Below, piece after piece: positions 1-64,000 of a DNA stretch of 64,000 nt. The notes under the pieces are model-generated. The model was not told the DNA's origin. It did not search any database and was given only the letters and a program-made list of their open reading frames with translations. Each line of letters starts with the position of its first letter. Positions within the stretch are counted from its first letter, which is position 1. The stretch lies in contig NC_134027.1 of assembly GCF_964204645.1 (NCBI RefSeq), positions 18,004,560 through 18,068,559 of the forward strand, in the 5' to 3' direction. The position numbers were made by a program, and so were the translations under genes. The stretch comes from Tubulanus polymorphus (Eukaryota; Animalia; Nemertea).

Positions 1-60
1 TTATATCTGACACGCAATTAAATATTATAAATTCTCAATTAAATAGTGTTATGTATTTAA
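1..60 (+). CDS. 3' end of major capsid protein gene (element A)
   Basis: Translates ISDTQLNIINSQLNSVMYL*, matching the C-terminus of 33817-34752 (ISDAQLNIVNSQLNNVMY). Confidence 0.7.
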
Positions 61-91
61 ATTTTAACTTTAATAAAAATTTATATAATAA

Positions 92-937
92 ATGGAAGGA
101 GGTAAAGTATATAAACATATTCCATACATCGATACAAATGAAAATAATGATGGTTTATATTATGTAATACCTTGTAATATTGCTTTGATATTTGATCCCA
201 TTTTCAAAATTTATAAAACTAAACTAATAGAAATCGATAATAATAAAAGTGAAGTTGTTGATAATTTAAATAATGTAATACCTTCTACATCTAATAATGT
301 AATACCTTCTACATCTAATAATGTAATACCTACTACATCTAATAATTTAATACCTACTACATCTAATAATGTAATACCTTCTACATCTAATAATGCAATA
401 CCTTCTACATCTATTAATGCAATACCTTCTACATCTAATAATGCAATACCTTCTACATCAAATAATGAAATAATATTAAATATTAGCGAAAATAGAAATT
501 ATTGTGATTATTGTAAAGGTGAATTTTCAAACGCTCCATCAAATTGGAATAAACATATGAATACAAAGGTACATATTACTAAGGTTATAGAACGTGTTGG
601 TTTAAGAGAATTTATAGAACACCCATTTATATATGTTACAAAATTTGTTTCAAATAAAAAAGTAAATGGTAAAGAATTATATGAAGATTTAATATTAGCA
701 ACGCCTAATAAAGATGAATTAGATTTAACCGATGCTAATAAAATATTAGGATCAAACACTGTAAATGAAATATTAGGAACAAACACTAATAAAGATGATA
801 ATGAAAATATCGTTACAGATAAGCATATTGATAATAAAGATTCTATGAAACATAAAGTAGAAAATAATGATAATTTTGATTGGATGAATAAGCATAACAA
901 TGAAACAACTATTGATGATGCGGTAAAAAAAGGGTGA
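92..937 (+). CDS. Maverick accessory protein with NNVIPSTS repeats and a zinc finger
   Basis: 8 copies of an 8-aa repeat; YCDYCK...HMNTKVH finger; homologs at 32882-33784 and 56658-57541. The 3' end looks frameshifted. Confidence 0.75.
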   Translation: MEGGKVYKHIPYIDTNENNDGLYYVIPCNIALIFDPIFKIYKTKLIEIDNNKSEVVDNLNNVIPSTSNNVIPSTSNNVIPTTSNNLIPTTSNNVIPSTSNNAIPSTSINAIPSTSNNAIPSTSNNEIILNISENRNYCDYCKGEFSNAPSNWNKHMNTKVHITKVIERVGLREFIEHPFIYVTKFVSNKKVNGKELYEDLILATPNKDELDLTDANKILGSNTVNEILGTNTNKDDNENIVTDKHIDNKDSMKHKVENNDNFDWMNKHNNETTIDDAVKKG

Positions 938-1442
938 AGAATAAGTATAAAAATAAAACAACTATTGATGTAGAATCGGTAGAGCATTTGAATAAATTGT
1001 TGGGGTCTGATAATGAATTGGAGAGTGATGATGAAAGTGATTAAGATATTAATTATATTTAACTCAAATAATAATATTAGTTGAAAATTGTATAAAATAA
1101 TAGTAAATAAAAAGGGTGTTTTAGGTATTTAAGGTATCTAATACATATCTAATACAATCTAATACAATCTAATACATAAAATATCTTATTTTATAAACTT
1201 ATATTCATATGGAAATTGAAACCTAAGTAATAATAAATAACCTTTATTATTTTCAAACTTATTCATATATTAGTTGAAAAAATAAAAATAAATTGGTTGA
1301 AAATTGTATAAATAATATTTATTTAAAAAAGGGGTTTTAAGTATTTAAGGTATCTAATAGGGTATCAGGTATTAGGGTATCTAATAGGGTATCAGGTATT
1401 AGGGTATCTAATAGGGTATCTAATACATAGGTATATAAATAG

Positions 1443-2054
1443 TTATTTTATAAATTTATATTCATATGGAAATTGTAATCTCAGTAATAATTTTGAACCT
1501 TTATTATTCTTTAATTTATTCATATATTCATCATGTAATTCAGTAGGTATAATTTGATTTTCTTCCAATGATTGTTGCATAGATTTTTTATCTTTGTTAT
1601 AAAATAAAACTAGAAATCTTATATTCTCCCTAAAGTCTTTAACAATTGAATTATATTTTTGATTTAAAACCCATGTTGTTATCCCAAAATGTCTCCCAGA
1701 GAAAGCTGAGTAACATAACTCACTTTCTCTCACTTTTGAATCATGTAAATTTGCGCAATCATCTATAATGAATAATGTATTTGATCCTTTATAAGTATCA
1801 ATTGCTATTTTTTTACAATTATCTAAATTTTCTTTTACTATTTTAGGATCTAATATAATAAGCTTTTTCATCTTAACTATATCTCTATTATATGTTTTAT
1901 TCATTTCATAAGTAGGACAGAATAATTTTATATTATCAAAATGATTCTTATAAATAGTTTCTAACAAATCTAATATGAAATGTGTTTTACCACAATTGGT
2001 TACTCCAGTAACTAACATATTATGCGGTTCAAATATAAATAAATCTTTATTCAT
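1443..2054 (-). CDS. A32/FtsK-like genome packaging ATPase
   Basis: Walker A GVTNCGKT, Walker B FIIDD, GRH motif; directly follows the integrase. Confidence 0.9.
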   Translation of the reverse strand: MNKDLFIFEPHNMLVTGVTNCGKTHFILDLLETIYKNHFDNIKLFCPTYEMNKTYNRDIVKMKKLIILDPKIVKENLDNCKKIAIDTYKGSNTLFIIDDCANLHDSKVRESELCYSAFSGRHFGITTWVLNQKYNSIVKDFRENIRFLVLFYNKDKKSMQQSLEENQIIPTELHDEYMNKLKNNKGSKLLLRLQFPYEYKFIK

Positions 2055-3085
2055 TTATTCTTTTAATTTTACTAGATAAAATCCATTCATTAAATTTATC
2101 ATCATATCCTTTATATTTCACCAAAGAATACTTTTTTCCTTTAAGAATTTTTGATTTCAATACTTTTTCTATTTTGTATTCTATTTCATCTGGATTTGGT
2201 ACAAGTGATAATTCTTTTTCATAGAAATAACCTAATATTTCTTCATCTTTTAGATCTTCTAATTTATAAACAAAAGGTTTAGTTAATATTATCTTTTTAA
2301 TCTTGAATATTTCTTCAGTAAAATTAGGGGTATAACCTTTATAAAAGGTTTTTCTATATTTAGATATTCTTACGTGTTGTCCAATTTTGAATCTAGGTTC
2401 ACCGAAATCATGTGTAACAAATGCTCCATATAAATTATTCCAAACTATTTCTGAATTATCTTCTTTTCTAGCTTGTATAGGTTTCATATTTATAGAACTA
2501 TGTTTAGAATTATTATAACCTTTCACTAAATCATCTAACACATCGATATATTAATATGTTTCATTAGCAGTAAAATATTTCCACATTCTAGTTTTCAATG
2601 TTTTATTAAATCTTTCTATAATAGATGCTTTTTTATCTGAGTGTGTTGAAAAATAATCTACATCGTTATCAGATAATAGTTTTTTAAAATGTTTGTTATA
2701 GAATTCCTTACTTCTTGTTACTTGTTACTTCTATACCAGTTTTATTTTTGATTGGAATTGACCATGCGTATCTACTGAATATGTCTATAACATTTAATAT
2801 CCAGAAATATCCTTTGTTGTATTCTTCTAAGTTCTTCATGTCAATTAAATCTGCTTGCCATTGTTGATCGATATATGAAACCATAACTTTTCTTGTTAAA
2901 TAAGTTTTATCCATTTTCATATGGATTTGATATGTTGGTTGATTTTGTAACCATGATTTCAATTCACTATATTTTATATTTTCATTATCAGATTTAATCT
3001 TATTCCATAATTCTGAAACGTTAGAATATGATACTTCACTTTCTGGGTTATAATATAAATCTCTTAAATATTGTTCTTTTTACAT
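2047..3085 (-). pseudogene. Retroviral-like DDE integrase with C-terminal chromodomain (disrupted)
   Basis: WQADLIDM, IDIFSRYAW and YNNSKHSSI motifs; chromo-like KIEKVLK...VKYKGYDDKFNEW; stops and a deletion relative to 30812-31882. Confidence 0.9.
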
Positions 3086-3475
3086 CTTATTTTAATCCAT
3101 TAATAATAATTTAGATTTAGTTTCAATGGTTTTATGATTTGACTTATTTTCTGGTATGATAGGTTTATTGTCTGTACACGGATAACTAAGTTTCCGATCA
3201 TCATTGGAATCATCTTTATCATCAGATTTGAATTTTGATTTATATATTACACCAGATAATATAATAACTGTTACTAATCCAATTGTAATATATAAGTAAT
3301 TATTACTTCCAGCATTAGAAGAATTAGATGGATTATAATTTGAATTAATATCAGATAAAGTCTGTGATTCATTTATATCAGTTAATTTCTTTTTCTTAGC
3401 TTTTTTTAATTCTGAAGATCTTTTACCTAATTCTCTTGCCCATTTGATTTTTTTCTCGGATCTAGCCTTTTTATT

Positions 3476-4048
3476 TTAGTTAATTTCTGTTTCGGCGTTT
3501 GGTTGTAGTACATCTGTTTCGTTCTTACCTGATTTATATTCCATAGGCTTGATAATCGAAAATGTAATGACACCAGTAGAAATTAATGTCATAACCGATC
3601 CTAATTGGAATGAAGCATAACCAACCCATTTTTGTAATTCAGTCATAACTAAGTAGTCATTTTTCAAATCACTATATAATTTATTTTCATCATCAATTGG
3701 TATTAACTGGTTACATAACTTAGAATAACATTTGACAATACCATCTGAAATAGAATCATTTATTCTAGCTAATCTCTCTTCTTCATAAATCTTGAAATAT
3801 TTTATTACTTTATCGGGTTTCATAGCATCTAATTCTTGAAAAGTAATTATCTTAGTTAAAAACACTTTAGATTTCCCGCCAGCAATTAGTAATTCAAGAT
3901 GGTGTTTACAATATAAATAGTATTCATAATCAATATTACAATTAACTTGAGCACAATTAGTTACAACTGTATCTTTATTATCACTTATACCCAAATCATC
4001 TAATGTCTTTTCAATATCAATACTATTCTTACTCGATTTCTTTGACAT
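3476..4048 (-). CDS. Conserved Maverick hypothetical protein
   Basis: Homologous to 29840-30453, 8992-9599 and 53804-54345. Confidence 0.7.
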   Translation of the reverse strand: MSKKSSKNSIDIEKTLDDLGISDNKDTVVTNCAQVNCNIDYEYYLYCKHHLELLIAGGKSKVFLTKIITFQELDAMKPDKVIKYFKIYEEERLARINDSISDGIVKCYSKLCNQLIPIDDENKLYSDLKNDYLVMTELQKWVGYASFQLGSVMTLISTGVITFSIIKPMEYKSGKNETDVLQPNAETEIN

Positions 4049-4689
4049 TTATATTAGAGAAAAAAGCGAAAAAAAATATAAGTATTATAAAATGATACCA
4101 GTATCTCTTTAGATTAATACTAGCTTAGTTAAAGGTAAAGAATTTTAGTATTAGTTATTGTTTTTTTAGTATTTTTTATTTGTGATATAAAGTATTCTCT
4201 TTTGAAAAGAATTGTAGAAGAAAATATCAAAAATTAAAATAGAAATAATGGCTAGTTGAAGTTATTGTTTTTTTAATATATTTTATTTGAATTCTATTTG
4301 ATATCTCACTACTTTTTTTATCTATTAGGAGCAGTAATTATAACTGTCCAGATAAGTCATTTCGGATCCTTGATATCAAATTCCTCAACGTATTGTTCAT
4401 TATTTGGATCATTGTTCCATTGATCAATAAATTTCTTTGCCTTTGTTAACTGTTCTAAATATAACTGTAAATCTAGTTTATTAGATTTTATTTTATTTTC
4501 TTTCTTTTCAAGAGGTATTAAATTTTTCCAATTCCAAATAAGTTTTTTTATTGTATTCATCATTCCTTTCCATTTATAAATTAAATTTTTATTAAAATTG
4601 ATTAACATTTTAAAATCCTCTTCCATTTCTTCGACTAACGTCATCCTTTTTCATTCCTCGCTGCTTTTGATAAGTCATTTCGGAGCCTC

Positions 4690-5080
4690 GATAATAAATC
4701 CTCAACTGAAAATCAATTCAACGAAACGACTGGTGGAAATATTATTTCATAAACACATATATTTATTATGTAAATTTTAGCGATCGATAATAGAACAATG
4801 GAGAACAATTATTGCGCAATACACAGTTATATTTTTATTCTGTAAACTACAACATTCAAACATAGAAATGTAACCAATCAATATTGAGCAGCTGTTTCCG
4901 TCAACAACGATCGATAATAGAACAATGGAGAACAATAGAAAAGCGGTCCAATCGGACCGGTTATTGCGCAATACACAGTTAACAGTAAACAATCAATACA
5001 GAACAACCGCCGCCATTAACAACGATCAATAATACAACAATGGAGAACAATAGAAAAGCGGTCCAATCGGACATCGTTTT
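4690..5080. repeat. Palindrome-rich repeat block
   Basis: Repeated GCGGTCCAATCGGAC, TATTGCGCAATA and AGAACAATGGAGAACAAT units; inverted homolog at 53020-53460. Confidence 0.7.
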
Positions 5081-5502
5081 CCGGTTCCTCTTCCGATGGT
5101 TGACTTGGAATTTCTGGTCGATCTTTGTATTCCATTTTAATCTAAAAGATGTCGTGAAAATGAATTACTGTACTTAAATATGTTTAAAAGTTTCCCTACT
5201 TCATAATAACTACAGAAAACGGTACTTACATTTAGATTTAGAACTGTAAACTGTGTTTTGAGAGAGAATATCCAATACGTACTATCTATGTGAAAGTTGA
5301 TTTCTAACAACCGACGTGGCGCACGTTCGACCAAACTAATTATTTCTGCATGTTTGCCTGGATTGTAACAGATGTTCCTTTGTGATGTAATTGATTAATT
5401 CTTTAGAATTGAAAACAAGATATATTTGGCAACATATGTTTTAGTAGTAAACAAGAGCTATGTATTATATACATACAAAGCTCAAATAGAATTGCCAGCT
5501 TT

Positions 5503-6164
5503 CTAACCACTGATTAAAACCTCAGAATGCGGTTGATTCTGTGAAATACTATTCCATAATTCAACAAATGTCTTTGCTTTATCCAGTTGATCTAAATATA
5601 ATTTCATATCTAGTTTGTTAGATTTAATTATATTTTCTTTCTTTTCTAAAGGCCTTAAATTTCTCCAGTTCCAGATTAGTTTCTTATTATAATCATCACT
5701 CATGTCAAATTTAGAAATCGGCAACACGTGATCGATATGAAAATAATCTCCATAATTATCTATATTCATTTGACTATCGAATTGAAATATAATCCATGAT
5801 TTGAGAAATTCATCTGAACAACCCAACAAATTAGATAATGTTTCTGAATGCGTTTCTTTGTTGAATAATTGTGTTAATCTAGATCTTAAGCATTGTTTCA
5901 ATCTAAAATTAAGATCTGTTTTATATCTTTCTCTCATATATTCTGCCATATAATAATTATAATGTTCTAAATTATCTTCTCGATATTGTTTGGTATATAG
6001 TTTAGTACAAGTTTTACAGCAATATTGAAAACCATCTTTGCTAATCTTACGCTTACTAAATTCTGTTAAAGCTAATTTATCTAATTCACATTTCACTTGT
6101 AGTATATATTTATAACGCCGGTGTTATTTGTAATATTGATAGTTTGTGGTTGTTCTGATTCCAT
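5503..6164 (-). pseudogene. HNH-type endonuclease resembling large DNA virus HNH proteins (frameshift near 5' end)
   Basis: Cys-rich N-terminus, LLGCS, HIDHVLPIS...WRNLRPL...EN..KSNK; homolog at 28859-29537 and a 3' remnant at 4357-4560. Confidence 0.7.
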
Positions 6165-6197
6165 TTATTATACATATTTTTTTACTAAATTTATTTT

Positions 6198-6603
6198 AGA
6201 AGTTCAATGATTTATATATGTATTATTTCAATCACACTTTACTAACACTTTTAATGTTTCAAAATCTAACTCATACAAATATGAATATTGAAATAATGTT
6301 TAAAATATATCTATATATCTATTCTATAAGAGCTTACACTTTTATATTGAATAATCTATCAATTTAAATGCTATTCATATATATTTTATTCATGCATATG
6401 AATATTTTAAGAGTAATAGGGGTTTAGTTGTTCTAGGTTAAAGGTTGAATGGTTGAGAAATTTTCCAAATGTGAAATAATAATAATTTCTACTTGAATTA
6501 GGAGTGTGCGCGACTGATTCAAGTAGAAATTATTGTTATTTCACATTTGGAAAATTTCTCGACCGTTCGACCTTTGATCTAGAACAACTAAACCCCTATT
6601 ACT
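6198..6603. repeat. Terminal repeat of element A with ~190-bp terminal palindrome
   Basis: Similar to 44611-45036 and to the ends of E; 6411-6604 is self-complementary around the loop GAGTGTGCGCGA. Confidence 0.9.
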
Positions 6604-7082
6604 CAGGACTCGCGAGATTTTCAACAACACGGAAGTAACGTGTAATAAATGATGACTTGAATTGCATGACTACCTACCACCCCTCATAATTGTTGGGAAA
6701 CTAAACGTTCGGCACTGACTAAAAATTAGTAATAACATTTTTGAAATGGCCAATGGTATAATTTTTTTTTTTTTAACGGCCGTTAAGGCTTCATGTTTCG
6801 TCTGCAATTCACTGCAAATAGTTACGCAACTACGCAGATTTCAGTGTTTTTGGCAGCTGTACACTCAATCGGCACCGTTCGTGACTAGCTTCACTGCGGA
6901 ATTATCATTAATTAACATCGTCATATCACATCATCAACTTATATTGTGCCTTAAAACCCTAACAGCCGAAATAATTGAAATGCACACACGATTTCTATCA
7001 TTGAAAATTGAGAGAGTGGTCATGTTTGTGTTTGCTGCTTCGCATAAATCCCGCGCGGTGGCGCAACCGCGCGGAGTGGGGC

Positions 7083-7700
7083 CGATATGTCCAGACGATT
7101 ATCATTTGTTGATGTTTACTTATAACAATATGTATTACTATGACCGTTGCCTGCCGATGGGTTGCGCATCATCCTGTCAATTATTTGAAGTATTCAGTTC
7201 AACAATACAATGGATTCTATTGAATAAAAAAGACGTTCAGCTTATGTCCCACCTATTAGATGTGTATTTCTTTATCGGGAGGCCCATTTCTAGTCAGTGT
7301 AACTTAGCTATGCACTCATTTTTCGAAATTTGTACAGAAACCGGGATTCCCGTAAAACACGATAAGACTGTTCATCCCTGTACATGTTTAATAATATATG
7401 GTATTGAAATAGATTCAGACGCTATGGAAGCGCGTCTGCCATTAGATAAAGTGGAAAAAATTCTTGCTCAATTGTTGGACATTAAGTGCAAAAAGTCGGT
7501 GACGCTCAAGGAACTACAGTCACTGCTAGGCCTGCTCAATTTCGATTGCAGCGTAATCATACCCGGTAGGGCGTTTCTACGGCGCCTCTGCGATCTGACT
7601 TGTGGCATATCCCGGCCACACTACAGAATTAGGCTAAATAACGAAGCGAGATCTGATTTAACCGCGTGGTGGTCTATCGTAAACCATTTTAATGGAGGTC
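7083..7700 (+). pseudogene. DIRS/Ngaro-type reverse transcriptase fragment
   Basis: YYYDRCLPMGCASSC, decayed YLDD (HLLDVYFF), IYGIEIDS, LQSLLGLLNF, IPGRAFLRR. Most of RNase H is deleted; only the RQYAPW..LPTPIP tail remains, in another frame. Confidence 0.85.
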
Positions 7701-7902
7701 AGGCAGTATGCACCGTGGCTGAACAGACTGCCAACTCCTATACCACTGGCCAGCTACAGAATATAGTACAATTTCTGTTCACCAAGTCCGTCGCTCCTTC
7801 CACCTGGGCTGCATATCGTAGCGCGGTTGAGCATTTTCAGAAATTCTTGGTGAACGCCGGCCACCAGGAGCCCTCCTTTCCCACTTCTGAAGATACTATA
7901 TC

Positions 7903-8232
7903 AGTAATAGGAAAAGTAGGCTTTCATAACAGAGGTCGAGACACCACTCATCACAGCTAGGCCGAGAACGGTCAACAGCGTTGTGATACACAATACAGTG
8001 AGTGCGCGTAACAACAGCTGCGCGTGGATAGATCGATACATCGAGGTGCTACCGAGAACGGTTATTAACGTGTGTGCTATTACTGTAGTACAGTGATTGT
8101 GTGTCAGCTGTGCTCGGATAAATAGATGCTGTGAGGCTTGGGTTAGAACGGTAAATAGCGTGCTTGTTATATACAAGGGGAAGTAATCCCCACTCATCAC
8201 CACAAGTAATTTTTTCCCTTATAAATGGGAGA
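7903..8232 (+). repeat. Left TIR of element B
   Basis: Near-identical reverse complement of 22363-22700. Confidence 0.95.
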
Positions 8233-8550
8233 TAGAAAAGCATTCTTAGCAACAATAAATAACAGAATAAAACCAGCTAAAAAACAATTTGAAATAAAAA
8301 AGTTAGTTGATGTTACAAAAGAAATTGAACATAAAATATTGAAATTAGAAAAGATAAAAACTAAATATGGAGAGAAAGTATCAGCTAATTTAAGCTACTG
8401 TAATGTTAGTACATCGCGAGAATTTAAAGTATTTTTACCTGATAAATGGGCTTCATTGAGTACAGAGGAATTAAAAGATTTATAAGGATTTAAAATAATC
8501 TATCATGGAAAAAATGAAGATGGCCATCATGATTTAGAAATTGTTGATTA
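8225..8550 (+). pseudogene. Small Maverick protein (LPDKW...GKNEDGHH family)
   Basis: Similar to the disrupted ORF at 40150-40507 (LPDRF...GKNEKGHH); premature stop. Confidence 0.55.
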
Positions 8551-8702
8551 AATTTAAAAAAAAATAAATTAATAAAAATAATGAATATCTAGAATCCGAA
8601 ATGACTTATCTGGACAATTTAATTGCTCCACATAGATAGACAAAAGTAGTGAGATATTTAATTGATTAAAAATGAAATTATTTTTTGCTTTTTTCTAAAA
8701 TA

Positions 8703-9059
8703 TTAATCCATTTTTTTTATTGTCAATTTTGGAATTTCAGAAGTATTTTCATTTTTAATATCAATAGTTTCAGAATTATTAATATCGTAAATTTTAGTTG
8801 ATTTCTTATACCAACTACACCCAATCAAAATGAATACAATTACAAATCCAGTTGCAAAATATAGATATTTATCAAATATTCTATTATTAGAAGGAGTATT
8901 TTCACCATTTTTATTAACATTTTTATCACTTATTTTTTCTATTACAGCTTTTTTATATTCTTGTGATTTAATTCCTAATTGCCGAGACCATTCAATTTGT
9001 TTCTGAGTTCTCGGTTTTTTCTTCAGAGTTAATTCCTTCACTTCTTCCCCTTCGCTCAT
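8703..9059 (-). CDS. Small single-TM Maverick protein
   Basis: KKPRTQKQIEW motif shared with 30446 and 54338; one hydrophobic segment. Confidence 0.7.
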   Translation of the reverse strand: MSEGEEVKELTLKKKPRTQKQIEWSRQLGIKSQEYKKAVIEKISDKNVNKNGENTPSNNRIFDKYLYFATGFVIVFILIGCSWYKKSTKIYDINNSETIDIKNENTSEIPKLTIKKMD

Positions 9060-9599
9060 TTATTATAGAAAATTTTTTACTTTCAATATTTGAAAATGTT
9101 ATAACTCCAGTTGATAATAATGTCATAAATCCACCTAATTGAAATGATAAATATCCAATCCATTTATTTAATTCAGTCATAACTAAATAATCATTTTTTA
9201 AATCAGCATATAATCTATTTTCATCTTGAATTGGCAGCATATTATTACATAATTTACAATAACCTTTTACTACATTATCTGATATCGCGTCATTAATTCT
9301 AGCTGTTCTCGCGGTTTCATAAATCTTAAATAATCTAATAATTTCATCTGATTTCATTGTATCTAATTCATTATAAGTTAAATTTTTACCGATAAAATTT
9401 TTACATTTTCCAGATGCTATTAATATTTCTGATGTTGATGTTTACAATAAAGATAATATTCATAATTATTATTTGTTGTAACATTATTTAAAGTACCATC
9501 ATCTGGAGTTAATTTTGTTTCTTTTATTCCAAAATCATCTAAAGTTTTTTCAATTGGAACATCGCCATTTTTAGATTTTATTTTCTTTTCACCTCCCAT
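8992..9599 (-). pseudogene. Conserved Maverick hypothetical protein (frameshifted)
   Basis: ARINDAISD...LKNDYLVMTEL, homologous to 3476-4048. Confidence 0.7.
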
Positions 9600-9904
9600 T
9601 TATATAACAAAAAAATTAGTTGTGATGTTGCAACTAGAATTTAACTAGAATGTAACTAAAAATCAACTAGATTAACAAACTAGTTGAATTATTATTGTTT
9701 TTATTTATTTCTTGTTAAATCTAGTTGATTTTTGTTCCAACTACCAATGACTAGAATTCAACTAGAATGTAACTAAAAATATACTAGATTAACAAGCTAG
9801 TTAAAATATTGTTGAATTTTATTTGATATTCATTTCAAATACCAATAACTAGAATTCAACTAGAATGTAACTAAATATGTAATAGATTAATAAGCTAGTT
9901 GAAT

Positions 9905-10497
9905 TTAAGTAAATTCATATTTAAATGGGTGTTGTAATCTGAATAGCAATTTTGATCTTTTATTATTTTTCAATTCATCCATATATTCATTATGTAAATC
10001 ATGTGGAATAATATCATTTTCCTCAAGTGCATTTTTCATCGATTTTCTATCTTTATTGTAGAATAAAACTAGAAATCTAATGTTTTCTCTAAAATCTTTA
10101 ACAATTGAATTATATTTTTGATTTAAAACCCAAGTTGTTATCCCAAAATGTCTACCAGAAAAAGCTAAATAACATAACTCACTCTCTAATTTTTGAATCA
10201 TGTAAATTTGCACAATCATCTATAATGAATAATGTATTTGATCCTTTATAAATATCAATTGCTATTTTTATACAATTATCTAAATTTTCTTTTACTGTTT
10301 TAGGATCTAATATAATTAATTTATTATTAATCATAAGTTTGATTAAATTCATATGTTGGACAAAATAATACTATATTATCAAAATAGTTTTTATAAATAG
10401 TTTCTAATAAATTTAATATAAAATAAATTTTTCCACAATTTGTTACGCCAGAAATTAACATATTATGAGGCTCAAATATAAATAATTCCTTATTCAT
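9905..10497 (-). pseudogene. Packaging ATPase of element B (disrupted)
   Basis: GVTNCGK Walker A near 10430-10450; FSGRHFGITTW. Confidence 0.85.
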
Positions 10498-11625
10498 TTA
10501 TATATTTTTAATTTTACTTGATAATATCCATTCATTAAATTTATCTGGCCAACCAATCCATTTTACTAAAGAATATTTTTTTATTTTAACAGTTTTTGTT
10601 TTTAGTACTTTTTCAATTTTATATTTTTGTTCTAGATTTTCAATAGTTAAACTTAATTCTTCTTCATAAAAATACCCATCAACTTCTTCACCATCTAAAT
10701 CTTCTAATTTATAGACATATGGTTTTGTTGTTATTACTTTTTTTATTTGATATATTTCTCTAGTAAAATTACGATCGTATCCTTTATCAAATATCTTTTT
10801 ATATTTAGAAATTTTAACATTTTGACCAACTTTAAATTTAGGTTCACCAAAATCATCTACAAGAAATGCCCCATACAAATTATTCCAAACAATTTCAGCA
10901 TTTTCAGGTTTTCTAGCATCAATAGGTTTCATTTCAAAAGAAGAATGATAAGAATTGTTATAACCATTTATCAATTTTGGTAAAACATCAATCCATTTAT
11001 AAGTATTATTTGCTGTGAAATATTTTGACATTCTTGTTCTCAATGTTCTATTAAATCGTTCAACAACTGCTGCTTTTTTATCCGATTTTGTTGAAAAATA
11101 TTTAATATTATGAAAATCTAAGAGTCCATGAACCAATGAATTATCAAATTCTTTTCCATCATCAAATTGAATTTTTTCTGGTTTTAGTTTACCACCTGAA
11201 AGAAATGTTCTTAAAACATTTGATGTTTGTACAGCATCTTTTCTATAAAGTGGGAAGCTCCATACATAACGACTAAAAATATCAATTATATTCAATATCC
11301 ACCAATAATCAAAATTATCTTTTTAAAGATTTTTTATATCAATTAAATCTCCTTGCCACTGTTGATCTACATAACTTACCATAGTTTTACGAGTTTTATA
11401 TTTTCTAACAATTTTTTTATGCGTTGTATATCTCGGTTGTTCTAACATAAATTCATTTATATCTTTATATTTAACTAAATTTTGTGGGATTATCTTATCT
11501 AATTTATCTTGTTTTACTTGACGCCATATATTTTTGGTAGAAGAATAAGCAACCGAACTCTCAGGGTTGTAATATAAATTTCTTAAATATTGTTCTTTAG
11601 TATTAGGAGTTTTTTTACCGCCCAT
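10498..11625 (-). pseudogene. DDE integrase with chromodomain, element B (one interruption)
   Basis: WQGDLID, QFDDGKEF and VERFNRT; chromodomain LVKWIGWPDKFNEW. Confidence 0.9.
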
Positions 11626-11646
11626 TTATATATAACTCCCACTCAT

Positions 11647-13107
11647 TTATTTAACAAAAAAATTAATTTTTTTATTTTTTATCATATTCACTAACCCAAA
11701 AATAATTGTACTTACAACTGTAATTAAAAATAAAATAATATCTTCAGCAGCAAAGTTAAGAATGTTCCCAGCAGATTTCAATATAAAACCAACAATTGAT
11801 GCAATAATTCCTGGTAAAGCTGCAGCAGATTTTTTAGATAGTTCCCATAAATATTTTGCTAATTTTTTTAAACCATCCTTAACTTTATCTTGTAAAGAAT
11901 TATTATCATTTGGGGTTTTATCCGGTTTATTGGGAGTACGAGTAGATTTCAGTGAATTTGATATAGCTAAACCAATTGTTGTAAATAACATAGTTACAGC
12001 TGTTAGAATTGAAAGAATTGTCATACCTTCTAGTTTAAATAATAATTTTATTCTATCTTTTAATGATATTTTAGAATCTGGTTTTATTATTAACTCTTTG
12101 AAAATAACTTTTAATCTATTGATATTATAATCATGTGATTTTAATAATAATTTAATTTCTTCTTTCTGTAATTCTATGTTATATTCTAAATCATCTTTTT
12201 CTTTTTCTAAATACGCATTTCTTTTTTTAAATTCAATTTCTTCAATAACTTTATTATCTCTATCTAATTTTAATTGTTCTATTTCTTTTATTTTATCAGT
12301 TCTATCTTTTTCCAAAGTTCTAATTTTAAAATCTCTTATACTTTTATCATGTGCAATTTTATCAGATGCAAGTCCTATACTAATAATTTCTCTAATTGCT
12401 TTATCTGAAAATATATTTAAATCTTCTAATTCTTGATCTGTTGCATCAAATAATCCATTCGGTAAAAATTTTTCAATTGGTACTTTATTTGATTTAAGTT
12501 TACTAGTTTTGGAAGTTATATTCTGTTCAGAAGTTGTTTCTGTTTCTGTTTTCTTTTTGATTATTTCAAATAATTCATTAATTCTTTGTTTAAATACGTC
12601 TATATCATTATCAGTTAATTCTTGTTTTATAACATCAGTTATTACATTACTATTACTAATTCTTTTAATTCTATCTGGATCTAAATCACTCAAAGTTGAT
12701 TTTGTTAATATTTTATTTTTATTATTTTTATAAGTGATATCAATATAATAATCACCTTTCAAATGATAATACCATTTACCATTATCTAAAAATTTTAATT
12801 GATCTGCTATATAAGGTCCAACGTCTTCATCATTTATGTTAAGTTTAGAATTTTCAATTATACGTTCTAATTTAGGTATTTTGTTTAAATTATCTAAATC
12901 TTGTTTTACCAAATCTGGGTCTAAATTTTCAGGATTTAATTGTGATTCTGCATTTTTAATATAATCAGGCATATTTAAATTATTATTATATTCTGGCTCA
13001 TTGCCGTCATTAAAACTTGTTTCACTAAAATCAGGCGGTTGTTCTTCAGTTATGCCGGGTTCATCAAAAGTATCCATTCCAATATCTTCTCCACCTTCTA
13101 AATCCAT
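11647..13107 (-). CDS. Coiled-coil protein with C-terminal hydrophobic helices
   Basis: 486 aa ORF; the C-terminal ~140 aa are nearly identical to 35086-35508. Confidence 0.75.
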   Translation of the reverse strand: MDLEGGEDIGMDTFDEPGITEEQPPDFSETSFNDGNEPEYNNNLNMPDYIKNAESQLNPENLDPDLVKQDLDNLNKIPKLERIIENSKLNINDEDVGPYIADQLKFLDNGKWYYHLKGDYYIDITYKNNKNKILTKSTLSDLDPDRIKRISNSNVITDVIKQELTDNDIDVFKQRINELFEIIKKKTETETTSEQNITSKTSKLKSNKVPIEKFLPNGLFDATDQELEDLNIFSDKAIREIISIGLASDKIAHDKSIRDFKIRTLEKDRTDKIKEIEQLKLDRDNKVIEEIEFKKRNAYLEKEKDDLEYNIELQKEEIKLLLKSHDYNINRLKVIFKELIIKPDSKISLKDRIKLLFKLEGMTILSILTAVTMLFTTIGLAISNSLKSTRTPNKPDKTPNDNNSLQDKVKDGLKKLAKYLWELSKKSAAALPGIIASIVGFILKSAGNILNFAAEDIILFLITVVSTIIFGLVNMIKNKKINFFVK

Positions 13108-13123
13108 TTATATAATAAAAAAA

Positions 13124-14518
13124 TTAAAATTTAAAATATAATATTCCTCCTATAACAATTCCTATACAAGTTATAGCTAATTTAGCATTTTCATGGGATT
13201 TATTATCATCATTTCGTTTAATTATTTCATGTTGAATATCACCGTGTGGGCGCCGCACGGCACCATTTTCTGTAGTATTATAATCCGGTTTAGAATCATT
13301 ATTTAATTTAATATTCTTAGTTTTAGTTTCTGTTGATTGAATATGTTTTTTAATTTTTTCACCTTCCATTAATTTTGGAGCAGTAATAATCTTTTTTATT
13401 TATATCATTTAATCCAAATTAATTATTTATTGTTGCAGTTTTAATTAGATTATTATAACCAATTATATTTCCCATCTTTAATACTAAATCATTAGAAATA
13501 ATAAATAGATTAGGGCCTATACAATAATTGAATCTAATATGTGATTTATCTAAATTATTTTGATATCTTGCAATGTTTTCTGGAATCGATCTATTTTTAT
13601 CATTATGAATGGAATCTTCAAATAAAACTTTAAATTGTTTTTGTGTATCAAATGATGTATTTAAATTTCCAATTATTGGGGATCTTGTTTCAACTTGCGC
13701 ACCTAAAATACATATCAAATAAATTCTAATAGATTGACTTATTCTTTGTATACCAGCTTTAGTAAAACCTTCGCTATTTTCTAAAATGAAATAAACCCCA
13801 CCATTATTATTTTCTTGTTTTAAATTATCATAGAATTTCGGTAATTTATTGAAATTTAGTGTTTCTAAATCCTTTTTTCTATTTTACCATAACCTAATTT
13901 ATTATTATAGATATTATAAAAAGTATTAGATGGTATGGGAAGTGTACAATATGCTGCAACATTTTCGGGGCAAGGAAATGATCTTATTGTTCCAATTTTT
14001 GTTCTAAAATCAGAATTATTTATATCTATATTAAATTCATTACAAATTTTATAAAACTTTGATAAATTTATGTTATTATCTAATTCTTTAAAACATCTAG
14101 ATCCTGGTAAAGGCTCTAATTCATTTATTATTAATCTTATTTGAAAGTATGTATGAAATCTAAATAAACTTTGAATTAATTTATATTTAGAATTATTCAA
14201 ATGATCATTCCAACTAATTCCACACCCTGTTGTTGCGCAATAAACAGCAAAATTTAATTGGTTCTGCCAATATTTTATATTAGATTTTAATAACCATTGT
14301 TTTTCATCTTTCAATTTTTTAAAATTAATTAAATATACATGAAATATATTTTCCATCTTTGCATTAAAATTACTAGTTTCAGTAACATAAATATCTAAAT
14401 TAATTAATGAATTTAAAACTTCATTTCTATATGAAATATCTTTATTAAAATCTATTGCAGGAATATTATATTTAATTGATTTATTATATTGGAAAGCTTT
14501 TGGAAAACTATCTACCAT
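13124..14518 (-). pseudogene. Conserved Maverick protein (YWQNQLNFAVYCATTGCG family), fragmented
   Basis: Three collinear ORF pieces homologous to 36584-37874 and 59760-60641. Confidence 0.7.
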
Positions 14519-14713
14519 TTATATAATAAAAAAATTAATAATTTATTAATTCTTTTAATAATTTTCAGGTTTTCTAGAATCAATAGGTTTCATTTCAAAA
14601 GAAGAATGATAAGAATTGTTATAACCATTTATTAATTTTGGTAAAACATCAATCCATTTATAAGTATTATTTGCTGTGAAATATTTTGACATTCTTGTTC
14701 TCAATGTTCTCAT

Positions 14714-14935
14714 TTATATAGGATGAAAATATCTTTGTTTTTCCAAATAATCAATAGTTAAATTAGATAAAGTAACTGCTAACGTTAATTTTAAGATATC
14801 ATTTATATCAAATCTATCAACATTAACACTTACCATTTTAAATACTTTTTTTAATACCATTGAATAACCAACAGTTCCAACTGATAGTAAGGCTCCATTA
14901 CATAAACCAGTTATTATCCACTTATTATCACTCAT
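14714..14935 (-). CDS. Small hydrophobic Maverick protein
   Basis: Homologs at ~38787-39014 and ~62460-62696. Confidence 0.6.
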   Translation of the reverse strand: MSDNKWIITGLCNGALLSVGTVGYSMVLKKVFKMVSVNVDRFDINDILKLTLAVTLSNLTIDYLEKQRYFHPI

Positions 14936-14938
14936 TTA

Positions 14939-15292
14939 TTAATCAAAAAAATTACTATCATCAAAATATTTAGTTATCTTAGTGATGATTAATTCAACAT
15001 TTATAATATTATTAGTTTCATTTTCATATATTTCAGTTATCATTTTTTTAATATCATCGATGATAAAATCTTCATCTAATTCATAAAATCTTAAAGATTC
15101 TCTAATTAAATTATTAATCTTTTCTACATTAAAAGTTTCTTTATCTATTGTTTTTTCATACTCAAATGTTAGTTCATTAGAAAATGCAATATTTTTAATA
15201 TGTGTAATTACATCAGTAATATCAAATTTCATTTCTTTCTCACGTTTAAAATCAAATCCAAAACATATGCTCGGTCCAACAGTTATATTCAT
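14939..15292 (-). CDS. Maverick hypothetical protein (MNITVGPS family)
   Basis: Homologs at 39015-39371 and 62705-63040. Confidence 0.7.
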   Translation of the reverse strand: MNITVGPSICFGFDFKREKEMKFDITDVITHIKNIAFSNELTFEYEKTIDKETFNVEKINNLIRESLRFYELDEDFIIDDIKKMITEIYENETNNIINVELIITKITKYFDDSNFFD

Positions 15293-15308
15293 TTATATAA
15301 CAAAAAAA

Positions 15309-16094
15309 TTACTCTTTACATCTTATAACTAATTCATAAATTACAGGAAAGTTATTCAAATCAATTAAGTAACCATTGTGATTTCTTATTTCTAACTTAT
15401 AATTTTTAAATCGTGAAATACAAGGTTTAAAATCACATTCTGTTAAATTATAATTTATTTGCGTTCCAAATTGTTTAACATTTTTTAATGGTAAAATATT
15501 CAATATACTAGAATTACGAGTTATATCTTTAGTTGCTTCAAATGTCTTTGTAGGATCAATTTAATTACAATAAATATAAAAGTGTGTAAAAGGCATTATA
15601 TTTGATCTACCTTCTGTGCTTGCTCTAATAATCATTTTATCTGGAGGAATTCCTAACAGTTAAGCTAAGGGTTTTTTAACCACGAAAGCAAATTTTTTTA
15701 TCCCTAAATCATTTTTAATTTCATCATTTAACTTTATTTTAATTTTATTAGAACTCTCACTTTTTATGAATTTAATATTAAATTTGGAATCACCTCTAAT
15801 TTGTATTCGTGCTTTTCTATTAATTTCTTGAGCTAATGTTTCTAAATTATATAATCCTGGTGTTAGCATAAGTTAAACCCATTTATGATTATTCTTATTA
15901 AAAATTAAAAAGGCTCTATGTTCATCAGTTTTATCTGATACATTATAAAAAGAGTTACATAAACTTATATTTACTAATTTCAAATCTACACAATTTTTAA
16001 ATTCTCTATCTAATTGTACTAATAAATTATGTGATTTATCATTTGTAAGTCTTCTAGAATCAACAAATATTCTATATTCTTTTAATTCTACCAT
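15309..16094 (-). pseudogene. Minor capsid (penton-like) protein, fragmented
   Basis: Homolog of 39388-40146. Confidence 0.65.
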
Positions 16095-16158
16095 TATTTA
16101 TAACATAAAAAAATTACCGCTCATCACTAAAAATTTTAATAAAATTTTTCCTTAATGA

Positions 16159-17187
16159 ATGGATGAGAAGATAGGATGTGAAATTTGTGGTGAACTTCTA
16201 AGAAAAAGTAATATGGCTCGACATATGAAAAAACATGATGAAAATTATAAACCCCCTAAACTAAACTGCCAAAATTGTAATAAATTATTCTCAAGAAATT
16301 ATGTTAAAAAACATTCAGAGAAGTGTAAAGTTAATGGCGCAACGGCTAATGTTGATAGTAATGAAAGTAATAGTATTTCTGTTGAAGTTGAACCTGAAGT
16401 TATTTGGAAAAGACCTTTCTTATTCTATGATAAGAATAATATGAAAGATCATTTCTGCGAGCCTTGTCGAATAAAATATAGTCCTGAAAATATAGAAGCT
16501 TGGGAGAATCATCAATTTCGCAAAATACATATAGATAAAATTTCTAATAAATTTGAAACTGAATTCAATGAAAGAAAAAATAAAATATTAGAAAAAATAA
16601 AATATGAGAAAACGTTGCCTGATAATGAAGAAACACTTAAAAAGTTGGAAAAACAATATAATGAATTATTACGAAAAACATATTATTGTGAATATTGTAA
16701 ATTGATTATTACAACAAGTAATTCAAATCTACATAATAAAACAATAAAACATAAAGAAAACGTAAGTAAATACCAAGAGCTTAATGAAGATCTATTACCA
16801 AGAAATTATAAACAAAAATGCCCACAATATATCTATGCGACCTTAAGACAAGAAGGTACTGTGATATTTTGTGTTGTATGTGGATGGCAAAGGAATTTAT
16901 GGGGTGAAGAAAAAACTAGAGATTTTCTCATAGAACCAAAATTAAATTATCTCGATGAAATTTTTAAAATATTTTCTATAGAAGATCATACACCAGAATA
17001 TATGCAATGGCTTGAAAAAATGAAAATGGTAGAAAATAAAAATGGTGAAATAACTCAAAAAGATATTATAAAAAGAATTATTCCATCAACATTTAACACA
17101 AAACAAAAGAAAATGTATTTATATTTATTATCTAACGATTATTATGAAAAACCTAAATTAACAGAAGAAGATATGGAAAATATATAA
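16159..17187 (+). CDS. Multi-zinc-finger protein
   Basis: CEIC...HMKKH, CQNC...HSEKC, CEPC...H..H and CEYC...H..H motifs; intact 342 aa; only in element B. Confidence 0.75.
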   Translation: MDEKIGCEICGELLRKSNMARHMKKHDENYKPPKLNCQNCNKLFSRNYVKKHSEKCKVNGATANVDSNESNSISVEVEPEVIWKRPFLFYDKNNMKDHFCEPCRIKYSPENIEAWENHQFRKIHIDKISNKFETEFNERKNKILEKIKYEKTLPDNEETLKKLEKQYNELLRKTYYCEYCKLIITTSNSNLHNKTIKHKENVSKYQELNEDLLPRNYKQKCPQYIYATLRQEGTVIFCVVCGWQRNLWGEEKTRDFLIEPKLNYLDEIFKIFSIEDHTPEYMQWLEKMKMVENKNGEITQKDIIKRIIPSTFNTKQKKMYLYLLSNDYYEKPKLTEEDMENI

Positions 17188-17483
17188 AAAAAACATTCAA
17201 ACAAATATTAGTATATCATTTGGAAAATAGAATAACAGATTCAATTAATTATGAATTCTTTTTAAATAAGATTGTTAACTATTTAAACATCGATATAATT
17301 CCATTTGATGAATTAACAAACAAAAAGAAACAAAGAGAGCGAGATGAAATGAGGTACAATATATCACATTTTTTAAATGAGAAAAAATGAAATGGAAGAA
17401 CCTAAACAAATTATACAAAAACAATTAAATGAAAAAGAAGAAACCAGTAGCGATTTCGAGTATGATGATATTGATTTTCTGTT

Positions 17484-20400
17484 TTAATAACCATAAGGTA
17501 ATGTTTTTATACCATCATCTAAAATATGCCTTTTATCATCAAATGGATTCAAACTAGTTTTTTCAACTTCATTAATGTACATCTCGTGATTTTCTGATCT
17601 TAAACAATTCATTTTATGTTTCATTACAATTGAGTTATATAAACACTTTATATAATCTTGAAATTCTCTATGTTTATCAACCACATGTTTTGTTATTCCT
17701 TTTAACTTTTTTGCTTCATGATCTTTTGTTCCGTAACTATACATTTTACTTCTTATCCCAACAAATTCAATCATTTCATCACCCCCTAATTCATCTTTAA
17801 ATTTACCAGGAATCTTTTTATTATCATTGCTAAATAGTTCATGATCTTTGGGATAATTGCTAAAATCAAAATGATGTTTCAATGTTTTAAAGTCTTTTGT
17901 TATGTAATTTGTCTTGATTTTTAGTATGTACGCATCAGTATTGAAGCAACTTAATGGAAATCCACAGTTGAATGTGCCATCTTCAGTTGAGTTTGGTTTA
18001 GATTTAATCAATCCAATATTCATATTAAAACCTAATGAATTACATAATATATTCAATCCTGATATAGCAACTTTTCCGTTCTGTGCAAAGGTTATCTTTT
18101 TATCCTTTGTAAATTTTGTAGCACCATCTGCTGCGTAGAATCTAATGAAGAACCATTTTCTTAAATTATATTTTGCCTTTAATGCATAATCTGGAACTAT
18201 CTTTTCTTTAGTTGAAGTATTACTTTTCACTATTGCATGAATATAGAATTCATCATTATATTTAATTGCAAAATCTTTAGGGTTATTCACAAGTATTCTA
18301 TAAACTGCCGTTGATTTCATATGATCCACGATTCTAAATGTTTTATGTGAATAAACTTCTTCGCAGAATTTCTTAATTCTTTCTAATAATTTCAAGTCTT
18401 GATTGCATAAATACCAACAATATTTATTACACCAAACATGATTATACACACCTGCCGAACCATCTCCCATGAAAAATCCTTTGATAAAATATTCTTTTTC
18501 ATCTAATGTTTCGGGTTCTATATTATAAATATTATCAATTATTTCATCAAATGACATATGATTCATTCTTTTGAAAAATCTTTTATGTAATAATTCGTCT
18601 CCAATTTTCATATCAGTTGGTTTTATTTCATCACCATTTCGTTTAATTAAACTATGATCTTCTGTAACATCTACAAACCCTAATTTAGTTCTAACTCTAT
18701 AGATTTTCTTATTTGTTTTATGCCTAATAATATTCTTTAATTTTTCCATCCATTTCTTGTCCAAACATCCATTAAACCATTTATTTGTATTAATTCTTTT
18801 TCACCATAAGAAATATAACGTTCATTTTGCTTTGGAATTATTTCTGAAATTCTTCTAATTAATATTTGGTTATTGTATTTTAATAATATTGGGGTGTCTG
18901 CAGTAACAGAATCAAAATATAATATTTCAATATGCTTTTCCCCAAAAAGTGGTTGTAAAACATTATAATAAAAATCATACATTAATAATTTTGATAACTT
19001 CTAAAACAGTTGAACCAATGAATATAGGTTTATTAAATTTCATTGACGTTCTTTTTAATTTAACTGCTGTTAAATAATCTTCAAATCTTTTATTTCCTAA
19101 ATGTCTAGGGCTTGATTGTAAATGTATATTTTACTAATTCAATATCATTTCTATTTCTAATATTTTCACATGTTTTACCATAAAAACTATTATTCATTAA
19201 TTTAAAAGAATCTTTTTCGAAATCTGTTTTAGATATTGTTCTCCGTTGAGTATTAAAATCTATATATTTTTCTAACCACTTCGATTTATTAAATTCAATA
19301 TATCTATGTACTTTCTTTAATTTCATTCCTTGTTTTAGATAAAATTTTAACATTCTATAATGAACAATATAATTGTATTTATTATTTTGAGTAAGTATTA
19401 ATTTTTCTGTAAAAACGTGATCTTTCGGTTTTATTTTCTTCTGGTATTCACTTAAATAACTATCATCTACGGCTAAATGTTCTGGGCAATATGGCAAGTT
19501 TCTTGTTTTAAACTTTATATTTTCGGGATATTCTAAATCAACTACAAAGAAATAACCAATTGGTGCTTCATCTTTTAAACTCGTAATTGCGCTTTCCCAA
19601 TCAGTTTTATCATCATTTTCAACTTCTGTTAATATAAAATTTTTGTATGGTTGAGGTTGCATCATTGCCCAACCATATAAATTATTGGCGTCAATATATA
19701 ATAATTTATATTCATCATTTGCTTTAAAATATCTATCTCCCATAACACCACTAATTCCACCTCTAATTGATTTTTCAAATAATAAAACCATGTCTGGTTC
19801 TTTTAATAAATCTAATTCTACATTTGTATATTTTAAACCACATTGCCCGGTTAAACCAGGACTAGAGAAGCAATAATAAGGATCAACATTAAAATGATTC
19901 AAATTAATTTCTCTAAATTTTTCAAATATATCAGCCAATATCATAACATCTGATTTTAAATATAAATCAACTAATTCACCATGATTTTTCATCTTAAAAT
20001 GGTTCCAAATATTTAATGTAGTATTAAACACTTCATCTTTCACATCTTTTAATTGATCATAAAATTGATCTTTTAATTATTCTGTTACATTAAAATCATT
20101 GTGTGTTTTATAAAATGAATAAGGAATTGCACCTTTATATCTCAATAATTTAAAATCTTGTTCATTTGGATAATAATATCGAGTTATAACAAAATCATTA
20201 TCAACTAAACTTTTTGCTAAATTATCTAATGAACTATTTAAAAATCTATAAGAATCTAAAAATCTAATGCAACCAAATTGAAATGAAATATAATTTTCAG
20301 ATGTCTTAGCTAATAGTTTAAAATCATATTCTCTTACATTTACACCATTCATAGCATTATATTCTTCTATTTCTTGATTAATTGCGCCCAATTTTCCCAA

Positions 20401-22370
20401 TAATTGTTTTATAAATAGATGGGTATCATAGCCTGATAAATTATGAAATAATATTGGTACGAAATTAACTTTCTTAGCTTGTAAATTACAATCTTCATGA
20501 GCAGCTCCACGATATTTTGAATTTAAATGATCATGATCTCTAACTTTTTTATCAAATGAATAAAAACGTTTTTCACAATAACAACAATGAGTTGCATAAT
20601 TAAAATCAATTTCATCTTCTTTTGTCATAACTATTCTTTTATTTTTGTTTAATAATTCTGCAAAATCACTTTCTAATTCAGTTATTTTATTACAAAAATC
20701 ATTAACTACATTTTCACCTCTAAAAGAAATATATTGACTTTCATATAATTGGGGATAATTTGATTTCATGTAAATTCCATAAGCAGCAGCTCTTTGATGA
20801 ACTTTTTTAATTGTGTTTATGATTGGTGGGTCTTGAATTATATCTTCATTTAGTTCATTTCCTTTATCCATTGATTTTAAAAATTGCATTTTGTTATACA
20901 TTTCTTTTCTATCTTGGTCAGTTAATTCTTTATTCAACGATTCAAAATCCCCATGAATTACAAATGGAACGATATTTTTAAATTAATGATTAGTAAATTT
21001 CAATTTATAATCTTTTTCTGTTGGCATTATTAATTTCCAAAAATCTTCATTATCTATCTTTATTATTCTTTATGTTTTAATAATGTATTCTCAGTCGTAA
21101 ATTTAGATAAACATTTTCTACATAGATAAATTTTATTATGGTGATCACTTTCTGTTCTAAAGAATAAATCAATTTGTTTTAGCCACATATAATGTTCATT
21201 TTCATCTTTTTTGTAATATAACAAATCTATAACATTTTCATCATCATAATATTCTGTTAAATATAAAGCTTCCAATGTATAATCTTTAATATTTTCGCCT
21301 TTTGTCTTTGGTAATTGCATTAATTCAAATACATTTATTTTTAAATTATTAACTTTTTCTATTTTAGGAATCATTTTTATAGTTACTGGATATTGATCAA
21401 TTTCATATAATGTTTCATATTTCCGGTAATTTGTTATTCTAAAACTATGCGTAATATCTTCTGTTGGGTGTAAACAACTTATAATCGACTACAGAAAACA
21501 TTTATTATCTTCATTTTGAACTTTTATAATTGTTTTTATATCATTTTTAAACATTTTATTACTTTTTGATGTTTTATTTCTTTTTGTATTATAAACATTT
21601 AAATCTAAATATATAATTTCATTTGATGATAAGCCAGAACCTTCGAAATATCTTTCTTCATTAAGACGTTTAAATTCATTAAATATTTTTTCTAACTTCT
21701 CTTTTATTTGTGTTTTTGAAATTATTTCTTCAGAGTGTGTTTGAATATTATAATCCATTTTATCTTCTGACTTTATAAAACTTACTTTCCCAGAGATACT
21801 AATTTTTGGATATTCAACATCTGTTATCAAATCTAGTATTTTTTCTATTATTTCATTAAATTTACTATAATCTTCTATTGTTGTGCCTTTAAAAAATCTA
21901 AATATAATAGCCGCAGGACGAATTTTACTATGTAATGTTTCTAAAATTTCAATTGTATCTTTTATTTCTAGTTATTCGATATAATTTCTAACATTTTCCA
22001 TGTAAGGTTTATTTGAAATGGATTTAGTTTTTGAAGTTGATTTTTTTCCTTGTTGAGGTTTATCATCGATTCCTAAAACATTATTACTCAAATTTTGATG
22101 GTGTTTTTGTGATTTGATATGTCTTTTATAATTCCTTTTTACTATAAATTCATTACAAACTTCACATTTTATTTCATCCACATTCATATCATCTAATCGT
22201 TCTTATCTTTCATTGGAATTTTCTGGAGTTTCAAGATCTATAACATTTTTTATATGATTTGCAGATTTTTCATGACGCGATTTTTGAGATTTATCAATGT
22301 ATTTTTTATAATATTGACAACAATATTGATTTTCATTAACATCAATTTGTTCTGTCTTATTCTCTCCCAT
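17484..22370 (-). pseudogene. Protein-primed family B DNA polymerase with intein (frameshifted)
   Basis: HNLSGYD exonuclease motif, YIDANNLYG, KLMNNSFYGK, YFD^TDA, GKFKDE; endonuclease VII-like RDHDHLN..YRGAAH..CN insert. Confidence 0.93.
17940..18910 (-). mobile_element. Intein with LAGLIDADG homing endonuclease in PolB motif C
   Basis: Starts SVTADTPILL directly after YFD; block B VTEDHSL; LAGLIDADG-like FIKGFFMGDGS and FFIRFYAADGA; ends STEDGTFNCGFPLSCFN followed by +1 Thr (TDAY). Absent from element C PolB (LYCDTDSY). Confidence 0.9.
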
Positions 22371-22700
22371 TTATAAGGGAAAAAATTAATTGTGGTGATG
22401 AGTGGGGATTACTTTCCCTTGTATATAACAAGCACGATATTTACCGTTCTCACCCAAGCCTCACAGCATCTATTTATCCGAGCACAGCTGACACGCAATC
22501 ACTGTACTACAGTAATAGCACACACGTTAATAACCGTTCTCGGTAGCACCTCGATGTATCGATCTATCCACGCGCAGCTATTGTTACGCGCACTCAATGT
22601 ATTGTGTATCACAACGCTGTTGACCGTTCTCGGCCTAGCTGTGATGAGTGGTGTCTCGACCTCTCGACCTCTGGTATGAAAGCCTACTTTTCCTAATACT
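22363..22700 (-). repeat. Right TIR of element B
   Basis: Reverse complement of 7903-8232 with an 8-bp duplication. Confidence 0.95.
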
Positions 22701-23416
22701 TATATCTCAATTTATAGCGCATCTGTTTCTGTCAGGTTACAGCAGTCCCTCTATTTTTTCATACATTTCAGCAATAAGCTTTTACCATAAATCGGCTCGC
22801 CTACCTGAGTAATAGGGGTTTAGTTGTTTCATACCAAAGGTCAAGAGGTCGAGCTCGTAAAAAATGAAAATAACAATAATTTCCAGTTGAATTAGTCGCG
22901 CACACTCCTAATTCAACTAGAAATGAACATAATTTACATGAATTTCATATATTTTAAAATCATTTATATGTTAATTACAAAAGTGTGAGTAAAGTGTGAG
23001 TAATAATTCATATTTTAACTGATTTCGAGTAAAAATATAAATAAAATAAATGGATAACTAAAAGAGTATTAAATTAACGAGTAATTAACGAGCTCTTATA
23101 GAATAGATAGATAGATATATTTTAAACATATTTCAATATTTTTATTTGTATGAGTTAGATTTTTAAACATAAAAAGTGTGAGTAAAGTGTGAGTGAAATA
23201 ATTCATATTTAAAACAGTGAATATTTATATTTATATGTGTTAAATTCTTATTTTCAGTATAAAAGTAACGAGTAATTAACGAGTGAAATAATTCATATTT
23301 AAAACAGTGAATATTTATATTTATATGTGTTAAATTATTGATTTTTAATATAAAAAGTAACGAGTAATCAACGAGTGAAATAATTCATATTTAAAACATT
23401 GAATATTTATATTTAA

Positions 23417-24067
23417 ATGAGTTTTAATGAAAGTTTTGTTATTAAAATGAAGAAAGAAGAAGAAGAACCCAACTTTAAAATCGAAATCAATGAAACCAAT
23501 AAATCATTTTCACAGTTTAACATTAAAAATTATATTTCAGCAACAAATTTAGTGTCCGCAAGGTATTATGAAATTGATAACATTACTATGATTAATCAAT
23601 TATCATCAAATGAAACGTATTTAATTACTGAACTTATTGATACTTTTGATAATGGAATAAAAAATCCTAAAATATTCAATACAGTTTTAAATTTTAAAGG
23701 AACTTTAGATGAAAACATAATTAATATTCTTAAAATTCCTTTGAATGAAAGAAATGATGATATAATACTTTCAAAAGATTATAATGATTTGATTAACTTA
23801 AGAATTGAAAGAAGACAATTATATTATTTCAATTTTGATAATAAACAAATTATCTATAATGAAAATTCATCAAATATTGGAATTCAATGTGAATTAGATA
23901 ATGAAAAATCATTTAAAGATATTGCAGTTCAATGTTATTTAGATGATGAATTTAGAAAATTCAATCCTAATGAAAAAGTGCATTGTTATTGCGGAGGTAA
24001 ATATTTAAAATCACATAAATCAAAGCATTATGAAACAATTAAACATAAAAACTGGCGTAAAGAGTAA
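23417..24067 (+). CDS. Hypothetical protein with C-terminal zinc finger
   Basis: HCYCGGKY...HKSKHYETIKH; its 5' 85 codons are duplicated in the right TIR (25930-26190). Confidence 0.65.
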   Translation: MSFNESFVIKMKKEEEEPNFKIEINETNKSFSQFNIKNYISATNLVSARYYEIDNITMINQLSSNETYLITELIDTFDNGIKNPKIFNTVLNFKGTLDENIINILKIPLNERNDDIILSKDYNDLINLRIERRQLYYFNFDNKQIIYNENSSNIGIQCELDNEKSFKDIAVQCYLDDEFRKFNPNEKVHCYCGGKYLKSHKSKHYETIKHKNWRKE

Positions 24068-24118
24068 CAATTCTACATTATAATTATTGAATTGAGTTAA
24101 ATGATTTAAATATCTGAT

Positions 24119-24722
24119 AGACTGTTAAAATGATAAATTGTTTGACAGTTGAAATGATAAATTGTTTGACAGTTGAAATGATGAATTGTTTGACAGTTGA
24201 AATGATAAATTGTTTGACAGTTGAAATGATAAATTGTTTGGCAGTTGAAATGATAAATTGTTTGACAGTTGAAATAATAAATTTTTTGACAGTTGAAATG
24301 ATAAATTGTTTGACAGTTGAAATGATAAATTGTTTGACAGTTGAAATGATAAATTGTTTGACAGTTGATATGATAAATTGTTTGACAGTTGAAATGTTAA
24401 ATTGTTTGACTGTTAAAATGTTAAATTGTTCGACTGTTAAAATAATAAATTGTTTGGCGGTTGAAATGATAAATTGTTTGACAGTTGAAATGTTAAATTG
24501 TTTGACTGTTAAAATGTTAAATTGTTCGACTGTTAAAATGTTAAATTGTTTGGCGGTTGAAATGATAAATTGTTTGACAGTTGAAATGTTAAATTGTTTG
24601 ACTGTTAAAATGTTAAATTGTTCGACTGTTGAAATGTTAAATTGTTAGACTGTTGAAATGTTAAATTGTTTGACTGTTGAAATATTAAATTGTTAGACTG
24701 TTGAAATGTTAAATTGTTTGGT
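24119..24722. repeat. 24-bp minisatellite, about 25 copies
   Basis: Unit ATGATAAATTGTTTGACAGTTGAA, drifting to ATGTTAAATTGTTCGACTGTT(A/G)AA. Confidence 0.95.
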
Positions 24723-25110
24723 TGTAAATTTAATTGTTATTTGATTTAATCATTTAAAAGTTTAATATTTTTAAAATGATTATAAAATATTTAATTAAAA
24801 ACTAGCAAATATTTTATAAACTGTTTAATTTCTTTCTTAAATAAATGGATGGTTTCATCCCAACTGGGAAAAGTGATTTGAAACATTATTTAGTAGCAGG
24901 AGGATTAATATTGGCTGCGCTTTTCTTTTATTATGAAAATATCAGTAAGGATTTGATTAATGAAATTATAAAATTGAGCAAGAAATGAAAGAAGTAAAAT
25001 GGACACAACCACAGAAAAAATAACAATAAAAAAGTTAATGATTTAAATGATTTGGAGGATTAAAACAGCATCTTTGAATGCAATTTATTCTATATATTTT
25101 GACTATAAAA

Positions 25111-25416
25111 ATGAGTGAAAATAAGGTATTAGAAATATTACATCTAATATATAAAAATCAACAGAATATTAAATCAATTATTATGATTTCAGGTTTATTT
25201 TCATTCTCAGTTTATACTATAAAACAGTTGTTAGAATTCTATGATTGCTGTAAAATTAGATACACTGAATTAATAGAAAATATGAATTATATTTCAGATA
25301 GATTGAATAATATCAAATGCTGTGAAATATGCAATAAAAGATATAAAAATAAAAAATCATTAAGGAATCAGATGTATCTTCACGAACTTGATGAAACATT
25401 ATATGAATCAAAATAA
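25111..25416 (+). CDS. Small protein with degenerate C2H2 finger
   Basis: CEICNKRYKNKKSLRNQMYLH. Confidence 0.45.
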   Translation: MSENKVLEILHLIYKNQQNIKSIIMISGLFSFSVYTIKQLLEFYDCCKIRYTELIENMNYISDRLNNIKCCEICNKRYKNKKSLRNQMYLHELDETLYESK

Positions 25417-25800
25417 GAAATCGACTGTTAAATTAGCTGAAAATATAAAATATATTAGTTGAAATGTATGAAAATGAGTAAATTATATTTATGTTAAAAA
25501 AGGAGGGTTGAGGTATCAATGTATTAAATATGTATTAAATACGTATCAAATACGTATTAATGGTATTAAATACATATTATGCTTTATTTCTGAAAATGAA
25601 GTAACAGAAGTAATTTATGTTTTAATTCATTCAAGTATGATATTGTAAATTCTTTACATTTGACTAGGATAATACAAGAGCGATATTAGTTAGTTGGCTT
25701 ATTCAATAAGAGAAACAATGAAATAATACAAGAGTGATACTAACAGTTAAAGTTATTTAATTTCTTGTTAAATCTATTTGAATTCTAGTCAAGTCTTGTT

Positions 25801-25930
25801 AACCAATAGCGTGAATAGAAATCAAAAAGATTTAAATAAAAAAACAATAAGTTACTTTATCTAATACTAACTTATTTAACTTATTGTTTTTTTATTTAAA
25901 TCTTTTTGATTTCTATTCACGCTATTGGTT
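25801..25930. repeat. Perfect 54-bp-arm inverted repeat
   Basis: 25801-25854 is the exact reverse complement of 25877-25930. Confidence 0.95.
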
Positions 25931-27406
25931 TACAAGAATTTAGGATTTTTGATTCCATTATCAAAAGTATCAATTAGTTCAGTAATTAAATATGTTTCAT
26001 TTGATGATATTTGATTAATCACAGTAATGTTATCAATTTTATAATACCTTGCGGACACTAAATTTGTTGCTGAAATATAATTTTTAATGTTAAACTGTGA
26101 AAACGATTTATTGGTTTCATTGATTTCGATTTTAAAGTTAGGTTCTTCTTCTTTCTTCATTTTAATTACAAAACTTTTATTAAAACTCATTCAAAGATAA
26201 ATATTCAATGTTTTAAATATGAATTATTTCACTCGTTAATTACTCGTCACTTTTATACTGAAAATAAGAATTTAACACATTTAAATATAAATATTCACTG
26301 TTTTAAATATGAATTATTTCACTCACACTTTTTATGTTTAAAAATCTAACTCATACAAATATAAATATTGAAATATGTTTAAAATATATCTATCTATCTA
26401 TTCTATAAGAGCTCGTTAATTACTCGTTATTTTTATACTCTTTTAGTTATCCATTTATTTAACTTATATTTTTACTCGAAATCTGTTAAAATATGAATTA
26501 TTACTCACACTTTTGTAATTAACATATAAATGATTTTAAAATATATGAAATTCATGTAAATTATGTTCATTTCTAGTTGAACTCGGAGTGTGCGCGACTA
26601 ATTCAACTGGAAATTATTGTTATTTTCATTTTTTACAAGCTCGACCTCTGGACCTTTGGTATGAAACAACTAAACCCCTATTACTTACCTGACCCCACTG
26701 CATCTTTCTTTATAAGAAAACTCCTAAAAGGCGTCGCAAATTCCATCCCGAGCAGCCCTGACGCCCGTTTACCCATTACAATAGATATTTTGACTCGGTT
26801 GGTTGCCGCGATACCCGTCGTAATGGGCGAGGGCTTCGACGGTATCTTGCTCAAGTCTAGGTTCGTCTTGTGTTTTCATGCATTTTTGCGGGTCGGCGAG
26901 ATATCGGTTAAGTCTAGTGGCCATGCGACTAAGGTATTACATAAACATCAGGTCACCTTGTTCCATGGTCCTAATTCAACGCCGATGTTACGCGTCTGCA
27001 GCACGGACTACAAGCATAGCGATTTGATACCAAAACCATTGCTGTTGCCAAAGCATTCAAACCCATCCGTTTGTCTGGTCACAATTATATCTCATTACCT
27101 CCATGTGAGCAAGCATACGTCCGGTCCATTTTTTCAATTTCGAGATGGTGCAGCTGTATCGTATGTTTTTTTTGCAAAATCGCTAAAAAGTTGATATCAT
27201 TTCTCGGCCTGCCAGCTATACATCGCATAGATTTCGGATTGGCGCCGCAACCAATGCCGCAACGAACGGGGTCCCCGAGCCAGTCATTCGAGAGTTAGGA
27301 CGATGCAATTCAGACGCTTTCAAACGATACATTAGAATCAGTCCGGCCGGGACGGGACAGCACTAATGACGCATTGACGCAATTTTAAATGTTAAACTTT
27401 AATTTT

Positions 27407-27852
27407 GAGGGCCAGATTTTGTCTGCCTCATGTCGTTACCTTGTTTATGTATTAAATAATGATTTTCCAAAGTAATTTGATAGCTTTGAGGAGGCCCAGA
27501 TGTTAGTCTGCCTCCCTGTGTACGTATGTACTCAACTATGTATGTACAATTATATGTACATAACCCTAGTATATGTTAATTTATATCTTATGTGTGACAA
27601 TCTTGTGCTTTTAAATTTAATGAATGGTATTAGTTTCAATTTGAATTCATACGTTTTTTGGAGAGCCACAATATTTCCCTGCCTCCACGGGATATTCAAA
27701 ATCGTATCATAAGGTCTTACTCAAATACGGTTCATAATATTTGCTTAATCATAATGTTTGGTTGAGGGCCAGATGTTGTCTGCTTCACCATCCAATACTA
27801 AAACTAAATTACACACGTATCATTCGTAAGAGGGCCAGATGTTGTCTGCCTC
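27407..27852 (+). repeat. Five dispersed ~23-bp hairpin repeats downstream of the recombinase
   Basis: GAGGGCCAGATGTTGTCTGCCTC variants at 27407, ~27490, ~27660, 27764 and 27830. Confidence 0.8.
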
Positions 27853-28342
27853 GTATGTCTATGTTACAGACTCACCCCTCTCTTGAGATATGGAAACGAC
27901 CCCGGTTTGGCCTGGATGTTTGTTTCAAACATCTTGTGGCGATTTTTTGGCCAAACTTTTCGCAAAATATATACATGTATGTTTCAATTTGCAACAATTT
28001 TGTAATAAACTTAGTTTCACCAGTCATTTATACTAATAAATGACCTTTATCAATCAACTACATGTCTTGTTTATTTTGCTTCAAACAAAGCTCGTCGTTT
28101 TCCATTTCTCACGGAGCGGGGATATCATAAATGAGTTATATTTTTGTAGAGAATAAAATGTTTTGTGAGATCACGCGGAGTCACGTGTTACTTATCAGTT
28201 GTCAGTTACTCCTTGCCTCCGCCCCTCCTGACAACGTAGCGAAGCATTCCCTCGGAGAAACACGAAATACTTCGTTATTTTCACTGACTTCAATTCAATA
28301 TCCCACCCTTAATTCCCTCCCCTTTTCTTATGTGATAATTCG

Positions 28343-28741
28343 AATGCGCGGTTTTGCTCAGTGGTATGATTTAGATATTACATGTCGGTTGTTTCTATTT
28401 ACATAATGAGTATATAATTATGATTAACGCATGCGCATTGAGCAAAACCGCGCATGAATGCGCGGTTTGCCTAATGCAAACACGTTTAGATATTTCATGT
28501 CGGTTGTTTCTATTTTACAGAATTTACATAATGAATATATAATTATGATTAACGCATGCGCATTGAGCAAAACCGCGCATGAATGCGCGGTTTGCCTAAT
28601 GCGAACACGTTTAGATATTTCATGTCGGTTGTTTCTATTTTACAGAATTTACATAATGAATATATAATTATGATTAACGCATGCGCATTGAGCAAAACCG
28701 CGCATGAATGCGCGGTTTGCCCAGTGGTATTATTTAGATAT
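28343..28741. repeat. 125-bp tandem repeat (~3.2 copies) with internal palindrome
   Basis: GCAAAACCGCGCATGAATGCGCGGTTTGC recurs every 125 bp. Confidence 0.9.
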
Positions 28742-28858
28742 CAAGGAATCGAAACAATTTATCAAAAGCAGCGAGGAATGAAAAAGGATGACGTTGGTCG
28801 AAGAAATGGAAGAGGATTCTAAAATATTAACCAATTTAGTAAAAAATACGTATAATAA

Positions 28859-29537
28859 ATGGAACCAGAACAACCACAAACTATCAATATTACAAATAAC
28901 ACTGGTGTTATAAATATATATTACAAGAAGTGTTCTAAATGTGAATTAGATAAATTAGCGTTAACAGAATTTAGTAAGCGTAAGATTAGCGAAGATGGTT
29001 TTCAATATTGTTGTAAAACTTGTTTTAAACTATATACCAAACAATATCGAGAAGATAATAGAGAAGCTTATAATGATTATATGACAGAATATATGAGAGA
29101 AAGATATCAAACAGATCTTAATTTTAGATTGAAACAATGCTTAATGATCTAGATTAACACAATTATTCAACAAAGAAACGCATTCAGAAACACTATCTAA
29201 TTTATTGGGTTGTTCAGATGAATTTTTCAAATCATGGATAATATATCAATTCGATGATAAAATGAATATAGATAATTATGGGGATTATTACCATATTGAT
29301 CACGTGTTACCAATATCTAAATTTAACATGAATGATGAATACAATAAAAAACTTATTTGTGGTTGGAAAAATTTAAGGCCTTTAGAAAAGAAAGAAAGTC
29401 AAATCAAATCTAATAAACTAGATTTACAGTTATATTTAGAACAGTTAACAAAGGCAAAGAAATTTATTGATCAATGGAACAATGATCCAAATAATGAACA
29501 ATACGTTGAGGAATTTGATATCAAGGATCCGAAATGA
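28859..29537 (+). pseudogene. HNH-type endonuclease (frameshifted)
   Basis: CSKC, CCKTC, HIDHVLPISKF and WKNLRPL motifs. Confidence 0.7.
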
Positions 29538-29839
29538 CTTATCTGGACAGTTATAATTACTGCTCCTAATAGATAGACAATAGTAGTGATATATCAAATA
29601 GAATTCAAATAAAATATATTAAAAAAACCATAACTTCAACTATCTATTATTTCTATTTTAATTTTTAATATTTTCTTTTCCAAAAGAGAATACTTTATAT
29701 CACAAATAAAAAATACTAAAAAAACAATAACTAATACTAAAATTCTTTACCTTTAACTAAGCTAGTATTAATCTAAAGAGATACTGGTATCATTTTATAA
29801 TACTTATAATATTTTTCTTATTAAATTTCTCTAATATAA

Positions 29840-30453
29840 ATGTCAAAGAAATCGAGTAAGAATAGTATTGATATTGAAAAGACATTAGATGATTTGGGTA
29901 TAAGTGATAATAAAGATACAGTTGTAACTAATTGTGCTCAAGTTAATTGTAATATTGATTATGAATACTACTTATATTGTAAGCATCATCTAGAACTATT
30001 GATTGCCGGTGGAAAAACTAAGGAGTTTTTAAATAGAATCATTACTTTTCAATACTAGACTCTATGAAACCAGATAAAGTAATCAAATATTTTAAGATTT
30101 ATGAAGAGGCAAGATTAGCTAGAATAAATGATTCTATTTCAGATGGTATTGTCAAATGTTATTCTAAGTTATGTAACCGGTTAATACCAATTGATGATGA
30201 AAATAAATTATATAGTGATTTGAAAAATGACTACATAGTTATGACTGAATTACAAAAATGGGTTGGTTATGCTTCATTTCAATTAGGATCGGTTATGACA
30301 TTAATTTCTACTGGCGTCATAACATTTTCGAACATCAAGCCTATGGAATATAAATCAGGTAACAATGAAACAAATGACGCTGTACTACAACCAAACGCCG
30401 AAAGAGAAAATGAATCAGAACCAGAACAAAAATTAACTAAAATAAATGAGTGA
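29840..30453 (+). pseudogene. Conserved Maverick hypothetical protein (interrupted)
   Basis: Near-identical to 3476-4048. Confidence 0.7.
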
Positions 30454-30805
30454 TGGAGTTAAGAAAAAGGCTAGATCCGAGAAACAAATTAAATGGGCAA
30501 GAGAATTAGGTAAAAGATCTTCAGAATTAAAAAAAGCTAAGACAAAGAAATTAACTGATATAAATGAATCACCTGATATTGATTCAAATAATAATCCATC
30601 TGATTCTTCTAATGCTGGAAGTAATTATAAATAATATATTACAATTGGATTAGTAACAGTTATTATATTATCCGGTGTAATATATAAATCAAAATTCAAA
30701 TCTGATGATAAAGATGATTCCAATGATAATAAACCTATTATACCAGAAAATAAGTCAAATGATAAAGTCATTGAAAATAAACCAAGATTATTATTAATGG
30801 ATTAA
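30446..30805 (+). pseudogene. Small single-TM Maverick protein (interrupted)
   Basis: KKARSEKQIKW motif; homolog of 8703-9059. Confidence 0.6.
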
Positions 30806-30811
30806 AAGAAG

Positions 30812-31882
30812 ATGAAAAAAGAACAATATTTAAGAGAGTCATATTATAACCCAGAGAGTGAAGTATCATATTCTAACGTTACAGAATTATGGGGTAAAAT
30901 TAATTCTGATAATGAAAATGGTAATATAAAATATAGTGAATTGAAATCATGGTTACAAAATCAACCAACATATCAAATCCACAAGAAAATGGATAAAACT
31001 TATTTAACAAGAAAAGTTATGGTTTCATATATCGATCAACAATGGCAAGTAGATTTAATTGACATGAAGAACTTAGAAGAATACAACAGAGGATATTTCT
31101 GGATATTGAATGTTATAGACATATTCAGTAGATACGCATGGTCAATTCCAATCAAAAATAAAACTGGTATAGAAGTGACAAATGCTTTTAAATCAATATT
31201 TAAAGAAGCTATTCCAGATAAGATACAATTTGATGAAGGTAAAGAATTTTATAATAAAAATTTAAAAAAACTATTATCTGATAACGATGTAGATTATTTT
31301 TCAACACACTCAGATAAGAAAGCATCTGTTATAGAAAGATTTAATAAAACATTGAAAACTGCTAATGAAACATATAAATATATCGATGTATTAGATTATT
31401 TAGTGAAAGGTTATAATAATTCTAAACATAGTTCTATAAATATGAAACCTATACAAGCTAGAAAAGAAGATAATTCAGAAATAGTTTGGAATAATTTATA
31501 TGGCGCATTTGTTACACATGATTTCGGAGAACCTAGATTCAAAATTGGACAACACGTTAGAATATCTAAATATAGAAAAACATTTTATAAAGGTTATACC
31601 CCTAATTTTACAGAAGAAATATTCAAGATTATAAAGATAATATTAACTTACCCATTTGTTTATAAACTAGAAGATCTAAAAGATGAAGAAATATTAGGTT
31701 ATTTCTATGAACAAGAATTATCACTTGTACCAAACCCAGATGAAATAGAATACAAAATAGAAAAAGTATTGAAATCAAAAATTCTTAAAGGAAAAAAGTA
31801 TTCTTTGGTGAAATATAAAGGATATGATGATAAATTTAATGAATGGATTTTATCTAGTAAAATTAAAAAAATAAATGAATAA
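30812..31882 (+). CDS. Retroviral-like DDE integrase with chromodomain
   Basis: WQVDL, QFDEGKEF and IERFN catalytic motifs; 7-aa in-frame deletion (RMWKYFT) relative to A and D. Confidence 0.92.
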   Translation: MKKEQYLRESYYNPESEVSYSNVTELWGKINSDNENGNIKYSELKSWLQNQPTYQIHKKMDKTYLTRKVMVSYIDQQWQVDLIDMKNLEEYNRGYFWILNVIDIFSRYAWSIPIKNKTGIEVTNAFKSIFKEAIPDKIQFDEGKEFYNKNLKKLLSDNDVDYFSTHSDKKASVIERFNKTLKTANETYKYIDVLDYLVKGYNNSKHSSINMKPIQARKEDNSEIVWNNLYGAFVTHDFGEPRFKIGQHVRISKYRKTFYKGYTPNFTEEIFKIIKIILTYPFVYKLEDLKDEEILGYFYEQELSLVPNPDEIEYKIEKVLKSKILKGKKYSLVKYKGYDDKFNEWILSSKIKKINE

Positions 31883-32486
31883 AGATTTATTTATATTTGA
31901 ACCGGATAATATGTTAGTTACTGGGGTAACAAACTGTGGTAAAACACATTTCATATTAGATTTGTTAGAAACTATTTATAAGAATCATTTTGATAATATA
32001 ATATTATTCTGTCCTACTTATGAAATGAATAAAACATATAATAGAGATATAGTTAAAATAAAAACGTTTATTATATTAGATCCTAAAACAGTAAAAGAAA
32101 ATTTAGATAATTGTATAAAAATAGCAATTGATACTTATAAAGGATCAAATACATTATTCATTGTAGATGATTGCGCAAATTTACATGATTCAAAAGTGAG
32201 AGAAAGTGAGTTATGTTATTAAGCTTTCTCTGGAAGACATTTCGGGATAACAACATGGGTTTTAAATCAAAAATATAATACAATTGTTAAAGACTTTAGG
32301 GAGAATATAAGATTTCTAGTTTTATTTTATAACAAAGATAGAAAATCTATGCAACAATCATTGGAAGAAAATCAAATTATACCTACTGAATTACATGATG
32401 AATATATGAATAAATTAAAGAATAATAAAGGTTCAAAATTATTACTGAAATTACAATTTCCATATGAATATAAATTTATAAAATAA
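31875..32486 (+). pseudogene. Packaging ATPase (one internal stop at 32220)
   Basis: GVTNCGKT and FIVDD; collinear with 1443-2054. Confidence 0.9.
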
Positions 32487-32881
32487 CTATTTATATACCT
32501 ATGTATTAGATACCCTATTAGATACCCCAATACCTGATACTTCTATTAGATACCCTATTAGATACCTTAAATACTTAAACCCCCTTTTTTAAAATAAATA
32601 TTATTTATACAATTTTCAACCAATTTATTTTTATTTTTTCAACTAATATATGAATAAGTTTGAAAATAATAAAGGTTATTTATTATTACTGAGGTTTCAA
32701 TTTCCATATGAATATCAGTTTATAAAATAAGATATTTTATGTATTAGATTGTATTAGATTGTATTAGATATGTATTAGATACCTTAAATACCTTAAATAC
32801 TTAAAACCCCCTTTTTTATTTACTATTATTTTATACAATTTTCAACCAATATTATAATTTGTGTTAAATATAATTAATATT

Positions 32882-33784
32882 TTAATCACTTTCACTACCA
32901 GACCCTAACAATTTATTCAAATTCTCTACCGAATTTTCTTCTTCAAATTCTTTATTATTTTTATACTTTTTCATCCTTTTTACCGAATCATCAATAGTTG
33001 TTTCATTGTTATGCTTATTCATCCAATCAAATTTATCATTATTTTCTACTTTATGTTTCATTGAATCTTTAATATCAATATGCTTATCTGTAACTATATC
33101 ACCATGTGGGTGCCGTATGGCACCATCTTCATTATTATCTTTATTAGTGTTTGCTCCTAATATTTCATTTACAGTGTTTGGTTTTAATATTACATTAGCA
33201 TCGGTTAGATCTAATTCATCTTTATTAGGTGTTGCTAATAATAAATCTTCATATATTTTTTCACCATTTACTTTTTGATTTGAAACAAACTTTGTAACAT
33301 ATCTAAATGGGTGTTCTATAAATTCTTTTAAACCAACACGTTCTATAACATTATTTATATGTACCCTTGTATTCATATGTTTATTCCAATTTGATGTAGC
33401 GTTTGAAAATTCACTTTTACAATATCCACAATAATTTCTATTTTCACTAACATTTAATATTATTTCATTATTAGATGTAGTATGTATTACATTATTAGAT
33501 GCAGTAGGTATTACATTATTAGATGTAGTAGGTATTACATTATTAGATGTAGTAGGTATTACATTATTAGATGTAGAAGGTATTACATTATTATCAATTA
33601 CATTACTTAAATTATCAACAACACCACTTTTATTATTATAGATTTCTATTAGTTTAGTTTTATAAATTTTGAAAATAGGATCAAATATCAAAGCTATATT
33701 ACAAGGTATTACATAATATAAACCATCATTATTTTCATGTGTATCGATGTATGGAATATGTTTATATACTTTACCTCCTTCCAT
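32882..33784 (-). CDS. Accessory protein with NNVIPTTS repeats and zinc finger
   Basis: Homolog of 92-937; 5 repeat copies. Confidence 0.75.
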   Translation of the reverse strand: MEGGKVYKHIPYIDTHENNDGLYYVIPCNIALIFDPIFKIYKTKLIEIYNNKSGVVDNLSNVIDNNVIPSTSNNVIPTTSNNVIPTTSNNVIPTASNNVIHTTSNNEIILNVSENRNYCGYCKSEFSNATSNWNKHMNTRVHINNVIERVGLKEFIEHPFRYVTKFVSNQKVNGEKIYEDLLLATPNKDELDLTDANVILKPNTVNEILGANTNKDNNEDGAIRHPHGDIVTDKHIDIKDSMKHKVENNDKFDWMNKHNNETTIDDSVKRMKKYKNNKEFEEENSVENLNKLLGSGSESD

Positions 33785-33816
33785 TTATTATATAAATTTT
33801 TACTAAAGTTAAAATT

Positions 33817-35064
33817 TTAATACATAACATTATTTAATTGAGAATTTACAATATTTAATTGTGCGTCAGATATAAAATAAATGTGCATTTTGAAATTTAG
33901 GCTTCCTTTTTTCTTTGTCATGAATAATTGTATTCCATCTTTAGTGTTCTGTAATTTTTTCCCAGAACCATGTAATGAATTATCCTCTGTTGTTCTAAAA
34001 TCTAACCATAATGCATATTTATTGCCGGTATAATAATCAATTTGATTAATATTACAATTTTCAGATAATTTCACTTTTTCATTCATAAAATGTTTTCTAA
34101 TTTCTGGCCATTGATCTATCATTCTCATTCCTTGACAAAATATTTTATTTGCTATTCCTTCGATAGTTATTTCTACTTTTGTTATTTCAGGATTATAATA
34201 ATTATCAACATTTATTGCGCCATTAGTATATGTTGCAATGGTAAAAAATATTAATATACCTTTAATAGATCTTCTTGGGAAGTTAATATTCTCATTAATA
34301 ATTTCTTCATTTGCATTAATAGTTACAGTTTTAAATTTATCAATATAATCATATAATAATGAAAATCCTTGATTGTATTTAGTTTGAATTATACTTGAAA
34401 TATTTTCATCAGTTACTGTGTCATATTCTAAACATATATTCGCTAATTTATATCTCATATCTTTATTAACGCTACATATTACAATTTCATTTACAGGAGC
34501 AAATGTTATTTCGAATATAACGTCTTCTTGAATTGCGTATTTATATAAATGTGCATTGTTATTTATCAATTCAAAGTCTAATGGAATTTTATATTTGCTT
34601 CCATATATACTTTTTATCAATTTATCTACAGCATTAGTTAATATTGCGCTATTAGCTTCTGATCTTAATTTATTTTGGTTTTCTGATTGGATTCCTTGAA
34701 ATATCATATTATTTCTATTTTCTTTAGTTAACCATAAATCTTTATAATGCATAAATAAATTATAATCATCTTATGAGAAAACTGTTTCTGGACCAATCTT
34801 TATAGTTAATTTTTTAATCAAATATCTTCCAACATTATCAACAACATAATTATTATTATTACCGATTACTTTTATATCGGCTGATAAATAAATACTATTT
34901 GGAACATAAAAAGTATTTTGTGTTAATCTAGGAATTCTAACATATAAAGTTTCATCGGGATTAATATTTGAAGGATTATGAGTAATTATATGATGTGATC
35001 TTTCTGCTTTAATAGCATTAGATATTCTAGAAATCTTAGAAGGACTTATATAACTCCCACTCAT
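33817..35064 (-). pseudogene. Major capsid (double jelly-roll, hexon-like) protein, one interruption
   Basis: ~410 aa beta-rich product with HNPSNI..ETLYVRIP, IPLDF, LEYD, ALWLDFR and HGSG motifs; size and context fit a Polinton major capsid protein (MCP). Fold is inferred. Confidence 0.7.
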
Positions 35065-35085
35065 TTATTTAACAAAAAAAATTAA

Positions 35086-36553
35086 TTATTTATTTTTGAT
35101 TATGTTTACTAACGCAAAAATAATAGCACTTACAACTGTAATTAAAAATAAAATAATATGTTCAGCAGCAAAGTTAATAATGTTTCCTGCAGATTTCAAT
35201 ATAAAACCAACAATTGATGCAATAATTCCTGGTAAAGCTGCAGCAGATTTTTTAGATAGTTCCCATAAATATTTTGCTAATTTCTTTAAACCATCTTTAA
35301 CTTTATCTTGTATAGAATTATTACCTGGGGGCTTATCCGGTTTATTGGGAGTAGGAGTAGATTTCAAAGCATTTGATATTGCTAAACCAATTGTTGTAAA
35401 TAACATAGTTACAGCTGTTAGAATTGAAAGAATTGTTATTCCTTCTAACTTAAATAATAATTTTATTCTATCTTTCAATGATATTTTAGAATCTGGTTTT
35501 ATCAACAAATCTTTAAAAATAACTTTTAATTTTTTAATATGATTAAGGTCATATGATTTTAATAATGTATCTCTTTCTTCTTTCTGTAATTCTATATTAT
35601 ATTTTAAATCATCAATTTTTTTTTTCTAAAGCTAACTTTCTGCTTTCATAATCAGCTTCCTCGATTAATTGAAGATCTCTATTTAATTCTAATTGTTTTA
35701 ATTCTTCATCTGCATTAGTTAATTCTTTTTCTAACATTGTTATTTTAGAAAATCTCATCTTAATATTAGCAATTTCACCAGCTGATTCTTGCATACCTTT
35801 AATTTCTCTACGTGTTTGTTCAGGAAATGCTTCTAATTCTTCATCAGTTAAATCAAGTAATCCTTTTTCTAATAGATGTTGTATTTGATTTGTTCCAGTA
35901 CTATTCATCTCTTCTTCTGAATCTCTTAATCTATAAATTTGTTTTTATAATACTAATTGTAATTGACTTGAATCATTATCAATTGGCTGAGTGTCTCTTC
36001 TCGATGTTTCGGGCGTTGAAGATCTTAATTTATCTAATCGATCTCTATGATCTTCCATTTCTGGATCAACATCATTAGGATTTAAATTTGGATTTTTGAA
36101 TGGTGAATATTTGTTAATATCAAATTTAGGAATTGGTTCTTCTTCATTTATTCTATCGAGTGCATTCCATATAATTCTGAGAAATTCTCTACCACCTTTT
36201 GAACGTTCAATTGAAGATCTTGCTAACATTTTAGGTGCATACATATTTTCTTGGCCCAATTTAGATAATCTTAATTTTACATTTTCACCATTTAATTCAA
36301 GATTATAATACCACGCATCATTTTTAAATTCTAAATTATCCACGAAAAATGGGTCATCTTTTAAAATTTGTTTTAAAATTTCTTCTGAACCAACTTTACC
36401 TATTACAACTTTTAGTAATATTTCGTTTACTACACTATTTTTCATTAAATTTAATTGATATTTCATAAGAGAATCAGTTGTATTTACTAATCTGTCCAGT
36501 AAATCCTTTCTAGATTTTGCGGTTCTAATAACTACCCTTTCGGAATCTGTCAT
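35086..36553 (-). pseudogene. Coiled-coil protein with hydrophobic C-terminus (fragmented)
   Basis: C-terminus matches 11647-13107; N-terminus is unrelated. Confidence 0.65.
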
Positions 36554-36583
36554 ATATTCTTTAAATTCTAATTTCTTAAAAAA

Positions 36584-37874
36584 TTAAAATTTAAAATATA
36601 ATATTCCTCCGATTACAATTGCTATACAAGTTATAGCTAATTTAGTATTTTCATGGGATTTATTATCATCATTTAGTTTAATTATGTCATGTTGAATATT
36701 ATCAGTTCTAATATTTTCTGATGTATTATAATCCGGTTTAGAATCATTATTTAATTTAATATTATTAGTTTTAGTTTCTGTTGATTGAATATGTTTTTTA
36801 TTTTTTTCACCTTCCATTAATTTTGGAGCAGTAATAATCATTTCATTTATATCATTTAATCCTAATGAATTATTTATTGTTGCAGTTTTAATTAGATTAT
36901 TATAACCAATTATGTTTCCCATCTTTGATACTAAATCATTAGAAATAATAAATAGATTAGGGCCTATACAATAATTTAATCTAATATGTGATTTATCTAA
37001 ATAATTTTGATATCTTACAATGTTTTCTGGAATCGATCTATTTTTATCATTATGAATGGAATCTTCAAATAATACTTTGAATTGTTTCTGCGCATCGAAT
37101 GAAGTGTTATCATTTCCAATTATTGGGGATCTTGTTTCAACTTGCGCACCTAAAATACATATCAAATAAGTTCTAATAGATTGATTTATTCTTTGTATAC
37201 CAGCTTTAGTAAAACCTTCACTATTTTCTAAAATGAAATTAACCCAACCATTATTGTTTTGTTTTTGTATATTATTATAATATTTTGGTAATTCATTCCA
37301 AATTATATCTGAATTTGTCATTGTTTTTCCAAATTCTTTAGTATATAATATTCCTAATCCACCCATTGTTCCAATTTTTGCTCTAAAATCTTTATTTGAA
37401 TTAATATTAAATTCATTACATATTTTATAAAACTTTATTCAATTCTTTAAAATATTTTGAACCTGGTAAAGGACATTCTAATTCATCTAATATTAATTTT
37501 ATTTGAAAATAAGTATGAAATCTAAAAAGTGATAACATCAATGGTAAACTTGGTTTGTTTAAATGATCATTCCAACTAATTCCACATCCTGTTGTTGCGC
37601 AATAAACAGCAAAATTTAATTGGTTCTGCCAATACTTCATATTAGATTTTAATAACCATTGTTTTGCCTCATTTAAATTTTTGAAATTAATTGTATACAC
37701 ATGAAATATATTTTCCATCTTTACATGAAAATTATTACTTTCAGTTACATAAATATATAAATCAATTAATGAATTTAAAACTTCATTTCTATATGTAATA
37801 TCTTTATTAAAATCTATTGCTGGAATATTATATTTAATTGATTTATTATATTGGAAAGCTTTTGGAAACCCCAT
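36584..37874 (-). pseudogene. Conserved Maverick protein (CATTGCG family) with C-terminal TM, split in two ORFs
   Basis: Collinear with 13124-14518. Confidence 0.7.
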
Positions 37875-37890
37875 TTATATAATTAAAAAA

Positions 37891-38325
37891 TTAATAATTA
37901 ACTAATTCTTTTAATAATTTATCTTGTTCTTCAACTGTTATATGACCATTTAAACTTATTATATAGTCTAGTGTATTCTTCAATTTATTAATTTCTTTTA
38001 TATTAGTTTTAATTTTTTCTTTATTACTTTTTATATTTAATTTTGAACTTATACCAGTTAAAACACTTGAACTTAATCCTAATACACCAATTGATATAGC
38101 TAAAGGTGTTAATGGACTGAATATTGCTAGAAATGTTATTACAGAACTAATTGTAACCGAACCACTTATAATCAAATAATATATAATCTTACTTTTTAAA
38201 TATTTTTTCTTTTTTATCTTTAAGTCACTTTCAAATTCTAATATTTGTTTTTCTAAATACATTTTTAATTTAGTTTTATTTATATCATGAGGAATAATAT
38301 CAATATTATCAACTTTATCTTCCAT
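37891..38325 (-). CDS. Two-TM small protein
   Basis: Two hydrophobic helices flanked by Lys-rich coils; homolog at 60657-61092. Confidence 0.7.
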   Translation of the reverse strand: MEDKVDNIDIIPHDINKTKLKMYLEKQILEFESDLKIKKKKYLKSKIIYYLIISGSVTISSVITFLAIFSPLTPLAISIGVLGLSSSVLTGISSKLNIKSNKEKIKTNIKEINKLKNTLDYIISLNGHITVEEQDKLLKELVNY

Positions 38326-38346
38326 TTATTTAGCAAAAAAAAAATA

Positions 38347-38769
38347 CTAATTAGTAAATTTATATGCTACAAATATAACAATAACTGTTCCACCTAAAAT
38401 CCAAATTATTTCATATTTCTGTTGTTCTTTACTTGGGGTATAATAATCTGATAAATTAGGTTTGTATAGATGTAATTTTTCTTTATTGGTTACCGCGTTA
38501 TATAAACTCATTGCATCATCAACTGATTGAAAATCTCTATGTGAAATCTTCTGATCATATAATTCATTGTTAATATAATCCATATAGTTTTGCCTCTTTT
38601 CTCTATATTCTTCCGCAGCTTTATTATATTTTCCTAATGCTAAGTTATGTCTTTTTTGTTCTGTTAATGATCCATTTTTATCAATATGTTTAAATAAATA
38701 ACCGCCACCAGTAAATGCTAAAGCGTTAACAATTGCCAATCCTATAATAGTTATAACTGCAGAAGCCAT
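38347..38769 (-). CDS. Small protein with hydrophobic N- and C-termini
   Basis: NALAFTGGGYLF; homolog at 61110-61531. Confidence 0.7.
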   Translation of the reverse strand: MASAVITIIGLAIVNALAFTGGGYLFKHIDKNGSLTEQKRHNLALGKYNKAAEEYREKRQNYMDYINNELYDQKISHRDFQSVDDAMSLYNAVTNKEKLHLYKPNLSDYYTPSKEQQKYEIIWILGGTVIVIFVAYKFTN

Positions 38770-39014
38770 TTATTTAGTAAAATAATTACGCATTTATATG
38801 GGAGGAATATATTTTTGTTTTTCCAAATAATCAATAGTTAAATTAGATAAAGTAACTGCTAATGTTAATTTTAAAATATCATTTATATCAAATCTATCAA
38901 CATTAACACTTCCCATTTTAAATACTTTTTTAATACCATTGAATAACCAACAGTTCCAACTGATAGTAACGCTCCATTATATAATCCAATTATTATCCAC
39001 TTATTATCACTCAT

Positions 39015-39371
39015 TTATTTATCAAAAAAATTACTATCATCAAAATATTTAGTTAACTTATTTATGATTAAATCAACATTTATTTCATTACTAGTTTCAT
39101 TTGTATATATTTCAATTATTATTTTTTTAATATCATCGATGATAAAATCTTCATCTAATTCATAAAATCTTAAAGATTCTCTAATTAAATTAGTAATCTT
39201 TTCTACATTTAAAGTTTCTTTATCTATTGTTGTTTCATATTCAAATGTTGTTTCATTAGAAAATTTAATATTTTTGATATGTGTAATTACATCAGTAATG
39301 TTAAATTTCATTTCTTTCTCATGTTTAAAATCAAACCCAAAACATATACTCGGCCCAACAGTTATATTCAT
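39015..39371 (-). CDS. Maverick hypothetical protein (MNITVGPS family)
   Basis: Three copies in the window. Confidence 0.7.
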   Translation of the reverse strand: MNITVGPSICFGFDFKHEKEMKFNITDVITHIKNIKFSNETTFEYETTIDKETLNVEKITNLIRESLRFYELDEDFIIDDIKKIIIEIYTNETSNEINVDLIINKLTKYFDDSNFFDK

Positions 39372-39387
39372 TTATATAGTGAAAAAA

Positions 39388-40146
39388 TTACTCTTTACAT
39401 CTTATAACTAATTCATATATCACAGGAAAGTTATTCAAATCAATTAAATATCCATTGTGATTTCTTATTTCTAATTTAAAATTATTAAATTTAGGAATGC
39501 AAGGTTTAAAATCACATTCAGTTAAATTATAATTTATTTGAGTTCCAAATTGTTTAACATTTTTCAGCGGTAAAATATCTAGTATACTAGAACTACAAAT
39601 TGTTTCTTTAGTTGCTTCGAAAGTTTTTGTAGGCTCGATTAAATTGCAATAAATATAAAAGTGTGTAAAAGGTATTATATTTGAATTACCATCTACGTTT
39701 CCTGTAACAGTATCTGGTACAATTCCTAACAGTTTAGCTATAGGTTTTCTCACTATAAATGCATGTTGACTTTCATCACATACCTTTATTTTAATTTTAT
39801 TTGTGCTATCACTTTTTATAAATGTAATTAAAAATTTATCTTCACTTCTAATTTTCAACCGTGCTCTTCTATTAATTTCTTGAGCTAGTGTTTCTAAATT
39901 ATATAATCCTGGTTTTAAGATTAGGTGAAACCATTTATTTACATCTCTAATATGAATCATAAAAGCATTATGATCAATAGTTTTATCCGATATATTATAA
40001 AAAGAATTACATAAACCTATATTAACTAATTTTAAATCTACACAATTCTTAAATTCTCTATCTAATTGTACTAGTAAATTATGAGATTTATAATTTGTAA
40101 GTTTTCTTGAATCAACAAATATTCTGTATTCTTTTAATTCTACCAT
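39388..40146 (-). CDS. Minor capsid (penton-like) protein
   Basis: RIFVDSR N-terminus, PGLYN, FYIYCNLIE, LEIRNHNGYLIDLNNFPV: the pattern of Polinton/virophage-type minor capsid proteins. Confidence 0.7.
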   Translation of the reverse strand: MVELKEYRIFVDSRKLTNYKSHNLLVQLDREFKNCVDLKLVNIGLCNSFYNISDKTIDHNAFMIHIRDVNKWFHLILKPGLYNLETLAQEINRRARLKIRSEDKFLITFIKSDSTNKIKIKVCDESQHAFIVRKPIAKLLGIVPDTVTGNVDGNSNIIPFTHFYIYCNLIEPTKTFEATKETICSSSILDILPLKNVKQFGTQINYNLTECDFKPCIPKFNNFKLEIRNHNGYLIDLNNFPVIYELVIRCKE

Positions 40147-40525
40147 TTATTTTACATATTTTCTTATTCGAAATCTATTTCATGGTGCCCTTTTTCATTC
40201 TTACCTTTGTATACGAAATAGAAATCTCCAGAACATAATTCTTCTAAATCTTCACTTGATAATCTATGAAATCTATCTGGTAAATATGTTCTGAATTTAT
40301 ATGTATTTCCTTTTAATCCTTCATATTCTAAGTGTATAACTAATTTATCTCCATAGTTATTAGTAACTGTAACAATATCTGTAATTAGTTGATTGTTAAT
40401 TCTGTTAACTTTTTGAATTTATAATCTACAGATTTTACATTTGTGATATCTTTAATTATATCTAGAAATAATTTGTTGTTCTCACTGTGCGCTTGTTTAC
40501 TCTCCATTTTAATAACATATTTTTA

Positions 40526-43500
40526 TTAAAATTTGATTAACACGTTAGAATTCTTTTCATTATCTCGTTCTCTTTTGTTTATTCTCTTTTAAATTTTAAG
40601 TATTCATCTAAATTGCAACCATAAGCAACTGTATGAATTCAATCATCTAAAATATATCGTTTATCATCAAATGGGTTTAGACTTATCTTTTCAATTTCTT
40701 CAATAAACATTTCATGATCTTCAGATCTTAAACATCTCATTTTATGTTTTCTAACTTCTTCATTGAATATACAATTGATGTAATCTTTGAAATGAATATT
40801 CTTTTCTACCACACTTTTGGTTATTCCTTTTAACTTTTTAGCTTCATGTTCTTTAGTTTTATATGAATACATTTTAGATCTAATACCTATGAACTCTATC
40901 ATTTCTTCACCACCTAATTCATCCTTAAACTTCCCTGGAACTTTTTTATTATCATTGCTAAACAATTCATGATCTTTAGGATAGTTACTAAAATCAAAAT
41001 GATGTTTTAATGTTTTTAAATCATCTGTTATGTTATCAGTTTTTATCTTTAATATGTAAGAATCGGTATCACAATATAATATTTCTATATGTTTTTCTCC
41101 AAAAAGTGGTTGTTATACATTATAATAGAATTCATACATTAGTAATTTTGATAATTCTAAAACTGATGCGCCAACATAGATTGGTTTATTAAATTTCATT
41201 GATGTTCTTCTCATCTTAACTGCAGCTAAATTTTCATCAAATATTCTGTTAACAATGAACTTAGGATATGATTGTAAATGTCTAATTCTTTTACCATTAC
41301 TAACTAACTCAATATCATTTCTATTTCTATTATTTTCACAAGTCTTACCATAGAATGCATTATTCATTAACTTGAAGAAATCTTTCTCAAAATCAGTTTT
41401 AGCTTCAGTTCTCTGTTTGGTGTTAAAATCTATATATTTTTCTAACCACTTAGATTGACTAAATGAAATATATCGATGTACTTTTTTTAGAATCATTCCT
41501 CGATTCAAATAAAACTTTAACATTCTATAATGTACTACATAATTATATTTATCTTCTTGAGTTACCATTAACTTTTCTGTATGAATATGATTTTCGGGTT
41601 TAATTCTTTTTTGGTAATTTGATAATTCTTCATGAGTTACAGTTTTATGTTCGGGACAGTAAGCTAGATTTCTAGATTTAAATTTAATATGTTTAGGATA
41701 TTCTAAATCTACAACAAAGAAGTAACCAGTATCTGAATCATCTGCAATATCTAGAATTCTTTTCTTCCAATCAAATTTATCATTATTTTCATTCTGTAAA
41801 ACTTCACTTATTTCAAATACTCCATAAGGTTGTGGTTCCATCATTGCCCAACCATACAAATTATTTGCATCTATATATAATAACTTATATCCAGGGTTAT
41901 CATTTACATTGAAATATCTATCACCTAATACACCTGAAACTCCTCCTCTTATAGATTTTTCAAATAATAGTAATTGATCTGTATTTGTTAACAAATCCAT
42001 TTTTATATCTGTAAATTTTAATCCACATCCCCATGTTAATCCTGGTGATGAATAAAAATGACAAGGATCAATATTAAAATATTTTAGGTTTACATCTCTA
42101 AACCTTTCGAATATATCGGTTAATAATAATACATCTGATTTTAAATATATATCTACTAATTGTCCATGATTTTCTATTTTGAAATGATTCCAAATATTCA
42201 ATGTTCTATTATAGACTTCATCTTTAACATATTCATTTTTTAATTAATCATAGAATTGTTCTTTTAATAATTCAGTTATGTTAAAATCATTATGATTTTT
42301 ACAGAAAGAATATGGAATTGCGCCTTTATATCTCATTAATTGGAAATCATCATTATTTGGGTAGTGTTGTTTTAATATTTTCAATTCATCATCAACTAAT
42401 GATTTTGATAAGTTATCCAATGAACTATTTAAAAATCTATATGAATGTATAAATCTTAGGCAACCAAATTGGAATGATATATAATTCTCAGATGTTTTAG
42501 CTAACATTCTAAATTTATAAGTTGGTATTTTATCTTTCGATCTATTTGAATTTAATCTTTCTATTTCATTAATAATTTCTTCTATTTTATGGCATAACTG
42601 TTTGATGAATAAATGTGCATCATATCCTGATAGACTATGAAATATAACTGATACAAAGTTAATTTTCTTAGCTTGTATGTTACAATTCTCATGTGCGGCG
42701 CCTCTAAACTTTCCGTTCAAATGATCATGGTCTCTTACTTTTTTATCTTTATAATTAAATATCTTTTCACAATAATAACATTTATCTGCAAACGCAAATT
42801 CTTCTTTATCTTCTTCTGTCATTATAATTTCTATATTTGTATTCAATAATTTACTAAATCTTATTTCATATTCAATTAATAAGTCACAAACATGATTGAT
42901 AACATTTTCATTTCTGTAATTATAATATTCACTTTCAATTAGTTCTGGATAATCAGATTTAATATATAACCCGAAAGCTGCAGCTGATTGATGAATCTTT
43001 TTAATAGTATTTGTTTTTGGTGGTTCATCTGAAAAATCATTTTCATTAGAATTTCATTTCTTTCTCTTATAATATATTTCTTTTCTATCTTGATCAGTTA
43101 ATTCTTTATTTAATGATTCAAAATCTCCATATATAACAAATGGTACTTTATTTTTGTAATCATATTTTTTGAATTCTAATATTTTATCCTGTTCATTTGG
43201 TAAAACTAATTTACAATAATCATGATTTTCACATAATTGTTTATGATTTAATAATGTACTTTCATTACTGAATCTATGTAAACATTTTCTACATAGATAT
43301 ATTTTATTATGGTGATCACTTTCTGTTCTAAAGAATAAATCTATTTGTTTAATCCACATATAATGATTCTCATAATATAATATATCTATAACATCGTTTG
43401 AATCATAATCTTTTGATAAATATAAAGGTTCTAATGTATAATGTTTTATATTGTTACCTTTTGTATTTGGTAATTTGATTAAATCAAATACATTTATCTT

Positions 43501-44577
43501 TATATTATTATCTCTTTCTATTTTTGGGATGTTTTTAATTATAACAGGATACTTATCTATCTTATAAATTTTTTCAAATGGTTTATAATGAGTTAATCTA
43601 AAACTATGTGTAATATCTTCTGTTGGATGTAAACAACTTATAATTGTCCATAGAAAACCTTTATCATCTTCATTTTGTACATTTATAACAGCATTAGTTT
43701 TGAATGGTAGTTTAATATAACTTGATGCTTCAATATCTGGTTCTTTATAATATGATACATTATTTTCATCAATTGGTTTTGATTTAGTTAACTTATTATA
43801 TTTTGTGTTATAAACATGTAAAGTCATAAATATTATTTCATCAAATATTAAACCAGATCCTTCAAAATATTTCTCTTCTATTTTAGTTTTTACTTCATTA
43901 TAACATTTATCTAATTTATCATCTATATGTTGTTTATATATAATATGTTGTGAATGAGAATTTATATTATATATTGGTTTATCTTCAAATTTTATGAATT
44001 TAACTTTAGAAGATATACTTATTTTAGGGTATTCAACATCAGTAATTATTTTTATTATTTCTTTCATATTTTCTAAATGTTTTTTATTTTCTTCTAATGT
44101 TTTTCCTTTATGAAATTTAAACTCAATAGCTGCTGGGCCAATATCACTTTTAAATGCTTCGGTTATCTCTATATCTTTTTTATTATCTAATGAATTAATA
44201 TAATTTCTTACATCTTCCATGTATGGTCTTTTATTGTTTAATTTATTTTTTATGCTTTTAATTGTCTTCTGTTTCTTATCATTATCTTTATCAAAATAAT
44301 CTTCACCTCAAATATCATTATTCTTATTTCTAATATGACTTTTAGATTTTAAATGTTCTTTATAATATCTTTTATCACTGAATGATTGATTACATGTATC
44401 ACATTTGTATGTTTCTTTTTCATTCTTTAATTCATCTAATTTAGTTTCTAATATATCATCTTCATATTCTAATTTCAATTTATTCTCTATATGTGTTTTA
44501 GTTTTATTGTGTCTTGCTTTTTGGGATTTATCTATATTGATATTACATGTTGGACAGTAGTAATTATTTGCTTCCAT
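40526..44577 (-). pseudogene. Protein-primed family B DNA polymerase (intein-free, fragmented)
   Basis: N-terminal zinc fingers, IYGDFES, HSLSGYD, YIDANNLYG, KLMNNAFYGK, LYCDTDSY (~41055-41080) and GKFKDE. Confidence 0.93.
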
Positions 44578-44610
44578 TATAATACTAAATTTTTTTTTTT
44601 AATTGATTTT

Positions 44611-45036
44611 AGAAGTTCAATGATATATAGGCTCAAATAGAATCATGTTCTAGTATAAACAGCTATGCATTATTTCAATCACACTTTACTAACACTTTTA
44701 ATGTTTAAAAATCTAACTCACACAAATATGAATATTGAAATAATGTTGTAAATATATCTATATATCTATTCTATAAGAGCTCGTTAATTACTCGTTACTT
44801 ATATATGTTATTCATTTAAATGTTATTCATATATATGAATATTTTAAGAGTAATAGGGATAATAGGCTTTCATATCAAAGGTCTAAGGGGCGAGTGAGTA
44901 AAAAAATGAAAATAATAATAATTTACAGTTGAATTAGGAGTGTGCGCGACTAATTCAACTGTAAATTATTATTATTTTCATTTTTACGAGCTCGACCGTT
45001 TGACCTTTGGTATGAAAGCCTATTATCCCTATTACT
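44611..45036. repeat. Right terminal repeat of element C with terminal palindrome
   Basis: Similar to 6198-6603; 44848-45037 is self-complementary. Confidence 0.9.
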
Positions 45037-46181
45037 CATGGCACCAGACAGTGCCTGGATGTATTGAGACATAGTGAATCACCCACCTCAGCCGCATTAC
45101 ATCATCCTCGATCGCACATATACAGGACGCATAGCATATTCTCTCTCGAAACACAATTAGGAGTTACAGTTTACAGTTCTAAATCTAAATGTAAGTACCG
45201 TTTTTAGCATTGGTTGACGTCTATGACGTCATGCCAATGCTAGTAAAATGGATCCAAAATAGTAGTACGAAAAAATAGCGCCGACTCTTCTCATTTTCAT
45301 AGTAACTTCAAATTGTCACTCCGTTCACGTAAAACATTAGAAACAGCTGAAAATGACTAAAAATGTTTCAATTATTCCCCACAACATAGCGTCGCCAGAT
45401 TTCTGATTTAATTGTCCAAAAAATTATTCGATCGCATTTTTCTCGTTCATTATCTGGTAGATGAGAGCTGGTTAAACAATCGCGTAGCGATATGTCCGCA
45501 TTTACATTGGCAGTAAAGAATGGGGAACAGCCTCTTCTGAATAGAAAAATATAAAATCATGTACCTCCGTTTATATATATCACAGTGTTTGGATATCACT
45601 GTTATTCCAACTATCAGTATCCATGGGATTTCGGATTCATTCTCAGCGTCAGAATACGTTTTTCTAGAGCAGTGGAACGGCAGCCTACTCGTGACTGAAA
45701 CCCGTATGTGATCGTGCGGGAACGCCTTTACTAAAGTTAAAACCATTTCATGATGACACGAAACATCAAACGGTAAACGGTAGGCTACCACCATGATACG
45801 ATATCCCCAATAAAGATAGATCATTTTATTCAATTTTACCAGAGTTGTTTATTGGAGGAAAATATCATTGTTAAGTACGCCGAGAACAACCATGTTGTAT
45901 CATCAATCAGTTGACTGACATTGTAAAATTCGATTCGGCTATATTCTAATATAAGTTTTCACTTTAGGACGCCCTACCCGCCTGCTCCGCACTAATAAGG
46001 CGGTAGCACCCTCTTACGCACTCGGCAGAGATTCGCTTTGTAATGCGCGCCGGGAAAAAATACCTTTTATTGTCTTTTCCATGCGTTAAATAACAGTGAT
46101 TGAATTTACGAGTTGTTTGTCGTAAATTGCAATATTGCGATGGTTATTTGCCGCTGCTGTAGTTTTTTGGAATTGAATCGA

Positions 46182-46406
46182 GCGGCCTCGGTAGCTCAGT
46201 GAGATAAGGCGTGATGCTGTTGAATCAACTATCAATGCTGAGTGACAAGTGGGTTCGAGTCCTGCTGGCTGCGTACAGTGTGCGGGCAACACTTCAAAGG
46301 CCCTACCGTCGTGAGGTTAAATGAACAATCCAATAGGAATCGTCTTGGGAAACCAAGATCCAAACGACGTGCGTAAAGCCAAACAGTCAAAAAGACAAAC
46401 AAACAA
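46182..46406 (+). mobile_element. tRNA-derived SINE
   Basis: A box TAGCTCAGTGAG, B box GGTTCGAGTCC, acceptor-like GCGGCC/GGCTGC pairing, ACAAACAAACAA tail. Confidence 0.65.
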
Positions 46407-49400
46407 TCATCAGCCGGCCTCAGTGACACCAACGCCGGCATCGCTCTCTGCGACGTTTTGATGCGTACATGCATCAGAGCTTGGAGCTCTACGATCAGAG
46501 GGTCTTGCAATTGCATTCAGAAAAATCGTTCTGTTTATGTTTTCATTATTCAGTGGGGCTTAACAGTTCATGCGTAAAAATGGGTTTTTGTATCCAAATC
46601 TTGATTGATATAAACATTATGAGAATGCCGGTTTGCTAGCGTATCTATTTAACACCCGTATTGCTCGGGTTAGTTTTACTACCAACGAGTGGCGCTGTAT
46701 GTAAATTTCACATAAATCAACGACTTTCGGCTATTAGCGCTACTTAAGACCACTTGAAAACGTAGTCAATTACGGTAGTAGTGAACATAAAAAGATACAG
46801 TACAAAGATACAGTACGGTGTACAGTTAAGGACATGATTCCATAGGACCCATACCAGAGACATTTAGTTCAGACAAGGACTATTAATTAAACACTAATCT
46901 TCATTTTCAGCAATTAATGATCTGGTGAATTAATTAGTGATTCGGTCTTTCGGTGGTTCGAGATAAAATGCCCGCAAAATAAGAACCTAACGAACCAGGG
47001 CTGACCACAAATTGCCCAACAGATAAATTTTCGAAACGACACAATCCAATCATGTTTGGTATCAAATGTGGCGTGGACCATGGTCTTTTAACTGACCAAT
47101 GCATGACCAGTACTGACCATATAGTAAATTATTTGTTTTGCAAACAATTAAGTTCTTTGGTGTCAAATAACTAGATATGATGTGGGCATTAATCTAAAAA
47201 TTGTTTAACTGACCAATGCTTGACCAGTACTGACCAGTTACCAGTGCTAACCAGAACCCCCATAAGTAATTTATATGTTTATTGAATCCTTCGTTAGTAC
47301 TACTAGCTCTTACATTTAAACTTGAAAAAGTCTTGTCCGATTTTTTGTTGTAGGTAGCGAGCTAACTTTGAAATTCCGCTAAAATTCATTAGATGTTTAC
47401 GTAGGGTTTTGAACGAACAACGTTTCCATTTGTAATTGTAACGTGCACATTTGAGCCTGTAATGTGCACATTTCACTCACGTGAACGTGCGCATCGGTAC
47501 CAACATGCGAGACTTGTCAAACTTTTACGATCAAGACTTTTAAACTGAACAAAGAACACATCATATCATATTATATATACATGAATAGATGGAATGATAA
47601 TGTAGTAGTTTGAAATGTTTCGTAGCTGCTGTCCACTGACCACAGATCAAAGCTAATTGCCTGATATGAAATATATTTTTGTTATAGAGATGTAGTAGAT
47701 TAGTGAGAATTCAAACTTATGGTTAATTTGGAGTGATCACAACGCTAACCAATAGAGAAAGATGTAAGGCCTAAGAAAAGATGCATTAAGTATAACATAT
47801 CTTTCAATATAATGATGAAGTATTCAACTGGCCATCACAACAATAGTTTGACTTATCTTATTGAAAAATACCGGAGTGTTAATGGGAAAACCTTGAATTC
47901 GAAACAATTCCACACTCAATCGTTTACTTTGAAAACACAATTTGCATTTTGTGGACATGTATTTTTTTCTGCACCAAAAGCATGAAGTATATATCTTTGC
48001 TTGTAAAAATTTGAAATTTTGGGGAAGATTTTTGGCCTCGTTAACCTGTGAGCACGTCCTTCATATATTTTCTAAGACCGACCCTTGAAATAATGCTGAG
48101 AGTTTCGAGGATAAGTTTGGTAGGATGTAAACTTAGGCTGCTTCGTATCCGTGGAGGGTTGCTAATTATTGATTCTATACACAATAATCATAAGTACCAT
48201 GAGATTCGATAGAATATCGTTTTTCAATCATACGTACACGAATTATCGCGATATAAAGATAAATAATATGTTCATATACTTTTTATGTCTTATACTGTAT
48301 ATTTCTTTAGTAGTATAAATAAAGAGTGGATCAGCAGGCCACCTGAGACCATTCCACTATCTAAGGTCAGTTGCCAAAAGTTAGTAAGTTTACCAGTGGA
48401 TAGTTAATATTTTTAATGACAATTAAATTTTCATTGCTAAAATAACTTTGTACTTGTTGACTCAAAAGCAGAGAATTGAAAATACGATAATACGATACGA
48501 AAACTCAGTGTACAAATTCAAACATCTCTAGTGAGAGATCGAACGTTGTGTCGTAATTTTCTAATGATAAAACATGGTTTGAAATTTGAAATGTGTACAT
48601 AGTTGATCTTTTTCAGTGTATTTAGTCATGTATCATATTGGATGATGGTTAATTCAAACTATCTTTTGAGAAACGGGTCCCAGAGCTGTATCCTTTACTC
48701 CTGGAATAATAGAGGATGCAATCTATTTGCGACAAACAGCTAGTGCAAATAGCTAGAAAAGGTAACAATAGTGCATTGGCAAACTTAGAGCAAGCGTACA
48801 TTGGTTGTTTAGGTTTTTCGAAGGGGAGAATTTGTGGGAAAAATAATCATTACTGAGATATATCCGTGGCGAGCTAAAAGTTGAGCTGTACACAAGGAAT
48901 TTTGTGTAGTCCAATATCCGTGATTACCTCTGGCGTGGAGAGATACAATCTAAAACCAACCCTTGTGTCAAATATTTTACCACAATTTTTTATGATCAAT
49001 AAAAAGATTGAGTAATAGACATTCAAACAGTATTATCTAAATTCCACTCCATTTTAAACTCATTCATCTCTACACAAACTCCAACTTGTTGAACAGTCCA
49101 CATTAAAATTAGGGACCACTATTCTTGCTCATCTACACTGGCTACCAATCTAACAAAGGATTAAATTTGAGTGTTTGATGTTATAACAATACCAGACTGA
49201 ATTATGGATTCGGTTTCTACTTTTTAATTGAACATTTATATCACATATTGGGCATCATTTTTACCAGTGTATTTGGAATAACCTATCCATATATCATGTT
49301 CAATTTTATATAATCTGACTTGAGATGTCATTCAATCAATGCATTCACATGCGGTCGTCGCTTTCAATAGCCACCACGGACTGGCTCCTTATTATTTCTT

Positions 49401-52400
49401 TGGCGATACCATTGGCGGACGATCCCACACGTTTCTTGCTCCAGCCCTAGAATGCTCAATATTCGTCATGAACCCCGATTTGAATTTAAATTCAAAATAC
49501 TCCTAAAACACACGTGTTAACTAGATTACTCTAAAACACCTTTATGTGCAAGAATCAGCGAAATTGGAATTTTATCAGTTGTATTCATCATTCGTACCCA
49601 CGAATCTCGTATCGTATCCTATGAATGTGGAGACCCATCCTCGTAAAGAGAATGAATAGGCTCTGTTGCGTTCATATCATACGTGTTATCTTCAATTGAA
49701 ATCACGTTGTTTTTTTAAAGGGTGGGCGAGAATATATTCTTATGTTTTTGTTTCTCTGAATGTTGCTATTTAAGAGTTCAATAATTTCAGTCTACCAAAC
49801 AAAGGATTTTCCGTATGTTTCGTGACTTGTTTTTCCATAACCCTAGGAGAGCATTTTAGGTATTTTTTGCGGATGACCGAAAGCTGCTCTCCCTTTCTAG
49901 TAATTTGATGATATCCGTCGAAATCTAAATTCTAAAAAGGAATCAGGCATATCTTCTTGTTTGACTAAATATGAACTCAACAACAAGTGACACTCCCTTC
50001 AAAGGCGCCGAAGTAAAATCATGTGTCGAGTGGAGATGATATTGTGTCAGAATTTCTTCAAAATTGGAGAAAATTGAATATTTTGAAAATAATCATTTTA
50101 CATGTATGTTTAAATCCGTTTTAAATGGAGCAATTTTCATGAAAAAATATCTATGGAATCAGCGAAATGTAATTAAGAAGAATACTATGTTTAAAAAGTT
50201 ATCAAAGACATTTGAAAAAAGTTTTCTGAATTCGTCAACTGTTAAACTAGTAACAACCAGATGTGTTCCCATTAAACCACCGACCGCGAGCCGAGTCGAT
50301 GTGAGATGTGCCCTACACTGAAAATCTCAAGTGCTATACAACCGGTTTTTTAGGTGCCTCTGAATGTCGGCCGTTAAAAAACTGAACAATTCCCATTTGG
50401 AAAGGGCCTAGGTAGTTAGAGAAAATTCAAGATGTGTATATCGTGTGATACAGGCTCCATATTTCATGTGCGTTTGGAATTTAACCTCGTTTATAACGAA
50501 ACACGCATGTATTTATGCTATTTTAGATTTAAAAAGAGCGCACGAAAGTGTTTCATGAGACCCGCAAATAACGTCAAGTTATTCATGCACTTCTGATTTA
50601 TATGAATAAATTTCGCTTCGAAATACATTTCTCAGGTGGATTATTCAATAAATTCACAACAGTCCATTATGGATTAGTTTGACGCCAATCGTTCTTTTAA
50701 AGATCTTTCTTTCTCGAAGTAAGATTTTCTTAAAAACTTTGATTATGGCGAATCTTTTATGTGTCCGATAGTTAAACCTTCGGGTATTATACTAGAACAC
50801 AAATTTTTAAAGATTCATAACATACTGTAGGCTATCACAGTTTATACCCGAACATATGCAGTTGGATAGATCTTTTTGTTTCGACTCGCATGCGACAGTA
50901 AAAACGGTACTTGATATAATATAAGTGAACTTCATCATTGATATTTTCACTAATCTACTTGAATTCCAAAAAAGAACTGACAATGAAAAAGGGTTACAGC
51001 TGTGACTGATATCACTCCAAATTTCAATTCCTATGAACACTTTTCATTTTAACTTTTTTTAACGAAACAGTTTTTAGAGGCGAAGAATCCGCGTTACCAT
51101 CGAATTTTCAAAACTTGAAGGAATGTTTAATGCCTCGGTGACCACTGGTCTAGTACGCGGTTTTCTGAAATGAAAGTGGCCAAGTCTAAAGAACAACTAT
51201 TGTATCACATGATTTCAAATATTAGGAACCCAATGCGTTTAATGATTTAATTAATTGGTATCGCGCAGATTGGTTGAAAGACGGGTGTTTGTCACCTTGT
51301 GATTTAATTTTTTTTCATGCATCGATTAATTAATCTCATTATAACTTATTTGTAGGCGCTTCCCGCAAACATTTTCTATTCGTTGAGTTTTCAAACGCAG
51401 TACTGTTCAGATGATTCGAGTCAAGTAGTAAAAAAGTTTACGTATTAGCATTACTATGCAGTGAAAATAACGCACTGCGGCAAGTGAGGTGCTGTGATCC
51501 AGATGTGTAACCCATTTATGGGTAATAAATTTCCATCATGTCAACGCCATTCAAAAACAGTAGCAAAACTTTCTGCTGGTTTCTAGAAATAACAATACGA
51601 CGACAAGCACTTTCGAATTCGACCACGATATTTGAGAAGTTTCACTTGGGCAGTGGTGGTCAGTGATGGTCAATTTATGAATTTTAATGACGAATCCTTT
51701 CTAGTTTCACACCAAATGCGGTACCGGTATATCGTTCTTTCAAGAAGTTTCAATTGGTCAGTGATGGTCAGTGATGAATTTGCAATGATGATTCCTTAGT
51801 AGTTTGAAATCAAACATTACATGATAAATTTCCGAAATTCGAAGTCAAGTGTTCAGACTCGGGGATATCTCAATTGGTCAGTTACTGACCATCATGGTGT
51901 CACCATTGTGGTCTATAGCTCAAATGAAACATGTGGAACCGACGATGGGGCCCAAAAGCGTTAAGTCATTTCCTGAGTGACGTGATCCAAAAATGCCCTA
52001 ACTGGCAAAGGCATTCTCTCAATTGGATGAAACCAAATCGGACAGGACAATTAAAATGTGGGAAGGTCACAGGTAGTGGTCTTTTTACGAAGCCCACGCG
52101 GTGAGCGTATTATTATGAAATCTTTTTTTAAAGCACCATGTACCACGAAGTAATAAGCATCGTTGTAAGCACTTGAAACAGCCATTAACCACTTGAAACT
52201 GTCAGATCAAATATCATACCGCATCCCCGCAAAGAGGGGTGGTTCAGCAAACCGGAGTTTTCATTGGCCTCTCTAGACTACCCCGCCAGTACGGGTAGCC
52301 GAGCAAACCGGAAAACTCATAATGTATCTTGGCTGGGACATGATGGAAAACATCAGAATAAACTAGTTTCGTCTTTTGAACAGACTCGCATTAATGAGGT

Positions 52401-54715
52401 TTAACAGTACAAATAGCCTAGGCTTAATCGTTCGGCAGAAAATAAATTCATTTTCAGGAATAAAATCGTACTAGACAAATAGACCTTTTAGTCTGTGGTC
52501 CTTCAAATCAACATCGTCATAGAAGATTTGCCGGCAGATGTAAAACATTATAACCACTTAATACCACAGTATAATCTACCAATGCTTCAAGGCCCATGGG
52601 CCTCTTGTTTGTAGTTATTACGAAATAGGGAAAGGGGGTTATTAAATATGAAACCTTTAAACATATTTAAATGCAGTAATTCATTTTCACAACAACGCTG
52701 TGAGTATAAGACATCCGAAAGGGGTTATTAGTATTAATCTATATTTAACAACAACGCTGTGAGTTTGGGAAGTGAAATACAAACCACTTCTCAAACTCAC
52801 AAGCAATGATTTGACTCATGCTAAATTTAAGCATAAACCTGGTTCAACTTCAAGTTAATTATGTTTTACGCTAGATATCTTTTAGATAACAAAATGAAGA
52901 CCATTTGAATCAAGAAAGTGAAGATGGATGTGGAACCAGAAATTATGGATATTTCATCTCAAGAGACCGAAGCTGTTTCATCATGCTTTATTATATATGC
53001 CGGAATTGCAGTTGCGCGTACATTCGTCGTTCGGCTGTTGTTAATGGTGACAGCTGTTCTGTATTGATTGGTTACTGTTAACTGGTATTAAGCAATAACC
53101 GGTCTTATCGGACCGCTTCTATACATTAGTCGTTCGGTCGTTGTTGATGGAAACGACTGTTCTGTATTGATTGGTTACAGTTCTGTGTTTGAATGTTGTT
53201 GTTTACAGAATAAAAATATAACTGTGTATTGCGCAATATGCGGTCCTATCGGACTGCTTTTCTATTGTTTGAATGTTGTTGTTTACAGGATAAAAATATA
53301 ACTGTGATTACGCAATAACCGGTCCTATAGGACCGCTTTTCTATTGTTCTCAATTATTCTATCTTCGATCGCTACAATTTGCATAATAAATATACGTGTT
53401 TACGAAATAGAAATACACTCAGCGTTTTCGTTAAATTTATTTTCAGTTTGAGGATTTATTATCGAGGATCCGAAATTACTTATCTGGACAGTTATAGTTA
53501 CCGCTCCTATAGATAGACCAAAGTAGTGAGATAATCTAAACCCTAATTTAAATAAAAATATCAAAAATTACATAACTTCAACTAGCTATTGAATTCTTTT
53601 ATATTTTTATTCAAAATCTAATATTTCTTTTCAAAAGGAGAATACTTTATATCACAAATACAAAATATTAAAAAACAATAACTTCAAATAGCTATTCAAA
53701 TCTAGTTAATACTAGAATTCTTTAACTTAACTAAGCTAGTATTAACTAAAGAGTTACTTGTATCATTTTATAATATTTTTTTTCGCTTTTTTCTCTAATA
53801 TAAATGTCAAAGAAATTTGATATTGAAAAGACAATTGAAGATTTAGGTATTACAGATAATAAAGATACAGTTGTTTGTAATTGTGCTCAAGTTGATAATA
53901 ATATTGATTACGAGAACTACATATTGTAAGCACCATCTTGAACTATTGATTGCTGGCGGCAAATATAAAGAATTCTTAAATAGAATTAGATAACAGGAAA
54001 CCAGAAAAAGTAATCAAACATTTCAAAATATATGAAGAAGCTAGATTAGCTAGAATAAATGATTCTATCAGTGATGGAATAGTAAAATGTTATTCTAAAT
54101 TATGTAACCGAATGATACCAATTGATGATGAAAATAAACTATACACTGATTTAAAAAAAGACTGCTTAGTTATGACAGAATTACAAAAATGGGTTGGATA
54201 TGCTTCATTCCAATTAGGCGGAATAATGACATTAATTTCTACTGGCGTAATAACATTTTCTTATATCAAACCTATAGTATGTAAAGATAAAAGTAAATCA
54301 GAAGATATTGAATCAGAACAAAAATTAAGTAAAATAAATGAGTGATGATATTAAGAAGAAGCCTAGATCTGAAAAACAAGTACATTGGGCAAAGGAGTTG
54401 GGAAAAAGATCTGCAGAATAGAAAATAGCTAAGAAAAAGAAATTAACTGATACAAATGAACCACAGAAATTATCTGATATTAATTCGAATGATAATCCAT
54501 CTGATTCTTCTAATACTGGAAGAGATAATTACTTATATATTACAATTAGGTTAATCGCAGTAATTGTGTTCTCTGGTGTAATATATAAATCTAAGTATAA
54601 ATCTGATGATAACGGAAATGGTAATGATGATTATAAACCTATTATACCAGAAACTAAATCAAATGATAAAATCATTGAAAATAAACCAAGATTATTATTG
54701 ATGGATTAAAATAAG

Positions 54716-55737
54716 ATGAAAAAAGAACAATATTTAAGAGATTTATATTATAACCCAGAGAGTGAAGTATCATATTCTAGCGTTACAGAATCATGGGATA
54801 AAATTAAATCTGATAATGAAAATATAAAATATAGTGAACTAAGATTATGGTTACAAAATCAACCCACATATCAAATCCATAAGAAAATAAAAAATCATTT
54901 AACAAAGAAAAGTTATGGTTTCATATATTGATCAACAATGGCAAGCAGATTTAATTGACATGTAGAACTTAGAAGAACACAACAAAGGATATTTCTGGAT
55001 ATTAAATGTTATAGATATATTCAGTAGATACGCATGGCCAATTCCAATCAAAAATAAAACTGGTATAGAAGTTACTAATGCTTTTAAAACAATATTTAAA
55101 GAAGCTATTCCAGGTAAGATACAATTTGATTGTATTTGTATTTTTCAGATAAAAAAGCATCTATCATAGAAAAATTTAATAAAACATTGAAAACTAGAAT
55201 GTGGAATTATTTTACTGCTAATGAAACATATAAATATATCGATGTATTAGATGATTTAGTGAAAGGTTATAATAATTCGAAACATTCAAGTATTGGTATG
55301 AAACCTATACAAGCTAGAAAAGAAGATAATTCAGAAATAGTTTGGAACAATTTATATGGTGCGTTTGTTACACATGGTTTTGGAGAACCTAAATTTAAAA
55401 TTGGACAACATGTTAGAATTTCTAAATATAGAAAAACATTTTATAAAGGTTATACTCCAAATTTTACTGAAGAAATATTTAAAGTTAAAAAGATAATACT
55501 AGCTTAACCTTTTGTTTATAAATTAGAAGATTTAAAAGATGAAGAAATATTAGGTTATTTTTATGAACAAGAATTATCACTTGTACCAAATCCAGATGAA
55601 ATAGAATACAAGATAGAAAAAGTATTAAAAACAAAAACTCTTAGAGAAAAAAGTATTCTTTGGTGAAATATAAAGGGTATGATCATAGATTTAATGAATG
55701 GATTTTATCTAGTAAAATTAAAAGAATAAATGAATAA
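54716..55737 (+). pseudogene. DDE integrase (multiple disruptions)
   Basis: Collinear with 30812-31882. Confidence 0.85.
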
Positions 55738-56338
55738 AGATTTATATTTATATTTGAACTGGATAATATGTTAGTTACTGGAGTAACAAACTGTGGTAAA
55801 ACGCATTTCATATTAGATTTGTTAAAAACTATTTATAAAAATCATTTTGATACTATAATATTGTTCTGCCCTACTTATGAAATGAATAAAACGTATAATA
55901 GGGATATAGTTAACATGGAAAAGTTTATTATATTAGATCCTAAAACAGTAAAAGAAAATTTAGATAATTGTATAAAAATAGCAATTGATATTTATAAAGG
56001 ATCAAATTATTCATTATATATGATTAGGCTAATTTACATGATTACAAGTTAGAGAAAGTGAGTTGTGTTATTTAGCTAGCCCTGGGAGACATTTTGGGAT
56101 AACAACTTGGGTTTTAAATTAAAAATATAATTCAATTGTTAAAGATTTTAGGGAGAATATTAGATTTTTAGTTTTATTTTATAACAAAGCTAGAAAATCT
56201 ATGCAACAATCTCTGGAAGAAAATCAAATTATACCTACTGAATTACATGATGAATATATGAATAAATTAAAAAGTAATAAAGGTTCAAAATTATTACTGA
56301 GACTACAATTTCCTTATGAATATAAATTTATAAGATAG
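55730..56338 (+). pseudogene. Packaging ATPase (disrupted)
   Basis: GVTNCGKT. Confidence 0.85.
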
Positions 56339-56657
56339 GGTATTTTAAGCATTTATGTGTTAGATATGTATAAGATACGTATTAGATACCTTAATACTTA
56401 TTAGATACCTATTAAATACGTATTAGATACCTTAATACTTAAATTAAAACCCCCTTTTTTAAAATATATATTATTCATTTTAATTTTTCAACTAATATAT
56501 GAATAAGTTTAAAAATAATAAAAGTTATATAAATTAATACATATTAGATACATAAATACTTAAATACGTATAAGATACCTCAATACGTATTAGATACCTA
56601 AATACTTAAAACCCCTATTTTATGAAGTATTATTTTATACCATTTTCAACTAATATA

Positions 56658-57541
56658 TTATGTGAGTTTGTAATAATTAACATCATTTTCATCACCATCC
56701 TCCAATTCATCATCAGACTCAAAAATTTTATTCAACCTATCTACCGGGTCATCAGTAGTTTCTTCATTATAATCCTTTTTCATCCTATCTACCGCATCAT
56801 TAATAGTTACTACTTTCCGTTTCGTCCAATCTGTATCTATATTTTCTGCTTTCAGTTTCATATAATCTTCATTATCAATATGATTATCTGTAACTGTATT
56901 TCTTTATCCTCTTTCTCAGTGTTTGACGTTAATATTTTATTTACAATGTTTGATCCTAATATTTTATTAGCATCAGTTAAATCTAATTCATCTTTACTGA
57001 GTTCAGGTTCCTTTGATAAAAATTCGCCTAATAAATCTTTATATAAATCCTTACCATTTACTTTTTTATTTTAAACAAACTTTGTTGCATATCTAAATGG
57101 GTGTTCTATAAATTCTCTTAAACCAACGCGTTTTATAACATTAGTAATATGAACAGCTGTATTCATATGGTTATTCCAATTTGATGGACTGTTTGAAAAT
57201 TCACCTTTACAATAACCACAATAATTTCTATTTTCACTATAATTTAATATTATTTCATTATTATATGCAGAAGGTAAAACGTTATCAGATGTAGAAGGCA
57301 AAACATTTTCCGATGTAGAAGGTATAACATTATCAGATGTAGAAGGAATAACATTATTATCAAGTTCATTACTTAAATTATCAACAACGGCACTTTTATT
57401 ACTATATATTTTACTTATTCTATATTTGAATTGATTAAAGTATTTTCCAAAATACTTACTATATTCATCATAAGGTATAATATAATATATATCTGATATC
57501 ATTTCACATGGACATTGTATTTCATATATTCCTCCTTCCAT
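56658..57541 (-). pseudogene. Accessory repeat/zinc-finger protein (disrupted)
   Basis: Homolog of 92-937; 4 repeat copies; different N-terminus. Confidence 0.7.
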
Positions 57542-57574
57542 TTATTATAAAATTTTTTATTAAAATCAAAATTC

Positions 57575-58518
57575 TAATACATAACACTATTCAATTGAGA
57601 ATTTATAATTTTTTATTGCGCATCAGATATAATATAACTGTGCATTTTGAAATTTTTGATTCCGTTTTTCTTTTTCATGAATAATTGTTTTCCATCTTTA
57701 GTGTTCTGTAGTTTTTTCCCAGAACCATGTAATAAGTTATCTTCAGTTGTTCTAAAATCTAACCATAGCGCATATTTATTACCGGTATAATAATCTATTT
57801 GGTTTATATTACAATCCTCAGTTAACTTACTTTTTTCATTCATAAAATGTTTTTTAATTTCTGGCCATTGATCAATCAGTCTCATTCCCTGACAAAATAT
57901 CTTATTTGCTATACCTTCGATTGCTATATTTCTACTTTTGATATTTCCGGATTATGATTATTATCAACATTTATTGCACCATTAGAATATGTTGCAATGG
58001 TAAAAAATATTAATACGCCTTTAATAGATCTTCTTGGGAAGTTTATATTCTCATTAATTATTTCATCATTTGCATTAATAGGTACGACTCAAAATTTTTC
58101 AATATAATCATATAATAATGAAAATCCTTGATCATATTGAGTTTGAAATGTGCTAGCAATATTTTTATCAGTTACTGTGTCATATTCTAAACATATATTT
58201 GATAATTTATAGCCTATATCTTTAACTACACTTGATAATACAATTTCATTAACAGGGGCAAATGTAATTTCGAATATAATATCTTCTTGTATAGCATATT
58301 TATATAAAGGCGAATTATTATTTATCTTATTTGCTTCCATAAATCTTTTTTATCAAATTATCTGTAGCATTATTTACTACTGCATTATTAGCTTCTGATC
58401 TTAATTTATTTTGGTTTTCTGATTGGATGCCTTGAAATATCATATTATTTCTATTTTCTTTTGTTAACCATAAATCTTTGTAATGCATAAATAAATTATA
58501 ATCTTCTAATGAAAAACC
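57575..58518 (-). pseudogene. Major capsid protein, 5'-truncated and disrupted
   Basis: Collinear with 33817-34790. Confidence 0.75.
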
Positions 58519-58527
58519 TTATATTGT

Positions 58528-59164
58528 GGCTCACCAAAATCATCTACAAGAAATGCCCCATATAAATTATTCCAAACAATTTCAGCATTTTCAGGTTTTC
58601 TAGCATCAATAGGTTTCATTCCAATTGATGAATGGTAAGAATTATTATAGCCTTCTATTAATTATGGTAAATCATCAATCCATTCATAAGTATTATTTGC
58701 TGTGAAATATTTTGATATTCTGGTTCTTAATGTTGTATTAAATCGTTCAACAATTGCTGCTTTCTTATCCGATGTTGTTGGAAAAGATTTAATATCATGA
58801 AAATCTAATAGCCCATGAACAAATGAATTATCAAATTCTTTTCCATCATCAAATTGTACTTTTTTCTGGTTTCAGTTTACCACCTGAAAAAAAATTTTCT
58901 TAAAATATTTGATGTTTGTACAGAATCTTTTCTGTAGAGTGGGAAGCTCCATACATAACGGCTAAAAATATCAATTATATTTAATAACCACCAATAATCA
59001 TTATTATCGTTTTTGTAAAGATTTTTCATATCAATCAAATCTCCCTGCCATTGTTGCTCTATATAACTTACCATAGTTTTACGAGTTTTATATTTTCTAA
59101 CAATTTCTTTTACGTGTTGTATATGTTGGCTGCTCTAACATAAATTCATTTATATCTTTATATT

Positions 59165-59165
<1 letters not shown>
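58528..59165 (-). pseudogene. Second, B-type integrase fragment
   Basis: Closely matches 10840-11470 (WQGDLID, IFSRYVWSFPLYRKD). Confidence 0.85.
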
Positions 59166-59759
<594 letters not shown>

Positions 59760-59760
<1 letters not shown>

Positions 59761-61531
59761 TATCAAATGATGTATTTAAATTTCCAATTATTGGGGATCC
59801 TGCTTCTTGAGCGCCTAGAATACATATCAAATAAGTTCTTATTGATTGATTCATTCTTTGTATACCAGCTTAAGTATATATACCAGCTTCACTATTTTCT
59901 AAAATAAAATAAACCCAACCATTATTGTTTTCTTGTTTTAAATTATCATAAAATTTCGGCAATTTATTGAGATTTAATGTTTCTAAATCCATAGTTTCTA
60001 TTTTACCATAACCTAATTTATTATTATAGATATTATAAAAACTATTAGATGGTATGGGAAGTGCACAATATTGTAAAATATTTTCAGGACAAGGTATTGA
60101 TCTTATTGTTCCAATTTTTGTTCTAAAACCAGAATTATTTATATCTTTATTAAACTCATTACAAATTTTTATAAAACTTTGATAAATTTATATTATTATC
60201 TAATTCTTTAAAATATCTAGATCCTGGTAAAGGGGTCTCCAATTCATTTAATATTAATCTTATTTGAAAGTATGTATGAAATCTAAATAAACTTTGAATT
60301 AATTTATATTTAGAATTATTCAAATGATCATTCCAACTTATTCCACATCCTGTTGTAGCACAATAAACTGCAAAATCTAATTGGTTCTGCCAATATTTCA
60401 TATTAGATTTTAATAACCATAGTTTTTCATCTTTCAATTTTTTGAAATTAATTATATTTACATGAAATATATTTGCCATCTTTGCTTTAAAATTATTAGT
60501 ATCAGTAACATAAATATCTAAATCAATTAATGAATCTAAAATTTCATTTCTATATGAAACATCTTCATTAAAATCTATTGCAGGAATATTATATTCAATT
60601 GATTTATTATATTGAAAAGCTTTTGAAAAACTAATTGCCATTTATATAATAAAAAAATTAATAATTTATTAATTCTTTTAATAATTTATCTTGTTCTTCA
60701 ATTGTTATATTACAATTTAAACTTATTATATAATCTAATGTATTTTTTTATTGATCAATTTCTTTTATATTAGATTTAATTTTTTCTTTATTACTTTTTA
60801 TATTTAATTTTGAACTTATTCCGGTTAAAACACTTGAACTTAATCCTAACACACCAATTGATATAGCTAAAGGAGTTAATGGTGAGAATATTGCTAAAAA
60901 TGTTATTAGAGAACTTATTGTAACTGAACCACTAATAATAAAATAATATATAATTTTAGATTTTAAATATTTTTGCTTTTTTATCTTTAAGTCACTTTCA
61001 AATTCTAATATTTGTTTTTCCAAATATATTTTTAATTTAGTTTTATTTATATCATGAGGAATAATATCAATATTATCAACTTTATCATCCATTATTTAGA
61101 AAAGAAATTACTAATTAGTAAATTTATATGCTACAAATAATACAATAACTGTTCCACCTAAAATCCAAATTATTTCATATTTTTGTTGTACTACTTGGTG
61201 TATAATAATCTGATAATTAAGGTTTAAATAGATGTAATTCTTCACGATTTGTTACTGCGTTATATAAACTCATAGCTTCATCAACTGATTGAAAATCTCT
61301 ATGTCTAATCTTCTGATTATATAATTCTTTATTGATGTAATCCATATAATTTTGTCTTTTTTCTCTATATTCTTCTGCAGCTTTATTGTATTTCTCTAAT
61401 GCTAAGTTATGTCTTCTTTGTTCTCCTAATGAACTATTTTTATCAATATGCTTAAACAAATGTCCGCCACCAGTAAATGCTAAAGCGTTAACAATTGCCG
61501 ATCCTATAATAGTTATAATTGCAGATGCCAT
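59760..61531 (-). pseudogene. Disrupted homologs of 36584-38769 (three genes)
   Basis: ORFs 60159-60641, 60748-61092 and 61217-61531 match genes in C and B. Confidence 0.75.
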
Positions 61532-61534
61532 TTA

Positions 61535-62446
61535 TGAGCTCTCGAGGAACGAGAGAGCTATTACGAGCGTGTCGGTATCCTGTTGTGTATGTTTACCGCG
61601 AACCAAAGCACACCATTTTTACAGCTATTGAATTATCGAAAGATCCGATAAATGGGGTTAAATCCGCTGCAAAAATAGATCCGGCAATTTGTATTCAAGA
61701 TTATTTCCGATTATATTGGGTTGAATGGTGATAGAAGTTGATATTGAAATGATTTTTGAATAATATTTTATTAATAATTCATTCGGATAGATTTATTTTA
61801 CAAGGTGAATTAATATGTGGATGACTACATCACTCGGGTGTGAACGGGCACCTTGCACCAAGGGTCGGTACCGTAGCAGTCTTAAATTCCTTGTTTTTTT
61901 GCTGGGAAAATCAGTGGGAGTCTTAAACTTCGAAAGGTTGGCGTGTGTTTATTCTCGTGTTATTTACTGCAGACGTATTGCGTAGCAGCTGTTGGCGTCT
62001 AGCCATACTACGCGAGGCAAGCGTGCGCTGGCAGATCACTAGTATCTCAAACTGCACACACTACAGTGACACAGTGGCATAGGCTCATATTGATGCGTGC
62101 GTTATGAATACGCGCGTTTTTCATACAGTGAAATAAGTTTTTTTGAATGAAGTTAACTATATCATAGATTTTCATTTAAGTTATTATCGTTCACATTATT
62201 ACTAAAAAGACTTTGAAAGTGATATACATTGGTCTGTCGATCTTTTTGTACTATAACCGGCCATAACAAATCGATCTGACGTATTTGTTTCTGCCTACCA
62301 CTGTCTTGAGGCGCCCAGTTCCACCGTAGCGGGGCAGTTGTGAAGCGAACAGATCTGCATAATTAAAAGAGTAAGAATGATCAATGTAATATGTTTTCAA
62401 TGATATTATTAAAAAAAACTTTGCCTCGAGAGCACAGGACCTCTAG
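61535..62446 (+). mobile_element. Non-autonomous Helentron/HINE-like insertion
   Basis: Absent at the homologous site of C (~38770); subterminal IR GCTCTCGAGG/CCTCGAGAGC, 5' hairpin, CTAG 3' end, T-rich target, no clear TSD. Confidence 0.65.
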
Positions 62447-62704
62447 TTTAGTAAAAAAATTACGCATTTATATAGGAGGAATATATTTTTGTTTTTCTAA
62501 ATAATCAATTGTTAAATTAGATAAAGTAACGTCTAATGTTAATTTTAAGATATCATTTATATCAAATCTATCAACATTAATACTTCCCATTTTAAATACT
62601 TTTTTTAATACCATTGTATAACCAACAGTTCCAACTGATAATAATGCTCCATTGCTCCATTAGATAACCCATTTATTATCTACTTATTATCACTCATTTA
62701 TTTA

Positions 62705-63040
62705 TCAAAAAAAATTATTATCTTCAAAATATTTAGTTAACCTAGTTATAATTATTTCAACATGTATTTCATAACTACTTTCATGATTATCATATATTTT
62801 AGATAATATGTTTTTAATATCATCAATAATTCCATCCTCATTTAATTCATAATATTCTAAAGATGTTTTAATCAAATCAATTACTTTTTCTATATTATAA
62901 TTTTCTTTATTAATCATTGATGCATTATTAAATGATTTACTTTTAAGATCAGTAATTACATCATTTAGTTTAACTCTAATTTCTTTACCATGTTTAAAAT
63001 CAAATCCAAAACATATACTCGGTCCTACTGTTATATTCAT
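62705..63040 (-). CDS. Maverick hypothetical protein (MNITVGPS family)
   Basis: Homolog of 39015-39371. Confidence 0.65.
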   Translation of the reverse strand: MNITVGPSICFGFDFKHGKEIRVKLNDVITDLKSKSFNNASMINKENYNIEKVIDLIKTSLEYYELNEDGIIDDIKNILSKIYDNHESSYEIHVEIIITRLTKYFEDNNFF

Positions 63041-63056
63041 TTATATAATGAAAAAT

Positions 63057-63798
63057 TTATTCTTTACATCTTATAACTAATTCATAAATTACAGGAAAAT
63101 TATTTAAATCAATGAAGTACCCATTATGATTTCTTATTTCTAATCTAAAATAATTAAATTTTGGAATACAAGGTTTGAAATCACATTCAGCTAAATTATA
63201 ATTTATTTGTGTTCCAAATTGTTTAACACTTTTTTTGTGGTAAACTATTTAATATACTAGAATTACAAATTGTATCTTTAGTTGCTTCGAAAGTTTTTAC
63301 GGGTTCAATTAAATTGCAATAAATATATAAGAGTGTAAAAGGCATTAAGTTTGGTGTAGCTTCGGCATTACGTATCCTTACAACAGTTTAGCTATAGGTT
63401 TTTTAACCACAAATTGATGTTCATCATTAGCTAACTTTATTCTTACTTTATTATTGATATCACTTTTTAAAAATATAATTCCAAATCCAACCGACCATCC
63501 CATTTTTAATCGAGCTCTTTTTTTAATTTTCTTGCGCTAATGTTTCTAAATTATGTAATCCAGGTTTTAAAAATAGATGATACCATTTATTCAAATTTCT
63601 AGCATGAACTAAAAAAGCTAAATGATCAAGACTATTATTCGATATATTGTAAAAAGAATTACATAAACTTACATTTACTAATTTTAAATCAACACAATTC
63701 TTATATTCTCTATCTAATTGTACTAGTAAATTATGAGATATATAATTTGTAAGTCTTCTTGAATCAACAAATATTCTATATTCTTTTAATTCTACCAT
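63057..63798 (-). pseudogene. Minor capsid protein (disrupted)
   Basis: Homolog of 39388-40146. Confidence 0.7.
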
Positions 63799-64000
63799 TT
63801 ATTTTACATATTTTATTCGAAATCTATATCATGGTGCCCTTTTTCATTCTTACCTTTATATATGAAATAGAAATCACCTGAACATAATTCTTCTAAATCT
63901 TCACTTGATAATCTATGAAATCTATCTGGTAAATTTGTTCTGAATTTGTATTTATTTCCTTTCAATCCTTCATAAGTGGATAACTAATTTATCTCCATAT

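Follow-up and report, generated by a model that had tools for sequence, protein, structure and literature searches.

Strand-biased fold-back hairpins at the ends of Polintons from the nemertean Tubulanus polymorphus and of metagenome relatives

Polinton/Maverick elements of the nemertean Tubulanus polymorphus can end in a long hairpin, whose inner arm is an inverted copy of the last ~90-125 bases and reaches precisely as far as the terminal nucleotide of the element. We conclude that this fold-back is real and conserved, that it probably has a function, and that it probably represents a variant of Polinton termini and not a new class of element. To our knowledge, the replication of a Polinton has never been observed and is modelled from gene content. 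Fold-back ends bear on how the second strand starts or how ends are repaired, and on the links among Polintons, adenoviruses and the single-stranded bidnaviruses. A conserved, strand-biased end structure that occurs with protein-priming parts also provides a direct test for single-stranded intermediates.

Polinton termini in the window

The window, the 64-kb stretch of DNA that was analysed, is a cluster of AT-rich Polinton/Maverick copies (Table 1). It contains the hallmarks of these elements: a retroviral-like integrase and a packaging ATPase, both detected with Pfam in element C; a protein-primed family B polymerase (pPolB) with predicted TP-like and vOTU domains; and, from B and E, TIRs of hundreds of base pairs with AG...CT ends and a 6-bp TSD. 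Candidate ORFs for a double jelly-roll capsid had no Pfam match. The rve integrase, A32-type ATPase, TP-like/vOTU pPolB, TIRs and 6-bp TSD are shared with the pPolB-encoding Polintons/Mavericks covered in the relevant part of PMC11161782. The difference from standard Polintons is that here the TIR ends in a 190-260-nt fold-back.

Table 1 Positions of the elements, genes and terminal structures in the window.
Feature	Position	Strand	Basis
TIR of A, about 400 bp, matching C and E ends	6203..6603	+	sequence comparison
Terminal fold-back of A, integrase-side end, 192 nt (inner arm 6412-6501, loop 6502-6513, outer arm 6514-6603)	6412..6603	+	folding and TSD-defined ends
GACC pair (6561, 6569), outer arm of A	6561..6572	+	sequence comparison
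Divergent Polinton B, TSD TATATC, ~340-bp TIRs, without long fold-back	7903..22700	.	TIR and TSD
Non-autonomous element E, TSD TACCTG, outer arm kept at both ends	22808..26685	.	TIR and TSD
Near-perfect palindrome in E, 61-bp arms, abutting inner edge of right TIR (control)	25794..25937	.	
rve integrase with chromodomain of C	30806..31882	+	Pfam rve, E 5e-9
A32-type ATPase fragment of C, after integrase	31875-32222		Pfam Pox_A32, E 2e-6
pPolB of C, inward from TIR, with stops and frameshifts; TP-like (D1), vOTU and endonuclease VII/HNH recognisable	40540..44577	-	
Terminal fold-back of C, pPolB-side end, 188 nt (inner arm 44849-44937, loop 44938-44949, outer arm 44950-45036)	44849..45036	+	folding and reads

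Both TIRs and a perfect 6-bp TSD are present in B and E, which fixes the element ends as 5'-AGT...ACT-3'; A and C each have one end visible. A matches the integrase side of C in inverted orientation (88.5% identity over 4.7 kb), so 6603 is the integrase-side end and 45036 the polymerase-side end. Two of the six termini in the window carry the long fold-back (A and C), two a core stem of ~17 bp (E) and two only an 8-nt copy of the terminus (B). B is more distant (71-74%).

Several smaller features of the cluster were also recorded. The integrase block of B (9086-11598) is inverted relative to that of C and its pPolB side is collinear with C; the pPolB region of B carries an intein/LAGLIDADG-like insert (17484-18749, weak Pfam matches). 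B has apparently inserted into retroelement-like sequence, represented by an ORF at 6746-7960 with a weak reverse-transcriptase thumb match. Tandem repeats of 24 nt lie within ORFs of E (23971-24870), A (221-508) and C (33437-33685).

The original prediction held that the last ~190 bp of A and of C each form one long hairpin around the same loop, and folding confirms this: the DNA folding energy is -85.4 kcal/mol for A (z -25.6) and -79.3 kcal/mol for C (z -21.6), with 0/200 shuffles equally stable in either case. Both hairpins have the loop GAGTGTGCGCGA, at 6502 in A and 44938 in C. In A, all 90 of 90 bp are paired, seven of them as G-T on the + strand, which is the 3'-terminal one. The mismatches of C are concentrated at arm positions 27-54, and its middle stem has five non-wobble mismatches and one bulge. 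The distal 25-26 bp are perfectly paired in A and in C, even though the sequences differ between the two elements. The predicted spans, 6411..6604 and 44848-45037, were right about the hairpins and one pair too wide: the outermost G-C pair uses one host base at the arm boundary and is absent from the metagenome relatives L021 and L019 described below. In all four long hairpins (A, C, L021 and L019) the last base of the element is also where the inner arm ends, which would leave the 3'-OH base-paired to an internal template. By computed folding and boundaries, the structure is thus a 3'-terminal fold-back able to present a paired 3'-OH, a trait of rolling hairpins.

Element E retains a stem of ~17 bp around the same loop at both ends (22879-22924 and 26569-26614), in line with the inner stem of ~16 bp first noted for it. 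B had been thought to have no such structure. It does lack the long arm, but an 8-nt inner copy of the terminus, missed earlier, is present at 22511-22518 and 8077-8084 (0.005 expected by chance). This copy lies 190 nt from the right end and 182 nt from the left end, which lacks one 8-nt motif unit, and its distance of about 190 nt is that of the inner arms of A and C. Because B and E integrated with perfect 6-bp TSDs and no long arm, the long arm is not essential for mobility. As first described, the loop has the same orientation at every end that carries it (4/4). The TIR of B contains a loop-like GAGTGCGCG in the opposite orientation.

The arms also change together. Comparing A with C, 21 of 90 arm columns group by element and none by arm or crosswise, and 16 of 78 predicted pairs are altered on both sides. 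Within an element the inner and outer arms mismatch at 7/90 columns (A) or 9/89 (C), whereas the same arm differs between A and C at 30-32 of 90. The claim that arms differ between elements and are nevertheless mirrored in the partner arm is therefore upheld by this covariation check, and the sequences support arms that are kept or regenerated together. Since the mirrored changes are many and include changes of length, we infer that one arm was copied from the other and did not arise by stepwise compensation.

Such copying could itself be without function: during protein-primed synthesis from the end, a nascent strand might recurrently fold on the core stem, copy its own 5' part to the terminus and switch back, leaving a by-product that decays. 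This would account for the exact stop at the terminal base and for the mirrored changes. It also fits E, which has the core stem without the long arm plus the near-perfect palindrome at 25794-25937, as well as the mobility of B and E without a long arm and the loss of the hairpin tip in some copies (see below). The E palindrome, which shows weak similarity to internal A and C sequence, is likely a template-switch product. We nonetheless place a functionless by-product on the unlikely side, for reasons that come from the reads and from the mismatches.

Fold-back ends in raw reads and in relatives

Raw Illumina reads from a separate study (run X6, about 12% of the run) were mapped to 43500-45400; reads wholly within the palindrome are uninformative on its orientation. 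The mapping gave 357 variant rows, 40 of them listed, and 98 joints. Depth falls from ~2465 to ~100 at 45036, and the 1405 reads with loose ends there continue into varied sequence, the pattern that many insertions should give; this supports the end position. At the outer site 45001, 2797 of 2845 reads have C, and at the inner site 44883 the T specific to the inner arm is found in 1449 of 1652 reads (about 88%). The read numbers at the two sites imply that the inner arm is present in at least about half of the matching termini, so the palindrome, whose presence in raw reads and family copies had been set as a test, is found in both. The prevalence of the inner-type letter indicates that the difference between the arms is inherited and did not arise by decay after insertion, which counts against a decaying by-product. 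Among the 15 of 98 joints listed, those linking interior DNA to 44807-44814 have 168 and 517 reads, with a short side of at most 74 letters, and reach the inner arm. An assembly artefact was considered and rejected, since the arms differ at 7-9 sites and since reads of independent origin run from interior DNA into the inner arm. A further 63 reads join 44915 to 44981, skipping the hairpin tip (44916-44980) almost symmetrically, which fits palindrome instability.

A protein-based scan of metagenome contigs returned at least four related loci (L018-L021), in two lineages among the matches listed. L021 is 82% identical to C in nucleotides over pPolB and has an uninterrupted ORF of 1363 aa. It starts at 190 with AGTAATGG, after a GC-richer flank, an end assigned by homology, without a TSD. 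Its fold-back of 257 nt is complete and stops exactly at ACT; the loop is GC-rich and unrelated, and only 10 bp of the distal stretch are perfect. Its folding energy of -69.5 kcal/mol compares with an average of -22.7 over 100 shuffles. L019 (80% nucleotide identity, intact pPolB, encoding P0001) has a partial fold-back with its own loop, as the contig starts inside the hairpin, and its inner arm ends in TATTACT. The L018 and L020 contigs stop short of an end. Among the matches listed, then, the long fold-back appears in 3/3 closer-group lineages with a visible end, with differing loops and lengths. The gene order of L019-L021 is unlike that of C: in these loci pPolB occupies the integrase-side end, and the HNH-like gene and the integrase come after it.

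The loop motif itself had 0 matches in viral_contigs and 0 in metagenome_contigs, and alignment A3 found no relatives among viral_contigs or genome_contigs. Of 17 distant IMG/VR loci (L001-L017), one, L005, has a TIR pair, without a long terminal fold-back. Palindromes occur in L002, L008, L009, L011 and L013, none of them linked to an element end. The one in L002, a viral contig, is ~190 nt long (3339-3528) and lies just upstream of a distant pPolB (39% identity); it could represent either two joined element ends or a fold-back at one terminus.

Strand bias and asymmetry of the arms

The transition mismatches between the arms are polarised. All seven in A are G-T on the outward strand (p = 0.008 against equal G-T and A-C; p = 2e-5 against the read spectrum), and the transition mismatches of C (2/2), of the E core (1) and of the L019 core (1) are likewise G-T on the 3'-terminal strand. 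L021 has three G-T and no A-C in the first 92 columns, or seven and none over the arm, where the alignment is loose near the loop. The sole A-C transition mismatch is at the right end of E. Pooled, the count is 14 G-T to 1 A-C (p = 5e-4), although some sites may share descent and are not fully independent. No such bias exists in the read spectrum of the region (A>G plus C>T at 76 places, G>A plus T>C at 82), which disfavours strand-specific deamination as the sole cause. Counting G-T against A-C in this way is applicable to any genome rich in such elements.

Folding energies point the same way in part. As DNA, the outward strand is more stable than the opposite one in A (-83.7 vs -71.3) and C (-77.6 vs -69.0); in L021 the two are equal (-69.5 vs -69.4), and the distal 50-nt duplex differs between strands by only 0.6 kcal/mol. 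In E, the two strands of the control palindrome are equally stable (-60.5 vs -59.9). These results speak against the functionless by-product, because neutral decay predicts equal numbers of G-T and A-C and a palindrome of the same cluster that is likely a template-switch product has no such polarity. The G-T bias, together with the presence of the structure in two other lineages, favours folding that is specific to the 3'-terminal strand, as the geometry of hairpin priming would require. This is the part of the proposed hairpin-primed step that held up.

Pairing that tolerates G-U would leave the same trace in RNA. An outward transcript, divergent or run-off, could form a dsRNA of ~90 bp that acts as terminator, decoy or source of small RNAs, and the RNA energies favour the outward strand in A (-143 vs -111), C (-120 vs -103) and L021 (-117 vs -103), including L021 with its nil DNA gap. 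However, the genes adjacent to the TIR point inward, the arms stop where the DNA element stops in 4/4 cases, and Rfam gave seven matches, all generic miRNA-precursor and all below the gathering score. Early T-runs in the inner arm of A would moreover stop Pol III. An RNA hairpin is therefore an improbable explanation.

A cruciform extruded from duplex DNA, marking the end for excision from the chromosome, was also proposed at the outset. A 90-bp AT-rich palindrome can extrude, and a junction-resolvase-type domain is encoded. Yet both strands of a cruciform fold, so this reading is strand-symmetric and predicts no G-T polarity; cleavage would hit the four-way junction or the loop; and B and E are mobile without the long arm. 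We give cruciform excision next to no weight.

The arms also differ in a motif. A pair of GACC copies lies at a fixed distance from the end in the outer arms of A, C (at 44994 and 45002), E, B and L021; as GG(T/G)C at positions 32 and 40 from the end, the pair is found in six of seven outer arms, the left end of B having one unit. In the inner arms of A and L019 both copies read GGTT, and in that of L021 one copy is shifted and one altered. The C inner arm keeps GGTC at position 32, where most reads have T. The pair may be a putative end-recognition site that the outer arm retains and the inner arm masks.

This fixed asymmetry bears on the idea of covalently closed flip-flop hairpin telomeres, with AAV-type terminal resolution or poxvirus-like, that replace protein priming. 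Parvoviral ITRs are alike in size and layout, and the endonuclease VII/HNH insert of pPolB could nick. Flip and flop orientations are expected of AAV-type resolution, whereas the loops point one way at 4/4 ends, albeit among integrated copies, a filtered sample in that inverted ends might fail to integrate. The 1449 of 1652 inner-type reads at 44883 are also at odds with exchange of the arms, integration uses an extended duplex ending in AGT with a 6-bp TSD, and the TP-like and vOTU domains are kept (see below). Flip-flop ends are thus very improbable, and with cruciform excision they fit worst among the readings considered.

Protein priming and a possible role for the hairpin

We modelled the unaltered N-terminal piece of the C pPolB (pLDDT 79), whose best viral matches are adintovirus and MELD-virus proteins. 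Residues 55-171, four strands and two helices, match a Y-family little-finger fold (Z 8.3, rmsd 2.9, 103 aligned), a fold related to PRD1-like TPs according to the section of PMC11161782 on these domains. Residues 181-324 match a viral OTU (Z 7.6, rmsd 3.8, 110 aligned), which gives the TP-vOTU layout of pPolB described there (PMC11161782). A Ser with flanking Gly lies between helix 2 and strand 4, the described site of the linking residue in that same account (PMC11161782), and at least 90% of the 37 aligned rows carry it. The pPolB copies in the window are broken, that of C also at the protease site. Those of L019 and L021 are uninterrupted and keep, within a single frame, the linking-Ser motif as well as the Cys and His motifs of the vOTU domain.

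Since relatives with the fold-back retain both the TP-like and the vOTU domain, the hairpin is predicted to coexist with protein priming; with the TP-like domain, the predicted linking Ser and the vOTU all retained, no substitute for protein priming is needed. A hairpin-primed step that stands in for protein priming, or makes flip-flop telomeres, is accordingly not supported.

Strand displacement that leaves a single strand is established for adenovirus and phi29 and modelled for Polintons. We tentatively favour a scheme, one we judge to fall a little short of probable, in which a single-stranded intermediate folds its 3' end back on itself and this end is then elongated, to prime synthesis or to repair the terminus, beside protein priming. 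Strand displacement or excision would yield a single strand of the element; the local stem of ~90 bp would close sooner than a panhandle spanning ~17 kb and would pair the 3'-OH with a template inside the element; and a polymerase would extend the folded end, so that a second strand is started or a trimmed end refilled. Templated copying, by fold-back of the nascent strand or by refilling of the 3' end, could make the arms alike. Selection would then keep pairing of the 3'-terminal strand, and the inner copy would be free to shed the end-recognition motif, leaving the outer arm as the sole working end. Several observations weigh against the scheme: the equal DNA energies of the two strands of L021 and its short perfect distal stretch, the mismatched and bulged middle stem of C with GGTC retained on its inner arm, and the integration of B and E without the long arm. 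In the standard Polinton model, as drawn in the Fig. 4C legend of bioRxiv 10.64898/2026.07.28.741278, opposite TIRs anneal instead. Repair of a 3' end templated by its own fold-back has been shown at TP-capped Streptomyces telomeres, in the part of PMC5449611 that deals with them.

A more elaborate form, in which a Polinton clade would combine protein priming with a rolling hairpin like that of the parvovirus left end, is rather unlikely. Here the 3' end would snap back and be extended into a dimer junction, of which only the arm with the intact motif pair would be cut, possibly by the endonuclease VII insert of the polymerase or by the integrase. At the MVM left end, the passages of PMC1185569 on this junction describe one active origin and asymmetric resolution. 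If true, the hybrid scheme would explain together why the loops all point one way, why wobble pairs mask the inner motif and why the mismatches favour one strand. The left-end hairpin of MVM and LuIII likewise folds back at the 3' terminus, contains a built-in mismatch and has a single active arm and a single orientation, again from those passages (PMC1185569), in contrast to the present case of a dsDNA integrating element with protein-priming parts. No HUH, NS1 or Rep nickase family of Pfam was detected in the 20 ORFs scanned of 50; an endonuclease VII insert is present instead.

The Streptomyces telomeres, so far as the pertinent part of PMC5449611 goes, combine TP priming with a folding 3' strand that templates its own end repair, as may be the case here. 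They have several short palindromes, an internal origin and a Tap protein, compared with one long stem and a phi29/adenovirus-type polymerase in our elements. Closer to Polintons, terminal palindromes are known from Halocafeteria seosinensis virophages (subtypes 1, 2, 5 and 6) and PLV subtype 4, and hairpin priming is an untested proposal for them in the sections of bioRxiv 10.64898/2026.07.28.741278 concerned. As here, these palindromes lie inside the TIR and adjoin the TSD. By the same sections they measure 52 nt (subtype 5) and occur preferentially without pPolB, whereas ours are 188-257 nt, imperfect and accompanied by pPolB with TP and vOTU. Strand-biased wobble and arm asymmetry, seen here, are absent from the palindrome section of that preprint.

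That preprint is the one description of terminal palindromes we found in this virus group; subscription journals, Repbase and bioRxiv supplements may hold earlier ones. The main text of the nematode Polinton paper (10.1101/2023.08.22.554363) is without "hairpin", "palindrom" or "cruciform", and the portions of PMC11296320 at hand name hairpins only for poxvirus telomeres. New, relative to these sources, are the fold-backs of two metagenome relatives with intact pPolB, one complete at 257 nt and one partial, with different loops; and the G-T skew on the 3'-terminal strand, accompanied by an outer-arm motif pair mostly altered in inner arms and by the retained TP and vOTU domains.

Follow-up and report, generated by a model that had tools for sequence, protein, structure and literature searches.

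A dispersed, probably mobile 27-bp GC-rich hairpin unit in the decayed Polintons of the nemertean Tubulanus polymorphus

The stretch of Tubulanus polymorphus DNA analysed here, 64,000 bases long and hereafter called the window, contains four decayed and mutually similar elements of the Polinton/Maverick type, which we term A to D. The elements are fragmented, and their genes include an integrase with a chromodomain, an A32-type ATPase and a type-B DNA polymerase (PolB), with profile matches to rve (E 5e-9), Pox_A32 (E 3e-10) and DNA_pol_B_2 (E 8e-5, below the cutoff). There is also a candidate capsid-like gene; its Atlas feature hits reach 0.96-0.98, and some of the clusters carry capsid families on 10-18% of their members, a signal of low recognition value. 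No protease match was found among the window ORFs scanned. Integrase, PolB, packaging ATPase and capsid make up the Polinton/Maverick gene set (PMC9683012).

Several other features accompany these genes. About 970 bp of the PolB of B (window about 17942-18910, minus strand), split over two ORFs, are absent from that of C and match an intein profile (E 3e-4) and LAGLIDADG (E 1e-4) weakly; judged from sequence, this segment is likely an intein in the Polinton polymerase. Three ORFs are HNH-like (29262-29537, 4357-4644 and 5503-5949; best Pfam match HNH_4, E 0.008, below the cutoff). A reverse-transcriptase-like ORF with a weak RVT_thumb match (6746-7960) and an ORF that looks recombinase-like by eye (26661-27194) suggest fragments of DIRS-type retroelements. 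Tandem arrays lie at 24095-24740 and 28342-28741. The former has a short period and contains an open frame, and the latter repeats a unit of ~125 bp with a hairpin of 11-bp stem. A tRNA-like A and B box sequence, possibly the head of a SINE, was noted by eye at about 46170-46310. The retroelement fragments nearby, the few integrase relatives that carry a name and the CpG decay described below would fit an animal host. The copies of the 27-bp unit that is our subject, the genes that hold them and the corresponding empty sites are collected in Table 1.

Table 1. Window positions of the 27-bp unit, its host genes and its empty or altered sites
Feature	Position	Strand	Remarks
Full copy 1	13238..13264	-	Element B; near-palindrome (16 bp), tail (9 bp), then AT
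Full copy 2	33098..33124	-	Element C; clean addition of 27 bp when compared with A
Host ORF of copy 1	13124..13369	-	81 aa; 3' part of an unnamed Polinton gene
Host ORF of copy 2	32882..33784	-	300 aa; repeat and zinc-finger-like; zf-BED E 0.005, below cutoff
Integrase-chromodomain gene, element C	30812..31882	+	Contains the likely remnant site
Six extra bases	30920..30925	+	Within the integrase of C; missing from those of A and D
Empty target GAAAAT^AT	803..810	+	A's homolog of the zinc-finger-like gene
Empty target GAAAAT^AT	36711..36718	-	C's homolog of B's gene
Empty target	2976..2983	-	A's integrase; position from a hand count along the alignment
Empty target	about 54818-54825	+	D's integrase; counted by hand
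Conserved non-coding stretch	8645..8660	+	Empty in window elements
Homologs of the non-coding stretch	near 29582 (+), 4313 (-), 53522 (+)		Empty

A preliminary description of the window had reported a GC-rich 27-mer on the minus strand of two unrelated genes, and both copies were confirmed at those positions, identical to each other at 23/27 bases in direct comparison. A scan of both strands of the 64,000 bases, allowing up to 10 mismatches, returned these two full copies only, plus the self-match of the palindrome; the chance expectation of such a match is 1e-9 to 1e-5 on backgrounds of 24-50% GC. The gene that holds copy 1 encodes a hydrophobic C-terminus and has a longer homolog in element C (36584-37366), with which an Atlas search gave no usable match, and database searches found no relatives of the zinc-finger-like ORF that holds copy 2.

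The copies had further been described as hairpins in very AT-rich DNA. Both are near-palindromes of 20/27 and 16/27 GC (59-74%) between flanks of 22-24% GC, but the fold itself holds for one copy: that of C, with one mismatched pair in the 16-bp palindrome, is more stable than its shuffles (z -2.35 and -2.69), whereas that of B, with two, is no better than its own (z 0.14 and -1.28). The minimum-energy fold of the C copy has a weak second stem of 3 bp, absent from the centroid, and none appears for B. The ends of the unit form a short direct repeat, GGTG...GGTG, not inverted repeats, and the palindrome spans one end only. A comparison with Rfam gave no match. Towards the ends of A and D, a repeated non-coding region holds a different GC-rich hairpin (4944-4959 and 53320-53335), which recurs in several degenerate copies and is possibly a terminal signal; its sequence differs from that of the unit, which rules it out as a source.

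The homologs of both genes were said to lack the insert. For C's zinc-finger-like gene this is borne out: compared with the homolog in A the gain is a clean 27 bp, and the homolog in D is also without the insert. B's copy, by contrast, occupies the place of 15 other bases in the C homolog, and the closest protein relatives (P0001-P0005) are in the C state, not the B state, in 5/5 cases. A second AAT^AT site lies 15 bp downstream of the empty target in that C homolog, at 36696-36703.

A third gene carries a smaller trace. Where the integrase of C has six more bases, those of A and D show GAAAAT^ATA; the six bases match the first three plus the last three bases of the insert at 5/6 positions (chance 0.003-0.005). 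The motif alone would be expected 0.61 times in 45.5 kb, and its weight comes from its position only. We infer that the six bases are likely the remnant of a lost copy, removed by slippage between the terminal repeats. The site falls in a predicted loop between helices 23-32 and 41-50 of the integrase; elsewhere in the same protein, near residue 182, C is ~7 residues shorter than nearly all of 120 homologs.

The fourth site, assigned by eye, is non-coding. The insert is absent from this conserved stretch in 4/4 window elements, no ATG-started frame spans it, and the sequence of A, B and D at this point is GAGAT^AT. The target there and at its three homologs is preceded by an AGTAGT word, which is typical of Polinton termini; it is not a host junction here, since the DNA on both sides is common to the elements. 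Two of the three HNH-like ORFs end just before this site.

Four public sequencing runs under one species label, representing at most three samples and two studies, were aligned to the two filled sites; one of them (X1) may be the source of the window. It should be noted that reads from other sites align only if they resemble the reference, which biases the consensus of the target in favour of the two reference sites, and that flank classes were compared with the window by eye. The run available as raw reads (X4, about 12% covered) gave 746 aligned reads at C's site, with a depth of ~213 over the insert against 66 to its left and 147-159 to its right. Among the classes listed, loose ends fall at 33095 (34 reads), 33096 (80 reads, a mixed class with agreement of 0.61), 33128 (69 reads), 33130 (20 reads) and 33135 (20 reads). 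By eye, the classes at 33095 and 33135 resemble the two sides of the integrase site and that at 33128 resembles the conserved non-coding stretch, while that at 33130 found no placement in the window. At B's insert the depth dips to 89 against 129 and 299 beside it; among the classes listed there, the 68 reads that depart at 13238-13239 and the 24 that depart at 13265 look by eye like the empty homolog, and another 24, departing at 13270, look by eye like the start flank of the integrase.

Reads and contigs together thus place the unit in at least four flank contexts, by eye the two window genes, the integrase and the non-coding stretch. One contig of run X3 (record 22) runs along B across the entire insert and continues with what looks like the 15 bp missing from B, which is a clean insertion, and three reads from two starts carry a double-copy allele with two copies 15 bases apart; B's allele may be a double-copy allele collapsed to one copy. 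In a single contig of run X2, a sequence resembling C's integrase with its six extra bases also contains the full insert, and this would be a re-insertion at the remnant site. The flanks placed so far are all Polinton DNA, and ~15.7 kb of host DNA in the window is without a copy. On the window alone, with two full copies that both follow GAA-RAT, one might think of a single ectopic gene conversion between the two genes, with a GC-rich patch that had arisen by chance in one of them as its donor, the outcome that the preliminary description had set against its own proposal. This fails because several flank classes meet at the insert edges, in material from two studies, and there is a likely remnant at a third window site; we regard it as the least probable of the explanations weighed here. 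We are instead highly confident that the unit is a dispersed mobile unit.

Empty sites in the three genes share GAAAAT^AT, a filled site is a net gain of 27 bp with AT on both sides, and the insert edges are identical at all sites observed. The junction allows three readings: a 25-bp insert with a duplication of AT, a 27-bp insert placed between A and T, or microhomology between target and element. Where the insert falls in a gene it adds nine amino acids, 27 being a multiple of three, and the coding copies in the three genes lie on the same (sense) strand and in the same phase. As the preliminary description had it, both window copies keep the frame after GAA-RAT.

Its stronger statement, that the unit inserts specifically in-frame, was not upheld. 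One of the largest read classes resembles a non-coding stretch, 5/6 readings of the insert are stop-free, and the check for frame and strand bias found no excess over the available GAARATAT targets, 17/22 of which, in 31 ORFs, are already in the insert's phase (p 0.46). The shared frame therefore needs no selection, since the phase follows from the GAARAT^AT target. Selection on the frame, under which the insert would be kept for its nine-residue peptide, is unproven and seems to us very improbable: the occurrence in three genes, sense and in one phase, does stand out against a looser RATAT target (109/473 sites in phase, p about 0.012), but the excess vanishes with the longer target, a major site is non-coding, 3/4 of the differences between the copies change a residue, and a 30-residue query found no match among 1.84 billion protein representatives.

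The copies also appear to age. They differ at four positions, three of which are CpG sites in the copy of B (13243, 13251 and 13258). Reads aligned on B differ from it at 13251 in 78/92 cases and at 13256 in 82/96, and because most reads differ there, these two states are private to B. After rows from poorly aligned reads were dropped, the remaining variants in the insert at B comprised CpG transitions in 49 reads against 10 clean others. Small deletions are likewise seen among the copies in reads. We infer that the CpG decay fits methylation after integration.

The read differences at 13251 and 13256 point towards a perfect 16-bp palindrome, as for a site bound by a dimer, and one of the largest read classes maps to the conserved non-coding stretch. 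Both would suit a functional cis-signal of the Polinton, either a protein-binding palindrome or a replication signal, that has its home at the non-coding site and was copied elsewhere by accident. However, none of the four window elements has the unit in that stretch, and the 27-mer, sought at up to 9 mismatches, is absent from 29/29 metagenome loci with related integrases, which are short and mostly without the non-coding stretch. Copies that lose CpG sites and suffer small deletions also speak against a maintained signal, and we consider this explanation improbable.

The search was carried further afield. An exact 25-base pattern had 0 matches in viral_contigs, metagenome_contigs and genome_contigs (185,579 prokaryote genomes), and an exact 21-base pattern had 0 in viral_contigs; these collection searches are exact or of low power, and animal genomes lie outside their coverage. 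No integrase relative was confirmed in viral_contigs. One 5-residue match to the readings of the insert among 142 fetched proteins was taken as chance. Among the 22 related loci with GC under 36%, none holds a GC-rich stem that is perfect over at least 6 bp.

One related locus (L003, integrase 62% identical) nevertheless has a different in-frame insert, of 30 bp, within its integrase (region 908-950). It is bounded by AAC and folds as two hairpins (z -2.5 and -3.8), the first with a GTGCC/GGCAC stem, the same as in the unit; its 5-bp stems were detected only by a scan for GC islands that covered 12/29 loci. An exact search for this insert had 0 matches in viral_contigs. We regard it as having arisen independently of the 27-bp unit. 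Insertions of at least 5 residues occur in 13/45 of the closest integrases, and 8/16 insertions in these homologs lie at the predicted inter-helix loop. Glycine, alanine, arginine and proline make up 26% of the inserted residues against 14% of the backbone (p 2e-4), a comparison in which the residues are not independent and loops favour such residues anyway; the DNA behind the insertions was examined for L003 only.

The preliminary description had proposed a miniature mobile palindromic element resembling Rickettsia palindromic elements (RPEs) or mitochondrial GC clusters. Its dispersal to non-homologous sites stands, while the in-frame specificity attached to it does not. By analogy, the unit would work like the GC clusters of yeast mitochondria and, more loosely, like double-hairpin elements and RPEs, being a member of none of these groups. 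Like the yeast clusters, among them GC42 and the in-frame clusters of var1, it is short, gene-less, GC-rich and palindromic in AT-rich DNA, and it occurs as filled, empty and footprint alleles at coding and non-coding sites (PMC8811140, PMC4478555). The clusters are bounded by a direct repeat of 2-3 bases; the AT on both sides of the unit may be such a repeat, or else microhomology or an insertion between A and T. The unit differs in residing in nuclear endogenous DNA viruses among nuclear-type repeats, not in fungal mitochondria, and, compared by description, from GC42 in its length (27 bp against 42) and its repeat (AT against AG or TAG; PMC8811140, PMC4478555). The way in which GC clusters and comparable hairpin mini-repeats move is described as still unresolved (PMC4478555).

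The double-hairpin elements of Allomyces mitochondrial DNA and the repetitive hairpin elements of sponge mitochondrial DNA are likewise hairpin mini-repeats thought to be mobile (PMC2800124), and the L003 insert is a clear double hairpin of this kind, with C's copy offering a weak second stem. The unit departs from the Allomyces elements in that its second stem has 3 bp and its setting is not organellar. Those elements are described as being without flanking duplications (PMC2800124), whereas the unit has an apparent AT repeat of ambiguous register. Resemblance to RPEs lies in the use of coding and non-coding sites (here three genes and one non-coding site, the reads judged by eye) and in being read through in frame (PMC1166351). 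RPEs, however, are bacterial, and the exact prokaryote search described above was empty. They are also several times longer than 27 bp.

Polintons with nested inserts of this sort did not turn up in a literature search, the scope of which left out most subscription journals. We favour the reading that the unit, a 27-bp hairpin without genes, spreads through DNA-level copying into AT-rich sites of the GAARAT^AT type, guided by a few bases common to the target and the unit's own flanks, and to this reading we assign a probability of about 0.5. The setting would be strand-displacement replication of, or recombination between, co-resident Polintons. A hairpin would stall or break the strand, and the nascent strand would leave its template for a donor copy at the RAT word, returning at the next AT. 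Where this switching was imprecise, it could give B's allele (27 bp for 15), the double-copy alleles and, through slippage between the terminal repeats, the 6-bp remnant; after integration the copies would likely age by CpG decay. What would let copies persist in genes is a length divisible by three, together with five open readings out of six and sites that lie in loops or linkers. Against strand switching, the shared words are short (5-6 bases on the left, 2-3 on the right), and identical edges at every site would equally suit a cut defined by an enzyme.

Such an enzyme, acting in trans, would make the unit a true non-autonomous transposon. Two candidates come to mind: a Helitron-type HUH protein inserting between A and T, or a Polinton nuclease, HNH-like or an intein endonuclease, opening GAARAT^AT and leaving repair to copy the insert. 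Besides the constant edges, a junction readable as A/T insertion without duplication agrees with the first, as does geometry: on the minus strand the 16-bp palindrome ends 10 bases from the terminus in AT-rich DNA, close to the 19-bp palindrome and 11 bases of the Helraiser 3' terminus (PMC4778049). For the second there are the HNH-like ORF whose end lies ~50 bases ahead of the non-coding site in C (match to HNH_4 at E 0.008, below the cutoff) and the weak LAGLIDADG/intein match in B's PolB. The Helitron likeness goes no further than this. Read between A and T, the unit has TG...GTGA on the minus strand and TC...ACCA on the plus strand, so that 5'-TC and CTRR-3' do not stand on one strand (PMC4778049); it is far too short for both Helitron ends and, at 27 bp, falls below the terminal 40 bp tested for Helraiser cleavage (PMC4778049). 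No HUH gene appeared among the 29 + 12 proteins scanned, and the unit has been seen only in Polinton flanks, which weighs slightly against a Helitron of the host, as does the copy-free host DNA of the window. As for DDE enzymes, the unit lacks the terminal inverted repeats of MITEs and other elements mobilised by them; with no inverted ends, MITE-like behaviour driven by the integrase is unlikely. On balance, mobilisation by an enzyme in trans seems to us possible, at clearly less than even odds.

The unit shows empty, filled, double and likely remnant alleles at several sites within a multi-copy element of less than 20 kb that has few candidate enzymes. It would extend elements of this kind from mitochondria and bacteria to the endogenous DNA viruses of animals, and it would suggest where the short insertions of related integrases (13/45) come from. 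A bolder proposal, which we hold as rather doubtful, is that hairpin hyperparasites of 25-30 bp form a class proper to Polintoviruses, with a GTGCC/GGCAC stem across hosts, and are moved to a defined GAAAAT^AT target by a Polinton-encoded enzyme; with their cycle of insertion, remnant and re-insertion they would be a standing source of new loop peptides in the proteins of the virus. The unit would be, in an image, a miniature parasite of a genome parasite.

Follow-up and report, generated by a model that had tools for sequence, protein, structure and literature searches.

A dead pol-c-type intein in the DNA polymerase of a Maverick element and the likely giant-virus origin of its family

Maverick B and Its Genomic Surroundings

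The window (the whole stretch of 64,000 nt that was analysed) contains a Maverick element of 14.8 kb, copy B (7903..22700), with ends reading 5′-AGTA. The element is flanked by a perfect 6-bp target duplication (7897-7902 and 22701-22706), and its left terminal inverted repeat (7903..8232) is 95% identical to the right one (22363..22700) over 343 columns. Inverted ends and a 6-bp target duplication are the criteria for Maverick/Polinton elements given in the available part of PMC8097293. Copy B also encodes a protein-primed PolB, a retroviral-type integrase and a packaging ATPase, the gene set of these elements, and the Maverick context proposed in the earlier note is upheld by all of these features.

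The genes for the exteins of the polymerase lie on the minus strand and were delimited by tblastn with empty (intein-free) relatives. The N-extein, for which P0550 and P0169 were used, occupies 18911..22334, and the C-extein, whose first residue is the +1 Thr, occupies 17484..17939. The polymerase of the window has no PF03175 match itself, and its relatives P0001 and P0003 have one. The integrase, with a chromodomain, is encoded in two pieces on the minus strand (10498..11625; Pfam rve E 1.1e-5, Chromo E 2e-4). The adjacent gene of an A32-type packaging ATPase (9911..10497, minus strand) is frameshifted and shows 80-82% identity to an intact A32 ORF at 1443-2054. No Pfam match to major or minor capsid proteins or to a protease was obtained among the window ORFs scanned.

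Copy B resides in a DIRS-type retrotransposon, the reverse transcriptase of which is encoded at 7007..7696 on the plus strand. The tyrosine recombinase gene of the DIRS element is split by B, and its pieces are matched, in their order, by a DIRS protein of Mytilus. The middle piece (22696..22809, plus strand) corresponds to residues 356-393 of P0433, and the rest of the gene (26688..27339, plus strand) to residues 392-610 (E 1e-41). The same gene is interrupted by a 3.9-kb element (22808-26685), located about 100 nt from B, with Maverick-type ends and a 6-bp target duplication of its own. It contains a short ORF twice, the copies facing each other, as well as 25 units of a 24-nt repeat, and is probably non-autonomous. 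Two insertions so close to each other may point to a preferred target.

Most of the window is Maverick DNA. Three further Mavericks were found, A (inverted, 1-6640), C (28800-45040) and D (53448-64000), with mutual identities of 80-89%, and the polymerase lies inside the window only for B and C. The exonuclease region of both polymerases includes an endonuclease VII-like HNH motif (PF02945; 20480-20620 in B and 42660-42820 in C), which most filled relatives carry as well. An ORF of 486 residues at 11647-13107 has a C-terminal amphipathic, membrane-like stretch; by eye, and with no profile match, it resembles GasderminX, an accessory gene described for Beta adintoviruses (PMC8502044).

The Insert in Motif C of the Polymerase

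The polymerase gene of copy B is interrupted by an insert of 971 nt on the minus strand (17940-18910), placed between the Asp and Thr codons of PolB motif C. The junctions read ILYFD/S upstream and N/TDAYILKIKT downstream. The earlier note had given exactly this position and length; the motifs that it quoted (TEDH, GFFMGDG and RFYAADG) are all present, and a single frameshift occurs near 18740, as it had said.

All parts of the insert are encoded on the minus strand. The N-terminal splicing piece, with Ser1 and block A, extends up to the frameshift (18740..18910) and is 60% identical to P0001 over 55 residues. Block B follows as TEDH at 18654..18665, the TxxH pattern being found in 21 of the 21 intact Maverick-type inteins examined. 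The first LAGLIDADG helix, GFFMGDG (18459..18479), was recognised by profile match and alignment. The second one, RFYAADG (18123..18143), has Arg at a position occupied by Gly in 22 of 22 intact Maverick-type copies. Between 17991 and 17990, a gap relative to P0001, P0294 and P0003 marks an in-frame deletion of 31 residues, with which most of block F is gone.

The generic profiles were weak. Pfam LAGLIDADG_3 (PF14528) matched the piece from the window above its cut-off (E 4.5e-5), while Intein_splicing matched the insert below its cut-off (E 3.4e-4), and TIGR01445 gave E 0.01, in the N-terminal piece. A dedicated profile, built from 62 non-Maverick pol-c inteins only, matched both pieces of the insert (E 1.6e-72 and 1.8e-7) among the 1156 frame segments of the window scanned, and none of the other 1154 segments. 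The E-value of 1.6e-72 and the existence of independent relatives rule out a chance ORF or an assembly artefact.

The residues of a class 1 intein, namely Ser1, TEDH, the terminal Asn and the +1 Thr, are present in the window copy. The intein pieces are 40-44% identical to the mimivirus pol-c intein, which occupies the same site in its PolB. The junctions, the Pfam and pol-c profile matches and the motif alignment confirm, at the level of sequence comparison, that the insert is a pol-c-type intein with a LAGLIDADG endonuclease in motif C of a Maverick protein-primed PolB, represented here by a broken copy. The identity of the insert and the pol-c site had both been anticipated correctly.

Decay of Copy B

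The lesions of the intein comprise the frameshift, the loss of 31 residues around block F and the substitution of Arg for the conserved Gly. The N-extein has changes of frame near 21060, 19130 and 18990 and several stops. All 21 intact Maverick-type relatives examined, as well as P0294, have the conserved Asp of block F that the window copy lacks, so the loss reads as a lesion of this copy and not as a trait of the intein family. The deletion of block F and the possible death of the copy had been noticed before, and both observations stand. With the intein and the exteins broken, copy B is, judging by its sequence, dead and capable of neither splicing nor homing.

One sign of death named in the earlier note, the penultimate Phe, does not hold, as this position is variable among 270 pol-c-site inteins (Lys in 144, His in 82 and Phe in 9). 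The residues TDA at +1 to +3, also considered as a sign of decay, were rejected, since this natural variant occurs in P0294 and in empty polymerases too.

The Empty Site of Copy C

The polymerase gene of Maverick C (40540..44568, minus strand) is free of the intein and contains several stops. Its motif is uninterrupted, ILYCDTDSYILKIKT, and the empty site lies between 41068 and 41067. The flanks of the site in B and C are 72% and 77% identical on the two sides. Copy C, which the earlier note had taken for an empty allele 22 kb away, therefore belongs to another subfamily and is not a sister allele, and the B/C pair shows no homing in this window. Near the site, the identity of B and C is 90% and 92% in two 60-nt windows, which is no higher than the background (up to 95% in other windows). 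The sliding identity gives no signal of a co-conversion tract, and the pair was discarded as evidence of homing.

Intact Relatives of the Intein

An intein at the same site was found in 12 clusters (90% identity) of other Maverick-type polymerases. They include 22 complete open copies, which represent nine clusters and many of which are near-copies. Of 397 homologs found, 120 were listed; the best seven of these, and nine altogether, are Maverick-type pPolBs whose intein at this site is open. The remaining listed homologs are RNA-primed PF00136 PolBs, that of mimivirus included. The intein is in frame in P0001, P0003, P0006, P0007, P0009 and P0158. A profile search of cluster representatives added P0294, the nearest relative (71% identical), with block F intact, and the polymerase search added two more filled clusters, P0187 and P0227. 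Empty alleles exist among homologues at 97-99% extein identity.

The Maverick-type inteins are 333-354 aa long and have a C-terminal end GFPL. Ser1, TxxH, the YD of block F, the terminal Asn and the +1 nucleophile are present in 21 of 21 intact relatives examined, and both LAGLIDADG aspartates are kept in 22 of 22 complete copies, some of which are only about 40% identical. The AlphaFold model of P0159, a natural sequence of 363 residues, has a pLDDT of 88.9 and best matches the TliVMA intein (E 2.6e-17, TM 0.66), the intein endonuclease 2cw7, PI-PfuI, PI-SceI and I-DmoI. A Hint fold with an inserted endonuclease is thus predicted for P0159. A sequence search of solved structures gave PI-PkoII as a weak match (E 5.6e-4), and another such search was dominated by exteins.

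In protein splicing, Ser1 together with block B initiates the N-O shift, the +1 Thr takes over the N-extein and the terminal Asn cyclises. It is predicted that intact copies of the family splice out post-translationally by means of Ser1, TxxH, the block F Asp, the terminal Asn and the +1 Thr. The polymerase would need this splicing, and be inactive before it, because the insert splits its catalytic motif. The copy in the window is dead, and intact members of the family exist elsewhere. Several filled relatives are located on contigs of 0.1-1 Mb, which suggests that these contigs are host chromosomes.

Another Maverick-type intein with a frameshift, disrupted at a different position, lies on a metagenome contig of 4.2 kb (L086:2-4189). 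This contig was the only Maverick-type locus among 42 in the scan of JGI metagenomes, and no intact filled element with flanking genes was found there. A relative of the intein family occurs at a non-allelic site in a type II topoisomerase (P0342). Besides, eight PolBs of 684-760 residues (P0043, P0053, P0062, P0066-P0068, P0075 and P0082) start about 66 residues before a pol-c intein and are perhaps products of split polymerase genes of a virus group.

Origin of the Intein Family

The intein of P0077 (residues 1053-1403, 351 aa) is the published mimivirus pol-c intein. In the phylogenetic analysis, for which 24 to 47 of 214 non-Maverick inteins of 320-400 residues were taken according to closeness and spread, the Maverick inteins were recovered as a single clade in each of three trees. 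The 13 Maverick rows are united with a support of 100/99, and with a support of 100/100 when nine archaeal pol-c inteins serve as an outgroup. In the archaeal-rooted tree they nest among giant-virus-type inteins, the branch joining them to six marine sequences of this type having a support of 94/91, below the star threshold of the tree tool. The 24 giant-virus-type rows, a label that is not verified as viral for all of them and that covers P0058 with its Pol-delta zinc finger, were monophyletic in 0 of 200 bootstrap trees.

The C-terminal GFPL signature was found in 15 viral contigs, 13 of them labelled as giant-virus MAGs, and in 42 metagenome loci, of which 41 are of giant-virus type. A scan of prokaryote genomes found it in none of them. 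A prokaryotic source was rejected on this ground and because the only archaeal inteins are distant.

The single Maverick clade nested among giant-virus-type inteins bears out the giant-virus affinity proposed in the earlier note, and a single entry into Mavericks, from the polymerase of a giant virus, is likely for the family. It is distinctly unlikely that the intein came from a PolB of eukaryotic cells or from a virus group not yet sampled, or that the transfer went from Mavericks to giant viruses. The lack of a star on the nesting branch and the Pol-delta-like P0058 leave some room for such readings. The distribution of GFPL across viral contigs, giant-virus-type loci and prokaryotes argues against them, as do the outgroup position of the archaeal pol-c inteins and the non-Maverick members, which make up 249 of the 270 pol-c-site inteins and are far more diverse than the Maverick ones.

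Entry from a giant-virus polymerase would have taken place in a cell where a giant virus and a Maverick-like element were present together, in line with the co-infecting donor imagined in the earlier note. The YxDTD codons may have been so similar that the endonuclease could cut the polymerase of the other class as well.

Probable Spread between Maverick Copies

LAGLIDADG domains of homing inteins cut empty sites, and repair copies the intein into them; the recognition site of these enzymes is about 20-30 bp. On the extein tree of the present study, the filled or empty state needs 11 changes on 52 rows, eight of which are forced by starred branches; the empties were thinned to 35 representatives of 71 usable out of 124, so that the 11 changes are no frequency. 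Among the matches listed, the intein is present in only four of the 120 long pPolBs that are nearest to copy C.

A further comparison concerns the group of P0003 and its neighbours, with seven filled and eight empty polymerases that are 94-99% identical. Ten fixed differences between filled and empty copies were found in 1191 columns, and all of them are within −7 to +44 residues of the site. Such clustering was reached in 0 of 200000 random placements. The cluster looks like a footprint of the homing type. Either the filled copies imported donor flanks or the empty ones altered the target, and an active nuclease is needed either way.

The second of these options, escape of the empties from the nuclease by a change of target, agrees with the three site haplotypes of the empty copies and with the filled ones having kept YMD/TDSF, which is common in neighbouring lineages. 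However, the divergent block reaches +44 residues, far past the recognition site of a LAGLIDADG enzyme, and conversion fits better; escape as the explanation of the block is rather unlikely, and it, too, implies an active endonuclease.

In P0006, the intein is present in a very distant class of polymerase. Its extein is barely alignable to others (best blastp E 0.003), and its intein falls in the subgroup of the window intein (99/90). We take P0006, from its motif, to be a VSR-motif pPolB of the kind described by Jeong et al.

One old acquisition followed by vertical inheritance with repeated precise loss, and with no ongoing homing, would explain why, in three groups of HNH-motif pPolBs, the branching of the inteins largely follows that of the exteins, and it is consistent with the identical flanks of the empty P0144 and the filled P0005. 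But P0006 breaks this congruence across polymerase classes, the fixed differences cluster at the site, and both endonuclease aspartates persist in every complete copy down to about 40% identity. The four filled polymerases among the 120 closest listed would, moreover, require many exact losses. We regard purely vertical inheritance as very unlikely.

Homing between Maverick copies, as proposed in the earlier note, is thus supported indirectly by relatives elsewhere (the site footprint, the extein tree and P0006) and not by the B/C pair. The family likely spreads by endonuclease homing, to judge from these comparisons. The monomeric LAGLIDADG domain would cut an empty motif C, and repair from a filled copy would convert the site together with nearby flanks; the many copies per genome would supply empty targets. 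Taken together, a dead copy of a pol-c family that likely entered once from a giant virus and likely homes among Mavericks is the best explanation of the data, and we hold it with good confidence.

The Probable Animal Setting

No host gene, tRNA or Rfam match was found within the window, so that its setting was judged by the elements that it contains. Among 120 listed relatives of the DIRS reverse transcriptase, 13 are named by organism, with 47-57% identity: 11 are from bivalves and two bear bacterial MAG labels, the named proteins being biased to well-annotated species. The only named close relative of the pPolB among the matches is from a soft coral. The integrase with its chromodomain, the 6-bp duplication and the AGT ends match animal Mavericks. 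Bivalves are described as the richest hosts of Maverick-type elements in the accessible part of bioRxiv 2025.04.19.649669.

The residence in an animal nuclear genome assumed in the earlier note gains from the location of B in a DIRS element with mostly bivalve-named relatives and finds no support in host genes of the window. The DIRS affinities point indirectly to an animal host, most likely a bivalve mollusc, and the intein family is probably carried in animal chromosomes. That the window is DNA of a protist or another AT-rich eukaryote would accord with the missing host gene, tRNA and Rfam matches and with the naming bias; against the bivalve share of the named DIRS relatives, the soft-coral polymerase, the reported richness of bivalves in such elements and the animal-type integrase, duplication and ends, this is highly improbable.

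Implications

We lean towards the view that an intein of giant viruses passed from an RNA-primed polymerase into a protein-primed one and is at present homing in the Mavericks of several marine animals. If this is true, animals inherit functional inteins with their chromosomes, and giant viruses must have occurred in the same cells as animal Mavericks or the forebears of these elements. A survey of 2018 reports, in the part available, that inteins are absent from metazoan genomes, and a family of inteins carried by endogenous animal viruses with many copies would be an exception. The barrier would be passed by means of many copies per genome, offering empty targets to a homing endonuclease without sex or infection. 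The family would also be a case of homing from one class of polymerase to another, the two having little in common apart from the catalytic motif. It would be physical evidence that Mavericks and giant viruses have been in contact, a point that matters for the question of whether Mavericks depend on large DNA viruses or encounter them. Genomes in which filled and empty copies are 98% identical make homing and target escape directly measurable.

Comparison with Known Systems

The intein is of a known kind in a new class of host. A search of openly accessible full texts, limited to the main papers, found no LAGLIDADG intein in a Maverick polymerase. The word "intein" occurs 0 times in PMC8502044, PMC8097293, bioRxiv 2023.08.22.554363 and bioRxiv 2025.04.19.649669.

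The closest report on the Maverick side is that of HNH and VSR nuclease insertions in the Polinton pPolB (Jeong et al., bioRxiv 2023.08.22.554363), and Krupovic et al. 2024 (PMC11161782, available part), who cite the HNH and VSR domains, suggest intein invasions as the source of such insertions in polinton polymerases. These cases resemble the present one in having nuclease domains within Polinton polymerases. However, no splicing domain is described for them in the accessible text of Jeong et al., where "LAGLIDADG" is likewise found 0 times, whereas the family described here has a full intein of Hint type that interrupts motif C, and alleles with an empty site exist.

Gallot-Lavallee et al. 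2023 (PMC10710043, in the portion available) report inteins from nuclear scaffolds of Klebsormidium, Tetrabaena and a labyrinthulomycete, where they reside in virus-like DNA polymerases. As in the present case, an intein was brought into a nuclear genome within an endogenous viral polymerase. The hosts in that paper are algae and protists, and "polinton", "animal" and "metazoa" occur 0 times in its main text. Invertebrate iridoviruses, which are DNA viruses of animals, carry inteins as well, according to the available passages of PMC549080 and PMC5784728, where they are cited. Unlike Mavericks, they are free-living large viruses that are not inherited in an animal chromosome, and the intein of the Chilo virus is Gln-type.

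The pol-c allele itself is known from archaea and giant viruses, as stated in the accessible part of Ogata et al. 2005 (PMC549080). Archaeal pol-c inteins (L095-L104) use the same site as the Maverick ones, YxD/S...HN/TDS, but are longer (394-420 aa), show 24% identity in the only full-length match and form a long separate branch. The mimivirus PolB intein, as far as PMC549080 was available, shares with the Maverick inteins the site, Ser1, TxxH, the LAGLIDADG domain, the terminal Asn and the +1 Thr, and its length of 351 aa compares with 333-354 aa in the Maverick family. In mimivirus, however, it resides in an RNA-primed PolB of a free giant virus, whereas the polymerase here is the protein-primed PolB of an integrating Maverick, and the Maverick inteins differ from it in forming a separate clade with the GFPL end.
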